Shown here piece after piece: positions 1-64,000 of a stretch of 64,000 bases of DNA. A program made the position numbers and the translations under genes. The stretch covers positions 25,544,001 to 25,608,000 of the forward strand of contig CM074514.1 of NCBI GenBank assembly GCA_037379345.1. Reading direction: 5' to 3'. The DNA comes from Perna viridis. Its lineage: Eukaryota. Positions within the stretch are counted from its first letter, which is position 1, and each line of letters opens with the position of its first letter. A model generated the notes under the pieces. That model worked only from the letters and a program-made list of their open reading frames with translations, had not been told where the DNA came from and did not search any database.

Positions 1-41
1 AAAGACTGTTACTTTACCATATTCTGTATGTTTGATTTCAG

Positions 42-1007
42 CACCAATCTAGTCTTAAAGAAGGCCAGTAATAATGTGATGAGTAATCTCCCTTTGAATG
101 TACGTTGCCACTCTCGGTCTGTCATTATGGACTATATGCCTGTTCTTAGGGATATCAGCAAGGCAGAAAAACTCAGGGAAATTTCCAAAGTCAAAAGAAG
201 GTATTTATATTATCGTATCAAAATGCATATTCTACAGTCCTGTGAACATCTTGAAACCTGAATCATTATGGAATAATGATACGGAAAGAGTGAATGACCA
301 AAACAGGGTTGCAAATGCCATAGAATGCCAAAATTTACAAAAAATGTGCACAGAACTCATTCTGTATAAGAGTTTATCTCAAAGTGTTCACAAAACAAGT
401 AAATTTTGGTTATTTACACTAACCAATTTACAGATTTTACCATTTTCAAATAAACATTAAAGTTATTGATCAGTGGATTGATATTCTGTATCATTAGTGA
501 TGCAAAATAAAGTTAACATAACCAGAAAAATATATTATGGTGTTTTTGCATATTGTGTACATTTACAGGTGAATTGAGCCCCCTTTTTCTCCCTGAAAAT
601 TGATGTTTGAGTAGGAGCAAATCTTTACTTATTGAACAAAAGTATTAAATCTAAAATTTAATTGTCTATACTTATAATTCATCAGTACTGCACATTTATT
701 TGTAACAGAAATGCAGATTGGTAACATTCTATTTGTGTAGGTCTGTGATGAAATCATAAATCTAGTTTCGAACACTGAATGCAATTTTAACATCATTCAC
801 ATATGATGGCTATATGAATTTTGCATTACAGTGTGATTTCAATACACATTGTGAATGCAAGTGACAATAGCAGTAAATTAGACACAAGATTGATAAGACA
901 GTTTACAACTTAATATTATAATTTACAGGTTTCATCACTACTTTGACAACATTGGTTTGAACTTAAAAGACACAACATTGGATGTGCTGTTGACTAGTTT
1001 CCAGTGA
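42..1007 (+). CDS. ATAD5: ATAD5 (ELG1) PCNA unloader, last two coding exons (42-200, 929-1007); gene begins before the window
   Basis: Spliced translation DYMPVLRDISKAEKLREISKVKR|RFHHYFDNIGLNLKDTTLDVLLTSFQ* resembles the ATAD5 C-terminus as I recall it (YLPTLRNICKTEKLKEQGKSKRRFLHYF). Acceptor ag at 40-41, donor gt at 201, acceptor ag at 927-928, phases compatible, TGA at 1005-1007. Confidence 0.8.
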
Positions 1008-2777
1008 TAATTTAATCCTTTCTGGACAATTAATCTCAAGTTTCTTGTGAATTAGTGCAATTTCTGTTAATTGATAATTGTACTTTTTGTAAAACATTTG
1101 AAAACCCAATCACATGTACGGCTAGGTATTAAGTAATAACCTCAGTTTTATTTTACATATGTGTGTCTGTCCTTCCTGGTGATATCTTGATTTGACTGAA
1201 GGGATTTTTTCCCCACTTTTGCCAGTTATTTAAAAAAAAAAACTGTAAAGGACTGATAATTTTTTTTCTGCAAAAGCAGATCTTTTTTTTAGTTTTGCTG
1301 CCTTTGTCATCCCCCTTTTTATGGTTTCCGATTATGACATTTGAACTAAATGAAAGACATTATTTAATCTTTGCATGATTTTTAAATGTTATTTAATTCA
1401 GATAAATTTTACTTTTCAGTGTAATCCAAAAAGTAGTTTTTCATGTTAGGCTGTTCTGAACTTCAGCTGCCTCTTACTTTTATTGTTTTGCTGCCTCTAA
1501 CTTTGTTTTGATTTTTCATTTTATTGCCAAATAACTTGGCAGGGTATCATTAATGTCTCATCAGATGACCGATTTTTTTTTTAATATTCAAGTACTTTAT
1601 GATACTAACTAGGATTTTTACTGTTTGATATTTGTTTGTGCAAAATAAATAATTTCCCCCTGTGATGAAGTGATGTAAGCGATATTTGAGTCATACCAAT
1701 TAATTATGTACATAAGTGCTTGTTAGACATTAATTTATTGATTGAATCTAGGATAAAGATTTTTCAGTATATCTAGTACAATTTTATCAAATTTTTATGG
1801 GAGTTTTAAAAATATGTGTTAAGGAATGCATGAGTTCTCATGAATTTCTGTAAATAACTATTTAATGAACCCGCTTACAAAAATAAAGTATGAAATAGAC
1901 CAATTTGTTTGTTTTTTTGTTTTTTGTTTTTTTTTTCATATTATCCATACTGTAGATACTTAATTTTTATGACATTTTTAATAGAACCTAAAAGATCACT
2001 ACAAAGTATATTACTATGCTTCATTAAATGTCCCTAAGAATATTATCTCCCTTGAAAAGAATGGAGGTCAATATTTTTCTGTAATAAAAAAGCTTTGGTT
2101 TGTGTAGGATAAATAATAAACAAATGGAAAAGAAAAAAGATAACTAATATACATTTTTGTTTTTTTATGGTTTTAAAAGTTGATTTTATAAAAATATATT
2201 TGAAAAGAGATCTATGATAGAAGACCTTGAAATATGTATTTAAGTCATTATGTATACTCATATTGCTATGACGGTGTAATTTAAAATCCCATTGGAAAAA
2301 AAAATCCTATGAATTTTAAATATATTTTGGATCCACAAATGTGGACTCAGTATTTTAAGGGTAATAGAGGTATCAGTTAACGCAAATACTAAGATATTCT
2401 TTTTAACTTTACTTCATGTCATTTTGTTGAATTTTGATTGGTTCAATACGAGGGTAATGTTCTGCTCTATTACATGGCTCAGTGGGTGATAGGCTATTTT
2501 GTCTATTACCCTGTCATGGTAAGTTAAACTGGTTCCGATAAAAGTTAGGTACTAATTCAGTCAGTTTTGCATTTGAAGGACAGTCATATCAATAACCGAT
2601 ATAACATTGACTAATGGACATATTTATTTCTTTTACTTGTAATGCCAAATCTACTACGAATTTGTATCCAAACATTTCTAATTGTATTGTCAAATTAAAA
2701 AGTGACAGAGGTTGGAACTGGAAAAGAAAGTGTACAAATGAGAATTTATGTCATTGGTCATTGTTGAATGTCCTTGA

Positions 2778-2812
<35 letters not shown>

Positions 2813-5800
2813 AGTGGTAATGGGTTAAATAACTATATACAAGAAAATTTAAAACAACAAGTATACAAACAAACAAAAAAAAACACCTTATTAACATTTA
2901 TGTTAAAGGTCACAAAAGGGGTGTGATCTAGTTAACATTTACAGTTTCAAATGAATGAAATTTTGAAAGTAAACAAAACCATTTTAATGGAGAAAATAAG
3001 ACAAAAGACAAACATACAAAACTGATTGTTAGTACTTGGAAAATAATGACGATGGAACATTCAGTATGATAAAATAAATAACATAGCCTATAGATATCTG
3101 ATAGAGTTTGTTACCCCTTGACAATACATTGTCACCCTTGGGATGACAATTTTCTCAGGGTAACAAACTGCTGTATCACCCTCTTAGCTATATATTATTT
3201 ACATAATGTCCTCATGAAGAGAACAATTTAAGTTTAGTGAATAACTTGCGGTCTGTCACTCTCACAAAAAAAAATCATTATTTTATACACCTATTATAGT
3301 GTGAAGTTGCCTTCATTTAAGTGAGATCTAAAAGGTGTGTTAAACAGTGATATATATATATAGATATATAAATCAGCCTGCCTTTCCACATATATCAAGC
3401 GAAACTCCTATATATCCGCTGAGTTGATTTTGATGAAATTTTATTGTACAATAAGGCATTTAATATAGATGTGTATGAAAGAAGAAAATAAACAACATTA
3501 TCTTTAAACCTTAGTTTAATATGAATTTAATTCCACTTGAAACTTAGTGGTGTTCTTTCTATGTACATGCTCTCACTATTTCTTGGTGAGATTTCTTTTT
3601 TTTTTTTGTATACCCATACCCTTGTAAGTCACTGGTTTCTTTTGTAAATGGGCGTATTCATGGGAAGACAAATAGTGTACGACAAGGTCACACGTTCTCT
3701 TCTTTACTTATTGTATAATCCAATCAAAACAAGGATACGGGAGAAATTACAGACCATTTGTGATTTGGCAACATAATATCACAATGTCAGTTGTTCAAAA
3801 TGAGGAAGCATGCTTCCTGACTATAGGTAAAATATAAAATGCAGCATATTACTGAAGATATGGGTACCTACACTTATTCCTGATGGAACAAGAGATTTCT
3901 TACACTTTTGAGGGAAATTCCCCATCTTTTCACTTGTGCAAAGGACACAACCCTTTCACACTGGTGCAAGAAATCCCAGATTTTCTGTAAGGAATTGTGC
4001 AAGAACCTATCCATTTTCTTCTTTTTTTTTACTTCTGTGTTGGAGGTGTGTCTTTTTCAGTTTATAATTCATTCTTTCCCTTGATTTTACTCTTAGTGTA
4101 CGGCTGATAATGACGAGATAAAACATGAGATTATCATTTTATTATCACTTACACATCATTTACATCTTCCTCTCACACAAGCGGCACTTCTATATCACAA
4201 ATATAACAATATACAGCAACAATGTCCATCAATAAATTATTTGGCAAACAAGAGTCAAAATAACATTGGTTGTCCAAGGTAAATAGATAATTGCACCTTC
4301 TAGTGTGAAATGAAACTGACTTACCAAACTACACATGCATAAAAAATGTGAATGTGCAAATATGCCTCAATATTAAAGTTATTTTCATTTCATCCTGATC
4401 AAATTAATTATGTACTTTCTGTGATACTTGACAACAATTTACTTAATTCATTACTCTAATTTTTTTTTAAAACTTAGTATTAAAACAATTAATTATACAT
4501 TTTTTTTTGAAATTTCAAAATCTATGGACTCACATGGTTTTTTTTCAGAAAGGACAGATTTGGCCATATTATCTACAGAATTGACAAGGCAAGACCTGCA
4601 CTAAATGAGACAGTCTCTATATATTATGCCTTCTTAACTGTTCAATTTAAGTCAGATATGCATATAATGAACTTCCAAATGATTCAATTAATCTCTCACA
4701 TCCCTAATACACCTATTCACTTTATTTCAAATTCATATAAAAATCTAACTAATACAATCATGCATTCTTCAGGTCATTGCCATTAGCAAAAATAGTAGAC
4801 AAGGCCATGAAAATAGCAAATGTTTATTTTTCTCTCCATTGTAAATGGGAAAGAAAAGGCCATCATAAAAAATTCCTAAATTCTCATCCAACATTTTTCA
4901 TAATTTTATTGTTTATTTTTTATCAATTGAAGTGAAAATGATGTTGACTTGAAAGAAATTGAACAAAATTGGGAAAAAAAACCAAAATAAAGCTTTTGGG
5001 GAGGGTGAAAAAATTGGGCTGGGAGGGGATGAGAATCTAAGACATTTTTTTACTTTAGCCTAAGGTTATTGATTAAACAATTTATAATGCACTTCCAAAG
5101 ATGAATGGTTCATTTTGTGGATACATTGACATAAACATACAATACATATCCATCATCCATCATTATTATAACTTACTTTCAATATTACATAAACCAGGTT
5201 ATTCTCAAGCTTATGGCTTTAACTAGGTAGTGACAAGTTGGATGTGTTTATCTTTCACATTTCCATTGATTTGTATATTGTGTTAGACTGGACATCAAAT
5301 ATTTGGAAAAGGGTAAACAAGTAAAATACCTACTTCCAATAAAGCAAAAATAAAACACCTTCACAAATTCCTGATAAACAGTAAACAGTGTGAGAAAAAT
5401 AACTTATGATTGGATGTCATCTTTTGAATCCATTCATCTACTACACAATAAATTAATAAATATCATGTAAAATTGATGGAAATCACCACAGGTCATAAGG
5501 ATTGCAATAAAGACCTTGTTTTAATTAGTACCAACCATTTTCACACTAGGGAAGTTTGGAACATTGTTATCCTTCATACTTAGTCATAGAAATACATTAG
5601 CATACACTAACATGCTATCTCCATGGTCTTATTACTCAAGAGTATCACAGGAAGCAGACTTAGTCTGGCTATAAACAATTCACAAGTTCACAGACACACT
5701 CATCAATACAACACAGTATGAACACAATTCATCACTGAAACTACAGAGGTTAAAGTTACAGTTGAATTTTTGATTTCACACATGTACAGTACATAGCAAT

Positions 5801-6735
5801 TGAGGAAACAATATACATGTCTCTCCTATTATTTTTCGTAGGATTAAAGTTAGGTGCCTAGACGGAATATCATGTTACATGTATGTATAATATACCTTTT
5901 ATAACAATGAATAAATTTACATATCAATGTATGTCAACTACCATTCTCAAGATTTCACATCTTCCTTATAATGCCTTTAAATAATGAAAAGGTACTATGT
6001 GAAAATCTTTTAAATAACAAAACAAAGGTTGATAGCCATTTTTCTCAACTTTTATAGTTTATCATTAATTAAGTTGACTATAATTTAATCTACAATGTTA
6101 ATTAAAATAGATGAAAGTAAAATCTGTTAATAATCTTATTCTAATGAAATAAATAATGTATGTTGATAATTTTTAAAGGACTTAAGCACCTTAGTTGATA
6201 ATGGTAACCATAGAAACAAAAAGATTTTAAGCACTACACATTTTCCTACAACCTCAGCTCCTAATCGATGACCAATAAAACTTTTTGCATTCTTGCATCT
6301 GACTAGGTTATCACAGGAAGACTTCAAAATGAAAACTCTTCATATATCACATAAACATTCTTCAATGTGTTGTACTAATACAGGTACAAATTGCAATTAA
6401 AACAAAATGAAAAAAAAAATGAAATTTTTTATTAAGTCAGAAATGATTTGCCACTATTTATATTTTTGTCAACAAAAAAAAAGTAAATTGTAAATGTCTG
6501 TTTACAGAGAAGGATTAGTCAGAAAAATGTATTATCCTTTGGTACCCAACTAGCTGAACTAATATGTCTCTGTGCTGTCCTGAATGCTTTTTGAGAGCTC
6601 AGCTTTGGTCAGGATTTCCTATGTTTTCATGCATAGAATATCAGCTTCATTTAACTAACAATGAAAATGATCAAATGCATGAAACAGGGGACAACTGGTT
6701 GTATGTCCATGCACAGTTATACATAAACAACTGGC

Positions 6736-9700
6736 TCAGTTCAATAAGTTTCTGATCTCTTTGTGTATATGACATAAAAAGTCTACATATGAACTGCTGC
6801 CATTGACACCTTTGTCTTCAGCCATGAAATGATTAAACCAGGGCTCTAGCTTGTCTCTTTGTCTCACTATTGTAAGCTGCAATTATAAAAATACAACAAG
6901 TTGCAATTAATTTATACGAAATTACCCATGATGGCAATGTACTGGTTTCCATCAACTCACATAAACAAAGGTTTGTGTAACTAATTTAAACATTTGGTGA
7001 AGAAAGCTTGTGATCAGAATGTACCAATAACTGATAAAATTTGTCTTGCTGTTTGAGAAAAAAAAACAGATATGAGAAACAATGCAATAAAGAAATCCTA
7101 ATTAATACTTAAAGAGATGATCAGATGCCTCAAGTATTATTCTAAATATCACTGATATGTAAATACTTCTACTAGTAGGCCATTAATGTATCTGTAGTGT
7201 ACAAAATTTCATAATGAACAACAAAAACACATTCAAAATTTTGGACAATGACCTACCTTCATACATCTCGTCCTTTCTGATCTCACTTTAGCAATGACCT
7301 CCTTCAGTCTGATAGAGACTGGGTTATCCAGGTCCAGAATTTTACTCTGAAATACAATTAAGTTTTACTAGTACGATCAATTTATGTTTAAGAAATTAAT
7401 TTATATGTATAATCTACAATTATCTTACAGTGTTTTCTCATTCCTTATTTCAGTAGTCCAGAAATCATTAGTATTGGTGTGTAATATCAATAAAATTTAT
7501 TGAAGGATGGTTAAATCTTAAGTTTATTTCAGTGTATATCACATTTTATTTTGTTTTTCCATGGTAATAATACCAAGAAATTGAACTGGCAGAAATAATG
7601 TTATATTCATTAACTAAAATATTCTATCCCATAACATTTGTAATAAAATCTAACCTTATGACAACAAAAACAAGAACTTGATCTGACAGAGATGGTGTTA
7701 TAATATATTCATAACTAAAATATTCTATCCTCTAACATAAAATCTAACTTTATATGGCAACAAGAACAAGAAATTTAACTGACAGAGATGATGTTATAAT
7801 ACATTCAGAATTAAAATATTCTATCCCATAACATTCGTAATAAAATCTTACCTTATCAATATCAATCTGTGTTACACTCTGTACACCAAATACTTGCTGG
7901 ACCCAGTGAGAGTCTACATTATGCCCAATCCATATAAACATTGATAAACCATTTTCTGCAACAACAAAAACCAGAATCATAATAACATGTAAATTTTAGT
8001 ACATGTATTCTGCAGATGTATTTAATGAAAATTTCTTGACAACAGAGTGGACCCTGTCAATTATTCATACAATATTGTTTTATTCTGATGGGTTAAAAAA
8101 ACTGTGCAGGTCCTGATCCTGAAGATCAAATATCTAGTAGGTTCCTGAAGACCACAGAATATCTGACAATATCTATTGTCTCCAATAGCAAGAAATGTTA
8201 AAATGATATATACTAGTGTTTTCTATAGTCAAGTATCAAGACCTTTAAAATAAAATTATCAAAATATTTTTTTTTCAGAAAAATTATAAAAAGAATTTTT
8301 AGACCTAAATCACTGAAATATTTTGTTGGCTAGTAATCATAATTTTCCATATTGCTTTAATAATGAATTTCTGATATTGTTTGTTGTGTGGCCTAATGTA
8401 AACTTCATTTACAAATGCATTACATCTTATACAAGCAATATGGGTTAGGTAAATTTTACTGAATGTTTTTCTTACCTAATAAATAGACGCCGTCTTCTTG
8501 TAATCTTTCTGTTGAACACCGGAGACTGACAGGCATATCTGGTCCTTCATCTGGTAAATTATGCTGTAAAAACATATCAAATCTTATCAAAACAATTGTT
8601 TTAAGTCTTATTTATTTAAATCTCATTTGCAATATAGTATTTCAACAATTAGATCTGCGAATAACAGCATTTTAATTTTTTTATACTTGATCAATTCTGA
8701 TGCAGATTAAAACAATAAGGCATCTAGAACATGATGTGATGTGAATTGATGCTTAAGTGATACTACAATTTAGTTTTTAGGATATTCTCAACTTTTGTGG
8801 TAAACCTTAAGTCTTTCGGATTTTGAAACATAACAATTTGAGAATATTCTTGAACTTGAGTAATTCTTCAAGCTATGCAGCGCCAGTGCCAAGAATATAT
8901 GTCATCTGCCGATGTCATGTCCACAGATGTATGTTTATGTACTGAAAAGACTAGATCAAGGAACCATTCTTGACTTCACTATATAATGAATAGGAAGCTT
9001 TCTGACACTCATTTTATGTCCATAAATTATTTTCACTATAGGAACTGCCTGATTTTTGCCTGGTTTCGTACTTAATCTTATATAATATAATCTTTAAGTT
9101 TTAACTAACGTACAACAGGAAACATTCTTGGATAAAAGAACACACTGGAGAATTTGACATTCATTGCATTCATTAAAAACATTAAATAACTTCTGTCATC
9201 AGTTGATATTTCTTGGCCTGAAAAAAATAAATCCAATAGTAAATTTTATTATCATTCTAAAGCATAATAAGTCCAATCGTAAAGTTCAGTGTTATTCTAT
9301 AGTATGTATGTAACATCAAAAGACAATAATAAACAGAGCTGAGGTAAGTGGAAGAAAATAAAGAATTTTCTGGCGAAAGAGGGTATGAGGGTATCTTTCA
9401 GTAGACCAAATCTTGAAGTTAAGTTTGTAAGGCAAATTACTATGTTACATCACTTTCCATGATTTTCAACCTTGCTATAAGTTACTTATCTTTATAAGAG
9501 AAAATTATACTCTTTTTAAACAGTGATATTTATTTCATGTACTGCCACTTTCATTGCACAATAAGAAACACCTACCATATAGCAGGTAATTTTTTTGTGG
9601 GGTGCTGTCTAAAAACACCAAAATAAATTCCACGAAATATATTTACTTTGAGCTTAGGTCCTTAGAGCATATATTAGCCAAAATTAGAATGGCCAAAATT

Positions 9701-12700
9701 TTGGCATACTTTATGGCCTCAAAAACACGGAAATTTACAACTGCCAAAATAACCTATCATACAATATTTTAATAATTCATTTAAATTTCTTTGGCACTTG
9801 TCAAAGTTTGCAACAGAAATCAAGCACTGAATGCCATCCAGTACGATGAAATCTTCAGTAATAGAACTGTGCTACATTGCTTTAAAAAAATAAGCAAAGT
9901 GCATAATTTTTAAAAGAAATCTAAACTGTGCTTTGCCAGTCAGCACCATGCTGTTTTGCATATATAAACAGAATATTTCAAAGTCGTCCTATGAAGCTTT
10001 ACTCAAAGACAGGCTAGTAATTGGAATACAGAAGCCACTCCTTTCAAATAATTTGAGTACAGACAGAAAGACTTACCTCCTCTTAATCCATCACTCTTAA
10101 GAATACAGTTTGCATATACTGGTAATAATTTCATACATTCTGGTAATATTAACTGTCCTGCTGAAGAAGGACTAGCACAGTTCTTTCTATAACAAGCTAA
10201 TATATGGGCAACATCATTGGTGATGCTCTCTCTAACTTGACATGGGTTATTGTTCAACAGGGATTTGATAGCTAAAATTGAAACAAAATGTCATCAATTC
10301 ATTTGAGAAATGTGTTATTCTATATGTCTATGGGAGCATGAAGCATGAGACGGTTCAAATTGTAAGTATGTTATTCAGAGGAAACTATCACTATCTAATT
10401 AAAGGATGTCTGAATCATGTTTAATATGCAAAATTTAAACTTTATACTTTAGAATCAGTGTTCAATTTACTAGTGAAAAATAAGAGTCAACTTTTCTACT
10501 CAAAAATGCTTGTGTCAAGATATCTTCTCATCCATTTAATGCTATATACAATCATATTAAAAACTGTACTTAATTTTCTCATGGTTTTGTGTTTCTAATT
10601 TAAACTTTAAGACTTTAAATGTAAATCTACTTAAACCTTCTTCCCTTCCAAAAAAATTTAATGCTTGATTCAATCTCAAAATCTTGAAAAATTACTTTAA
10701 AAAAGTTCTACAGCCCTTGAAAGAAATAACATTACATACCTTGTTTACCATAGAAGTTAATTAATGCATCTAGTTCACAACTCCTGAATAAATCAGCCAT
10801 TTGAGTACAACAATTGAAAGACAGATTATGTATTCTTAATCGTCTCTGACCACTAACAGATGTATACAGAACTGCAACCTGGCAGAAAAAAATAATATAA
10901 CATGTATGAATAAAACAACTGCGGCAAATTGACTAAAGGATCATGAAAATTAATATTTACTTTATGAGCAATGGAAAAGAAACAAAATTATCCTTCTCAT
11001 GTCATTACATTGTTTTGATAAAATCAAAAGTCTACCATCCAGTACTAATTGAAAAGGGTTATAGATCCAGGACCCAAGTAAATGTAATTTCAAAGGTCCT
11101 AGGTCAGAAATTTAGTGTCCTTGACCTCAGACCATCACCAATATGAAAGACTAAGTAACTACATGTGTATTTTTGTATGTGCTCAGAGTGATAACTTGCA
11201 TATCTACCTATAACTTGGTACCATTTAAATAAAAATATTCCTTAAAAACTTGTCATAATAGTCATATCTGAACTACAAAGTCATTAACTAACCTGTACAT
11301 AAGCACCATCCCCTTCAGACAGTTTGTCATCATGTTTAATCTCCACATTAAGGGCATCATCACTATTGATAGCAGCCATTTCAACATCCGTTGTGTTAGA
11401 CATATAGAAGTTCCCATAAAAATCTACTGGCCGAATACCTGTACTAGTTCTGACTCTGAGTATAGCATCAAATGCAGATTGGTTTTGTACATTGCGTTTT
11501 AAATCATCTAAAAATCTATCTCCATCAATGTCAGCCTGAAACATTAATGAAATGATGTATACAAGGAGAAGAAATGAAACAAAAGGCTCCCAGGTGCCTG
11601 AATCGCTCACCTGGTTAAATGTTTGAAACAGAGTTCGTGAAAAAAAATTTCTGCTGTCTGACATAGGACTGACAAAGGCAAATGTTTTGTCAGTCGCACT
11701 GAAAATTTGCTGGTCCCATGTAATCAGACTTCAAAAAATCATTTTAACCGCTGTCAGTCATGGGAACAGCACAAGAGGTTAAAATACTGGTCCTACCCAA
11801 ATTTTACCTGTCTAGACTGGCAGGACCGACCATTTTCGCAAACTCTGTTGAAAGGCAACATGGAAATGTCCCACAATTTTGACTCACGAAGACTTTGGTA
11901 GGACACATCATAAGGATCATTTCATCAACTGACAGTTTCATTTTATCTTTTATAGTTTTCAATATAGTGTTGATGGGTGACAGAGATATAAGTCACACAA
12001 ATATATTATAATCATTCCCATGAAGGACTCCATAGTTCAAGAAGACAAAAAATTTAGGACAGATGTTATTTCAAAATTCAAACAGAATTCAAACTTCAAT
12101 GCCTACCACCTACAGCTTAAAAATATCCCTTATAAAATCCATACAAAATACAAACTAGTCAATTCAAACTTCAATGCCTACCACCTACAGCTTAAAAATA
12201 TCCCTTAGGAAATCCATACAAAAATACAAACTAGTCAATTCAAACTTCAATGCCTACCACCTACATCTTAAAAATATCCCTTAGGAAATCCATACAAAAA
12301 TACAAAGTAGTCAAATCTTAATTATTAAAATACTTACTATACTAGGTGAAATCTTGAAAGGACCTACCTGGAAATAACTGTACTTATAGAGACTTCCTCC
12401 TGTTAGTCTACTGACTTCACTTATTGTAGCAACATCAATATAAGAATTAGGAAATAAGAACAGATCAACACTACATCCCTCCACTACACAATCCTGGCCT
12501 AACTTGGTGTAAAAATTGTTCTGTGGTGTTAATATTGTCTACAAAATAGTCAAAGAATAAATGTTACATATACAACCAGTTAAACTGAAATGAATACTAA
12601 AATACACAATTCTTTACACAAAAAGTTTCAACAAAACACCTTGTTTTCTCTGTTTAATCATATGATCAATGATATTCTAGTACTAATTGTGTTATGTTAA

Positions 12701-15700
12701 TATGTTAGTCCAATTTTGTCAGAAAGTTCTCCTAAATGTGGATACAAATCAGTTTAAGAATAGGTTCATAGAATATGAAATAATTCTACAGGTGTTCTAA
12801 GCAGACCTGATATCAAAAGGTCAACAAATGAAGTGGAAATTGGTCAAATTGGAAAATATACAGTAAAAACAGAATCATAGCGGTATAATCCGTAAAATTT
12901 AAAAAATGGAATCCCATTTTAAAGTGGAAGAAAATCAAGTTTGTCTTCAGAAAGTCAAAATTTCTTTGCTTTTATATCGATATACCCATGGAAAAAGGTT
13001 CTTTCACAAATAAAATATAACTTCTCGGTATAAGATCAACAGCTTTCAATCCTACCTTTTCTTTTTCAGAGCCAAGTAATTTCCTATCATCTCTATTTTT
13101 CAGTTTACCAGGAGCTTCTGCTATAGGTAATGATGTATGAAATATGTACAGTTTTCCTGCCCTGTCAGCAGATTTTAAAGCATCAAGTCCTGCTTGAATA
13201 ACTGGACCAAGAACTGTCTCTGTTTCTCTGGATTCAGCAAACATTTGTGGGATTTGTGACAGCAAACTGAAATTTTAATACATCACACATTTTCATTTTT
13301 TTTTAAAAGACAAACTAACTGAAATTATTCTATATCTATATTTAAAACAAGCTGAAAGTTTACTTTCTCGTGAAGATTATTAACTTAACCTTTTCTACAG
13401 CTCAATAGATTTTTATGAAAGTTCAGAGAAAGAATAATGCAGAATTATTGTTTTATCCACCTCAGATTGTCAATCCTGAGGTGGATTGAAAAATGTTATC
13501 CAAAAAAAAAAAACATACAAAAATGCATAAAAATGCTTTTTGTTTCAGCCAAAGGTTTTTTTTTTTAATGAAGTAAATAAAAAATGGCATATTTTTCTAA
13601 TATAACCAAAACTTACATACCTATCAATTACAGCTTCAGATTCTGACAATTTGACAAGAAAACCATCTAACAATGGTACAAACATATCCTCTAAATCTGA
13701 TACTACTAACATCTGAGGCTGAGCTAAATTACCCTGAAATAAAACAACATCTAAAATGTTGCCTCCATTAAATACATTGAATAATTTCTAATTCAATACT
13801 TAAAAAACAAATTTCCTTAAATGAACTTTTTCTCAATCATTTTGGTTCATAATAGCATTTCTTCATAAAAAAAAACAAAGAATGTCCAGTCAAGAAATGT
13901 TGATCATTAATGTGTCCTTGTGTCATTATATTAATTTTTCGTTCGATTATGAGGAATTGTCATCATTCTGTTACCATTTATTTGTTTACTGTTACGGCCT
14001 TGCTTTAAAGGTGTGTTTACAATTGTTGAAGACCCTTTGGTGATATCTGAAGGTATTTACAGTTTTGGATTTAAGACATATGCTGATGCATTTACTACGT
14101 TACACCATATATGTTCTTCTTTTTTTACCTAAGAAATGAATAACAAAATCAGGGACCACACAATATACATATCAAGGATTGGTTTAAAACAACAAACAAA
14201 ACAAAGAAGGGCATCAGAAATTATTCTTAGTAAACATACCTTTACATTGTAAAAATGAATTTCCTTTGCATATGTTACAAAACCGACTCTAATCTCTGAT
14301 TCTTCTGCACCCATTTCCCTAAAGAATAGAATTTGTGAAATATTCTAAAATTATATACACAAACTCTATGAACTGACAAAGCAGCAATAATTTATTAGCC
14401 AAGAGCTAATTTCTGGTCTATGTCATTTTTTTAAAATTTTGCAACTATTAGAAAAAATTAACTTTATACCATGCTAAATTTTGAGAGCCATAGCATGTCA
14501 ATTTATCAAGTAGTTCTATGCAAAACTAGTACAAACATTATTATGACAGCCTTTAAGATTACCATCCCATTCCTCCCATTTTTGTGGCACTCATTTTTAA
14601 TGGTAAATTTGATTCAGTGTATTTGTCTTAAGTATTGCAACTTCTTCTTAATGTGTATTCTGAAAACAGCTCTCTATTAATAGCAGTTTTTTTAACTATT
14701 GAAAAAAAAAAACACACACACATGTACACAAATTTAAAATTAAAAGATATTAAGTTAAGTTCTCCCTTTCCTAAATCATTTTTGAAAAGGTCAAACAGAA
14801 TCTGCCAATTGACCTAATGTGTTCTGAACATCAATACAAAATTAGTCAAACAGTTCTCTGTAAGCATCAAATGAATCAGTAAAGGCTGGGTAACCATAGG
14901 TGTCAGATTTTCACCAAATTGGTGTATAAGCCCATAATATGGCTCTATTGAAAAAAAAGTTATATGAATTTTCTTGGCATACATTCAGTAGCTATGGAAA
15001 CCGTTGACCTAAATTTTTCCGCCGAAACTCAAGTGTTTTTCAGTGGTAACATGACTAGATGTAGACTTCTGTACTCATAACACATCTAAGTTAATTTATT
15101 TAGTGACCTCAGTTATTGTTAAAGCTAGTATAGAACTTGCTTTTTGTCAGATTAAACCAGATTAAGAGTGTGACATATTCTAAAATAAGGGATTCCAAAA
15201 TACTATAAGATAGACATTTTCAATTGTAATAAGATATTAATATCTTTATTAAGATGGATTAACACTTAGATTACATGTTTTAACAATGAACAACGCAAGA
15301 TTTGTGACCTAAATAGGGCTAAATGAATAGTTTTTTCTATGGAGCTTTTAAGCAGTAGTTGCTATAGGTACGACGTTTACATTATAATATTTTTTGCTAA
15401 AAAAATATACCATATTCAATTTTCTCATATTTTGTGGAGAAAGGATGGTACTTGATGCACAAATTGTTCGATGCTTGCGTTTTATTATGAGGCTATTAGT
15501 ATATATAAAAGTGATGAAAATGGTCATTTCAAAAAGCCAAAATAATTGTGAAACTATTATTTACTATTTTTAGTCATTACATGCATTAATTAGTCAGTAT
15601 ACCAAATTTCATCAAATTCTGTGGTAAAGCATTTCCACACCACTTTGATGCTTACAGAGAACTGCTCTTTAAAGTACTCTACAAATTGTACTTACTTTGG

Positions 15701-18700
15701 CAAATAAGATAATATGTCTGACTTTAATCTTTCACATATAAGGTTAACTAGACCACTCTTTATACTGTTGTATGATACATCAATCATAAATATAAAGGCT
15801 GGTTCCTTTGGCAGTAAGGAGTTCTATAAGAAATAAAACAATATCATATTTACTTCTAAAGATCATCAATTATTATGGATTAGCAAAATCTCATTGATTT
15901 ATGGTGGGTAAGGATGATTGATGGTTTATAATTTAATTTCATTTAATTGGATAATGAAATTGTGGTTAGGTCACTAACATATTAAAAAAAAGTTTCTCAT
16001 TGAACATTCATGGAGCACTGGTCATGTTCAATATAGAAAAAATGTGCAGAGGTCATGGATGTTCCTGTCAACCCAAAATTTGACATGAATATTAAATATG
16101 AGATCATAAACAATACAATCCATTATATTGATTTGAAAGCAGACAGTTCAAAAATCTCAGACATGATGCAATTTATCAAGCTGAAGCAACATACCAAACT
16201 TATGAAGGGTTGTCAAAATTTATGCCACAGAAAAGTTATAAGACAGGCACACACATAGATAGGGACAGAAGCATAAATTACATGCACATAATTAGATACT
16301 AAAGCTCACAAAGTTTGAAATGCATGTATCAGTGTTGATTTCTGTTATTCATTATATATTCCGTGAAATTCTGGCTACAAATGTTTACATACCTTACAAT
16401 AATCTTTAGTGGCAACAAACTCATAAGAACCTAGGCAGAATTCTGGACGGTCATAAGAATCCACTCTTCTGCCAGTATGGTCCAGATGATTGAAGTATTC
16501 TTGCGGAACTGAAAGATTTAATATGAAAAATTACATTTTTTTCAGAAGCTATGAAAACTTTCAATCAGAAACTTTCCCATTTCAGGTTAAGACATTTTTT
16601 TACAACCATGAAGAGTAATAGTAGTGTAATGTATATATTACATTTAATTCTTTACATTCTGACAAGACAGTATTCCAATGTCAAATGCCTCAGTTAAACA
16701 ACTATAATTGACTATACAGTACTCATTGAAAATAGATCTAGAGGCTATAGAAATTTTAAAAAATACATACAAGTTTGATCATAATCTTTAATTATATGAA
16801 TACAATGTTGAGCAGACAACCTGCATTCTGTGTTGTGGCAAGATCCAAGTAAAGGGCAATATATTATGTACTTGCTTTGGACAATTTAATTCATCATTAG
16901 TACCGGTATTCAGAATAAATGGATGCATGAGGCAAGACTAAACCAGTCTTGGCAAGTAAAAATTTTCAATATTTACCATCAGTTGCAGCCCCACAGAATA
17001 CACACTGGAAGCGTCTTCCACCATCTACAAATGTCATAAATGGCCCCATGTAGGCCTTACATCTTTTACATCGAACAGGACCTATTTCTCCCATGTTGAC
17101 TATTGGAGGAGGGTTCTGTAATTTATATAAGAGTAATTAACTTTGAATAATTTCTGAAGCATTTATATGCATAATTTTCTATTTAAGTACCCAATATATA
17201 ATGCTGTATTACCTTTTTCAGTAACAAAATTTTCAAGAATTTTTGTGTCAACCTGAATTGATTAATTAAGCTTTTTCAAAATGTACTTGAGTCTATAGCT
17301 ATATATAACTTGTTTTAACATAAAGTTATCCTGTTGACATACTGTAAAAAAAAACCTGCTTCATAGGGCACAGATGGATAGAAAAGTAGAAATCACACCT
17401 AGAACAGTTGAGGCAAAAAATTATGGACACACAATTCAAGCTTGATACAGCTCTAAATTTGATTGTGATTAAATACTTGACACAAAATATGAATTTGACA
17501 AAAATTGAAGTGGCCTCTTTTTGGCCCCTAATTCCAGCATTGTTCCAGCCACAACCCCTAAAATCAATCCCAGCCTTTCTATTGGGGTGTGTGGTACAAA
17601 TGCACAGTGATACATCAACTTTTACTCATGATATTTTTGGAACAGCAGGACAATACTTGTTTCTGGACCATTTTTCTTCCTCATCCCTCATTTCTTCAAG
17701 TCATAATCCCCAAAATTAATCCCAGCCTTTCTATTGTGGCATGGCATCTTATGGTATAATTTCATTAAGATTTATTAACTCAAAGTCTATGGACGATGAT
17801 GACAACATGATACCATTAAACAACCACAACTTATCACTTACGACTTTGAAGTCGTATAAAAATATCTTAATCCTTACCTCTTCTTCTTGCAATTTTGCAA
17901 AGGGGCATATAGACAAAGCAAATGGTATGTGGCTACTCTTCATCATATCAGCTGTACAAGGTATATTATACATAGTTGATCTCATGAATGCTGGATTACA
18001 ATTTCCTGCAAAACAAAAATCAACATCATAAAATAGAGTTTGAATCTAGCAAAGGTCCAATGATTTATAGTAAGACTTGTGAAATTAGGTGAAAATGTGT
18101 AGCTACAAGACAGTAATATGTAAAAAAAAATTCACTGCAAAAATCACACAATGTCTAATAAACATATTTAACTTCTATGAAAAATGCAGGGGAATATTCA
18201 TTTCTTTTTTAAAAAATCATACCCTGATCTTGAGTAACAAAGTTTGTTGTCACAAGAGGTGGAACCATGCCTCTTGATGTTGTCTGAAAAGTACCGCTCC
18301 TGTTCAATTTGTCATCTTCAATCACTTGAATCTAAGAAAGATTAAAAAAAAAAGAACTCTTATAGGGTTACAGACTCTGCACAACAACAGGACATACATG
18401 TAAGAAGAGTACACAATTGTTTGCTTAATATTAAAGTGAAAAATATAATAAATTTTGCCCTGCAACATTGTTAAATTTTATTGATCTGTCTTGCAATAAA
18501 CAATTAATTGATTTCTAAGAGACAAAGTAAAATCAATTTTCACACAAAATGTGTATTGTAATGCATCTGTATATCGAGTGAGCTGTTCAGGCAAACAATG
18601 TACACATAGATTTTAAAATTGAGTAACATCTTTTACAAGATACATATATATATAAACCAAATGTTAATCCAAATATGGTAAAGTATATATATTTCAATCA

Positions 18701-21556
18701 CTTCAGACGAAAATGATTATGGCTGTATCAAATGTGCTTTTAAAAAAGCATACGTTAAAAATACTTACTGGACTAGGCATAGAATCTGGGTCTAATTTCT
18801 TGGACTGGGGTTGCTGCATGGCATTGGGTCCAGCCATTCCAGGACCAGACATTCTCTGTTGACCAGGCCCTGGAAACTGTTGTGGAGGAAATCCACCCTG
18901 GCCTGGCATAGAACCTCCCATATAGTTAGGCTGACCCATACCTGGCATCTGCTGCCCACCCATCTGTGGACCACTAAGATTACTGCCAGGCTGCATTCCA
19001 AAGCCACTTGTTGGTGGTCCACTCATATGACTTGTAGATGGCATACCATAACTGCCAGATGGTGGTGCACCCATGCTGCTTGATGGCTGCATTCCATAGC
19101 TGGAGGACGGAGGTCCACCCACGTTACTAGATGGGGGCATACCCATACTGGTTGGTGGCCCACCCATGTTACTTGATGGGGGCATTCCCATACTGTTTGG
19201 TGGTGGTCCACTCATACTATTGCTAGGAGGCATTCCCACTCCACTTGGAGGACCAGTCATGCTCTTCACAGGAGCCATACCAAATGTACCTGGACCTCCC
19301 ATATTACTTGTTGGTGGCATACCATAGTTGCTTGTAGGGGGTGCATTAGGTGGCTGTCCATATTCAATTGTAGAGCTTGGCTGTCCCATCATTGGGGGTT
19401 TTGATGGAGGTCCACTTAACTGACCAGTTGGAGGACCCTGCTGGTTGAAGAAATAAAAATGTATTCAATATTTCTTTTCATAATGAATAATGCTTGCCAT
19501 TTTGAATCTTGGTCAAAATTCTTATACTGTATCTTAATTGTATAAACCATCTGTACTGTGTTTCTGTACATGATTATGGTAGGTGTGTATTAAATATAAT
19601 CTACATCATATAGACAAGACTGATTTTCAAAAATTGTATTGTTCATTTCATTTAGCTCATGGTAAAATATGTTACATAGAACTTACTGGAGGGCTGGGTC
19701 CACCCAAGTTCATACCTCCCATCTGATTGGATAACTGAAAAGAGAACAAAAGATAAGGCAATGGTAACATACATGTACATTTGTAACTTTTATTAAATAG
19801 GATGTTTAGATTAGAATTTCAGTGTTTCTTATCATCCAGTCTAGAAGAATTCAGTTAAATCATGTTGCTTGGATATACAAAAACAGGTAAGAAAACATTT
19901 TACAAGGGGTGTCATAATGAGCTGCAATACTTGAAGTTGAGTTCATAAGAACAAAATTATCATTATATTGCACATAGCAATACATTATACCTGCTGACTA
20001 CTTAACAATTACTAATATATTAAAAGTATAGAAAAGTGTTAATTCCATGAAATTTACTATCAGTGACTAGACCCATAATTCTGTCAAAAATTAAAGAAGC
20101 AAATGTAAAGTGGATTCTGTAAACCCATGAGGATACACTCGCATAAAAAAATAGCTCAAAAATGTTTCTAAGAGTTAAAAAAAAAATGAACACTAAGCTA
20201 TAGTCTCCATCGGTGAATGCTGAAGCCAGTGGGACTTTTAACTTAAAGGTAACATAAACAATGCACAAGACGAGGTTTTTTATTCATTCCGGAGACTAAT
20301 GGATAAGATATGGAAATATAAAAGTGTAGTAGCAAATACCTGACTGGCAGATGTTGGTGGTTGACCTGGGGCTGGCGGGAAACCTGGTCTTTGAGGAGGA
20401 CCTCCCATGTTTGGTTGCGATGATGGTGGAAATCCTGGTCTCTGGTTTGGCATACTTTGTCCTCCTGGTGGCATTCCTGCTACTCCTGATGGCTGAGAAG
20501 GAAAACCAGGCCGTTGCTGTGGATGACCAGCAGGGCCACCATGAGGGGTTCCTGGTCTTTGTAGAGTCTGACCTGACATATTAGGTATTCCAACTGGTGG
20601 TCTGGCTCCCATATTAGGTGGTGTGGCTCTGTAATACAGGATTGTACAGAAAATTACATAAATGTTTTTATATAAATTCCTATTTAACAGGTGAATACCT
20701 TTCAAGCACATCAGTGATACTTTGTATTTGTAAATATGGTTAGAAAAAATAACTTTTAATGTCTTATTTATGAGAAGAATCTTAAGTTCCATTTACTAAA
20801 TGATCGGTCCAATCTGACAAAACACGTAGTTTCCTTAAAAATTTAAAATATTCTGGTTTTCATCCATCTGATCATACTATAATGTGTACTTAACTGTGGA
20901 GCCTGTAATGTTTTGCTGAGCGAAATAGGGCCTTTATAAAACAAAAAATGTTACAAATATATGCATCTTTGTCCATATAATTTCTGAAGTCCATAGTATT
21001 GATTTACTTTTATAAGTAAATGTATCCATTCAAAAAGACAATGCAATACCTGTTAACTCCATAATTAAAATCCCCCTGCGGTCCACCAATTACTTGTCCA
21101 GGTTGTGGTCCATTTTGCATTGGAGGTGCACCTCCTATGAATTTCTGAGGTCCTGTCCCATATTGACCTTTAATTTAGAAAAGATTAATCATATTTAAAT
21201 AAAATTTGTGCAAAACCAAGCTACAGAGTTTACTATAACCAGAGATTGGTGCATATTTGTTTACCTTGATGTTATGCTGTACTACAATCTACATGTATGA
21301 TTTAAAACGGAAATGTTTCTTTGTATAACTTGATATATTACATTAAAAAAGCCATTTATAGTTTTTACACTTTTTAACAAACATGGGCCATCTTGACTAC
21401 TTGATAATACATACTTGGTCCTGGCTGGACTTGTTGATTTGGACCATTATACATGTTAGGAGGGGGACCTTGAGGTCTTTGACCAGGACCAGCTGGTGGT
21501 TGTCCAAAACCTGTAGGAGGCATCTGACCTTGACTTCCTGGAAACTGGGGATTCAT
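6736..21556 (-). CDS. SEC24C: COPII coat subunit SEC24C/D, 22 coding exons, about 1188 aa
   Basis: Exons traced by GT-AG sites and phase: 21415-21556, 21050-21167, 20340-20628, 19687-19734, 18769-19440, 18223-18331, 17878-18005, 16977-17115, 16393-16508, 15696-15823, 14240-14318, 13621-13733, 13056-13266, 12368-12538, 11293-11535, 10740-10878, 10077-10271, 9114-9217, 8476-8563, 7852-7955, 7257-7346, 6736-6876 (total 3567 nt). Pro/Gly-rich N-terminus, LDPDSMPSP, Zn finger RCKRCKAYM...FQCVFC, trunk domain [25 protein letters not shown]-terminus [18 protein letters not shown]. Confidence 0.95.
7585..7855. repeat. About three diverged ~100-bp tandem units in a SEC24C intron
   Basis: Unit core actgacagagatg-tgttataata...aactaaaatattctatcccataacat...taaaatctaacctt recurs near 7585, 7683 and 7778. 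Confidence 0.75.
12086..12314. repeat. Three near-identical 75-76-bp tandem units (intronic)
   Basis: aattcaaacttcaatgcctaccacctacagcttaaaaatatccctt... starts at 12086, 12161 and 12237. Confidence 0.9.
14851..15664. mobile_element. Non-autonomous DNA transposon (MITE) with 21-bp TIRs, intronic
   Basis: CAGTTCTCTGTAAGCATCAAA at 14851 and its exact reverse complement ending at 15664. No clear TSD. Confidence 0.7.
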
Positions 21557-22329
21557 TGTTTCATTTTATGCTACAAAATATCATAAATAGATTACAATGA
21601 CGGTTATATTAAAAGTCTCTAGTTTGACGCTAGTCAAGTAAAAATCTGACATTGTGATACGAATGGCAAGATTTATTTGATGAAGTACAAATAAGAAAAT
21701 TGATTAACTAACTAAGTATAATACAAAATCAGTGATCACATGTCAAACAGATAAAAGTTAGTGAGAGCCATGATTTGTACCATGTTCATGACCATTAACA
21801 AAACATTCCCATATAGCAAACTGTATTTAAATCCATCGAACCTCATTAAAAAAATGTATTTCTGCACGAGCAGCTGACAACATATGTATACTTCTACCCA
21901 TCAAAAATTCACACAACATGTCAACAAAATAGCATCTGTATCCACAATGCACATCACCCACATGGCATGGTTAGCTTGACAGAAATACAAATATCCTTAC
22001 AACAAATTAACGAAATCTGTTTGGTATGATAACTGATTCTTTGGTTTAAATTCATTTAAGTTCTAACTCAAAGTATTCAACTAATTAGCCAACGTTAAAG
22101 TATACTTCGTCGTTCATCCATGTATCTGTCATTTAACTGAATGACAGCAAAATAATGACATTTACCAAGCCGGTTAAGTGGAAAGGTGAAATTTCAATGA
22201 TTAACAAACTTACCAGTGTAGTAAATATTTTCGTTATATTTGATTTTAGTAAGTGACTAAAACTATATACAGTATAACACAACAAAATCTTTACAGAAAA
22301 TATAGAAACACGTATCAAAATACACAAAT

Positions 22330-22445
22330 TCACTGCCACGTACAGATGAAGCACTTCCGGAATTTGCGCATGCTTAGTCCTGCCACGTAACGGGAAGAAG
22401 TGCATGTTGGGATTGTAAACATTGAAAAACGGAAGTAGCACGTTG
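22330..22445. promoter_or_regulatory. Probable bidirectional promoter of SEC24C and the fucosyltransferase
   Basis: CpG-containing patch between divergent genes: TGCCACGT at 22334 and 22381, ETS-type CACTTCCGG at 22352 and CGGAAGT at 22430, NRF1-like TGCGCATGC at 22365. Confidence 0.6.
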
Positions 22446-22505
22446 CTTGTTTACTTTTTTGAACAGTGTCAGGGGTAGTGAGTAACAGAGGGAATGTCAT
22501 AACAA

Positions 22506-25500
22506 ATGTGTAGAATTTTACGAATGTCCCGAATGAGCTTGTGTGTTATTTTCAGCATTGTCGCCTTTACTTTTATTTATTTCATGTTTCCCAATCAAGT
22601 TTTTGCAGGACAGCAACCTACTTTGTTATGGTGGACCAAAGAAATATTTCCACATGTAGGGGACGGAAAGGTATTAATTAATTGTGGTAACGTGCAGTGT
22701 TATTCAACAAAAGACCGAGAAAATCTTCATGCTGAAGATACAAGAGGTATAATGTTCTATGGAACAGGAATAAACCCAACAGATTTACCTTTGCCTAGAT
22801 CTCCTCAGCATGAATGGTGTTTGTTCCACGAGGAATCCCCTTTAAACAATTATATTTTATCTCATGAAACTTTCATAAGACTTTTCAATCATACAGCTAC
22901 TTTCAAACGAGAATCTGACTATCCTATTACAACCCAAGACATATATGCATTAGATTATCTGATTGACAGAAAACCAATTGGTATCAAAGAAAAAAATTTG
23001 AAGCGCAACATTGATGACTTTGCTCCATTATTGTATGCACAGTCTCATGATGATGTGCCCTCATTTCGTGATATGTATGTCAAAGAGCTAATGAAATACA
23101 TAGATGTTGATTCCTATGGTAAGTGCTTGCACAATAAAGATCTTCCAGAAAGTTTAACAAATGCTGCAGAGTCTTTTCAAAAGGATCAATTTCTTGATTT
23201 TATAGCAAATTACAAATTCCATTTATCCTTTGAAAATGCAGTCTGTGATGACTATATGACAGAAAAGCTAATGAGACCACTTCATGTAGGATCAGTGCCA
23301 ATATATTATGGATCACCTAAAGCCAAAGATTGGATGCCAACCAACCAATCTGTTATAATGGTCAGGGATTTTAAAAGTCCAAAAGAACTAGCTGAGTATA
23401 TAAAATATCTTGATAATAATGATGAAGAGTACTTAAAGTTTTTAGAATTTAAAAAACCAAACGGCATTACAAATTCTTTGCTTATAGACACAGTGAATAA
23501 TAGGGATTGGGGATCACATGATCATAAATACTATATTTATAATACTGAAAATAAAAAGGACTATTATCAAGGATTTGAATGTCATGTATGTAATGAGATT
23601 CACAAAAGAATCAAAGCTGAAGACCAGCATACTGCAAATCCATCTACGCCAATGCCTAAACCAAAAATGGCTAACAACACTCACCTTGGATGTCCAAAAC
23701 CATTCTCTCCTTTGGAAGACCACAGATTGTAAGTACTGGCCCTATACCTACTGGTAGTTAAACTGTCATAATGAAAAGTTTGTATTGTAAGACATTTAGC
23801 TAGACATCCTATCAGTTCTTTTTGATTTTACTCAATTAAGTATTATTCCTGGAATGGAAAATTTTTGCTTCACAGTAGGTTTGTTTGTTTTTTGTATTTT
23901 ATCACTCAAACAGGCCTTTAACAAACTCAGTTTGTAGTCATCAAATGGACTGGTAAAACAGTATGCTGTTTATTGGTCATTATGCAGGTCATGTTTTATT
24001 GTACTCCAAGCTTTGCTTGATGTTGCCTTGCAAGCTATTGTCTGACTTGGTGTCATCTTTGCAGTATGGATATTGCCAAAAAATGATAACGAAGCATCTG
24101 TAATGGGACAAATCAAATACGTATAAATCCGAGTGCATGGTCTGAACGTGATGGTAGGACACAAAGACGATCTACACACACAATGTAGCGAATCGAATAA
24201 CATGGACTGTATAATGATTGAAGAGACTTAACATTAAAAAAACAACAGTGCTAGCAATGTGAACTCCCACAACAAAAACAAAAATAAAAAAAACGAGAGT
24301 GACATCAGGTGCTCTAGAAGGGTGAGCAAGTCATACTCCGCCAAAGGCACCCCTCATATTGCAAGTCGGTCAGTATAAATCGGTAGTAGTCTAGCAACAA
24401 GAGCGTGACTCCCCCGACACGAGTCACAAAGGGGTCCAATCAAAAACAACTCACACTTAAGCGAGATCATTCAATTCAACAAGGGTTCATGTTGTAAATA
24501 AAGTAAATGATAATTCCACTTGTGTATGTATACTTTCCCGATCATTTGAACTTGATATATCGCAAAACTGACAGTGTCAAAATTCACTTGACGATATGAA
24601 ATGTATCGCTGTGTAATTTTAATGCCCTCACATGTAGGTTGTGTGATTAGAAAATGTAATTGGGAAATTCAGTAGTGAATCATATGACCTAGCTGCTTTG
24701 ACTTGCTCCAATACAATTTGTCAAAGGAGCTATATCATTGCAGCTAGTAAGAGTCGAATTCAGTAGGTTGTCAATCCGCTAAGATGTGGAATCTTGTCTC
24801 ATCTGTGAGATAGAAAACTTCATATCAGTCAATCAAATTGTGATGACGACTGTAAAACTTCTATGGTGATGACATTAACAAAGGCTGGTTTGCAAGAGAA
24901 GTTTTTATTTGTTAGTATCTGTGCTCTTCATAGAAAGTCCGTGCAGTGATCACAGACTCGGCAGTAAAGGACCAGCTTTGAAAAATATATAACACATGCT
25001 GGAGATGTTGGTATATTGCCATAAAGAAAGGGAAAGTTTACAACTGGGAAGTCAAAATTATCACGTTTGTCATAAAATATCGATTTCAAACGTTCTGCGT
25101 GAAGGAATAGAATTCCAACCTCCCTCGTTGTAGGAGTTGTTTACAGAGAAATACATTACATGCGTGTAAAAAATTCTTACGAGTTTTACTATTTATCAGA
25201 TTAAATTAAGTTTGTACAATTATTTCTAAATTGCAGTCAGAGTGCTATTTTGACAGTCTCGATTCTGGAGTCAAATGGATATTCTTGCCATACTGTCTGT
25301 CGTAAATGTGATTTTTATAGGACCGGAAAACTTGCGGTCATATAATGATATGGCGCTGCGTCGTCCGTAGACACTTGGTTTTCTTGCGATTACTTTAGTT
25401 GGGGTTTGCCAATTGTTATGAAGTTTGATATGATTTTACTAACTTCTAAAGGACGGTTCCTTGTTTATTTGGAGTTTGTGTCCCTTTACCGTTTTAGTAG

Positions 25501-28500
25501 AAGGGGTCAAAAAGAGTAAAATTAAATGTTTCCTTAAAACCCATGTAGAATGTTTATTTTATTCCGATTTTGATAAATCCTTTTTAATTAGCTCACGAAG
25601 GCCATGTGAGCTATTGCCATCACTTGGCGTCCGTCGTCGTCATTAACAATTTTTCAAAATTCTTCTCCTCTGAAACTACTGGACTAATCATAACCAAGCT
25701 TATTATGTTTGTTCCTTGGGGTGTCTTGCATAGAACTGATGTGGGAAAATTTGATCCGTCGAAAAACGTGGCCGCCGTTACTAAAAATAGAACAAAGGGG
25801 TCAGACAGTAGTTTTTCACATATATCTCCAAAACTGTTTTTTTTTTTTTTTACAGTTTTCAGCCAATGTCTAGAAAACTATGATAGGTTTACACTTTCAT
25901 TTGCTGAAATGATCCTTATGATAAGTCCTATCAAAGTTTTCTTAAGTCAAAATTGTTTGACAACTTCTTGTTTAATTTATTGCCCTTGAAAGACAAAATT
26001 CAACCAGGTGATGTGTTCCTTATCTAATTCTGAAAAAAAACCAGATTATCAGCAAATTTGGTGCGTTTTGGACTGTTTTCGAGTTATAAGGTTTAAAGGG
26101 GCCACAACCCAGAAAAATCGACTTTTTAGCTCACTTTGCCCAAAAGGCCATGTGAACTTTTGTCATCACTTCGGGTCCGTCGTCGTTACCGATTTTGCAA
26201 AACTCTTCTCCTCTGAAACTACTGAACTAATCAGAACCAAACTTGGTATGAATTTTCCTTAGGTTATCTTGCATAGAACTGATGTGGGGACTTTTGATCC
26301 GTCGAAAAAAAAAGACCGCAGTTACTAAAAATAGAACACGGGGCCAGACAGAAGTTTTCAGATATACCCCTAAAACCGTTATGATTAGCCAAATTCTGTC
26401 TGAATTAAAGTGTTCAGCTATTTCTCTGGTCAAGTTTTCGTTTTATTCCGTAAAGCCATGTTGGAGTCATTGCCCTTTTCGACGATTTTTTCCTGTTTTC
26501 AATGTTATTTCTTTCAAAAATATTCTCCTCTGATATTACTCGACCAGTTGGAACCAAATTTGGTATGAATGTTCCATAGAGTATTCTTTATATAACTGAT
26601 ATGGAAAATTTTGATCCATGTCGAAAAACATGGCCGTCTTTACTAAAAATAGAACAAAGAGATCAGAAGTTTTTCGCATATATCTACTAAACCATTATTT
26701 TTACCAAATTCTGACTTGGGTTAAAGTGCATATTCAGCATTATGAGATCTATCTCTGGTCAAAATTTCGTTTTATTTTATTAAGGCATGTTGGAGTCATT
26801 GTCCTTTTTCGACGTTTTTTCCCTATTTTCAATGTTTTTTTTTTGTTTTTTTTTCAAAAAATCTTGTCCTATGAAACTACCTGACCAATTAGAACTTAAC
26901 TTGGTATGACTATTTTTATAGGATCTTCTTCATAGATCTGATGTAAGGATTTTTTTTATCCGTCGAGAGAGTAATCAAAGGTACCAAGGTTATAGCGGTA
27001 ATCCAAAGAATAATCCAGGGACAAGGACCAGACATGGAAAACAGACATACACAACAAAGAACATAAAGTAACTAAAATCATACATACAAAGTAACAAAAG
27101 CAAATGAGCAACTCGGGCTCCACTCAAAACTGGGAGCATAGACCAGGTGCACCGGTAGGGTAAGCGTCCTCTGCTTTTCTAGAAACACCCACCGATTTGC
27201 TCATAAAAAGTCAAGTCCGGGGTAGACGAAAGAGGAAAGGAAAATCATGACGCGCTGAACAGATCAGTTTTCATGGCGCAGATGGATACACCGTAGCGAT
27301 CCACGAGTTCATGCTGACGACCATAAAACTTCTATAGTGATGACTTCATTCTTGTAGCAACATAATCCTGTTCCAGAAGCCTATTTGTTAGAATTCTAGC
27401 AAAAAAGTCTGCGTAGTTTCGGCAAGCTCTGGCTTAACGTATGAGCTGTGATATGAACACTCCATACGCAGGTGCTGACGGGATGTTGCCACAGATGAAA
27501 GGAAAGTTGACAATTCTGAATGGAAAGTCATTACGTTTGTCGTAAAGTTTGGTCAATAGTTTTCCTTTACCATCGGCTTCTAAATGTAGGTCAAGATATG
27601 AGGTTCACCTCACAGTGTCTGTAGTATCCTTTATCTCAAGTTCTTTGGGGTAGATGCGATATATCAAATCCCCGAATTGGGATTGTTTAAAGATAATATG
27701 TCATCTATATAGCGGAAACTGAGATTAAAAGATCTAGCTAAACGATATTTTTTCTTTCGAATCAGATCAGCCATAAAGTCAGCCTCATAAGAATGGAGGA
27801 ATAGGTCAGCAAGTAGAGGAGCACAATTTGTTCCCATTGGAATGTCGACCGTTTGTTAAAAATTCGGCCACCACACTGGACAAATATATTGTCGATTAAA
27901 AATTCCAGCATTTTGTAAACATCATCTTCTGTATATTTGGAAGATGATTTGGAATTATTTTTCACAAAGTATGAAGAATCTCTACCAAGAACTATATATT
28001 TGTATCTAGGTGTACCATCTTTTAAAAAAAAAACAACGACGTATAATGAACATAGGGGTCAGTCAGAAGTTTTTCTTATATATCATAAAACCGTTTAGCC
28101 AAATTCTTTGAAATGCTGAAATATGCTTTATATTATAAGGTCTACAAAAGTGCATTGGATCAAAGTTGTCGGACGACTCCTTGTTACCGTTATTGTTCTT
28201 GAAATGTAATTTTTTTTTACAGTTTTCAGCTAATATCTTGAAAACTTTGATGGATATAGAAATATAACTTTCAGTTAGTGAAATGATCCTCATGGTAACG
28301 CTTACAAAAGTCTGCCTGGGATCAAAGTTGCCAGAGGACTCCTGATTATCCCTTGAAAGGCGAAAAATGTTTTAGCAGTTTTCAGCCAATATCCTGAAAA
28401 GTGTGATGTATAGAAAGAACCTTTCAGTTGTTGAAATGATTCTTATGAATTTAAAATGTCGGACAACTTTTTGTTAGAGTTATTGCCCTTGAAAGGCATA

Positions 28501-29058
28501 ACTTTAACCAGGTAAGCGATTCAGGCTCTAGGGAGCCTCTTGTCAATTTGGTCTGGGTTTGATAATTTTATTTGAATTTTGCGCAAAACAGTGTTCATAT
28601 GAATTGTTAGTCCCTATATATGCTTAAGTGTGTCAAAACTAATATTGTGTTCACACATGCCCCAACTTTTCGGGGTTCGACCACTGCGAAAATTTTTACG
28701 TTCATTAAAGTTAATTTTGTTTAAAATTCGTGCTCTTTTAAGCTCACGTTCATCAAAGTTAAGAATTTGTCATTCCCTGTCCCATATGGTGCGTAAACGC
28801 TAGTTTTTGTTTTTATTAAAATTTGTTGCATTGTATTTCTCTATAAGATTTATTTTACAACTGATATGATCAATGATCAATTTATGTTCTTTTTTTAGGC
28901 CTCAGACTCATTGGGAATTTACATATGAAGACACAAAAACAGTTGCTGAGGCGGTAGTTGAAATGTTGAAACAAGGAGAAAAAGATCCATCATTGATAAA
29001 TATGTACTATAGAAGTATATTGAAAGAAAAAAAACCTCATGATGCTAGTGAACTCTGA
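22506..29058 (+). CDS. FUT11: FUT10/FUT11-type GT10 fucosyltransferase, two exons (22506-23728, 28899-29058), about 460 aa
   Basis: N-terminal TM segment, LLWWT, DLPLPRSPQHEWCLFHEESPLNN, FNHTATF, and the alpha-1,3-FucT motif YKFHLSFENAVCDDYMTEKLMRPLHVGSVPIYYG. Donor TT|gtaagt at 23729 joins in phase to ttttag|G at 28899. FUT10 versus FUT11 is not resolvable in an invertebrate; the symbol follows linkage to SEC24C. Confidence 0.9.
24230..25140 (-). mobile_element. Old, degenerate Penelope-like retroelement fragment
   Basis: Minus strand retains a decayed YDKRDNFDFPVVNFPF motif (about 25030-25075) and parallels the better copy at 26967-28040. Confidence 0.65.
25310..28690 (+). mobile_element. 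Nested cluster of Helitron/Helentron-associated non-autonomous repeats in the FUT intron
   Basis: Family A copies begin ttagctcac...ggccatgtga...gtccgtcgtcgt (25587, 26126); the second ends caggtaagcgattcaggctctagggagcctcttgt (about 28543). They interrupt a family B element whose pieces (25310-25585, 26009-26125, 28544-28690) match the copy at 57170-57775. Confidence 0.65.
26967..28040 (-). mobile_element. Penelope-like retroelement 3' fragment with frameshifted reverse transcriptase
   Basis: Minus strand reads MLEFLIDNIFVQCGG, IPMGTNCAPLLADLFLHSYEADF, SYLDL, KLYDKRNDFPFRIVNFPFICGNIPSAPAYGVFISQLIR. Its 3' non-coding end recurs at 51435-51715. Confidence 0.85.
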
Positions 29059-30061
29059 AATTGGTGAATAGATGGTTCAAAATTAGTTTAATTTTTTTTT
29101 TTTCGTATGACAACCCTAAACAAAGTCTTAATTATGACAAGTATATAAATTGCGTGAACACACTTCAGCATTAAGTATGCGTGGAATGATGGCTTGCTGA
29201 AGAGAGATAAACTAACACATTCCGCTTCGTATTAAGAGAAGAAAAAAAAATAACCAATGACAATCAAAAAGGGACAAGGCTGGATTATGAAGGATTTTTG
29301 GCTTTTTTTAGTTTGTTTATGCTATTTTAAGATGACTGTATGTCCTCATGTTGTTTTGTTACATTGTAAATTTTGAATCATTGATATGAAATCCTTCTAA
29401 CTTTTTAATGATTGTCTCAATGTCTGTATACTTTTTGATGAAAATTTGATTTTTGTATCTAAGTTCTTGAAACTTCGGTGGATTTTTTATTGTGCACAAC
29501 GTATATTGAGAAGACGCCTTATTGTATGTTTTGGAAGTCGTTTAAACTTTACAGTTGATAGTTATGATGATCTCAGTGTCTGCATACTTTTTGTTCAAGA
29601 TATACGGCTGCTGTTTAGTTTACTCCAATGCGACGGCAGGTGTATCAAGTGCTAATGACACACATGATTAGTTACTACTATTAAAATGAGACATAATGCA
29701 CCTTTAATGTGATAAAGTAAGGTCTGAAATTATTGAAGAGAACCACTTATTTATTTTCGGTTGGTCTTAAATGCATCAGTTTTTTTTCTCTCAGACATTT
29801 CAAGTACATAAATGAGCTTAACGGGTTTAATCAAATTTCTTTATTTTTTCAATCAAACAATGTATGTTATTTGCAGTTATGTATTGTTTTTATTTGTGGA
29901 TATGTATTTCAAAAATGCACGATCATTTACTTGTATATACAAATGTGATTTATACTTATCACTATTATCAACCCTAATTTTATAAAAATATACAATTCTG
30001 TTTTCTTGCACATTTTTTGTGTCCTGTATAACTCTGGCATTTCATTTAACGATGAAGACTC

Positions 30062-30205
30062 AGTAGTATCAAAAGGCCGATTCTGCCGCACTTGCCATTT
30101 TCAAGGGGAAATCCTGCATAGGGCCCCCAACCCCGACGGCCAAATGCAAACGGACGGCATTCCTATTGAGCATAGGGTAAATACGAGAATTATGTCTTTC
30201 GTACA
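30062..30205 (+). repeat. Polinton left terminal inverted repeat
   Basis: Reverse complement of 43083-43226 apart from 5 substitutions. Confidence 0.95.
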
Positions 30206-33200
30206 AAGCATAAGTCAGATCGCCCCAGAGGATAGTGGGGATGTGGATAAGGACACCTTAAAGGGAAGGATGTCACAGATTGATACAAATAAAAATATGA
30301 CATCCGAAAGAAATATGATGGATTTCTTTCGGGAGAATGAAAAAGATTTGGAGGATAGCACCCCAACTCCGCAAAGGCAGCAGCAGTGCTGCAATGCCCC
30401 CAACCTGACGCAGGTGGATGAACACACCACGCAGTGTCAAAATTGTGGTGCAGAGGTGATGAAGCTGCGATTTGAGCATCAACCAGGGGAGCAGAAGACC
30501 ACCTGCGGCGTCGAACTCAAGAGGAAGAAGGGGTAGTTCTGCAAGAGCAAGCCCGGGAAGGATGGTCTCTGCTGGAGACATAGCAGGCAACCACGTCAGC
30601 AGGAGGAGGAGGTTATCCCAGTCGAGGGTAAGATGGTGGTGAAAGAGACCATGAAGACACTCCGTCAAATAGCTAAGGACGAGGGTCTGAGGGGGGCCAG
30701 TAGGAAGAACAAGGAGGCCTTGGTGAAGCTCATCGAGGAAAAAACCACCCGTAGATTTGAACGCCAGAAAGTCTTCAGCAAGAAGCAGCTCAAAGCGCTA
30801 GCAAAGAATCGTGGTCTCACCAAGTACTCCCAGCTCAAGAGAGACGATCTGCTCCAGCTGGTTGAAGAGAACATCAAAAACGCCCCAGCTGAGGATGAGA
30901 TGAAGATCTCGTCGATAGACGGCAAGCTCTGAACTGTGTATTTGGGTCTCACTAACCACTTCTAACGTTTCCATTACTTTACATGTTAAAAAAGTAATTT
31001 TCAAAGTCTGTGAATTCCCAGGACAAATGACATCTTAAAGTTCATACCATTGTGAAGCTTGGAAAGTAAGGCTTCCAAAATCATTATGCTAATGGTACGA
31101 TGATAGTAGAAATTCTTCACAAAATTTACTTGAATAAATAATACTGAAAATCCACATTTTTACCTGTTCTGCTAACTGACAGCATGGAGGCAAATTACTC
31201 ACACATGTAAACAATATTCATACACTTTTGTAGTTAATTACATATATGATTTTAAAGTACACATTCTTAGCTTTATTTTGACTACTTTTAATCATAATAC
31301 ACACAAATAATGCACTTACAATGCATAAGTCTAGGTTCAGTGTGTTTTTGGTACTACATTGGGGGATGGCCATTTGACCTGGAAGTGGTTAGTGAGACCT
31401 TGGCACGGTCGTCATCGAACCCGCGAAGCAGCACGACGTGGCCACTTTTCTGAAGGTAAGTCGGAGCACCGTCACCACAACCATCGCAGATGGGCTTGTC
31501 CAAAAGCAGGGATTGAAGGTGATCTTGGTGCTTCTAGTGGAGATGGTGAAGACCAACCCCGCGACTGGGGAAAATACCTACGTCACCCCCTACTTTCGAT
31601 CAACCCTCAATACCCTCACACAGTCATCCGACCTCGAATTGGAAATCGACTTCATGATGGGGAAGATCAGGGTAAGTATGGCAAAGTACATGCGCGATGG
31701 GAGTGGATGGACGTTCGGACGCATCGAGAGGCTAGAAATCTACCTCAACCAATTCAAGCCGCTCAAGTGGGGTTCCTTCATTCCGACTCCATCAGCACTC
31801 GCGAAAAAGAAGGCGATCGTCAACGTGAAAAATGAAGATGATCGCTGCTTCCAGTGGGCGGTGCTGGCAGCCCTACATCATGAAGAAGTCAATCAGAAAT
31901 CAGCCAACCTCAGTTTGTATCTCAGTACAAACCATGGACAGGGGAGCTCAACTTCGACGGCATCGATTTCCCAGTCTCTCACCGGGCGATCGACAAATTT
32001 GAGAGGCAGAATCCCACCATCAACGTCAACGTCTATGGGTTTAATGGGGTGAAGAAGGGTGAGGATGGTGAATAGGATCTCCAGGTTTACCCACTCAAGA
32101 TATCCAAGAATACGGGTCCCACCCACGTAGATCTTCTCTCCCTGACTAGCGAAGATAAGCAGCATTACTGCTGGATCAAGAGCCTCTCACGACTCTTGAG
32201 CTCCAAAATCTCAGAGCATGGTCACAAGCTCTTCTGCCGCAGATGCCTTTCCCACTTTTCCAGGCAGGACATCTTGGACGAGCACATGGAGTATTGCACC
32301 CAGAAAGAGGCGGTCAGGATCGAGATGCCGGAAGAAGGAGCCACCATAACCTTCCATAACCTCAAGAAGATGATGAGAGTCCCCTTCGCGATATACGCGG
32401 ATTTCGAGTGCTTCACAGAGAAGCTCAACACCTGTCAGCCGGATCCATCACACTCCTACACGAAGGCCTATCAACTGCAGCGACCCTCGGGTTTCTGCTA
32501 TTACGTGAAATACGCTCACGGCGACTACAAAGATCCAGTCGTCTACTGCGGGGAGGATGCGGCCAAGAAATTTGTGCAATGCGTAGAGGAAGAAGTGTGC
32601 CCCATCTCCAAACTATACAAGGAGAATAAGCCCGTGGAGATGACCGACGACGATAAGGCGAGCTTCGAAGCAAGCACGCACTGCCACATCTGTGGCAATG
32701 CATTGAGAGGGGATAAGGTCCGGGATCACGACCATCTCACCGGGAAATATCGCGGCGCAGCGCACAACCAGTGCAATCTGGATTTCCAGCTTCCGAAGCA
32801 CGTCCCCATCTTCTTCCACAATTTGAGCGTATACGATGCTCATATCTTCGTCAAGGAGCTTGGCCACACCGAGGGTAAGATCAACTGCATCCCTAATACC
32901 GACGAGAAGTATATCAGCTTCTCCAAGCAGGTGGACGATCTGGAGATGAGCTTCGTCGATTCGTGCAGGTTTATGCTCAACAGCCTGGATACCTTAGCTA
33001 AGAATCTCACCCCGACCAATTCGCGACCGTGAAGGCGAGATTCGGCGATCGCCACGAGCTAATGATTCGGAAGGGGGTATTTCCCTACGATTATATGGAT
33101 GGACCGACCAAGCTGGAAGAGACTCAGCTCCCAACCAAAGAAGCCTTCTTCAGTACGCTCTCCGGAGAGCATATCAGTGATGAGGATTACGCACACGCTC

Positions 33201-34747
33201 AGAGGGTCTGGGAGAACTTCGGGTGCAAAAACATACGCGATTATCACGGCCTCTATCTCGAGACTGACGTGCTGCTGCTGACTGGCATCTTTGAGGATTT
33301 CTGGGATATCTGCTTGACCCACTACGGACTCGATCCCGCCCACTACTTCACATCCCCCGGGCTATCCTACGACGCCGCCCTCAAAACCACGGAGGTGAGA
33401 TTGGAGCTGCTCTCCGATCCGGACATGTTGATGATGTTCGAGAGGGCAACCAGAGGGGGTGTCGCCATGATCTCCCACCGCTACGGCAAGGCCAACAACC
33501 CCTACATGACCACGTACGACGCCTCCCAGCCCACCAAGTATCTGACCTACCTCGACGCAAACAATTTCTACGGGTGGGCGATGGCGCAGTCCCTTCCAAT
33601 GGGGGACTTTGAGTGGATGGAGCCGGAGGAGATCGAGAAGATCCTGGAATATCCCGACGACCACGAGTACGGCGCCATTGTGGAATGCGATCTGGAATAT
33701 CCTCAAGATCTTCACGACGCCCACAAAGACTACCCTCTCGCGCCCGAGAACGTGGAGGTCGGCAAAGTGCACAAGCTCGTGCCTCACCTGGACAAGCGTG
33801 AGAAATATACCCTTCACTATCGAAATCTCAAGATGTATCTGGAGAGGGGGATGAAGCTCACCAAAGTCCATCGCATCATCGGATTCAGCCAATCTCCATG
33901 GCTCAAGAAATACATCGATCTGAATACCACTCTTCGCGCCCGGGCCAAGACCGACTTCAAGCTCATGAATAATTCGGTCATCGGCAAGACCATAGAGAAT
34001 ATCCGGAAGCGCGTCGACGTCAGGCTGGTCACCACCGAGAAGCAGGCCCTGAAGCTAGTGGTCAAGCCCAACTTCGATCGTCGCGTCGTCTTCACCGAGA
34101 ATCTAGCAGCCGTTCATATGAAGAAGACCAAGCTGAAGTTTGATAAGCCCGTCTACCTGGGAGCGTGCATATTGGACATCTCGAAGCTCCTTATGTACGA
34201 CTTCCACTACGGATTCGTGAAGGAGATGTACGGTGATCGTGCCCGACTACTTTTCACCGACACCGATAGCGTGGCCTATGAGATCCAGACCGCCGACTTC
34301 TACAAGGATATCGCACCGCACATGCAGGAAAAATTCGATACGTCCCACTACCCGGCCGAGTATCCCTCCAACATCCCCACCGGCGTGAATAAGAAGGTCA
34401 TCGGGATGTTCAAGGACGAATGTGGTGGTAAGATCATGACCGAATTCGTGGGGCTCTGGGCGAAGCTATACGCCTTCAAGATGGATGACGGTCAGACCAC
34501 CAAGAAGGCGAAGGGAGTCACAAAGAGCGTCATCAAGCGTAGCATCGCCTTCGAGGATTACAAGCGATGCCTTGAGACTCAGCAGGAGATCCACCGACCG
34601 ATAAGCATCCTTCGCAGCCATCTCCATCAGATCTACGGCGAGGAGATCAACAAGATCGCTCTCTCAGCCAAGGACAATAAGCGCCACATCCTTCCCGACG
34701 GCATCAGCTTCCTCGCCCACGGACACTATCGAATCACTCACGGGTGA
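30192..34747 (+). pseudogene. Protein-primed family B DNA polymerase with long N-terminal extension, disrupted
   Basis: Exonuclease motifs IYADFE and FHNL; EndoVII-like HCHICG...RDHDHLTGKYRGAAHNQCNL; RKGVFPYDY; polymerase motifs YLDANNFYGWAM, KLMNNSVIG, FTDTDS. The N-terminal part carries Zn fingers and two Rho-N/HEH-like repeats; that it belongs to the same gene is inferred. Lesions: TAG at 30534, TGA at 30930, MITE at 30945-31399, frameshifts near 31900 and 33020. Confidence 0.93.
30945..31399. mobile_element. AT-rich MITE inserted in the Polinton polymerase gene
   Basis: Perfect 18-bp TIR GGTCTCACTAACCACTTC / GAAGTGGTTAGTGAGACC; TTG on both sides (30942-30944, 31400-31402) as a likely 3-bp TSD. 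Confidence 0.88.
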
Positions 34748-34749
34748 GG

Positions 34750-34917
34750 ATGCCCATCCCATACGAGATGGTCGACTATCTGCGGCCGGAAATTCGATAT
34801 AATACCGATGAGCTCCAGCGGAGCGGCGACGTGGTCTGCGGACACTTTAGCCTGCACGTCCTGAAGATCTTATCGGAAGGTCGGACGCTTGAGGAGATCG
34901 TCTCGGACTATAGATAA
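34750..34917 (+). pseudogene. C-terminal half of an adenain-like maturation cysteine protease
   Basis: Below the ORF-track cutoff. Translates MPIPYEMVDYLRPEIRYNTDELQRSGDVVCGHFSLHVLKILSEG...DYR*, with the Q-x6-CG catalytic-Cys motif. The upstream His (HW) and YFDS motifs are absent. Confidence 0.75.
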
Positions 34918-35346
34918 ATGGATAAGTTTGGATCTCAATCGAGAAAGCGCATGCCCGTCTGGCGGATGCTTCAGGGTCTCAATATGAACGATAATCGGAT
35001 CACTAGCCTCGGTTTGCCCCGATACAGCTCAGACGCCGTGACGAAGCGATGGGTCAGCCAACAATTGGAAGACAGCATGAAAGACATCGATGAGCTAGAT
35101 TCGGAGATTAAGCAGATGCAAAAGGAGTATGACGCATCGATCAAAGACCTGACCAAAAAGCTGATGGCCAAAGTCGATAAGTCAGACAGCGGCAAGGTGA
35201 ATTCGGATCTAGACATGCAAAAATATCACCTGCTAAATCTCCCACTCCCCCGGACTGATAACGAGCCCATCACAAAAGCACTTTACGACGGCTTGAAAGA
35301 GGATCTAGACGCATTAAGGCTCTTCGTCGAACTGAAGCATGCGTAA
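34918..35346 (+). CDS. Polinton protein with two trimeric-fibre neck-like motifs and a coiled coil
   Basis: LNMNDNRITSLGLPRYSSDAVTKRWV and LDMQKYHLLNLPLPRTDNEPITKALYD flank a heptad-rich segment; preceded by TATAGATAAATG. Confidence 0.7.
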   Translation: MDKFGSQSRKRMPVWRMLQGLNMNDNRITSLGLPRYSSDAVTKRWVSQQLEDSMKDIDELDSEIKQMQKEYDASIKDLTKKLMAKVDKSDSGKVNSDLDMQKYHLLNLPLPRTDNEPITKALYDGLKEDLDALRLFVELKHA

Positions 35347-35353
35347 ATCAAGA

Positions 35354-35385
35354 CTTTCTGGTCTCCTTTGATCGAGACCGGAAAG
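35354..35385. terminator. Hairpin between the convergent fibre-like and integrase genes
   Basis: CTTTCTGGTCTC-(8 nt)-GAGACCGGAAAG, 12-bp stem with one G.T pair, in the 50-bp gap between the two stop codons. Terminator role is inferred. Confidence 0.5.
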
Positions 35386-35396
35386 CCTGCTGGGGA

Positions 35397-36323
35397 TCAT
35401 TGCAAGTCGGACTCCTTGATCCAGGAATTGAATTCTTTGGGGTAGCCTCTCCACTTGACGCAGATTTCCTTCGTCCCTCCTCGGGTACGCCGGCGCAAGA
35501 CTTTCTCGATGCGATATATATCCTGGTCGGTGTGCTGGAGCTAGGGCTCATAAAAGGATCCCTTGATTTCCTCACCCTCATAGTCTTTGAGGCGATAGGT
35601 GGGCGGCTGCATCGCTAGGGTCTGGGCGATGGTGAGACTTCCTCCGTCCAGCGCGGAGTATATCCCTTCTCGAAGATGCCCTTCTTCCTGGTGATCTGGA
35701 CCTTATCGCCGACGTTGAATCGCTGAGGCTGCATGGGTGGGAGGTCTCCGTAGAGATTCCAGAAGAACTTTGACTCGTGCTCTTTCTGGCTGGCGGCGGT
35801 AGGTGTCATCTTGATGGATTGATGCTTTGTGGGATTATACTGGCGGGCGAGATCGTCCAGGACGGGAAGGTAGGCCCGCGTGTAATTGGCCGAGAAGTAT
35901 TTGAACATCTTTTCCTTCATGGTACGATTGCAGCGCTTCAACACGCTCGATTTTTCCTCGTTCTCGGTGGAGTAGAGATCGACGTCGTGCTTCCAGAGCA
36001 GATCCTTCCTCATGATTGTAAAATTCTGTGCCCTTATCGGTCCATAGCTTCTCGGGCGTGCTATCCTTGAAGACGGTCCGGAAGGCATCTCGTATCGTGG
36101 CGCCTTTCTTATCCTTGAGCGGTACCAACCAGCCGTACTTAGAAAAGACGTCGATGATGCTCAGGAGATACTAGAAACCTCGGTTATCGCGGGTGAAGGC
36201 GCTCATATCCACGAGATCGGCAGCCCAGGTCTCATCCACCCCACCTACCACCACACGACGCTTCTGAAATTTGCGTCGGACTGGCTTATGCAGCTCTTCG
36301 GCTAGTTCGTCCGACCATTGTAC
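35397..36323 (-). pseudogene. Retroviral-type (rve) integrase with C-terminal chromodomain, disrupted
   Basis: WSDELAEELHKPVRRKFQKRR, ETWAADLVDM, IDVFSKYGW, LWTDKGTEFYN, EEKSSVLKRCNRT (expected catalytic E is K), FEKGYTPRWTEE, chromodomain VKWRGYPKEFNSWI. In-frame TAG at 36171-36173 and frameshifts. Confidence 0.93.
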
Positions 36324-36815
36324 TTTTTTTCTGCACTCCCAGCCCAAATCGTGCTTTGGTGCCGATGATGGACTTGACGATGCTGCGGTCCATGCGCTCC
36401 CGGACGGTGGGATTGGGAATGGCGTCCAGTGAGGCTAGCATAGCCTTATCGCAGATGGAATTGCGAGCGGCAGTATCCTTATGCTTGGCGTAGCAGAGAT
36501 CGTGCCGATAGGGGGCCTGATCCACCCGATTAATGGGCTTCGACCAAACCTTGGGGGTGCCATCTGCATTTAAACGCTTATGGAGCTGGGTGCCCGGCCC
36601 TGTAAAATTATGCCCCGGCAGATGCACCTCCACGGGCAGATGGTTGACCATCTTATTTACGAGCCCCGCACCCTCGCTCCCTCGGAGGAACTGAGACTTC
36701 CTAGCCCCGCATACGGCGCATAGCCCACCCTTCGCCGCCTCCCATTGCTGGTGGTGGTCTCATAGCGACTTTCTGTCTCGGTCGGCCGCTTGCACTTCAA
36801 GCAATACATTCCCAT
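36286..36815 (-). pseudogene. Zn-ribbon plus parvovirus-VP1u-like phospholipase A2 domain (PLA2X-type) protein
   Basis: ATG at 36815: MGMYCLKCKRPTET...; after one frameshift near 36720, CAVCGARKSQFL...HLPGHNFTGPGT (Ca-loop-like)...PINRVDQAPYRHDLCY (catalytic HD). Confidence 0.85.
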
Positions 36816-36828
36816 TTTATATAGATAA

Positions 36829-37589
36829 ATGGACGTTGAAGACCTTACCTACGATGAACCCACCGCGAGTCGTCAGCATAACCACTTTCTCCTCCCGCAG
36901 CGATCCATCCGAAGTCTGATCATCGGGAAGTCGGACTGTGGCAAGACGACGCTGCTGAATAACCTCCTCCTTGGCAATGGATGGCTCGACAACGATCGCC
37001 TCAACGTCGTCGGAAAATCCACCAGCCCATCTATCATCTGCTGTGGCAGGCGCTGGGAAAGGGGTTTTCGAAAGACGATATCCGCGACTTTCTCTCCATT
37101 AAGGATCGCTACCCCCACTCTTTGATTGACGTGGTGCAGATAATGAAGCCGTCGACTAAGCGTAGCGGTATAGAACTTTTCTTCTTTGAGCAGGCGAGCG
37201 ATGTGCCGGATCCTCGAGAGCTCGATCCCACCCGCAAGAACCTCATGGTCTTCGACGACTTGATGCTGAGCAAGCAGAGCAAGTGCGAAGACTACTACGT
37301 TCGCGGTCGTCATAATAACGTGGACTGCTTCTACCTCTGCCAAAATTACTTGAAGCTCCCGCGGCAATCGATCCGGGAGAATGCCAACTTCATCTGCCTC
37401 TTCGAGCAGGATGCTAAGAATCGCGATCATATCTGCCGGGACCATTGCGGTGATCTCACACTGGCTCAATTCGATGCCCTATGCGATCACTGCTGGTCCA
37501 AGCCTCACGGATTCCTGACCATCGATCTCACGAGCCCCAAGACGGCGGGAAAATATCGATGCAATTTAGATGAATTCTATCGAGTCTAA
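36829..37589 (+). pseudogene. A32/FtsK-like DNA packaging ATPase, one frameshift near 37020
   Basis: Walker A IIGKSDCGKTT, Walker B LMVFDD, RGRHNNV, RENANF. Confidence 0.92.
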
Positions 37590-37597
37590 GATAAAGA

Positions 37598-38212
37598 ATG
37601 GATCACTTGAAGGAATTTTTCCTGGAGAATCAACGGGACTTGGATTGGGAAAATGTCCCAGAGCCCCCACGACCATCCCCTGAATGCAAGCACCAGTGGG
37701 AGCGTGTGCTTATTTACGGCGATATCCCAGGGTATGGCTGCAGTGAATGCGGAGCTGAAAGGTACGGTCGCCGCTTCGATAATCAGGATTTCGAAGGAAG
37801 GACCTATAATTTCCAGCCCTCCCGCAAACTTGAGCAACCGCCCGAACCCCAGTGCTGCATCAAGACCGTCCGTGGCCATCAGTGCACGTATCCCTCTATA
37901 AGAGGTAATGATAAGTGCAAGAGGCATTTGAATATATGCTATAGGTGCTGTGTTAAGATTTCCCGCCGCAAAGCCTGGTATCGTAACCACGAGGGGACTA
38001 TACACGGACCCAAATTCATCCCCCTCTGGCCGTCGGCCGTTAAAGTCCGAATATCGGGGGAGTACGTAAAAAGATTCCGCAAACTATTCTGTTCACCCGA
38101 GTGCTGCATGGGTAGCTTCCTCAACGCTGGCAGGCAATATTTAGACGATAAGTGGCGATGGGTTGAACGCTATGGGGCGATGGGAGGCGATGGGACGATG
38201 GTGAAGCTATAA
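37598..38212 (+). CDS. Intact Cys-rich multi-zinc-finger protein (Zn ribbon, CCCH finger, CxxC...FCSxxC domain)
   Basis: CKH...CSECG; C-IKTVRGHQC...CKRH; CYRC...FCSPEC. 204-aa ORF packed between the ATPase and the next gene. Confidence 0.75.
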   Translation: MDHLKEFFLENQRDLDWENVPEPPRPSPECKHQWERVLIYGDIPGYGCSECGAERYGRRFDNQDFEGRTYNFQPSRKLEQPPEPQCCIKTVRGHQCTYPSIRGNDKCKRHLNICYRCCVKISRRKAWYRNHEGTIHGPKFIPLWPSAVKVRISGEYVKRFRKLFCSPECCMGSFLNAGRQYLDDKWRWVERYGAMGGDGTMVKL

Positions 38213-38216
38213 ATAA

Positions 38217-39074
38217 ATGACGTTTATCAAGATCACCGATCCCAAGCAGCGTGAGGCGCTTGCTAGGGACTTGCAGGAGACCAAGCGTAGCATCCAGGCT
38301 AGCGATATGCAGCGTCGCCTAGATAAGATCTGATTCAGCCGCGATCTCTCCAAGATATTCAAGCCCGTGGTCGAGACGCAAAAGGAGACCGCCTCCCAGA
38401 TCACCAAAAAGATTGATGATATCCCACTCGCTCTACCCGCCCCGGTACCTGCCCTTTCCCCTCCTACCTCTACCGCTGAGGACGACTACGACCCACTAGC
38501 TATCGAGCAAGAATTGAAAACCAACCTAGGTCCGCGAGCGACGCACTATCTTCAGCTCAGTATGACTCCACAGGCCGACCATACTTTCGGATTGCGAGTA
38601 GAAGACGGCTCCATCATGATCGGGAGTCTGCCTGTCACCTTCGATGGAGACGATATCTACATCGATGCCGAGCGCTATAAGGGTACCCCCGGCCTGTGGG
38701 AGCTTACGGTCCTGAAGCATCCCAAAGATATCGACGAGGACTTGCATAACTATGGTGATATTCTACAAGCATCGGGTGCCATGTATCAAGGAAACTCCGT
38801 CCTATCGCGGACCTCCAAGGCCAGCAAAAGCCGGAAATGGAAGGAGATCGTCTCGTACCTCTATAAGCAAGATAAGCATGGGAGTGGGGTATCGACCGTC
38901 TTCCTTCCCACATGCTTCGACCAATTGCTGGATCGTCTCGATCTTTGCGCTGTCGCCTACCAGGCTGGAAATAATGGGTTGCGCAACAAAATCGTGGCGA
39001 TCCTCGACGTCATGAGGAAGTCCGGTCATATCAGCAGGGATGAGTACGAGAAGCTGCATCGGAAGCTCCTCTAA
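38217..39074 (+). pseudogene. Conserved Polinton protein of unknown function; premature TGA at 38331
   Basis: Starts at TATAAATAAATG (MTFIKITDPKQR). Motifs KIFKPV, DHTFGL, YKGTPGLWEL, GSG..FLP...LLDRL...AGNNG resemble a widespread Polinton family from recall. Confidence 0.75.
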
Positions 39075-39085
39075 ATAAATTTACA

Positions 39086-39406
39086 ATGCCTTTAGTAGTG
39101 AATCACGGTTATCGCCGGAGATATGCCGTCAGCGGACGAGGCCTTTTCGATACCATCGCCAATCTTGCCAAGACGTTGGGTAGCAAGGCATTGAGTGCCG
39201 CTTCCAATGCAGCTCTGAAAGGTGTGGAGAAAGGTGCGATCAAGGCCGTTGACCACGTCGTCCGTCGAGTTACTCGCAAGAAAAATGCTCCCCAAGCACC
39301 ATCCTCCAAGGTCAAGAGGACCTCACAGCAGCAGGTCCGTCTCAATAATCTCATCTCGAGTGGGGGCATCGCCACCATCCATGACTTCGTCCAGCGCTAT
39401 AGATGA
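39086..39406 (+). CDS. Small basic core/virion protein
   Basis: Arg/Lys-rich 106 aa with SGRGLF and SGG motifs, immediately upstream of the MCP. Confidence 0.7.
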   Translation: MPLVVNHGYRRRYAVSGRGLFDTIANLAKTLGSKALSAASNAALKGVEKGAIKAVDHVVRRVTRKKNAPQAPSSKVKRTSQQQVRLNNLISSGGIATIHDFVQRYR

Positions 39407-39410
39407 ATAT

Positions 39411-40670
39411 ATGATGGCTGATATGCTCACTATCACCGAAGGATTGACTTTCGACGAAAGTCTCCAGGAAAATCAGGTTCACGAATACGAACCTCAAGCC
39501 GGGGCGCAGCTGAATAATGCCAGTGCAGAGATACACATCAATATCGAGACTCAAGATCTCTTCCTCCACCCCGCCGAAAGCTATCTCTTGATCGGAGGCC
39601 GACTTCAGAAGAACGATGGCACCGCGTATGCCGACGGTGATCGCTCGTCCATAACGGCGCCATGTATCTATTTCGTAGCATCAGCTACCGACTTTCCGGG
39701 CAGCAGATCGAGCACCTCAACGATCCCGGCGTTGCCACCACCATGCTGGGTATGCTGACGTACCCCGACGACTTCTCCAAATCGCAAGGCCTCAACCAGC
39801 TATGGTTCAAAGACTCCACGGCCGATGCCGAGGCAGATAACGTTGGATTCACAGCACGCCACAGATATATCATCACCAAGCCAGTCAATAAGGGATCCTT
39901 TTCTTTCGCCATCCCGCTCAAGCACGTCTTTGGCTTTGCCGAGGACTACGATAAGATCGTCTACGGACTCAAGCACGAGCTTTCCCTGGTGCGAGGTTCG
40001 GATGCCAATGCGATCCTCCGAGCCGCCAAAGTAGTCTTGAGCAAGATTTCCTGGTTCGTCCCCCACGTCATCCCCTCCGACGAAAAGAAGCTGCGGCTCT
40101 ATAAGACCATCCAGAGCAAGACCAAGATCGATTGCGGATTTTGCATGAGGCAGTGCGACTCCATCGCCGTGTCCCAGACCTCGCAATTTCATTGGCGTCT
40201 AGCCGCTAAAAGCGGACGAGAAAAACCGCGATGGATCGTCGTCGCCTTCCAGACGGATAGGAGCAATGATCAGACGCACAATCCGCCGTCTTTGACCACT
40301 GCCGATTGCGAAATATCCACGTGACCCTCAATGCGGAGCGCTATCCCGCCGTGGATTTCAATGCCGGCTTCACCCATTGCAGGGTGGCCAGGGTCTATAA
40401 GGAGGACGCCGAATTCCGCAAGTTCTACACCATGAAAGTCTGCTGAGCAATGGTGGTATCAATCCCTCCGGCTTCATCGATCTCTATCCCCTATTCGTCA
40501 TCGACGTCAGCCATCAGTCCGAGCGGTTGAAAGAGTCGACGGTGGATATCCAGATCCGAGCCGATTTCGAGGGGAACGTCCCGGCTAATACCCAAGCCTT
40601 CGCCCTGGTCATCTCCGATCGAATCCTCCAATTCGAATCCGACGGTCAGAAGATGAGCGTCGTCTTCTGA
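39411..40670 (+). pseudogene. Double-jelly-roll major capsid protein, frameshifted
   Basis: DESLQENQVHEYEP, FLHPAESYLL, IPLKHVFGFAEDYDKIVYGLKHELSL, EKPRWIVVAFQT, LNAERYP, PLFVIDVSHQ. Frameshifts near 39650, 40290 and 40430. Confidence 0.92.
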
Positions 40671-40684
40671 GGAGGGATAGATAA

Positions 40685-41454
40685 ATGGACGCTTCACTTT
40701 TGCGGAAAATCGCCACCAATACCGAACCCAAGCATGGGTTCTCCTTCATCGTCTCTGGGAACGATAGCCAGATCTTGACCCGCTTCAATCCACCCCTCCA
40801 ATTGCGCGAGGAGAAATCTTACGAGATGACCCTAGTGAATCTGAAGACCTACTACTCCATCCCCAATATTCATGCAGGTAATAATTCCTTCCGCTACTCT
40901 CCCGATGGCGGGGCTAACTGGTTTTCCGTCGAGCTGAGCACCGGCTCTTACTGCATCGACGATATCAACGATGAGATCCAGCGGCAACTGCGGCTGCATA
41001 GGCACAAGGCTAAGGTCCTTCTCGATGCCAATCGTGCGACGCTGAGAGCAACCCTCACCCTCGCCAGAAATTATCGAGTGGATTTCGACGTGCCCAATAG
41101 CATCAGTACGGTGCTTGGATTCGAGCGCCGGACGTATACCTACGACCGAAGCACCAACGGCTACGCGGAGGGTGAGAATATCGTCAATATCATCAGCATC
41201 AATAGCATCCTGGTGAATAGCGATATCATCCACGGAAGCTACGTCAACGGCACGCAGCAGTCCACCATCTATAGCTTCTTTCCCGCTGTCGATCCGGGTA
41301 TGAAGATCATCCAGACCCCCAAGAATCTCGTCTACTTACCCTGACCCTGAGGACCATCGACCGCATGCAGACGTATCTGACCGATCAAGACGGCCGCCCC
41401 ATCGATCTGCGAGGAGAGAATCTCACCATCCGCTTCCATCTGCGCGAGGTATAA
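40685..41454 (+). pseudogene. Minor capsid (penton) protein, frameshift near 41341
   Basis: FNPPLQL, YYSIPNI, GSY.IDDIN, LGF, NSILVNSDIIHGSYVNG, IYSFFP, NLVYLP; shifted tail LTDQDGRPIDLRGENLTIRFHL. Confidence 0.9.
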
Positions 41455-41458
41455 ATAA

Positions 41459-42036
41459 ATGGATTATCAAGAGTACGGTCTCAACTTGACGAAAGGTCAG
41501 GCGGAGAAGATCCAGCGTGCGGCAAAGAAGGGTTGCCCCGTGAGCGTCCGATTGCTGCATGCAAACCTATCCGGTGAGCATAAGATGCTCCTCACTCACC
41601 GCCAGATCCAGCGCATCACCAAGCTCTTGCAGAGTGGGAAGGGTGGTATGGTCTTGGAGATGAGCCCGAAGCAGGTGAGGCATAATGTGCGGAAAGAAGG
41701 TGGATTCCTCCCCATGCTAGCAGGTCTTGCCTCTGCTGCGCTACCCATGCTGGCCAAAACCGTGCTACCTGCTTTGGGCGTGGGTGCATTGAGCGGTTTG
41801 GGTAGTGCAGCCATCCAGAAGGCTGTGGGATCCGGATTATATCTCAAGAAGGGTGGGAAAATATGCTGCGTGAAACCTCGTGGTCGTGGTCTGTATTTGA
41901 GTCCAGGCATTTTGCCCAATACATACGGTGATGGGCTATACTTGAAGAGCGGACGTCAGATCTACGATGGAAGTGGACTGATCCTTGGTCCCAATAGCCC
42001 TTCAAAAGCATCCCCATCTTGGGCATGCTCCTCTAG
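41459..42036 (+). CDS. Basic core protein with an adenovirus pX-like GGFL motif and GxGLYL repeats; tail frameshifted
   Basis: LLTHRQIQRI, KEGGFLPMLAGLA, GSGLYL/GRGLYL/GDGLYL/GSGLIL. The likely original end PNSPFKSIPILGMLL* (TAG 42034-42036) is out of frame by one base. Confidence 0.75.
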
Positions 42037-42046
42037 ATATAGATAA

Positions 42047-42568
42047 ATGGACGACGTAGACTCGGGGAAGCAATCCTACGGAGAAGCTAGAATCGAGTCG
42101 ATCGAGAAAGAGCTTGAATCCGAAAAGCATAAGTATGCTCGACTGTCGAGGAACTATAAACGAGTGGAAAAAGCGGTGTCTTTTGCTCTGGGTACCTGTG
42201 CAGTACTCAACGTAGTTTGCACCACTGGCACACTCAGCACCGCCGCAACGGGAATAGGCGCCGTGGCATGCATTCCGTTGAGCTCACTAACCGTCGTGAA
42301 TTCAATCACGATGGCGGGGTTGGCGGTGCTAGCCAAGCGCATCCGCCAAAAGCGTAAAAAGCATAAAGATACCGTGCGCATCGTCAGATCCTACCAATCC
42401 AAGATCGAAGATGCAGTGAGCAAAGGCCTGGAGGATGATGATATCGATGAATCTGAATTTGCAGGGGTTGTAAAATGTCTTAGCTTCTACTACGACGAAA
42501 AGCAGCAGCTGCGAAAACCTTCCACGGCCACCACTTTTAGTGAAGACCTTACTGCGCATGCGCCATAG
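42047..42568 (+). CDS. Polinton membrane protein with a central hydrophobic hairpin
   Basis: Coiled coil, long hydrophobic Ala/Gly/Thr segment, then KKH and VSKGLEDDDIDESEF; preceded by TATAGATAAATG. Confidence 0.75.
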   Translation: MDDVDSGKQSYGEARIESIEKELESEKHKYARLSRNYKRVEKAVSFALGTCAVLNVVCTTGTLSTAATGIGAVACIPLSSLTVVNSITMAGLAVLAKRIRQKRKKHKDTVRIVRSYQSKIEDAVSKGLEDDDIDESEFAGVVKCLSFYYDEKQQLRKPSTATTFSEDLTAHAP

Positions 42569-42667
42569 GGAGGATTCTTCCAACGCTCGCCTCGCTCGGC
42601 TACGCCTCGCTCCCCACGCTTATTCCAGAATCCTCCAGATCAAAGTTCCAAGTGACCAAAAAAAAAA

Positions 42668-42703
42668 AAATTTCCCAATCCAGTAATTTGGATTGGGAAA
42701 TTT
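42668..42703. terminator. Perfect 15-bp-stem hairpin between the convergent right-end genes
   Basis: AAATTTCCCAATCCA-gtaatt-TGGATTGGGAAATTT. Terminator role is inferred. Confidence 0.55.
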
Positions 42704-42739
42704 CGAACCCCTTACCCATAGCCTTCGATTATTTTTTTA

Positions 42740-43096
42740 TTACTTCCTCACCAGGTCATAGGAGAGGTACTGCTGCTGAGATTTCTTGCTCACCTTGAAT
42801 CCAGTGCTCTGAACGAAAGCTCCTTGCAAAGGACCCTTCTCTTTGTTGAGCGTGGGGCAGGCCTATATCCTGGTGGTCTCTCTGTCCCGATCCTTCAGGG
42901 TGAGGATACTACTTTTGCCGAATTTTCCATCCACTTCTACCACCTCCAAGATCTTATAGATCACACCGGTTGGAAAGTCCTTCCATTTGAGTGCTTCCTG
43001 ATTCTGATCCTGCAGCTTCTCCTGGAAGGCGTCTTCGCTGATGAAGCCATCCCCATCTGTGGGAATGTCAACGAATCCATTGTGTACGAAAGTCAT
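42740..43096 (-). pseudogene. Small beta-rich putative OB-fold/ssDNA-binding protein, 118 codons, internal TAG
   Basis: MTFVH...KWKDFPTGVIYKILEVVEVDGKFGKSSILTL...RI*ACPTL...FVQSTGFKVSKKSQQQYLSYDLVRK*. The frame continues through TAG at 42863-42865 (probably TGG); AATAAA overlaps the final stop. Confidence 0.65.
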
Positions 43097-43226
43097 AATT
43101 CTCGTATTTACCCTATGCTCAATAGGAATGCCGTCCGTTTGCATTTGGCCGTCGGGGTTGGGGGTTCTATGCAGGATTTTCCCTTGAAAATGGTAAGTGC
43201 GGCAGAATCGGCCTTTTGATACTACT
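43083..43226 (-). repeat. Polinton right terminal inverted repeat
   Basis: Ends ...GATACTACT followed by the TSD AGACTC. Confidence 0.95.
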
Positions 43227-44386
43227 AGACTCCGTCTTGCATGATATTTTATGACCCATATGTCTGGGATTTCATGAAATGTATTATTTTGTATCTAGCT
43301 ATCCTCTTAAATTCGATCTTGATCTATGCATATAGTGTATCAAAAACTTATATTGTGTCCACACTTGCCTCAAGTATACATAGTTCAACAGGCTGCGTCG
43401 TATCATGCAGGAATCGGCGAAGCTTTTTATTTCAAATATACACTGATGTATATTGATGTAAACTTCCTGTAAAAAATGACTTTCGTCATGAATTAGGGGT
43501 TTCAGTATTGGTATACGATCTTCCAAATTATGCTTCTTGTTGGAACATTTTTTTTTGGGGGGGGGTGGGATTACGGCCTGTTGGGGTAATGTTTTCAATC
43601 ACCCTTAGTAAATCATCTGATACTGAATTTTTTTAAAATTAAATAGTAAAATAATAATGTCTTGTCACTATTTTATGTTAGATTGCATTTAAAGTGAAAA
43701 CATTCATACATTTGTCCAAAAAATATAGACCATTTCTGTTTTTCAAAAAGTGCAATATGTTATCAGTTACACAACTGCATAAGGGGGAGATAATCACGTA
43801 CATTATTATTATTGTAATTTAGATTTGTTTACTAACAGTAAGTTTTGATATATTAGGTTCTTTAGAAATATTATTATCATTTTACATTAATATCAAATAT
43901 ACAGTTTACAAAATTTGTGAAAAGAGCAAAACAATTTTAAAAAGTAAAATTATATATTTTTGTGTTCCAACGTTGAAGAAACATTTTGCAACTGACTAGT
44001 TTACATATTTTTTTTCTTTATTACCCGATTCTTTGATATTGAAGAATAGTGTGTATATTCGTGGATCATAGTAGCAAATAAATTATATACCTATGAAGTG
44101 CAACTCAACTTGTCACTTAAAAGGGCAATGTAACACAATAATTTGCTTGCGTATGTCTTGATCTACTTTCTTGTTTTACCTTTTTGAAATGACATGTAAG
44201 TGTGTTTTTTTTCATGACGAATGATATGAAGACTGTCATAACGTTTTTGTTACTCAAGAGGTTTTGACGTTGATTCAATGTTGGTTCGCCGTAACAAAAC
44301 TCTCAAGTACAAATAACATTTACAGACAAGTTCTTAAAGAGAAACGTGAAATACATTGGCTATTCTGAATATAGTAGGGCCAACGT

Positions 44387-44481
44387 TAACCCGAATAACC
44401 CAGATCCTCTACGTATCCGTTTCTGTTCTACTCTGGAGTGATCGTAGGGAACGTAATATAACGACTGGATTATTCGGGTTA
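44387..44481. mobile_element. Tiny ~95-bp inverted-repeat insertion
   Basis: TAACCCGAATAACCCAG ... CTGGATTATTCGGGTTA; absent from the paralogous block near 47130. Confidence 0.55.
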
Positions 44482-45275
44482 GCTCAACGTTTGGCCAAAG
44501 CTACGTAGGTCTCTTTTTATTCAAAATTTCAAAACGTCATGTTTAACTATGTGCTTATGAAATACAAACCATTTTGTTAAAAATAAATAAGGAAATTATT
44601 TTCCATAACCACGCAATGCTACATGGGGCCAACGTTGCCTTGCCAGCACTACTGAAATCATCATCCATGCAACGTTGGTCCAACGGAGCCCCCAAACTGC
44701 ATTCCTACGTTGGACCATCGTTGGTTCAATGGAGTCATTAACGTTTGGCCTACGTAGGATACCAAATGCTGGTCCAACGGAGGCAAACAATAGTTAGGCC
44801 AACGTAATACTAACACTGACCCAACGAATACCCAATGTTGGCCTAACATAATCCCAACGTTAACCCAACTATGTTGTCCGACGATGATATTCCTTAAGAT
44901 GTTATAAGAGAATTCTATAATTTGTCTCCTAGTTATGTCGTAGTGTGTTGATGATATGCGCAATCCTTCAGAGTAAGGCTTCAAAGTTTCCCTTAGTTAA
45001 TCATATAAGTTCTTTATAATAAGAATATACCAATGATAAGCCGATTGTAGTTTAGTAGATTGATGATGATTGGGGGGTTTTACGGTCTTGACTATCCTTA
45101 CGGATCTCGCACGACCGCCCCTTACGGGGGATTCTGTTAGTAAATGTCTGTTAGTAGTTGGAGGTAGCGGAGCCCAGCCTTCGGGATACCCGACCGAAGA
45201 ACTCAGTCAGAGTATGTCCTACTAGCGGTTGGGCTGCTCTGTTGACGCTCTGGCCTACTCCCAGACCCCACGTGG

Positions 45276-46301
45276 GGTTTATTCTTGCTATTCCAACATT
45301 CTAAAATTTATAGGTAAAAATTATAAAATCCATGTAGGAATAGCCAGAACGGTTGTATAAACAAGGGATTAAGTTTGTGTATACTGTAAAAACAAAACTT
45401 TAATTGGAATTCTAAATGTGTTGGAGTTACCTGTCACATTTTTGCTGTATGTATAAAATTTTATTTGGGATCTGTAAAGGTTTCATGTGCAAATTATTAT
45501 GAATAATAGACTTGCAAGTGTTTAGGTGTCATTTAAAGTTTTCTTTTTTAACAAATAAAAAAATAAGATTTTTTTTTCACAATTTTATTAAATGTTCAAT
45601 ATTCATGATGACAATAAGTCATTGATAATACACACTTTATAAGTACATAATATTCAAGCACTGATAACATTGTAAATAAATGAAAAAGCAGTAAATAAAG
45701 TCAAAGCACACATGATTTGTTTAAAAGAATCATAGAATAAATGCATAAATGAAACATGCAAAGCACAACAGCTCAAGCACTAATCAAAAGTTTACAATTC
45801 TACTATGAATGCAAAAGATGAGAAGCAGCGTAAGCAAACGACTGATGTGAGTTCCTGGTTCTGTAGACGAATCTTTAGTGGGAGTCTGGAGTCGATCTCT
45901 CGGTGTTTGCGTTTTCTTGGGACACGTTTACCATCGGCTTGGTACTGGAGCAAGGTGCAGGCATGGACGGCTTCTTCGTTTGTTTATTAATTAACTGAAT
46001 TTAATTTTCAGTCTCTATCTTCTTTCCAATATTTCAATATTTTAAGTCTATATTTTATATGTTTATTACCATGAAAAAAGTTATAAATTTGGCAAAAATA
46101 GCCCCACATTTCTCTAAAACACATTATAATTTTGCTAATAAAATGTTTAAATCCAATGTTGAATCCCAAATTTACCTGTAAAATTAATTAGGCAATAATT
46201 ACTAAAACAACAAAACCTACTAAAACAACATCCATTGTTCTCTGCATGTAGGAATATCCAGATTATATATTTTTAAAATGTTGGAATAGCTAGAAGACAC
46301 C
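45276..46301. mobile_element. About 1-kb MITE with imperfect ~30-bp TIRs, possibly MULE-like
   Basis: ggtttattcttgctattccaacattctaaaa versus the reverse complement of ttttaaaatgttggaatagctagaagacacc; CCCACGTGG on both flanks. Confidence 0.65.
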
Positions 46302-49300
46302 CCCACGTGGGTCCGAGAGAGTTTCCCCACGCTAACTGTTTGGGAGTAGTGATTTTTAGTCGATTAAAACAAGAAAATATATTATAAATTCAGTATATAT
46401 TACAAGCATTGGTATAGCAAATATTAATAATTTGCTATTTTCTTTCATCTTATAGATAAATGATAACGCCCGTCATTGTTTTGTGTTTAGGGGGAAATTT
46501 ACATTGAAAATGTGTATATATTTTTTCAAAATGAAAAACGATTTTTGTTTTGAAAAAAAAAGTATTATGCTCTCAGTTGCAAAACTGCATAACGGGGAGA
46601 TAATCACATCCATTGCTGTCATCATAAGTTAAATTTGGTTATTCGTAATAGGTTTTTGTGTTATTATGTTCTAAATATTAAACGCGAATACTAGTTACAT
46701 AAATATTGATCATACAGTTAACAGACTTTGTGAAAAGATCTTTTTTTAAAAGTAAAATTGTATTAATATAGATATATATGTTGGCCCAACTTAGTACCGC
46801 AGTTCAGATGCAACACAATATTTTGTTTTCATGCGTCCGGATTTGCGTTCTTGTTTTACTTTTCTTGCGATCGACATACATTTTTGCATCAAGAATAATA
46901 TGAAGACTGTTTTAACGTGTGTTACAAAAACTGTTTCATTGTTAGTTTAATGTTAATTCGAAGTTAGTTCACCGTTGGCTCAGGGTTGGACAAATGTAGA
47001 AAATGCAAATTATGTAATCATGGTTTTGATTTAAAAATTGAAATTTAACAATACTTTCAAGTACAAATAGCTTCTAATACAAGTTATTAAAGAGAAACAC
47101 AAAATGCAACTGTTGTTCTAAACATAGTAGAGCCAACGTTTGACCAACGTAGAACCTTTTATGATATGAAATTTAAAGTATTTAAAATTTAACCGTCATG
47201 TTTAACCCTTGGCTTGTCAAGTATAGAAACCATTTTGGTAAAAAAAGATAAATCAAGAAGAAATATTTCCATAACCACTCACAGCTACATTGTGCCAACG
47301 TCGTCTTGTCAACGCCAATTAAAAACCAACGAACCAACCATCGGGCAATGTTGTCCAACAGGGCAAGCTGTCTGGGGCATGCTTCGTCTAGACTAGAATC
47401 GGGTCACTGCATGGTGATTATACGTTCCCTCAAGGCTGGAATACTTAATGAAATGAAAATATAAAACAACAATCTTATGGCATTTCAGAATTCTTAAATC
47501 CGTTTTCGACAGGGGGCTTTGCCTCCCGGCACTCCCTTGCAGGGCTCTGCCCTCGACCCGCGTACCTGCCAGGGACCGGGGACGTGGTGCCTACACTTTT
47601 ATTTATCATTTGTTACGACCCTAGTAGACTATACACTTTACACAATATCCTTTATACTAATATTAAAATTGAAATATCCAATTTATTTTAAAAAAAAAGT
47701 AGTCTGAAGTAAATGCAACTGACTATAATGGTGCTCCATCAATGGTGAAACGTATCGATGTGGTAATTGAACGGAACAGACAGGTGGCGCACAGGCATTT
47801 CGCGACCTTCACCTTTTGACAACGAACTTACCTGTACTGTAGTATTATTGACTTATCGACAGGTGCGAAAGAAGCGATAGCCAAGGCAAATAACTAAAGT
47901 TATTGCCATCATTTCGTCACTGTTAAATCTTCCTCACCACTGTTGGTCATAAGAACACAGGATTCGTTCTTGATTGATAACGTCTGAAGAAAGGGATCGA
48001 TTGAAAAAACTTGTGGTCTAAATATTTTCTGTGATCAGAAAACAATTTAAGCAAAGTGGATATTGAGAACAAAGCAAGGTAAAGCAAGTTAAATAGAACA
48101 TTATTTCCGTTTCTTTCTGACCAGTCACATTCTGTGAACTGATCAAGAGACTAGATATTTGATTTCAGAGACAAAGTTTTGACATCACCAAACAGTATGT
48201 GTACATGAGTTATCTAGTTAGCACTGAATTATTGAATGTTTTAATAAATTGTGTTATCACTTCATTTAAATGACATAGATTTTGCATATGTAATAAAGGC
48301 ATGTTTTCTGTCCCCAGGGCATTAAAATTTAAAGAGGGCAATATCTGCCTTTTCGTCAGGTTTACTGTCGTAACTTTGTCAGTTGAAATTGCAGATTATG
48401 GCAGTATCAGAGGATTGAAAATACTATGGAGAAACAAAAAATTCTGCTGTCAGAGCTATACTGGTATAAACACTAAGCCTTGAGCTTCAATCCATTTAAT
48501 TAAGCTGTCTTTGGAGACTATTTTTTTTTGTGTTGTCAGGTCTCCACTCTATGTTATGGAGATATGGAAATGTCTCAGCAAATTTCATGGTTATCTGTAC
48601 CTCCTTTTCACCTCAGAAGGGAAAGAGTTATTACATTCATATTAAAAAGAGAGCCAGTTATTTTGATGTAGGGGAATAAAGTAAAAAGTGTTAATCTTAA
48701 AAGTTGCCCCTTGCATAATTTATTTAAAAAATAGTGTTTGAATCTTTTTCCAAGATGAATTGCAGACTTTAGAAGTACTAAAAATTAATGTTTTTATTTT
48801 CAAATATGTAATATAAGAAGAATCAGAGTGTAGTTTCAAGGAAAAGTTGAAACTAACCATAAAATTTGTTAAAAATTTAAACAGAATTATTGTGGCTGCA
48901 TTATTTATAAATTATAACTAATATTATGCTTACCTTTTTTGTTGTGAAATCAGCCACTTGCATTATGAATTTTCTACACTTGTATTTATAGACTTGTAAC
49001 ATATTAGCCTTTGTTTTTACATTGTCAATTAATACAGAGATTTTCCTGAAAATGAGGTATGTTACTGTGTGATTGGTACAAATGCAGTTTACTAACATTT
49101 CTTGTTCTCAGCAATTGCTGACATTTCTGTTTGGTTGGGACTCACAATTCACCCTTTTTTCTATTTGACCTGTTTGATTTTAATATTTACTATTTAGTAA
49201 TTAATTTATATGAAAGTAACTACCACACTGTAACTTCATCTGAATGCTTTTGGCTTGGAAATCTAAAATTCAGATATGGCATATACACTGAAGGAGTTAT

Positions 49301-50855
49301 ATGTTCTTGTGAAAACATTATTTGTATATATGTTCATTTACAGTGTGTATCTTGTAATCAATTTCACAGATCTATGGTCGTCACTTAAGTATCATTCTGT
49401 GTAAGAATCGGGCAATGGGTGGCACATCATTTTTTCAATTTATTCTTTTTTGACTCGGATATATTTAATACATCTGAAAAAAAAACTGAAAGGCTTTTTA
49501 AATTTATCCTGAAGCATCTGTGACATAAATATTTTTTTACTGCTTATGTAGGGAAAAAGTGTGGGAAAATTTTGCAGCCATATTTTGATAGTGTATTTCA
49601 ACTACATTTGACCTATCAATATCTTAAGTAGCTGTCTTTGTAAGAATCATGCAAAATCTGAAATATGTGATACACCCTAAAAAAGGCTACATATTTTTAT
49701 TTTTGTAATTAAGTTGTTTTATGGGTCTATACTATGAAATGTGTAATTATTCATTTAAATCTGCCTGCTCTTAGGGGATAATCAACGTTGAAAATCCAGT
49801 AGATTCTGTTGTATTTGAGCTTCATTTACAGAGTTATCTCCCTTAATTTTGAAATCTACAGTGCATTCTATATGATTTTTATCTCCTAAGAGCACGGGTT
49901 ATATAAAAAAACAGATATTAATTTCTGTTTATTATGACATTTTAAACAAAATATCAAAAATAAAAATATGTAGGCTTTTTACCCATGAATCACATTTTGC
50001 ATGATCCTTAGCTGGAGTGCTGCTTAAAAAGGCAAACTTTACAAACACCTTAATGGATATTCCTTGAGGATATGATGTATTAATCCTTGGATAATGAAAT
50101 TATATCTCTGTGTTTTTTTTTTCATGTGCCACACCTTACACACGTTTTGCCTGATTCTTAGACAGTGTAGTACCAAAATTGATAAGTTTAGAATACACTG
50201 CATACATTGTACAGCTTCTATCCATGTGTGTGCAATTCCTGTATTAATTTCCATGCAAAACATGTAATGCCAAATTGACAACAGTCTTTGTTTATGAATT
50301 CAAACATAACATAAACTTGGTATACAGTAAAGTGTCGTCACATTAGGGATTGACACAACTTTGGTGTACTATTACTGTTACTGTGTGAGACACATACTAT
50401 ATTTTTACTAAAACTTTGATATTTTAAATTTTAGATTTGTTTAACACTTTAGGATGAACTGAAGGTGTCTTTTGAAAATTTGTATATACCTATACCCAAT
50501 CAGTGAAGTTTGGGGACATAGACATGAAGATATCCAGTTAACATGTTAGTTACACACTGCAGGTTTACATGAATATGTGTATTGAAGAATTCTTTTTTTA
50601 TGTAGATTTGATCACATAGTTTATCAGTAACTTTAATACTTTTGTAGACTTTTTTTAGGATTTACAAATATAGATGTACATGTATACATGTAATTTGATT
50701 TTACAATGTACTTTTTGTTTTTCATTAGGTCTAGATTACACGAGTTGTTTTTTTTTTAATTTGATTTCTGTAAATTTCTTTTGAATAGTGCCAGCGGTGA
50801 GACATTTCCTGTCACATCAGGCATACAGAATGTAGTTCAAGATTCTAACATTGCC

Positions 50856-53800
50856 ATGCCTTTCCAACAAATTGCTGTGCATCCTATTGATGAGAAAGAT
50901 TCCAAGAAGAAAGATGTAAAGGTTCATCCGTCACCAACTAAGAAAAACTATGCTAAGGTAATTAATAAAGTTCACTACAAAGATACAACATTTGATTTAA
51001 TGGTGTGAGGGATTGTTTGAAGAATTTTTAATTAAATATGTGACTTGGAGCTCTTTCAAAATAAATATTTTGATCTTGAATATATCAGTGAAAACATTTT
51101 GATCCTTTCAAATCATTCTGATCTGAAACATTATGCTTTTACATATAAGAAATAATTTGATTTCATGTATGTGAAAAAAATGGTGAGAAGAAAATCAGTA
51201 TTTTTTATCCTTAGATATCATCCAAGCCTTCCCCCACTTTCAATATAAAATGGTCAATCCTCTAAATACACTAATCTAAGCAATGATCCATGTTAACGAT
51301 AAAAAGATGTAAAGGGGAATTTTAGTACATATTTTCACACAATGTAGTTGTTTTGTAGGCTACAATGTAGCGTTATACATGTACATGGGTAGAAGTACTG
51401 TTTTCCTTATTAAACCTTAAAATGTAACCTAATGAAAGAGTAATCAAGGGAACCAAGGTTATAGCGGTAATCAAAAGAATGTAATCCAGGTACAAAGACC
51501 AGACATGGAAAACAGACATACACAATAAAGAACATAAAGTAACTAAAATCATACATACAAAGTGACAAAAGCAAATAAGCAATCGGACTCCACTAAAAAC
51601 TGGGAGCATGGACCAGGTGCACCGGTAGGGTAATCCTCCTCTGCTTTTCTAGAAACACCCACCGACTTGCTCATAAAAAGTCAAGTCCGGGTAGACAAAC
51701 AAGGAAAGGAAAACTAAATACACATTTGACCACAAGACAAATATTTGGCCCATTGAATTTTAAAAAGAAATATTGGTTTCAAATTGGCTGAATAAGATTG
51801 CATTTTTGATAAAAAGAAATTGAACTATTAATAACCTTAAAATGGCTAGTTTTACTAGCAAATTTATTCTAAATTTGATATTAGATAGGATATGCATGAG
51901 GTGGTATTCTGCTTCTTGATGTGGTGTTGGTCAATTAAGATTTTCTATAACCAAGAGATTTTCATTTTCATTGGTCATTCTTTCTATCAGTTATTGGACA
52001 TACTTTTCTTTATTATATAGAAAGCAGTGATTTATTGAATGTTCCCTGTGTAAAAAAAAATCGATAATTCACACTGTGAAATAAATTTGGTAATATCTCC
52101 CTTCAAAATATCACATGATGATCATCACAAATATCAATCTGCTGATCACAAAATTTAAAACTAATGTTGAAAATAGCAATAGGTTACGAAGAAAATCTAT
52201 AAAATGAATAAGATTATCAATTGATTATCCTGTATAACCAAAATATAATCACTTGTGCCAAGAATGCATTAAAATTTAACTTGACAAATCTAGACATTCT
52301 CTGACAGTCTTGATCATATTTTTTTTTTTCACTCTTTCCAATTTAATATCCCATTATTGTAAAGTATTACTTAATTTGTTCAAAAGCATAAATCTGGACA
52401 GTTTTTATCATAATATTTGTTCTCCTTAATTTATTGATCAACATTTTCACTGCAAATGAGATTTTAAAAACAACTTGATTAGTTTACGACTATTTGTTAT
52501 TGTGGAAAATGTAACCTTATGTTAGATGTAAGAACACTTATCAGTATTTTTAAATAATGAATAGGTTGAATAACAACAGTGGTTCGCTGAATAAAATAAT
52601 CATAACTTTTTTATGTTCCTAATGTTTTCTCCTTATGATTATGTAAAAATGAATGGGGACAATTAAATATATTCATATTACATTGCAATTAGACCTGTAA
52701 GACAAAATAAAACTGTTGCCAACATCATTTTCAAGATTTTATATGATTTTAGAAACAATCCATATTTAATATTTAATAACTGTGCCTAAATGAATTGAAT
52801 AGAAAAAGCTTGGGTGAAAAGACAGATGGCACGCACTTTTGTCAGTTACCGGTAATACCATAGTAGTTTTATCCTGTTGATCATCACTACATATGATGCA
52901 AAGTTTTATTTGAATTTCAAATTGAAATTATTTTCAATTTTTGGTAATTAATTTTAAAACTACCCCATTTGCTTAGTCATGTGGTCATGGTTAAGGGTTA
53001 GTCAGATATAAGATAACAAAAGACAAGACATATTAACTACATAATAAATGTACATATAACCCCATCAGCCTAAGTAGGGGTTAGTTTTATAAATCATATT
53101 TTTACTTTTAATTCAAATTTGAAAAAAAAAAAATATGTACATTCTTTCGCTTTATAGAATTGAAATTAGTCTTAAAAAAACTTTAATAAGGTTAAGGCAT
53201 TTACCAAAAATGCAAAAATTATTTTTGATAATTTTAAAACAAATTTATAGTGATATCATTTATGTTTTCTATTCAATAGTTTTTTTCATTGCAATGGCAA
53301 ATAAAAACATAAATAAATGAGGAGGATAGTCATATTCATTGCTTAAAGGAACTGCTATTTATTTGCTAACTGTGAAATTTGAAGGTGTCATCACAAGTAG
53401 AGATTGTTAAGGACCTTAAACCATGTTCAAGTTACTCATTGTCTGCTTTATCTTGCTTTTTGTTTTATTGCCTCTTTAAGAGAGAGTTCTTTGGAAGGAG
53501 GTTTAAGGCCATTATACATGTTCATGTATTTTGATACCTCTCACATCCATTTTATATCATGAATTCTGCCTAGATATTGACCATTGATACCGATATTATC
53601 TTTAGTTAAAATTGCATATTGATTTTTTCTAAATATTTAACTGAACATACACAATATTGTGTATTCATGTCAAATTTGTGAGCATGATTTAATACTTCAA
53701 CTTGTCATAGCCATGTATTAAACTTAAAGGTTTGTAGTGATATAAAATCAATCTGACAAGGCTAGAAGCCTTAGAAGATGTTCTGTGTGGTGATTATCCT

Positions 53801-56800
53801 ATTTATGGCAGATATGAAAAAAAGTAATGAATTATTTTTTGTTATTAACTTATCTTTTCAAAACACTTTCAGGCAGAAGATAAGCTACCTTTTGATTGTT
53901 CAGAGGTAGTCTAGGGTCAAATTTGAAACAAAAAAAGCAACATCTAAATTTAAAAAGAATATATATATATATATTGAGTGTAAATGAAAAGTTCAGGTCC
54001 TAATGACAATAACCATTTGTTTCATGGTTAGTTGTAGGAATAGTTTTTTCAAACTATGTGTTTTAAGATACATGTACATCTACTTTGTAATGATATGATG
54101 GGATCTTTTTTTAAATATATACTAATGCATGTACATGTACATTTTGACATCAAGGAGAGTTAATGTCATAAAAGAAAAGTGTCAAGGGATAGTGAAATTA
54201 CAAAATTATGGAAACAGAATTTATTTTGCATTTGATTTATGGAAATTTATTACAGAGGGGAATGTGGTAATTCACTGCTATTTATATTAGTACACATCAT
54301 TAAAGCAAATATATTCATAAAATTTTAATTTCTGCAATAACAAATGTACTTTAAAAAATATGATAAGGCCAAGGATTGTAACATGCATTAAGTCATTTTC
54401 ATGCATTGTTCTGATCACATTACATAACTACCTATGTGTAAGTATATCCTCCAGATAAAATCACTTTTATATTAGGGAAATTAAATGTCCAACAGTCACG
54501 TTTTATTATGTTTTTGAGTAATTAAATGTAGCAACATGCAGATTTTTTCAAGACAGGTTGTGTTTACATTCAGTAAAAAATACACACATAAACTATATTA
54601 CATAAAATGTTTCAATTGATAATGTAGTTTTGCACATGCCTTAAAGGTTCAAAGTCTATACTCTATGGATACTATTCTTCTGCCCATTAAAACCTAACTT
54701 CTATTTCTTTGATTGTTCAGTCGTTCTTGATCCTGAATTGCATGAAATATCTGCCATGTGGTGTTAAACCATAATCAATCAATTAATCCTTTCCTCCCCA
54801 TTAAAACCAACTTTTATATATTTTTAAGATGTCTGGTATGCCATTTGAAATGAATCACTGTCATTTAAAAGGGTATTGGACACATGAACCTTTTGTTCAT
54901 TTTTATCACTTTTAAGCTTTCTATTGTCAATCAAATGTGCAGGGAATATTCCATATACTGATATTTCATGTCTATATATAAATTGTTTCATAGACATAAT
55001 CTGCATCAAAGAAAAATGTTACCTTTAAATAGCATCATAAAGTTGAAGAAAGGAACTTATCACCTAGGGGACATAATGTCTAATTTACTTATTGATCAAT
55101 AATGATCTTATTATTATAACTTATATCAGTTTTGGCAGGTATGATTAATGTGTTATAGTTGATTGTATACATTTAGAGTAATGTTGTTGGTAGCCAATCA
55201 GTAGACCTACAAATTACCTAATTTAGATAAGGTAAACTAAAGCTAAGCCAGCTACAAGGTTGGCTATGTTCCAGTACAGAAGGTAAAACAGTCTTTTGAT
55301 CAGAATTTTGCTTTTAGGGTCATATATTGTATCATCATTCATGGCCATTTCCCCCCCCCCCAGACATCTGTTTTACTATCTGTAGTGTCCTTGAAATTCA
55401 TTGTTATTGACAGTTGATTTTAGATATTGTTTTGATGATGACCTTTTGATGAAGTCTGTTCTAAGAATGCATGATCCAGAGGTTTCATTAAGAACCGGCT
55501 ACTGTCAAAATGCAGACAACTCAAAAAGTGGAAATTAACAGTTCAAAATCACAATAGGCCTTATTCCCCCTTTTATACATTTTGAAGGTGTAGATGGTCT
55601 ATTTTCTCCATTAAGCCTGAAGAGATAATAAAAGCCCTGTCTATGCTGTACTGTTCATTACTGGTTAATCAGAAAAAGATACTTTACAATTTTGAAAAGT
55701 GCATTTAAATTTCTCTGCAATTGTTTAAACCTTATAAATATAATGAGTCATGAGATTTGAAGATAGTAAGTTTTGACTAAGATGAACATAGGTATAGTAT
55801 TGGGTCAATTGTCTTCTGGTCATTTTCTCCATATCTTTTCTTCTGCGCCGTGTTCATGGAAATGATTATTAATTACCTATGAAACCAATTTCAGCTGAAT
55901 GCTTACAGGCATTTGTACTTGGTTTGGTAATTGACCGTAATGAAAAGACAAATCTGTTACATGTTATCCCAACCACATCATAAATTACTAGTAAAGTATA
56001 CTACCTTAAAAATTATAAATACTGAGGGGGGAAACTGCCTGTCAGTGTGGGGAAATACATTTGTACATGATAATGCTAAATAATTATAAATACTAAAATT
56101 TGAAATAATCGCAAATGCCAAACTTTGAACATTTCACAATGTACATGTATGTATATTTATATTTCCACTAAACAAGTAGGTGGTAAATTGGAAACACCTT
56201 GTCCATCTATTTGTCAATCATTCCTTTCTTCAATCCAGATTTTGTCACAATTATCTCAACTTATTTTGAATTTGGTATATGGCTTTCTATAGATGGGGCA
56301 TGCATTGTAGGCAAGTTGGTATGTGGCTTTCTATAGATGGGGCATACATTGTAGGCAATTTGGTTGCTGTCTGATATTAATTGCTTGTAGTTATGTTCTA
56401 CACATCAATGTGTGCAATTTCATGTCTAGACTTCATCTTTGATTGTGGCCATGCCCAAATTCTTAAATAATCAGTTTGTCCTTTATTTGTGAAACAAATT
56501 TCAGACCATGTCCTAATCTATTAGGGAAACTTAGATTCCCTAGTATCCATGTTGTTGAAAATCATGTATAATAGTTTCCAAACACCTTGACAACTTTTTT
56601 ATTTTTAGTTCTTGACTTGATTTTTATGTTTTGCTAACATATCACTTCAAAATTCAAATGCTAATTGAGTTTTCTATAGAGAATCGTACTTCAAGGTTTA
56701 ATTGTTTATAGAATTAAATTCATTAATAATATATTGTGTCATAGGATATATGCTACATTTTATAAATGTAATAACTATTAAAACCAAGAAAAAATGTTAT

Positions 56801-59088
56801 AACACTTGTACGAAAATTAAATTAAGTGTGAAATTATTGGTGTTTGTCATAGTTAAATCATTCAGTAACTTTCTTGATCTGCCTTTGTATAAATAAATCC
56901 ATTGAGTTATTACTTTGTCCGAAAGAAACATTTTGTAAATATTTATTTCTAAATATAAAATATAAACTGTTCCTTTGGTGAAGATGAATTGTTATGAAAA
57001 AAAGTAGTTTCATATTTTCTTGTAATATAATACATTTTATTTAAATTTTGCTGGTTTCATGTTTATATACATCTCATTTTGTTATTCAGATATGTTCTAC
57101 TTATTTATTTGAATGAAATGGTATAAGTACTGAAAAAGTCATTTTTCTTAGTTACATTGTCATTTTTTTGTGACTACAAAAAAATTGCAATCATATGATG
57201 TTATGGCACAGTTGTTGGCATCGTCTTGGTCCTTGTGGTCATCTGGGGACACTTAGTTTAGGTGTGATGACTTTAGTTGTAGTTGACCACTTGTCTAAAA
57301 TTTTGATATGATTTTATTAACCACTAAAGGAAGGTTCCTATTTAATTTGGACTTTGTGGCCTGTTTTAGATAAAAGGGGTCTAAATGGGTAAAACAGGTT
57401 TTATATTAAAACCCCTGTAGAATGTTTGTTTTTTTTTCTGATTTTTATAACTCTTTTTTTATTTGTTATTCTTATTTCATTCTGATAAAACAAATGTATG
57501 AGTAGATTTGACAAGTTTAGGATTGTTTTTGGTCAAATGGGCCACACCCGACAAAATGAACTTTCATTTTTGTTCTGAGTTTGAAAATTCTTACAGTAAT
57601 TGAATTTAAAATTTTGTGCAATATAGTGATCAAACCATTTGTTGTGTCCATAATAAACTAAGTTCTTATGTCTTAGTGCATGTGTCAAGAACTAGTATTG
57701 TGTCTACTCTTGCCCCAACTGTTCAGGGTTTGACCACTGGGATCATATCATGCTGGGTTTGGTGAAGCTTATTATTGTTGTATATTTTGGACATAGAGGG
57801 CTTACCATACATGATTTTATAAAGGAATTGCCTCTTTTCAGAAATTATTGATAAATCAGGATTGGTTTTAGATTTTCTTTTAAGGTGTCTTGATAATTTT
57901 GTATGTCATTACTGGGGGTATATTTTTAATGTAACTAGGAAGTTGTTAAATCTACATGTATTTGATTATTGATTTTTATGTTTATACTCTTATCACCTTC
58001 ATGGTACATTTTACATGTATACTCCTATCCATTGGTTTAGGATAACTGGCAATGCTTATTGTTATATGGTATGCTTCCATCTGTTGGTATATATCATAAA
58101 ATCATTCATGAACTATTTCTGTATGACTTTCTATTTCTCATTTATTCAGAAGTCTTTGACTAACATCAAAATTACCTCTAATGAGGTATGTACATTAATA
58201 CATGTACCGGTTTCCTGCCCTGCTATTTTGTGACAATTTTATGTGTAGTTTACTCGCAGATAAAACTGTGTAGCATATTCTTTGATTAAAAGGAATACTT
58301 AATTAATACAAAACATATTTCTGCGCTATTTTTTGCCTTTGCACACTAATATGATACCATTAATATGGTTTTTGCACAATTTTCAATGATTTCTTAATGA
58401 AACTTGGAGGTTCGCAGGTGGGTTTTTATGCAAAAAATATCAGCCACAATCTTTACCAAACTACATGTATTTTGTTTTAAGTCAACAATAGACTTTCATG
58501 TTTAAGGTATCTTTTGTTGTTGCAGGTTTTAAATAATTTTTGCAGAGGAATAATATGCTATGAAATAAAATATTTTTTCTTTAATTTGGTCTAATGATCT
58601 AATTTTGGTTTCATTTTTGCTTTGGTCTTTATGTTTTTAATGCATGAACTGGAAAAAGATTTTGTTACACAATTAGGCATTTGTATAACCCAATACAATT
58701 TAAAATCCTTCTTGAATTGACAAAGACTGTTTTTCAGAGCCATTTTTTTATCAAACCAAACATCCCTCTTTATTATATGTAGTTCTACAATGTATTTCAG
58801 GAGACAGTACCACAAGTTGTGACATCTCCTACTCCAAAGCCTGCCGAAAGATGTGATACTAGGTTGTCAATGACCTCCTCAGTGGGGGATACCTGCAGGA
58901 TATGTCACTGCGATGTGTCAGAATATGATGAAAATTCTGCTATGATATCACCGTGCCTTTGTGCTGGGAGCATGAAATTTGTTCACCAAGCATGTCTACA
59001 AAAATGGCTTAAAAACTCAGACAAGAAATCTTGTGAACTTTGTCATTTTGATTATAAAATGACCACAAAGCTTAAACCATTCCCAAAA
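50856..59088 (+). CDS. MARCHF8: MARCH1/8-type RING-CH E3 ubiquitin ligase, first two coding exons (50856-50957, 58801-59088); gene continues past the window
   Basis: N-terminus MPFQQIAVHP resembles MARCH8 MPLHQIS. RING-CH CRICHC...SPCLCAGSMKFVHQACLQKWLK...CELC. Phase-0 GT-AG junctions. Probable non-coding exon 1 ends at AAG|gtaaag 48078. Confidence 0.85.
51435..51715 (-). mobile_element. Short 3'-end copy of the Penelope-like family
   Basis: Close match to about 26967-27245 (agagtaatcaa...ccaggtgcaccggtagggtaa...aagtcaagtccggg). Confidence 0.8.
56272..56363. repeat. Two-copy ~44-bp tandem duplication
   Basis: ttggtat.tggctttctatagatggggcat.cattgtaggcaa occurs twice. Confidence 0.85.
57170..57775 (+). 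mobile_element. Degenerate family B non-autonomous repeat
   Basis: Colinear with 25310-25585, 26009-26125 and 28544-28690 (for example cccaact.ttc.gggtt.gaccactg). Confidence 0.55.
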
Positions 59089-59189
59089 GTAAGTGCTTTT
59101 ACAATATTTACTTAGTAAAGGTATGTTCAGTAAAACCTGTCTAAAGCAGTCATCACACATCAGTTCCAATGTGAACACCTGTTTAAATA

Positions 59190-59394
59190 CTGTGAAAGTA
59201 CTATTGTTCGTGGGGTACCAATTTTCGTGGTTTCGTGGGTAGGCTAAACCAGGAAATATGGTTCCTAACGAATAGTAGATTCCCATTTTATGTATATACT
59301 GGAACTTTAAAACAATGAATTCAAGAATCCATGAACTTGTGTTTCAACCCTGATCCAGGAAAATTGGTATCCAAGTAGAAAAGTACTTTCACAG
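59190..59394. mobile_element. Tc1/mariner-type MITE with TA TSD
   Basis: TA-CTGTGAAAGTACT ... AGTACTTTCACAG-TA. Confidence 0.8.
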
Positions 59395-60898
59395 TAGAAC
59401 AATTAGTCCAAATGGAGTTCAGTTTGAACAGGTTCCATTGTTTAAAAATTCATCTGAAGAGTTCAAGATTGAGTAAATCATTCAGTGCATAAAAAAACAC
59501 AGGAAAAATACATAAGCTCGAGTGGTCGGCTCTCTGAAGAGAAAACTCGACATAAATATACTTACATCACACACATTGGTCAAAGAAAATCTTAACAAAA
59601 TATGTCTTTTACCAATATTTATTATTTATAAGTAAAGTGGCTATGTCTAATGACAGAGCTTGCTTATTATCATGTATTCAATGGCAGAAGAAAAGGTTGG
59701 ATTTCCCACGTTAACATTTAGTCCTCTATTTAATACCAATTCGATAAATCATTCATATGGGATTTAATGTACACTTCATTATTTCCTGAAATAGATCATG
59801 TCTTCTTTTTTTTTCAGCGAGTCTTTTTCAGTCTCAAATTGTATTTTTTTTCATGTCGTAACTATTGATTTATATATAAAAAGATTAATGAACATGATAA
59901 TGTGTTTGTAAAGCAAGTGAAATTTACTTTGATATTGATTATTAGAAGCCTGTATTCTCATGTTACTCAGGCTGTTATTGATAACACCTTTCAAATTTTA
60001 GTACAGGTACGCCTAAGAACCTTGCAAGTAGAGAAAAAAAGGTGACATGTCAAAAAGCTTTGTCAACTTCCATCATAACATTAAATCTTCTCAAAAGCAT
60101 CATTTTTTTTTCTAAAATTGCCAATGAAAGTTGTATCTTACATGTATGTTGGGTAAGTAATGGAATTACTTTAAACATTTTAGTTACATTTATCTAAAAA
60201 AAACTTTTCCCACTATTTTTTTCGATACAGATTACTATATAACCAGACAAATTTTTTCCTTCTTTTTCCCAATCTCCGTCTTTACTATTTTTTGTTTTAA
60301 AAGGACAAATGGGAAATACTGGATACAATTACACTATTAGGAAAATTATGGACTGCATGATTTTTAGGGGAACTTATACTTAAATTCCATGAACAGCATT
60401 GGTATATGTTATTTGCCACTTAGCATAGAAATCTTCAAACTTTAATTTGGTATCAATATTTTTTTTTGTTTATCTCAATATCATAGCTTTGGTTGTTATG
60501 AATTTATAATGAATATATATAGGTTCATAGAAATTGATTCTAATGAGTTAGTTCTTAAATGGTTCTTCAGTTCTCATTCCATCAGTAATACCATTTTCTC
60601 CAAAAGACATCACATCAATTTATTCTATTATTTATTACATGTATTGCCATGCAACAACATTTTTTTTAAAGCATATAACTATGATATAATGCCTATGCCA
60701 CACTGGTTTTAATATGGTTTTACATGCGTGATACCATTTGGAACTAAAGAACCAATTCAAATTTAAAAAAATTAAGAATTTGCAGTACAAATGACTTATA
60801 TGATCATTACAACTCTAAATTTTAACTGTATAACAATCTATGTGGTTTAATATTCATCAATGACCCTAACTTTTAACCTACAATTTTTCCTTCCTTTT

Positions 60899-61965
60899 TT
60901 AGCTCGCTTGGCCATAGGCAATGTGAGCTATTGCCATCATTTGGAGTCCATCCTCGTCGTCTGTTTTGTAAACAATTTTTCAAAACACTTCTTTGAAACT
61001 ACGGGATCAATCAGAACCAAACTTGGTATGAATATTCCTTAGGGTATCCTGCATAGAACTGATGTGGGGATTTTTGAAAACATAGTCGCTGTTTCGAAAA
61101 ATAAAACTATGGGGTAAAAAAATAGAACTTAAGGGTCAGACAGAAGTTTTTCGCATATATATCCAAATTTAGGTTTGGCTAAATTGTGATGGGGTACAAG
61201 TGTTCAGCATGATGAAATCTATATCTGGTAAAATTTTCATTTAAAACTGTCAAGCCATGTTTGAGTTACTGCTCTTTTTTGACATTTTTTCCTTATTTTT
61301 AATGTTATTTCTTTAAAAAAATATTCTTTGAAACTATTAGACCCTTACTTTTAACCTACACAAATATATTTTTCCTCTCTTATTTAGCTCACCTGTCCAT
61401 AGGCCATGTGAGCTATTGCCATCACTTGGTGTCTGTTGTCGTCTGTCTTGTTAACAATTTTTCAAAACTCTTCTCCTTTGAAATTACAGATCAAACAGAA
61501 CCAAACTTGGTATGAATGTTCCTTAGTGTGTTCCTTGAATGTGGGTTTTTTTGATCCATCGAAAAACATGGCCCCATTACTAAAAATAGAACATAGGGGT
61601 CAGACAGGTGTTTTTTGCATATACATATATCTGCAAAATCTTTAGGTTTAGCCAAATTCTATCAGTTGCCAAAATGATCCTCATTATAAGGCCTACAAAA
61701 GTCTGCATTGAGTCAAAGTTGTCAGATAACTCCTTGTTAGAGTTCTTGCCCTTGAAAGGTGAAACTTTGTGTTTGTTTTTAGTTTTCAGCCAATATCTTG
61801 AAAACTATGATAGATAGAAAGAAACTTTCAATTGCTGAAATGATCCATATGATAAGGTGTACATAAGTGTGTGGAGACCAAAGTTGTCAGACGACTCCTT
61901 GTTAGAGTTATTGCCCTTGAAAGGCAAAAATTTAAGCAATTAAGTGATTCCTGGGAACCTCTTGT
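60899..61965 (+). mobile_element. Two tandem family A Helitron-associated repeats
   Basis: Heads ttagctc...atgtgagctattgccatca at 60899 and 61384; end aagtgattcctgggaacctcttgt near 61965; same family as 25587 and 26126. Confidence 0.7.
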
Positions 61966-62379
61966 TTAAAAAGGTATTACTGATGCCTTTTTTTTATGTC
62001 GCTCCCAAAAAAAAAGAAAAAACCCTAAATGACAAACAGAAGTAAGAGCTCAGCAAACATGCAAGAACTAGCATGAATTGTAATAGCCTACTGAAATTCT
62101 AATTATCATTAAAAATAACACATTCTCATAATTTAAGTTCACAGCAAAACAGGAAGCAGTTGATAGTCAATGCAAATAATAAACATATAGTAGTTTTCCA
62201 TTTCATTTATTGCACTAGTACAGTAAGCTGTTACAGATAAACTTTTACAACATACTTTATAACCATAGATACATATATGTTTGATAAGACACATGGCATG
62301 AATACAAAGGTATGAAATAACACAAAAAATGTAAGTTTTAGATCCAACAAAAATGTCTAATGGTAAAGAATTATGGAAT

Positions 62380-62725
62380 AATGAAGTACTCAGGTATCAA
62401 ATTGTGAAGGATTCTGGAATACATGTAATTGGGTGTTGGAATGTGATAGTTTTTAGATTACAGCTATTTACTTGTAAGTGTCAGATTGTAAAAGATTATG
62501 GAATTGGAAGGGTTTTGGATACATGTATGGAATTTGGGAGGGTTCTGAAATACAGTTTACTCAGGTGTCAGATTATAAGAGTTTCTGGAATACAGGTACT
62601 CAGGGGTCAGAATATAAAGGTTTCTGGAATGCATGTTATTAGGAGTCAGATAGATTACACTGTAGGAACTGTAGTACATGTAAGAATCAGACAGTTTCTG
62701 TAGTAACAGCTAGGTTGTGGAATCC
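62380..62725. repeat. Degenerate minisatellite of roughly 35-40 bp
   Basis: Recurring tactcagg.gtcaga.tata...gtttctggaat.ca units. Confidence 0.65.
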
Positions 62726-63194
62726 CCTTGTCTGTCTGTCCAAATTTCAATGCAGTTATCTTGACTCACATTTGATGTCTTACTTTCACATTTGGTATGT
62801 GGTTTTATATATATATATATATATTAGGCATACATTGTTAGTGACTTTGGTCGCTGATGGATATGAACTTCCTGAATGAGTGATGATATACTTAGCACAA
62901 CAGCGTGTGCCACTTCATGTTATTGATTAAATTCCAGTGCATTCAACACATCTCAGAAACCATCCTTTTATGCCATTTTTTGCAGATTTGGGATGGTAAA
63001 GAAATATTTAAGATGTTAAAATACACTGAATGATTTCTCTTTAACACACTATCTGAAGACTTTTTTTTGTGCTAGAATGTGTGTTAAATGTTTTCTAGGT
63101 GTGTTGAATGCATTTAAAAAAAAAAAACATTTTTGTTAATATGTCACATTCTGCCTTAAACTGACTTAATAATATAATATATTTTTAGGTTCAA

Positions 63195-64000
63195 AGTCAA
63201 TTTAAAAGAGATTATTTCATATTGACCATTCTATACTTATGCAAAAATTAAAATTATAGGGCTTGACAAAAACAGTGTAAACTTTTTTTAATTTTATTTG
63301 GAAAATAGAACCCAGCAATTTCAAATAGGGAATGTTAAGTGAAAAAAAATTCCCAGTGGAGTATGGTGTACCTCAAGGATCAATTCCTGGTCCTCTTTTA
63401 TTTATTTTATACATAAATGACCTTCCACTTCACATAAAAAATAGTAATACTGATCTTTACCGACCTAACAATTTATTTATCTTGAAAAGATATAATCAAA
63501 ATAAAAACCTAAAATACAACAAGACCTAGTGGAAATGGAAAAATGGTGCGAAAGTAATAAGATGTTTATAAACTGTGCTAAAACAAAATGTATGTTAATT
63601 GGAACTAGACAGAAAATTTTGTTACAAAGTGATGCTCCATCATTTACAATAAACTCTAATATTATTCAAAACTCCAGTTGTGAGAGGTTACTAGGTGTTA
63701 TGATAGATCCTCAATTATGCTGGTCAAAGCAGATAGAAGATGTATGTCTAAAAATATCCAGTCACATTTATCTGCTATCTTAGATAAAGAAATTTCTAAA
63801 TCTTGATTCAAGGAAACTTTTTTATTCAGGTTATATTTTACCTCTTATTAATTATTGTATAGTCTTTTGGGGAAACTGTAGTCTGGAAAATATGGGCTGC
63901 ATTTTTAAACTGCAAAAAAGTGCTTCAAGACTAATCCTTGATATAGATTTCCTTGCACCATCTGCCCCCTTGTTCAAACAATTAGAATGGTTGACAGTTG
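63195..64000 (+). mobile_element. Decayed L2/CR1-type LINE reverse transcriptase in the MARCH intron
   Basis: GVPQGSIPGPLLFILYINDLP, KWCESNKMFINCAKTKCMLIG, LLGVMIDPQLCW; stops and frameshifts; runs off the window end. Confidence 0.85.

Follow-up and report, generated by a model that had tools for sequence, protein, structure and literature searches.

A broken full-length Polinton/Maverick insertion in Perna viridis, one of dozens of copies of a probably recombining, likely Alpha-type adintovirus family

The window, i.e. the whole 64-kb stretch of Perna viridis DNA analysed here, contains no N letters and carries an island of 13,165 bp (30062–43226) with a GC content of 0.516, compared with 0.324 and 0.312 in the flanks. 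The CpG observed/expected ratio was 0.96 in the island and 0.36 and 0.40 in the flanking DNA. The island begins with a left terminal inverted repeat (TIR) of 144 bp (30062–30205, plus strand) starting with AGTAGT and ends with a right TIR of the same length (43083–43226, minus strand) terminating in ACTACT; the arms match at 139 of 144 positions (5 mismatches). According to PMC8097293, Polinton/Maverick TIRs have (AG)3 or (AGT)2 termini, and the latter were found here. Both TIRs are flanked by AGACTC (30056–30061 and 43227–43232), a perfect target site duplication (TSD); by arithmetic, a 6-bp match would arise by chance in about 1 in 2,000–4,000 cases. These data confirm a sequence-only reading of the locus, which had described, with exact coordinates, a 13.2-kb GC-rich island in an AT-rich host with both ends and a perfect TSD.

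The same reading had raised the spanning of the junctions by reads and had proposed to look for an empty site. Spanning was achieved at the left junction, which was bridged by one contig from an independent sample (run X6) that reaches 32 letters into the element and differs from the window in 4 letters. In runs X1 and X2 a flank contig extends 30 letters into the element, the threshold for bridging being 31 letters. At the right junction, no bridge was present among the matches listed in any of four runs (547 further records), a gap that proves nothing. No empty site was seen at the left junction in runs X1, X2 and X6 (20 of 69 loose ends).

The left part of the element is occupied by a pPolB pseudogene (30192–34747, plus strand) comprising an N-terminal Cys/Rho_N region, an Endonuclease_7 insert and exonuclease and polymerase motifs, and broken by a MITE, stops and frameshifts. 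Its likely start codon is the ATG at position 30192 inside the left TIR, to which residue 1 of the Mytilus trossulus pPolB aligns. Pfam scans matched DNA_pol_B_2 and Endonuclease_7; the PF03175 match was weak and partial (model positions 8–183, E = 8e-12), with none in the C-terminal half. A structure model of the polymerase half retrieved pPolBs from BFVD (best E = 7e-41), which together with the motifs and the DNA_pol_B_2 match supports the original pPolB call. The top 10 BFVD matches were MELD, parvo/densovirus-labelled, bidnavirus and adintovirus PolBs with 22–27% identity; among named structures, bidnavirus, adintovirus and MELD PolBs were nearest, followed by adenoviruses. In a representative library, 3,125 clusters matched at E ≤ 1e-30, which shows how common this polymerase type is. 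The MITE within pPolB (455 bp, 30945–31399) is a host element bounded by perfect TIRs of 18 bp and flanked by duplicated TTG (30942–44 and 31400–02), and it entered after integration of the Polinton; a genome search gave 1792 MITE candidates, 40 of which were scored. Both the MITE and the multi-copy family had been overlooked in the sequence-only reading. Downstream of pPolB, only the C-terminal part of an adenain-type cysteine protease gene is left (approximately 34762–34905, plus strand), its 5′ part being deleted relative to siblings. The corresponding sibling ORF (137 aa) gave adenovirus proteases as its top three PDB matches (E = 0.017–0.56) with the His and Cys motifs lined up, so that the reported protease remnant proved to be real.

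The protease remnant is followed by an open 142-aa ORF without assigned function (34918–35346, plus strand) and by two frameshifted minus-strand genes, an rve integrase with a C-terminal chromodomain (35400–36330, 5′ limit approximate) and a DUF5679 plus parvovirus-type PLA2 gene (36286–36848) matching PF08398. The rve domain was detected with E = 4e-4 in this copy and 1e-5 in a sibling, under the Pfam cut-off in both, and the sibling also showed Chromo (1e-8). The A32/FtsK-like packaging ATPase gene (36829–37589, plus strand), likewise frameshifted, matched Pox_A32 with E = 2e-4 here and 3e-7 in the sibling. Both assignments, integrase and ATPase, had been made from the sequence and are borne out by these matches. 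Next on the plus strand come a Cys-rich ORF without assigned function (37595–38212), the most divergent gene with respect to siblings, for which the ESM Atlas returned scores of 0.84 at most; a conserved Polinton ORF 5′ of the MCP gene with one stop (38217–39074), present in 61 of 80 relatives; and a short ORF (39086–39406) that likely encodes an amphipathic membrane-active stretch. In the sibling the latter gave a weak Antimicrobial_7 match (E = 7e-4), and its product may be cupiennin/pVI-like.

The major capsid protein (MCP) gene (39411–40670, plus strand) is split into four reading-frame pieces. It matched PF21738 (DJR-like), and a model of its relative P0001 (pLDDT 84.9) matched PBCV-1 Vp54 (E = 9e-17) and the mavirus MCP; the protein is thus predicted to fold as a double jelly roll, in agreement with the earlier MCP call. 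No close hexon was present in BFVD, where identity peaked at 13%, and a comparison of the MCP profile with PDB sequences was without meaningful result. An MCP scan of viral contigs yielded two stretches that fit a pattern, neither of them confirmed, and no close relative. The minor capsid call was not confirmed: the presumed penton gene (40685–41454, plus strand, frameshifted near its 3′ end) is so labelled by position and size. Its ORF of about 256 aa is conserved in 21 of 80 relatives, with no relevant Pfam family among 14 members scanned and nothing meaningful from its profile against PDB. On the same strand follow a conserved ORF known from Preplasmiviricota clusters (41459–42046) and an open 173-aa ORF with a hydrophobic segment (42047–42568). 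The former contains a pX-like segment (score 0.83, PF05829 on 20% of members) that serves as a lead only, and a comparison with PDB sequences gave nothing meaningful; no pX domain attached to PLA2 was visible, the pX-like lead sitting in this separate ORF. The right-end ORF (42743–43096, minus strand) has one stop, no assigned function and starts with the same TIR ATG as pPolB. Like the 142-aa and Cys-rich ORFs, it was found in none of 80 metagenome relatives.

The genome carries dozens of relatives of this element, and 44 copies were compared. A TIR search yielded 132 candidates (40 scored) and an MCP search at least 109 matches (98 of 177 candidates scored); these searches had been suggested for what was taken as one integration, and the insertion turned out not to be a single event. 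Among 18 two-ended copies the TSD was perfect in 11, carried one mismatch in three and two mismatches in two, and was absent in two with a damaged end; all of these hexamers differ from one another. This copy is not the best-preserved member of the family. Every core gene is broken, which agrees with the claim that the element is now dead, and a complete stop-free MCP was found in 2 of the 109 MCP matches. Decay amounts to approximately 1–2% per copy; in this copy it looks neutral and reached about 1–1.7% after insertion, so that at an assumed rate of 2–5e-9 substitutions/site/year the insertion would be a few million years old. The contribution of CpG sites was slight (private transitions 1.31% at CpG compared with 1.07% at other C/G sites). 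Third codon positions accounted for 152 of 265 variants shared by at least three copies and for 711 of 1874 private variants (chi-square p = 4e-9). For pooled gene sets, pN/pS was 0.13–0.22 in A–B and B–B pairs, and 0.3–0.6 between close copies. This pattern indicates that the genes, including the capsid module, evolved under purifying selection between lineages. At least three subfamilies and one far one coexist in the genome.

The region from approximately 37400 to 40350, reaching from the ATPase end into MCP, appears to derive from a lineage outside the subfamily of this copy. Between this copy and eight siblings, pS was 0.16–0.21 within the segment (pN/pS 0.27–0.37) and 0.044–0.072 outside, while sibling–sibling values within the segment were 0.055–0.10. 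This copy carried the B-subfamily letter at 53 of 133 diagnostic sites within the segment and at 6 of 254 outside, the limits having been picked after looking at the data, which inflates the Fisher p. Control siblings showed 2–6 B letters within the segment in 10 of 11 cases and 16 in one. An unbiased scan of private changes returned a wider segment (34268–40953; LLR 13.0, permutation maximum 9.2), and in a PHI-like test none of 1000 permutations attained the observed value. The PY tree groups the copy with B (support 0.997), and the pol and mCP-pX trees group it with A; alignments were BLAST-anchored to this copy, and the MCP tree is a quick tree. Outside the segment, the copy is 97–99% identical to the A siblings and nested among them. 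Two other copies show the inverse arrangement, C-type ends and an A-type centre. The donor was not found among the 44 copies and seven database MCPs, the best match of an MCP piece among 25 copies being 89.5% (amino acids) and that of the Cys ORF elsewhere 84% (nucleotides; 40 of 58 candidates scored). Most probably, the family recombines and this copy received its 37.4–40.35 kb region from a related lineage under purifying selection. Since exchange of genes and modules among Polintons has been reported at a larger scale (10.1101/2023.08.22.554363; 10.64898/2026.10.13.758929), the mosaicism seen here carries a known pattern over to closely related elements.

With TIRs, a 6-bp TSD, pPolB, rve, DJR MCP, A32 ATPase and an adenain remnant all present, the Polinton/Maverick identity proposed earlier holds. 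The closest known elements are from Mytilus. Unannotated Polintons in M. trossulus and M. edulis assemblies (P0242, P0005, P0011) have a pPolB that starts at the same point and reaches 85% identity in its C-terminal 578 aa (74% identity in M. galloprovincialis), and the family MCP is 82–86% identical to that of Mytilus Polintons, which form its sister clade in the MCP tree. Unlike in this copy, the ORFs of the M. trossulus proteins are free of interruptions. pPolB identity to Stylophora, Nematostella and Ylistrum Polintons is 52–62%. Cnidarian and other marine-invertebrate Polintons and the 80 metagenome loci share the blocks INT-PLA2 | ATPase, mCP-pX-TM and PY-cup-MCP. Here PY-cup-MCP lies between ATPase and mCP, an order also seen in L175, whereas ATPase-mCP-pX are contiguous in most long relatives. 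Vertebrate Mavericks, according to PMC8097293, share 5′-(AGT)2 ends, a perfect 6-bp TSD, mostly degraded copies and core genes under purifying selection, and differ in gene modules, hosts and far stronger constraint (omega ~0.001, intact elements).

Alphadintoviruses are defined by a PolB closest to bidnavirus PolBs, an archetypal PF03175 PolB and PLA2X, a PLA2 with a C-terminal pX-like domain; betadintoviruses have GasderminX and cupiennin genes and a PolB without bidnavirus hits (PMC8502044). With the Alpha group the element shares an ITR-bounded genome of ~13 kb, PolB, rve-chromo integrase, adenain, FtsK/A32, DJR hexon and PLA2. The nearest structural relatives of its pPolB, obtained here by structural search instead of BLASTP as in PMC8502044, and the presence of PLA2 argue for an Alpha assignment. 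Against it stand the weak PF03175 match, the cupiennin-like ORF (a Beta trait) and the location of PLA2 and the pX-like segment in separate ORFs. As for Beta traits, the polymerase matched bidnavirus PolBs, no gasdermin was found in Pfam scans and the cupiennin-like ORF is weak. A Beta/group-1 polymerase, guessed from the weak PF03175 score, was rejected because of the BFVD matches. A 'Mytilus Mediterranean mussel adintovirus' (NCBI taxid 2609860) has already been named, and, going by the text labels, a Mytilus element stands in the Alpha panel of Suppl. Fig. S2 (PMC8502044). This named virus, the 82–86% identity of the Mytilus proteins and the reported richness of bivalve genomes, the highest for such elements, place the family in a known virus group (Eupolintoviridae, Alpha-like) and, together with the dozens of copies, leave the rarity implied by the sequence-only reading unsupported. 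No published description of this mussel family was found in the literature searched, which consisted mainly of papers outside subscription journals. Overall, we regard it as likely that the element is a complete-length broken Polinton/Maverick insertion, probably of Alpha type, and one of dozens from a recombining pool that entered the germline.

As expected from the family, protein-primed PolB would start copying the linear genome at its TIRs, where one promoter and start probably serve both terminal ORFs. The A32 ATPase would pack this genome into capsids of double-jelly-roll protein, the adenain protease would mature them, and cell entry would be aided by PLA2 and the amphipathic peptide. 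Before insertion, the 37.4–40.35 kb region may have been swapped in from the related lineage; the rve integrase would then have inserted the genome by a 6-bp staggered cut, leaving AGACTC twice. Neutral decay, gain of the MITE and loss of most of the protease would have followed.

That a foreign viral contig was fused to a host scaffold by misassembly or contamination is extremely improbable: the right junction lacks a bridge among the matches listed in four runs, but the TSD is perfect, a host MITE lies within the element, the left junction is present at flank depth in runs from three studies, the contig measures 53 Mb and many family copies each have their own TSD. It is also very unlikely that the copy is merely an early-branching subfamily member whose mosaic signal stems from ancestral variation, from rates that are uneven or from errors of alignment. 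Within the segment, B-type letters partly fall on the same sites as C-type letters and so may be ancestral states, one sibling has a smaller excess (16/133) and the Cys ORF alignment is gapped; however, early branching should make a copy distant throughout, whereas this one is close to the A siblings outside the segment, and the reverse pattern of the two C/A copies also disagrees with this explanation.

Virus versus transposon spread of animal Polintons has so far been argued from indirect evidence. Germline spread as a self-synthesizing transposon lacking an infectious stage, with the mosaic arising inside a single nucleus as copies, excised or integrated, recombined or underwent gene conversion, seems rather unlikely here. 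Dozens of copies would offer abundant conversion donors, conversion would preserve the TSD, the close-copy pN/pS values are only 0.3–0.6, and neither a free genome nor a virion or transcript of this copy was observed, the material examined being assembled contigs. Conversely, capsid-module genes appear to be under purifying selection between subfamilies, no donor copy was found and at least three subfamilies plus the far one coexist. The claim of a 'virion-forming' virus stands as a reasonable inference from the predicted DJR fold and this selection, its particle or free genome not having been seen. A tentative view, less likely than not, takes the genome as a fossil record of a mussel adintovirus outbreak. 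Germ cells would then have been infected by several lineages at once, whose free genomes recombined and, over the last few million years, became integrated in mosaic form; the lineage would also have crossed from one mussel genus to another, and the segment would preserve a lineage not met elsewhere in the genome. Movement between genera is suggested by viral proteins 82–86% identical to Mytilus, compared with only 72% for the neighbouring host gene FUT11.

A single decayed bivalve Polinton adds little, and the value lies in the family: dozens of datable recombinant copies with their own TSDs and signs of past purifying selection open the virus-versus-transposon question to comparison alone. 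The family also points to a farmed animal group as a place to seek free genomes. In runs X10 and X5, presumed to be RNA (kind off record), short low-depth family pieces unlike this copy were present.

The element spans 13,165 bp (window 30062–43226), exactly the coordinates proposed in the sequence-only reading. Its terminal inverted repeats (TIRs) of 144 bp, beginning with AGTAGT, carry five mismatches, and AGACTC adjoins both ends as a target site duplication (TSD), confirming the TIRs and TSD of that reading. Both Maverick criteria named in the text consulted of PMC8097293, (AGT)2 ends and a 6-bp TSD, are present; the feature is real and was correctly identified as a Polinton. Its GC content reaches 0.516 between flanks of 0.324 and 0.312; its CpG observed/expected ratio is 0.96 versus 0.36 and 0.40. 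The element thus lacks CpG depletion inside a CpG-depleted host, and its CpG-biased decay is slight, which suggests that Polinton copies are scarcely methylated.

Pfam searches with 23 ORF pieces identified DNA_pol_B_2, Endonuclease_7, Rho_N, rve, Phospholip_A2_4, Pox_A32 and two double jelly roll (DJR)-like pieces, while 15 of the 23 had no Pfam match; longer sibling ORFs, from other family copies in the genome, added a chromodomain and DUF5679. For a 137-aa sibling ORF the top three PDB matches were adenovirus proteases (best E = 0.017); only the C-terminal part of this protease is left in the present copy. A model of the major capsid protein (MCP) of the database relative P0001 (pLDDT 84.9) matched PBCV-1 Vp54, mavirus and other DJR capsids. 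The proposed morphogenesis module with pPolB and integrase therefore held, by Pfam, PDB or model, for MCP, ATPase, protease remnant, pPolB and integrase, but not for the minor capsid gene (mCP): neither the copies' ORFs nor the mCP members searched gave a supporting Pfam profile or PDB match, and its identity is presumed from position, size and conservation. Using natural open ORFs, tblastn located breaks in pPolB, protease, integrase, PLA2, ATPase, MCP (split into four pieces), mCP and PY, one of the ORFs around the capsid genes. Judged by these breaks the copy is dead, as had been supposed. The PLA2 gene (36286–36848) occurs within subfamily A in two allele classes, ~96% and ~81% identical to this copy.

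Both terminal ORFs open at one TIR ATG (TIR position 131; 30192–30194 and 43094–43096), 11 bases before the TIR ends. This ATG was kept in all 30 TIRs checked, with an upstream in-frame ATG in 29, and residue 1 of the Mytilus trossulus pPolB aligns to it. Because the start is shared, conserved and matched in M. trossulus, one duplicated promoter likely drives both terminal ORFs.

The element lies between a FUT11-like host ORF (22503–23732, forward strand) and a RING-CH (MARCH-like) exon recognized by motif alone (58783–59115, forward strand); Sec24-like exons occupy 11284–20792 on the reverse strand. Among named matches, Mytilus californianus was nearest to the FUT11-like gene (72%), followed by scallops (60–66%), so a mytilid of a genus other than Mytilus is the likely host. 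The left-junction stretch was found, whole or in part, in 20 of 24 listed sequencing runs, nearly all under one organism code. One contig of run X6 bridges the junction, reaching 32 letters inside the element with four letters differing from the window; flank contigs of X1 and X2 reach 30 letters inside at flank depth, the bridging threshold being 31. None of the 20 loose ends shown at this junction was an empty-site end. These data suggest that the insertion is common or fixed, with the caveat that the source sample could itself be among these runs. At the right junction the listed records of four runs contained no bridge, and X6, X3 and X8 had no cover at 43229–43322. About 40 bp of a host repeat with very high copy number lie at 43334–43373, 100 bp beyond the right TIR; this piece resembles 28635–28681.

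Searching the genome with TIRs and MCP, as the sequence-only reading had advised, revealed a multi-copy family. The TIR search gave 132 candidates, of which 40 were scored; these comprised 15 inward-facing pairs including this copy (5.8–13.2 kb) as well as singles. Of 177 candidates from the MCP search, 98 were scored and yielded 109 matches, two of them whole-length without a stop. The element is one of dozens of decayed copies; our sibling set comprised 44 others, whole or partial, two second-half stretches containing no element. Among 18 copies with both ends, the 6-bp TSD was perfect in 11, had one mismatch in three and two in two, and was absent from two with a damaged end. The hexamers differ in every copy, so the copies are independent insertions. 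Private substitutions amounted to 0.9–3.0% per copy in the main subfamily (20 aligned rows, five divergent copies excluded), and differences between paired TIRs were mostly copy-specific. Taking the 5/144 TIR differences (interval 1.1–7.9%) together with the 0.6–1.4% private change that most genes show beyond the mosaic segment described below, this copy would be about 2–9 million years old at an assumed rate of 2–5 × 10−9 per site per year. Two loci, L101 and L102, represent a distant fourth Polinton lineage (MCP 68–70% to P0001), branching outside the clade uniting the element family and Mytilus MCPs.

Variants in at least three copies fell at third positions more often than private ones (152/265 vs 711/1874, p = 4 × 10−9). 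For pooled gene sets including ATPase, MCP and mCP, pN/pS was 0.13–0.22 in pairs between subfamilies A and B and within B, 0.26–0.43 against more distant lineages and 0.3–0.6 between close copies. Judged from these patterns, the copies derive from functional genomes, and their decay set in after insertion.

Recombinant ancestry is the only part of this history beyond the ordinary for such an element. In pol, mCP and the neighbouring ORFs pX and TM, this copy is 97–99% identical to its nearest siblings, but in much of 37.4–40.35 kb, the mosaic segment, only 86–93%. There, pS to eight siblings was 0.16–0.21 (pN/pS 0.27–0.37) versus 0.044–0.072 outside; between pairs of siblings it was 0.055–0.10 inside the segment. 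Within limits set after inspection, subfamily B letters occupy 53 of the 133 diagnostic sites of this copy, compared with 6 of 254 outside; ten of 11 control siblings carry 2–6 inside, and one carries 16. The PY tree placed this copy with B (support 0.997), the pol and mCP–pX trees within A, and a quick MCP tree outside A. The statistic of a PHI-like test (528 sites, 15 copies) was 0.293; permuted data averaged 0.389 and never fell below 0.366. Loci L065 (G000:C2:69645083-69654745) and L091 are reverse mosaics, with subfamily C ends and an A centre; private changes in the L065 polymerase are third-position skewed (23/16/57). Counting against a mosaic are the BLAST-anchored sibling alignments, a private-change scan of all 44 copies, which returned a wider, weaker segment (34268–40953), and the search for a donor, which found none.

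We consider it probable that the copy entered the germline from a pool of recombining genomes able to form virions. The data show ends and a TSD of integrase type, the gene set, separate insertion events, purifying selection in the past, recombination and decay. By analogy with the family (PMC11071308 and PMC8502044, in the parts consulted), a linear genome would replicate by protein priming from the TIRs, the A32 ATPase would pack it into DJR capsids, the adenain protease would mature these, and PLA2 with a peptide would aid cell entry. Spread within the genome with gene conversion would also yield mosaic copies, and we regard it as rather unlikely; no donor for the segment was found among the 44 copies and database MCPs, which fits a free donor genome and also an unsampled or lost genomic copy. 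An artefact appears highly improbable.

Among named sequences, unannotated Mytilus proteins come closest (pPolB 85% in M. trossulus, 74% in M. galloprovincialis; family MCP 82–86%). Since these viral proteins are closer to Mytilus than host FUT11 is (82–86% vs 72%), host switching of the viral lineage is hinted at, for one host gene at the protein level. The pPolB model (pLDDT 83.4) most resembled PolBs of MELD, bidnavirus-like and adintovirus type, with adenoviruses next, matching the pattern of Alpha-type adintoviruses in the consulted part of PMC8502044. A weak PF03175 score and the presence of a Beta-like cupiennin-type ORF leave assignment to that genus likely rather than established. A Mytilus adintovirus, compared by label rather than sequence, stands in the Alpha panel of the PMC8502044 supplement, and NCBI taxonomy lists it under Eupolintoviridae. 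According to the portions consulted, Mavericks occur in every mollusc genome analysed (PMC10294476), bivalve genomes hold 107,631 viral regions, 58.5% of them Orthopolintovirales (2026 preprint 10.1101/2025.04.19.649669), and Polinton gene exchange has been described (10.1101/2023.08.22.554363, 10.64898/2026.10.13.758929, 10.64898/2026.07.28.741253). The gene blocks of the element reappear among 80 metagenome loci, in most cases arranged differently; three ORFs of the family were found in none of the 80.

The 5′ part of pPolB is interrupted by a 455-bp MITE (30945–31399; 18-bp TIR, TTG duplication), which may be of PIF/Harbinger or Zator type. It is missing at this site in the siblings aligned and plentiful elsewhere: 1792 candidates genome-wide, best matches 97%, length 455–460 bp, 3-bp TSD. 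By these figures it is young and high-copy. Further copies lie at loci L052–L060, L061:2583-3043 and L070:6567-7026, and at least three Polinton copies carry independent insertions. The MITE often occurs in tandem pairs ~1047 bp apart within one 3-bp TSD, resembling a small composite transposon.

Follow-up and report, generated by a model that had tools for sequence, protein, structure and literature searches.

The window, a 64,000-nt stretch of Perna viridis DNA, contains a decayed Maverick/Polinton provirus (hereafter the Polinton), whose genes and start sites are collected in Table 1. It is bracketed by identical 6-mers at 30056-30061 and 43227-43232, a 6-bp target-site duplication, and has 44 matches in the P. 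viridis genome (83-100% nucleotide identity). TIRs starting AGTAGT, the 6-bp target duplication, a DNA polymerase B of the protein-primed type (pPolB), an rve integrase, an A32 ATPase, a double jelly-roll capsid and a PLA2 domain are all shared with known Mavericks/Polintons (Polintoviricetes; adintoviruses, with a PLA2-type virion module, PMC8502044). The pPolB (PF03175) and capsid (PF21738) matches lie over the cut-off, the rve match (E 1e-4) comes from a fragment and lies under it, and the ATPase matches Pox_A32 with an E of 2e-4. Neither the minor capsid protein nor the maturation protease has a Pfam match: both labels follow gene order, and we take 34750..34917 to be a protease remnant from its gene order and catalytic-type residues. 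The 5' part of this gene, including its own motif site, is absent from the window copy. The ORF beginning in the right TIR likely encodes an ssDNA-binding replication protein, as judged from its predicted OB fold.

Table 1. Features of the Polinton in the window, with the number of loci at which the exact motif occurs
Feature	Position	Strand	Motif form	Exact motif (loci)	Remarks
Decayed Maverick/Polinton provirus	30062..43226	+			13,165 bp; 52% GC vs ~30% GC in the host
Left TIR	30062..30205	+			144 nt; long pPolB frame begins in it
pPolB gene	30144..34747	+			PF03175, Rho_N; broken by frameshifts, stops and host insertion
In-frame motif, internal pPolB ATG	30286..30299	+	CAAATAAA in window copy, TAAATAAA in other copies	5/8
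High-copy host repeat	30945..31400				Inserted into 5' part of pPolB; missing from other copies
Putative maturation protease, 3' remnant	34750..34917	+		15/18
Motif of ORF 34918	34909..34920	+	TATAGATAAATG	15/17	ORF coiled-coil, 142 aa
PLA2-domain/retroviral-type integrase gene(s)	35348..36815	-			PF08398, rve; frameshifted in window copy
Hairpin	35354..35385				Convergent ends of ORF 34918 and integrase
Motif of PLA2-integrase gene	36813..36823	-	TATATAAAATG	18/19	Overlaps plus-strand motif
Motif of A32 packaging ATPase	36820..36831	+	TATAGATAAATG	21/25	ATPase 36829-37589, frameshifted
Variant site of ORF 37598	37587..37600	+	TAAGATAAAGAATG	0/30	Within one mismatch at 19/30; TAAA kept, no T four bases upstream of it
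ORF 37598	37598..38212	+			Orphan Cys/His-rich protein, likely several small zinc fingers
Motif of ORF 38217-39074	38208..38219	+	TATAAATAAATG	22/27	ORF conserved, unnamed
Motif of basic ORF 39086	39072..39088	+	TAAATAAA	25/28	ATG 7 nt behind motif
Decayed motif of major capsid gene	39398..39416	+		28/32
Double jelly-roll major capsid gene	39411-40670	+			PF21738; broken
Motif of putative minor capsid gene	40676..40687	+	GATAGATAAATG	26/29
Putative minor capsid gene	40685-41454	+			Label from gene order
Motif of ORF 41459	41450..41461	+	TATAAATAAATG	29/32	One relative of the ORF shows a weak adenovirus pX match
Motif of ORF 42047	42038..42049	+	TATAGATAAATG	29/31	ORF hydrophobic, 173 aa
15-bp hairpin	42658..42703				Between convergent ORF 42047 and OB-fold ORF; T run behind it on minus strand
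TIR-initiated OB-fold ORF	42745..43096	-		0/20	~118 aa in other copies
Right TIR	43083..43226	-			97% identical to left TIR; OB-fold ORF begins in it

The genes of the Polinton share a genuine, conserved start motif, the unit TA[AGT]ATAAA, with the ATG either overlapping it or following within about 7 nt. It is present at 233 of 266 homology-defined starts, a count that takes in the window plus 37 further P. viridis loci and covers 11 gene classes (L032, L033 and L050, which are flanks, were left out), and 226 of its 239 occurrences within GC-rich element DNA are such starts. The exact motif occurs in most copies for 11 of 13 gene-start classes, the exceptions being ORF 37598 and the TIR ORF; virophages likewise have a single motif ahead of most or all of their genes. 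Within the 11.2-kb core (53% GC), exact TATARATAAATG occurs five times against 0.0 expected (maximum 0 in 300 Markov simulations) and ATARATAAATG six times against 0.007; bare TAAATG is weakly enriched (7 vs 2.2 expected, simulation maximum 7). An extra exact match, at 46451, falls outside the Polinton in host DNA that is AT-rich, and the left TIR contains TAAAT at 30178 but not the whole unit. Across the P. viridis family TAAA is obligatory and the leading TA optional, with TAAAT at 31 and TAAATG at 28 of 39 sites and TAAAA, TAAAG or TAAAC at the remainder. The motif is kept at homologous starts across subfamilies (about 60-70% capsid identity) despite differing neighbouring bases, and the ORF 38217-39074 site reads TAAAATG in one of them. 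The window's TATAGATGAAT is a product of decay, 19 of 20 other copies reading TAGATAAA at that place. Forkhead sites, GATA sites and a trans-splice acceptor were dropped as identities of the motif because none of them tolerates the variation at its third and last bases.

The original prediction described a poxvirus-late-like initiator in front of structural and morphogenesis genes. Its sites, TATAGATAAATG at 34909, 36820 and 42038, TATAAATAAATG at 38208 and 41450 and GATAGATAAATG at 40676, are all present, as are the variants it named ahead of 37598, 39086 and the capsid gene (39398), and the conservation in relatives on which it had made itself depend was borne out across subfamilies. It had missed the minus-strand site at 36823-36816 and the in-frame pPolB site at 30286-30299. 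A late programme dedicated to structural genes does not agree with the motif at the PLA2-integrase gene and at the internal pPolB ATG; an exact form is missing solely from the two frames that begin in the TIRs and from ORF 37598. The claim that the ATG belongs to the motif holds at six sites in the window, whereas elsewhere the ATG lies 1-7 nt further on. A strict poxvirus-late identity had to be given up as well, since T stands at -10 in only 11 of 39 sites of the P. viridis family, the AT content at -27..-14 is 0.49 and the ATG register varies.

The divergent PLA2-integrase/ATPase pair, in which only 13 nt separate both ATGs, is informative about the function of the motif. Each gene owns an oriented copy, and no gene ends between them. 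After the ATG of the motif, the ATPase frame has no further Met until residue 106 in L020 and residue 134 in L036, behind its Walker A motif (residues ~33-40). The ATG of the motif must therefore serve this gene, and its RNA must start at or before that ATG. This bears directly on an ordinary or variant Pol II TATA box, bound by the host TBP or a viral TBP mimic and placing the RNA start 25-30 nt downstream, a reading with which the TATATAAA and TATAAATA forms agree by matching the TATA consensus. Such RNAs would start past the ATG and the ATPase would lose Walker A; the motif lies 0-7 nt from an ATG that must be used and thus cannot be an ordinary TATA box. Moreover, the N-termini directly behind the motif are conserved as far as distant relatives, the common TAGATAAA form is no TATA box, and TBP matches in the genome are confined to two host loci, both split by introns and lying apart from the capsid matches listed. 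We strongly disfavour a TATA box and regard it as highly improbable; the motif is, as had been predicted, an oriented, conserved, start-proximal element of another kind.

The overlap between motif and upstream stop, to which the original prediction had attached weight together with two ORFs ending in YR*, received no such support. Three frames end in YR* in the window copy; the one preceding the capsid gene does so in other copies as well, whereas those at 34917 and 42046 stem from window-copy frameshifts. Even so, an upstream stop lies in or just ahead of the motif at most sites, the A-form contains AATAAA, A-rich bases ahead of the ATG are a common invertebrate context, and RNA-like contigs cross motif sites. 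All this would fit a signal acting after transcription, either for translation initiation or termination-reinitiation on a TIR-started polycistronic Pol II RNA or as a stop/poly(A)/start cassette. However, both divergent genes carry the motif, and neither has a gene or a stop upstream of it; a poly(A) or stop-start function is thereby excluded as the general role of the motif. The A of AATAAA is replaced by G or T in 18 of 39 sites, the position of the stop within the motif shifts, the ATG distance varies from 0 to 7 nt with non-A bases at -3, and no motif was found at the convergent 3' ends of the Polinton. The contigs bridging motif sites carry broken-copy deletions and may be DNA or host read-through; among the matches listed for seven RNA-like contig runs, a material that cannot show transcript starts, there is no piling-up of starts and no loose A-run end at the motif. 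We consider a post-transcriptional signal improbable, although the AATAAA of the A-form may have a second role in 3' processing.

Hairpins mark both convergent junctions of the window Polinton and are absent between its tandem genes. Their sequence is changed in other subfamilies, one of which has a different hairpin in the place of 35354..35385. In 18 of 82 distant loci used for this comparison, 16 of 20 hairpins sit at gene 3' ends (9.4% of the span), and 16 of 139 3' windows hold a hairpin against 0.2 in shuffled sequence. From their placement, the hairpins are candidate RNA 3'-end signals. Together with TAAA at the starts, they support the large-DNA-virus type of gene punctuation implied by the original prediction.

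In distant relatives (50-60% capsid identity), 113 of 132 full-length starts have TAAA no more than 14 nt away (mean 54.6 and maximum 71 after shuffling). These starts were kept from 198 de-duplicated ones after dropping fragments under the length floors, the integrase and cluster C15; unfiltered, TAAA stands at 137 of 198 starts and at 62 of 760 internal Met codons. The loci are partly redundant and AT-rich, so part of their TAAA is compositional, and 61 of the 132 windows at -27..-14 contain TAAA as well. Scanning viral contigs with a single protein gave no match, and an alignment scan gave two loci. Upstream of the distant starts, an A-rich block spans -21..-15 and T stands at -14..-9, together with a spacer that tolerates GC, and the AT content of the core is 0.84; this is the bipartite vaccinia-intermediate pattern, combined with 3' hairpins.

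Vaccinia polymerase reads TAAA directly (PMC12917281). Its intermediate promoters consist of an AT-rich core, a spacer and TAAA, its late promoter of TAAAT-G with T at -10 in a T-rich upstream element (PMC11980589). The Polinton shares TAAA(T) at or just ahead of the ATG with both classes (PMC11980589, PMC12917281, PMC5294985), most often as TAAATG. The intermediate layout is matched by the distant relatives and not by the P. viridis family, which lacks the AT-rich core and T at -10 and has a fixed TA[AGT]A ahead of TAAA. African swine fever virus has a late initiator, TATA (PMC7458399), that is likewise rich in TA and goes with very short leaders; the 5' half of the motif is often TATA, and a T run follows one hairpin. 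In contrast to that virus, the leading TA of the motif is optional and TAAA is not, and no upstream late motif was seen in the Polinton. The rigid 8-mer without upstream element fits none of the poxvirus, asfarvirus, mimivirus or CroV promoter types compared here.

No RNA polymerase gene was found in the Polinton, and no element ORF matches PF00352, the TBP family. The TIR ORF was rejected as a TBP, having only weak OB-fold matches (best E 1e-4 to viral models, 0.014 to PDB; pLDDT 65). Searches of the genome for VLTF3, NCLDV capsid and A1 (PF04947, PF04451, PF03295) gave no match; control searches were equally silent, which makes these results uninformative. ORF 37598, whose FCSxxC end resembles a VLTF2/A1-like factor, has no Pfam, PDB-sequence or fold support for that assignment. 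The element-encoded factor of the original prediction found no backing: no TBP was detected, the TIR ORF is OB-fold-like and ORF 37598 is an orphan.

ORF 37598 is nevertheless the most plausible DNA-binding protein if host RNA polymerase II (or a helper polymerase) initiates at the motif with a specificity supplied by the element, so that the Polinton would run its own early-to-late switch independent of helper promoter rules. Its named relatives come from Mytilus only, and a search of 82 distant loci, among them 14 with both neighbouring genes, did not find it; it thus co-occurs with the rigid, core-less 8-mer. At its own start, T is found four bases upstream of TAAA in none of 22 sites with TAAA, as expected for a gene that is on ahead of the switch, and the TIR-initiated replication frames likewise have no motif. 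On the other hand, ORF 37598 matches no transcription-factor family, solved structure or fold (model pTM 0.24). Relatives without it keep TAAA at the ATG, so the initiator is older than the ORF, and co-occurrence within one clade counts as one event and makes no correlation. It would also be unusual for Pol II to leave a leader of 0-7 nt and to end its RNAs at hairpins without AATAAA. We regard this switch as unlikely.

We consider it probable that TA[AGT]ATAAA is the initiator for the RNA polymerase of a putative helper large DNA virus. This helper would be a co-infecting large cytoplasmic DNA virus (Nucleocytoviricota) that, instead of the animal's own enzyme, reads the Polinton genes, and the Polinton would act as virophage of an animal. 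The position and orientation of the motif, its conservation under flank turnover, the use of the adjacent ATG, the hairpins at convergent ends and the lack of a polymerase gene and of a detectable TBP support this reading. RNA would start inside the AAA run, its near-zero leader may be extended by slippage to a vaccinia-like 5' poly(A) leader, and the hairpins may set the 3' ends, as they do in mimivirus and Sputnik. The motif-less TIR-initiated replication frames (long pPolB, OB-fold protein) would come first, perhaps transcribed in the nucleus by host Pol II, freeing the provirus. Points against a helper are that a nuclear provirus must take a prior step before a cytoplasmic polymerase can reach it, that TAAA initiators and hairpin 3' ends are known from different virus orders, and that the P. 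viridis family fails both vaccinia upstream rules. The AT-rich core that its relatives have was lost in this family, so that vaccinia-like promoter rules are improbable for its helper.

In virophages, promoters and hairpin signals are shared with the helper: the helper late promoter precedes all genes of mavirus and 12 genes of Sputnik, and a hairpin signal follows 16 Sputnik genes (PMC6723459). The Polinton resembles both in using one promoter type for structural and replication genes, in its gene-end hairpins and in lacking an RNA polymerase, and mavirus also in its own pPolB and integrase. It differs in its animal host, Polinton-type capsid and TAAA-type motif in place of TCTA or the mimivirus late motif. 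Other small dsDNA viruses that integrate and are linked to a large DNA virus are the PLVs in entomopoxvirus occlusion bodies, which share the animal setting and were described in a paper that contains no promoter or motif analysis in its main text (PMC11296320), and Gezel-14T/PgVV, of which PgVV uses its helper's early AAAATTGA motif in an alga (10.1101/2022.07.28.501842). The adintovirus study (PMC8502044) contains no promoter analysis, whereas the window Polinton has an element-wide start motif and 3' hairpins; in the openly accessible main texts, we found no report of such a start motif in an animal Maverick. The accessible text of 10.64898/2026.06.19.733378 treats autonomy or helper dependence of animal Mavericks/Polintons as open and states that no virions have been observed.

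A broader proposal, which we hold to be rather improbable, makes the Mavericks of the whole clade virophages of unrecognised animal Nucleocytoviricota; the mussel branch would have fused the helper's two-part promoter into TA[AGT]ATAAA, read by ORF 37598 as a parasite-encoded specificity factor that captures the helper RNA polymerase. In bivalves, according to the accessible text of 10.1101/2025.04.19.649669, Polinton-related regions make up most endogenous viral DNA. If the helper reading is true, the copies, of which each mussel genome has dozens, could represent a latent response to a mussel large DNA virus or a parasite of it, with endogenous mavirus in a protist as a parallel. The 8-mer then predicts the places of RNA start and the late/intermediate promoter type of the putative helper.

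The GC-rich island in the window, which is surrounded by AT-rich DNA, is a Maverick/Polinton, as identified by its 144-nt terminal inverted repeats (TIRs), the 6-bp target duplication that borders it and a gene set comprising pPolB, rve integrase, a PLA2 domain, A32 ATPase and a double jelly-roll capsid protein. Most genes of this copy are broken, and the putative protease gene has lost its 5′ part. The genome holds 44 DNA matches to the capsid stretch, and further capsid subfamilies are more distant (about 56-71% protein identity). Named homologues come from Mytilus, so a mussel is the probable host. Some copies encode the PLA2 domain and the integrase in one open frame, which suggests a fusion of the two that could be packaged; distant relatives have PLA2 in an ORF of its own. 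The left TIR of locus L031, the one such TIR examined from a distant subfamily, contains neither the peptide frame found in the near subfamilies nor TAAAT. Coordinates are collected in the table.

Coordinates of features in the window and at related loci
Feature	Position	Strand	Remarks
Maverick/Polinton	30062-43226		
TIRs	30062-30205; 43083-43226		Near subfamilies: same N-terminal peptide encoded for pPolB and OB-fold frames
11-pair hairpin	30304-30332		Just behind internal pPolB ATG
Host repeat, ~455 bp	30945-31400		Inserted in pPolB 5′ region of window copy only; very abundant in sequencing-run contigs (depth in thousands, many different flanks)
ORF 37598	37598-38212	+	Cys/His-rich orphan
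Second imperfect stem-loop, GCCTCGCTC repeats	42580-42640		Just after ORF 42047 (hydrophobic, 173 aa); kept in most near-subfamily copies
TIR-initiated OB-fold ORF	42745-43096	-	Opens in right TIR
Dispersed host repeat family	25560-28550; 60880-62000		Common to both stretches
Pro/Gly/Met-rich tandem-repeat ORF	18700-19400	-	
PLA2 + integrase frame	L025:2024-3163; L021:2770-3561	-	One open frame
DUF2738 protein	L132:988-1755		Distant relative; E 1e-21
Orphan, 211 aa	L131:1583-2218	-	Relatives in two other loci
Fibre-like ORFs	L131:14228-15915		One with F5/8 carbohydrate-binding domain

All motif sites of the original prediction, which had proposed a TAAATG initiator of the poxvirus-late type, were confirmed at their positions. 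TAAATG by itself is barely enriched in the element core (7 versus 2.2 expected), whereas the exact 12-mer occurs five times with 0.0 expected, indicating that the signal resides in a longer word. The capsid-gene site reads TAGATAAA in 19 of 20 other copies, so the variant form in the window reflects decay. An overlap with upstream stops had also been described, but frameshifts in the window copy created two of its three YR* endings. Across subfamilies with differing flanks, the 8-mer TA[AGT]ATAAA stays constant, and the ATG either overlaps its last A or follows up to about 7 nt behind.

We then counted exact 8-mers within 20 nt of starts set by protein homology, independently of the motif, in the window and 37 loci. 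The 8-mer precedes 233 of 296 starts, or 233 of 266 without ORF 37598 (0/30), although these are not independent events, since the copies are related to each other and some of them are split into two loci. Conversely, GC-rich element DNA contains the 8-mer 239 times, 226 of them at homology-defined starts, and 11 of the remaining 13 were judged by eye to be starts overlooked by the homology search. A motif predicted at the protease start, itself missing from the window, was found in 15 of 18 loci. The proposed restriction to structural and morphogenesis genes does not hold: the motif also precedes the PLA2-integrase frame (18/19) and the in-frame pPolB ATG (5/8). It was absent from the start of the OB-fold ORF (0/20); the long pPolB frame likewise opens in a TIR.

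Could this be an ordinary Pol II TATA box? RNA would then begin behind the ATG, with no in-frame ATPase Met ahead of Walker A, and the N-termini behind the motif are conserved out to distant relatives; we consider this reading very improbable. A role in translation or 3′-end formation, as a poly(A) or stop-start signal, is somewhat less remote but still improbable. One divergent gene pair has two oriented copies overlapping in 13 nt where no gene ends, 18 of 39 sites have G or T at the position that AATAAA would require as A (the sites were chosen by the motif, so that its invariance among them is by construction), and the motif is absent from convergent gene 3′ ends. Nor does the motif qualify as a vaccinia promoter under the rules given in PMC11980589: T is present at -10 in 11 of the 39 sites, and upstream AT content is 0.49.

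An element-made specificity factor is unlikely, though the likeliest of the alternatives. Both TBP matches in the genome are host loci. The OB-fold ORF is predicted, with modest confidence, to fold like OB-fold ssDNA-binding proteins. Searching 50% cluster representatives gave 14 relatives of ORF 37598, those with names being from Mytilus only; the protein matched no family or fold, and the ORF had no hit in the 82 distant loci. Its start keeps TAAA, with A or C replacing T four bases upstream in 22 of 22 sites with TAAA (two further sites are without it). Its co-occurrence with the rigid, core-less promoter is a lead only.

With a capsid alignment we retrieved distant relatives that share this gene set, 80 of the 423 from metagenomes plus two viral contigs; after de-duplication, they gave 132 full-length starts in 43 loci. 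TAAA lies within 14 nt of the ATG in 113 of these (shuffles: mean 54.6, maximum 71), including both pPolB starts, counts to be read with caution as the loci are AT-rich and many come from a few samples; the strict 8-mer is present in only 30. Aligned on TAAA, these starts have an A fraction of 0.53-0.65 between -21 and -15, a T fraction that climbs to 0.47-0.57 between -14 and -9, and a GC maximum at -7. Vaccinia intermediate promoters are described with this layout (PMC11980589), and there the viral polymerase itself recognises TAAA (PMC12917281).

Hairpins are found at gene ends. The window contains three of at least 11 pairs (0.27 expected), two of them at the two convergent junctions; hairpins also stand at these junctions in other subfamilies, but differ there in sequence. 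Of the 20 hairpins in 18 distant loci, 16 fall at the 3′ ends of core genes, and 16 of 139 3′ windows contain one compared to 0.2 after shuffling. L132, with hairpins after six genes, is the clearest example. Hairpin signals together with a helper promoter ahead of most genes are described for Sputnik and mavirus (PMC6723459).

Based on the position and conservation of the motif, we favor an initiator for the polymerase of a helper large DNA virus as the most probable reading, though by no means a certain one. RNA would start within AAA, carry a 5′ A leader and end at the hairpins, while a first step might take place in the nucleus from the TIRs. Contigs of presumed RNA runs give thin coverage of the element, extend across motif sites and show the deletions of broken copies; they weigh neither for nor against any reading.

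Our literature search, which covered papers outside subscription, found no report of the motif in an animal Maverick, and the main text of PMC11296320, as far as accessible, contains no promoter or motif analysis. The literature consulted also included PMC8502044, PMC5294985, PMC7458399, 10.1101/2025.10.09.676808, 10.64898/2026.06.19.733378, 10.1101/2025.04.19.649669 and 10.1101/2022.07.28.501842. Helper-read promoters are already known from virophages; new here would be helper-type promoters, in two promoter dialects, in animal Mavericks.

Follow-up and report, generated by a model that had tools for sequence, protein, structure and literature searches.

Introduction

The closest described relatives of the locus studied here are Polintons and Alpha adintoviruses (PMC8502044), with which it shares PolB, an ATPase, a DJR capsid, an adenain-like protease, a parvovirus-type phospholipase A2 (PLA2), an rve-chromodomain integrase, terminal inverted repeats (TIRs) and a 6-bp target duplication. 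In the accessible text of that work, PLA2X and the rve-chromodomain integrase of Alpha adintoviruses are treated as separate genes, whereas at our locus and in its relatives the two overlap or are fused and the integrase lacks a start of its own. Mavirus virions hold an rve integrase, and the mavirus maturation protease cuts at GG|X and GX|G (PMC6048507); the available text of this source lists the integrase, MV02, as its own gene product and contains neither a PLA2 fusion nor a frameshift. Slippery -1 sites have been predicted in the adintovirus penton and hexon-adenain (PMC11071296), which like ours are hypothesised, but they concern other genes and are predictions only, and PLA2 is mentioned 0 times in the accessible part of that paper. 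DUF5679 has been noted in coral polintoviruses, in the available portion of the source without a link to a PLA2-integrase gene (PMC11131425).

Two groups of recoding systems also bear comparison, as far as the accessible parts of the two sources describe them. The -1 frameshift of retroviral gag-pol (PMC7618472) resembles our case in having an upstream structural protein, an integrase in the -1 frame and a minor fusion, here predicted to be packaged and cut by a protease. Unlike gag-pol, our case involves a DNA virus, a Zn ribbon-PLA2 partner, a heptamer that often ends in G or A and some lineages that are in frame, and our stem-loop models gave at most a weak hairpin rather than a pseudoknot or a strong stem. 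Potyvirus GAAAAAA, Ebola GP and ribosome sliding on A-runs (PMC5009743) are similar in that an A homopolymer acts without a clear RNA stimulator and an added A gives the longer product; potyvirus and Ebola slippage, however, uses viral RNA polymerases, whereas for a Polinton the agent would have to be the ribosome or the RNA polymerase II of the host. Our literature searches turned up no description of PLA2 and integrase joined by fusion or frameshift, although figures, supplements, Repbase entries and subscription papers may hold one; there was none in the accessible text of PMC3671162, PMC5803895, PMC11161782, PMC11296320, PMC13215967 and 10.64898/2026.06.19.733378. Polintons are known, with PLA2X and the chromodomain integrase as separate genes; the link of these two by fusion or frameshift is new as far as we found.

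A decayed Polinton with an integrase that lacks its own start

The window analysed here is a 64,000-nt stretch of Perna viridis DNA (host genome 723-Mb, 30% GC); all coordinates are positions in this window, and the gene of interest lies on its minus strand. Within flanks of 30% GC we found a 13.2-kb insert of 53% GC, bounded by 144-nt TIRs that are 97% complementary and begin AGTAGT, and by a 6-bp target duplication (30056-30061 and 43227-43232). Pfam matches include protein-primed PolB (PF03175, E 4.8e-06 on 32076-33029, extending into 33002-34747), the DJR capsid (PF21738, E 1.6e-29) and the A32 packaging ATPase (PF04665, E 1.8e-04). PolB, the rve integrase with its chromodomain, the capsid, ATPase and protease, and the TIRs with the 6-bp duplication place the insert among the Polintons/Mavericks (Polintoviricetes). 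The following features are used below:

30062-43226, no strand assigned: decayed Polinton/Maverick (adintovirus-type) provirus, 13.2 kb, recognised by GC contrast, TIRs, target duplication and Pfam matches
34750-34917, plus strand: 3' remnant of the adenain-like maturation protease, in siblings a complete ORF of ~137 aa with H-D-Q-C motifs
36709-36815, minus strand: start codon (ATG at 36815) and N-terminal DUF5679-type Zn ribbon with two CxxC (PF18930 on relatives)
36661-36675, minus strand: EGAGL, a GX|G motif between Zn ribbon and PLA2 and a candidate protease site (GG/GxG on this side of the PLA2 module in 71/73 full-length fused relatives)
36427-36630, minus strand: parvovirus-type PLA2 domain (PF08398, E 1.2e-08; GPGT loop at 36600-36589, HD at 36504-36499)
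36435-36437, minus strand: TAG closing the integrase frame upstream in the window copy
36337-36351, minus strand: RFGLG, a conserved GX|G at the end of the PLA2 module and a candidate protease site (GxG in 63/71 metagenomic loci, GG/GxG in 60/73 full-length fused proteins)
36324-36330, minus strand: A-run junction, A7, offset +1 in the window copy, the proposed slip site of the family
36277-36319, minus strand: weak candidate stem-loop a few bases past the A-run, within conserved coding sequence
36286-36288, minus strand: stop of the PLA2 frame in the window copy
35397-36323, minus strand: rve integrase with C-terminal chromodomain, broken

The initial annotation had described an integrase frame that is closed upstream, reaches the first catalytic Asp without an ATG and overlaps the PLA2 frame at seven A's with an offset of +1, and the sequence agrees on each point: the first ATG of the frame is the Met of ADLVDM (36206-36204), the PLA2 frame runs from stop to stop over 36286-36759, and ELHKP of the integrase frame lies at 36296-36282. 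This arrangement explains why gene callers report the gene as two, a PLA2 protein of 165 aa and an integrase without its first catalytic Asp. The A7 is the sole A/T run of at least 7 between 30062 and 42600, and siblings as well as distant relatives have an A-run where the same domains meet, so its position is not due to chance. The upstream part had been taken to be a continuous Zn ribbon-PLA2 protein, which is true of relatives but not of the window copy, where a separate frameshift near 36727 splits the two domains. The integrase itself carries stops at 36171-36173 and 35541-35543 and frameshifts near 36015 and 35630, has lost its catalytic Glu near 35938 and matches PF00665 only weakly; a sibling integrase exceeds the cut-off for both PF00665 and PF00385, and its structure match is the retroviral (foamy-virus) integrase fold. 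As had been anticipated, the frame mechanism is undecidable from this decayed Polinton alone; its relatives can decide it.

Natural fusions of PLA2 and integrase

The predicted fusion of Zn ribbon, PLA2, integrase and chromodomain occurs in nature. One sibling copy has an open frame of 478 codons that covers part of the Zn ribbon, PLA2, rve and the chromodomain, its own start being broken, and single-frame DUF5679-PLA2-rve-chromo proteins of 460-480 aa exist elsewhere. A search with the PLA2-integrase part of this sibling gave 3951 matches; among the best 120, 112 combine PLA2 and integrase motifs in one protein, mostly 460-475 aa long and with DUF5679, PF08398 and PF00665, although such a query sees in-frame copies only and is biased accordingly. 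In a predicted model of the fusion the domains are separate, and the linker that joins them at the junction is disordered (residues 163-200, pLDDT below 50; pTM 0.32). We are confident that the PLA2-integrase fusion is real.

Such proteins are also expected under an alternative to frameshifting, in which active elements read Zn ribbon, PLA2 and integrase constitutively in one frame, the protease separates the parts, and the Lys-coding run is merely a mutation hotspot that breaks inserted copies. For run-free lineages this is almost surely correct, and it may apply to the family of the window's own genome; as the general account we consider it unlikely, for reasons given below, but it survives better than the other alternatives.

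Two further kinds of joined gene were seen. Eight otherwise intact run-free in-frame fusions (L075, L077, L080, L096, L098, L100, L112 and L128) lack a Zn ribbon within their ORF, which hints that they form a clade of their own. In two natural proteins (P0129 and P0135), PLA2 is joined straight to the chromodomain end and the integrase core is deleted.

Reading frame depends on the length of the A-run

To avoid a fused query, we used the integrase only and took the best 80 of 492 metagenomic loci, 71 of which had PLA2 directly upstream; the 9 dropped loci had too little upstream DNA (8) or no PLA2 match (1), and one of them reads in frame. The frame depends on the length of the run. With at most 5 A's, 21/23 loci were in frame, as constitutive in-frame reading predicts, whereas with at least 6 A's only 7/48 were in frame, 19/48 were at +1 and 22/48 at -1, the commonest class (Fisher p 4e-10; the loci are not independent). 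After grouping at 80% DNA identity, the majority was at -1 in 10 of the 14 run-bearing families, at +1 in 4 and in frame in none, and when both halves were otherwise intact, 10/15 run-bearing loci were at -1, 4/15 at +1 and 1/15 in frame. Both counts argue against a constitutive in-frame polyprotein in run-bearing lineages. Damaged or cut run-bearing loci stood at -1 in 12/33 cases, at +1 in 15/33 and in frame in 6/33, and this shift toward +1 is what contraction of decaying -1 junctions would produce. Viral contigs yielded two relevant genomes, too few to count: one at -1 with its neighbouring ORFs open and one in frame with a break just downstream.

Sibling copies in the same genome

Counting run length and offset, as the initial annotation had suggested, thus revealed a -1 excess in run-bearing relatives, but the family in the window's own genome gave a mixed picture. 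We identified 43 distinct copies, 41 of them with a junction: 16 in frame, 15 at -1 and 10 at +1. The four younger subfamilies (29 copies) comprise 13 at -1, 9 in frame and 7 at +1; the oldest (12 copies, with shorter runs) comprises 2 at -1, 7 in frame and 3 at +1. Frame is unclustered on the sibling tree, with 19 changes against 18.0 after shuffling (39/41 rows, junction columns left out), and equally so when the junction columns are retained; siblings only 1.7-3% apart differ in frame. Other homopolymers of the same copies are steeply unstable, deviating from the commonest length in 1.5% of cases for A/T5, 6% for G/C5 and 3/15 for G/C6, with a bias to deletion (22 shorter against 6 longer). 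All of this can be read in favour of constitutive in-frame reading: in frame is the largest class of the genome as well as of its oldest subfamily, close siblings differ, and unstable homopolymers could shift a run that was once in frame to -1 and +1. The scrambled state of the own genome therefore weakens the case for a programmed slip, as does the fact that -1 leads only in the four younger subfamilies.

Against this stands the condition of the copies themselves. Not one of the 16 in-frame copies has an uninterrupted frame from the Zn ribbon through the chromodomain, and two out-of-frame copies have both halves open under a strict motif test. Furthermore, the junction Lys codons are all AAA (28/28 and 30/30 own copies), while eight other ORFs of the Polinton use AAA and AAG at 46:121; in such an AAG-preferring element, selection should interrupt a harmful run. 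We take the all-AAA codons as a mild sign that the run is kept at the nucleotide level. Between subfamilies, dN/dS is 0.08-0.13 for PLA2 and 0.17-0.25 for the integrase. Both halves are under purifying selection, and hence the integrase is expressed in active lineages.

Synonymous divergence between subfamilies also differs along the gene, with dS up to 1.1 in the PLA2 half and up to 0.3 in the integrase half, suggesting recombination near the junction. In one public run (X1), the summed contig depth of the family reaches tens of thousands; depth is not a copy number, and this value may reflect very many copies or amplified element DNA.

A -1 peak in a high-copy lineage

When the upstream part served as query, the matches included DUF5679-PLA2 proteins that stand alone, are 165-174 aa long and fall into clusters as large as 2359 and 1462 members. 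At their C-terminal ends they read like the fused-protein junction translated in the -1 frame (for example NKKK-LHY-stop instead of NKKK-ASLLAEELH). We classified 300 members of 20 large clusters (15 stand-alone and 5 fused) from protein tails, not from DNA or reads: 172 were at -1, 45 in frame and 14 at +1, 7 were unclassified and 62 had no junction, so that 172/238 readable junctions were at -1. Weighting by cluster size gives about 6030:500:250 for -1, in frame and +1 (~89% at -1), although the in-frame share may be understated, as the lists hold the best 120 matches per search and fused proteins are scattered over many small clusters. The peak persists in subfamilies whose linkers differ, and 32 contigs encode one identical -1 protein. 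Constitutive in-frame reading could hardly yield so sharp a -1 peak across subfamilies of different run lengths.

Other possible sources of the integrase and of the -1 excess

The overlap could also be mere gene packing, with the integrase made separately through splicing into the junction, a non-AUG start or an occasional upstream ATG. An upstream ATG in the integrase frame is indeed present in 5/23 metagenomic -1 loci, and some 310-aa integrase-only calls begin just before the run. However, there is no ATG in this frame before the first catalytic Asp in 18/23 metagenomic and 14/14 own -1 junctions examined, the first one following that residue, so that the lack of an independent start noted in the window copy extends to most of its relatives. 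Moreover, the frame opens only at the A-run in 7/23 metagenomic -1 loci, which is a poor context for a splice acceptor, and, as the in-frame fusions show, a joined protein is viable. Separate production is therefore improbable.

Homopolymer errors are typical of long-read assemblies, but an artefactual -1 excess from runs called one base short is very improbable, given that longer and shorter junction variants are also present in Logan contigs of other public runs and hence are not merely assembly error (frames were not counted from contig depth at the junction, since short contigs with gaps are clipped), that the -1 majority recurs across many independent metagenomes, and that 17 runs of at least 7 A's lie inside the integrases of 14/71 loci, genes that were retrieved as best matches and are thus biased to intact ones.

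The proposed slip site and its surroundings

The initial annotation regarded A_AAA_AAG as a canonical slippery site. According to the accessible parts of two sources, this holds for bacteria, where it is the optimum, but not for eukaryotes, where the last base of the heptamer is rarely G (PMC7618472, PMC5009743) and Z is defined as any base but G (PMC7618472). The own -1 copies carry A_AAA_AAG (Z = G), and many relatives show A_AAA_AAA, A_AAA_AAC or G_GGA_AAC in the right frame, the latter two in short-run families; long runs contain a heptamer automatically. A classical eukaryotic -1 signal also includes a stimulatory stem-loop or pseudoknot placed 5-9 nt downstream. Just downstream of the run, a weak hairpin forms in 29/30 sibling copies (mean z -1.09; z -0.59 in the window), with no covariation in the own family (term -0.2; two-sided change in 1/10 pairs). 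There was no stable downstream fold at the 23 metagenomic -1 loci (z -1.3 to +1.7) and no drop in synonymous variation after the run in the own copies. The only raw RNA run provided a single read on the stretch, which does not span the A-run. Low-level slippage that is largely free of a stimulator is thus our best reading of the mechanism from sequence comparison. As to the agent, we consider a ribosomal slip somewhat more likely than the addition of an A by RNA polymerase II. A conserved alternative-frame TAG at Leu-Ala codons was also considered as evidence and rejected, as it is common in run-free lineages too.

A gag-pol-like model

We propose that, in run-bearing lineages, the integrase is made through a programmed slip at the A-run, with a probability of about 0.6 for this family on the basis of the comparisons above; for the high-copy lineage the probability would be higher. 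The programmed frameshifting raised by the initial annotation would thus apply to run-bearing lineages but not universally, since run-free lineages are in frame and the window's own family is mixed. The working arrangement would be a -1 overlap, in which an integrase without its own start overlaps the end of the Zn ribbon-PLA2 gene at the run. Most translation would give a short Zn ribbon-PLA2 particle protein, which would attack membranes, and a low-level slip would give a Zn ribbon-PLA2-integrase-chromodomain polyprotein. This polyprotein might be packaged via its PLA2 part, by analogy with the integrase in mavirus virions, and the element's protease, again judging from mavirus, would likely cut at the flanking GX|G motifs, so that the integrase arrives together with the incoming DNA. 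Once the element has inserted, the run would mutate fast, leaving old copies such as that of the window scattered over all three frames, while run-free lineages would reach the same protein via plain in-frame fusion.

In its broadest form, to which we assign even chances, a wide clade of animal Polintons convergently evolved the gag-pol logic: the Zn ribbon-PLA2 entry protein is the Gag equivalent, a programmed -1 slip on a bare A-run appends the integrase, and the appended integrase enters the particle of the DNA virus and is released by the maturation protease; individual lineages move back and forth between recoding and in-frame fusion, and in most inserted copies the run ends up inactivating the integrase. 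If true, this would offer an explanation of how the integrase of Polintons gets into the particle and is kept at a low level, and would extend gag-pol-type recoding to a family of eukaryotic DNA viruses that insert into animal genomes. Thousands of natural copies form a ready comparative set, and the claim is directly testable, including the bare A-run as a eukaryotic recoding signal.

Other observations on the element and its surroundings

Three ORFs of the Polinton without a Pfam match (41459-42046, 39044-39406 and 38334-39074, all plus strand) bear repeated GxG/GG motifs (GSGL, GRGL, GDGL and GSGV), as would be expected of protease-processed core proteins, and viral contig L170 has an ORF that resembles them. 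The ATPase (plus strand) and Zn ribbon-PLA2 (minus strand) genes start head to head at 36816-36830, with a 13-nt AT-rich spacer (TTTTATATAGATAAA) between them, and other genes of the Polinton are also preceded by similar AT-rich spacers. Long open frames cross both TIRs (29949-30536 and 42863-43294). Outside the Polinton, several ORFs of 100-400 aa lie in a stretch of mildly raised GC (17390-25989), possibly another repeat.
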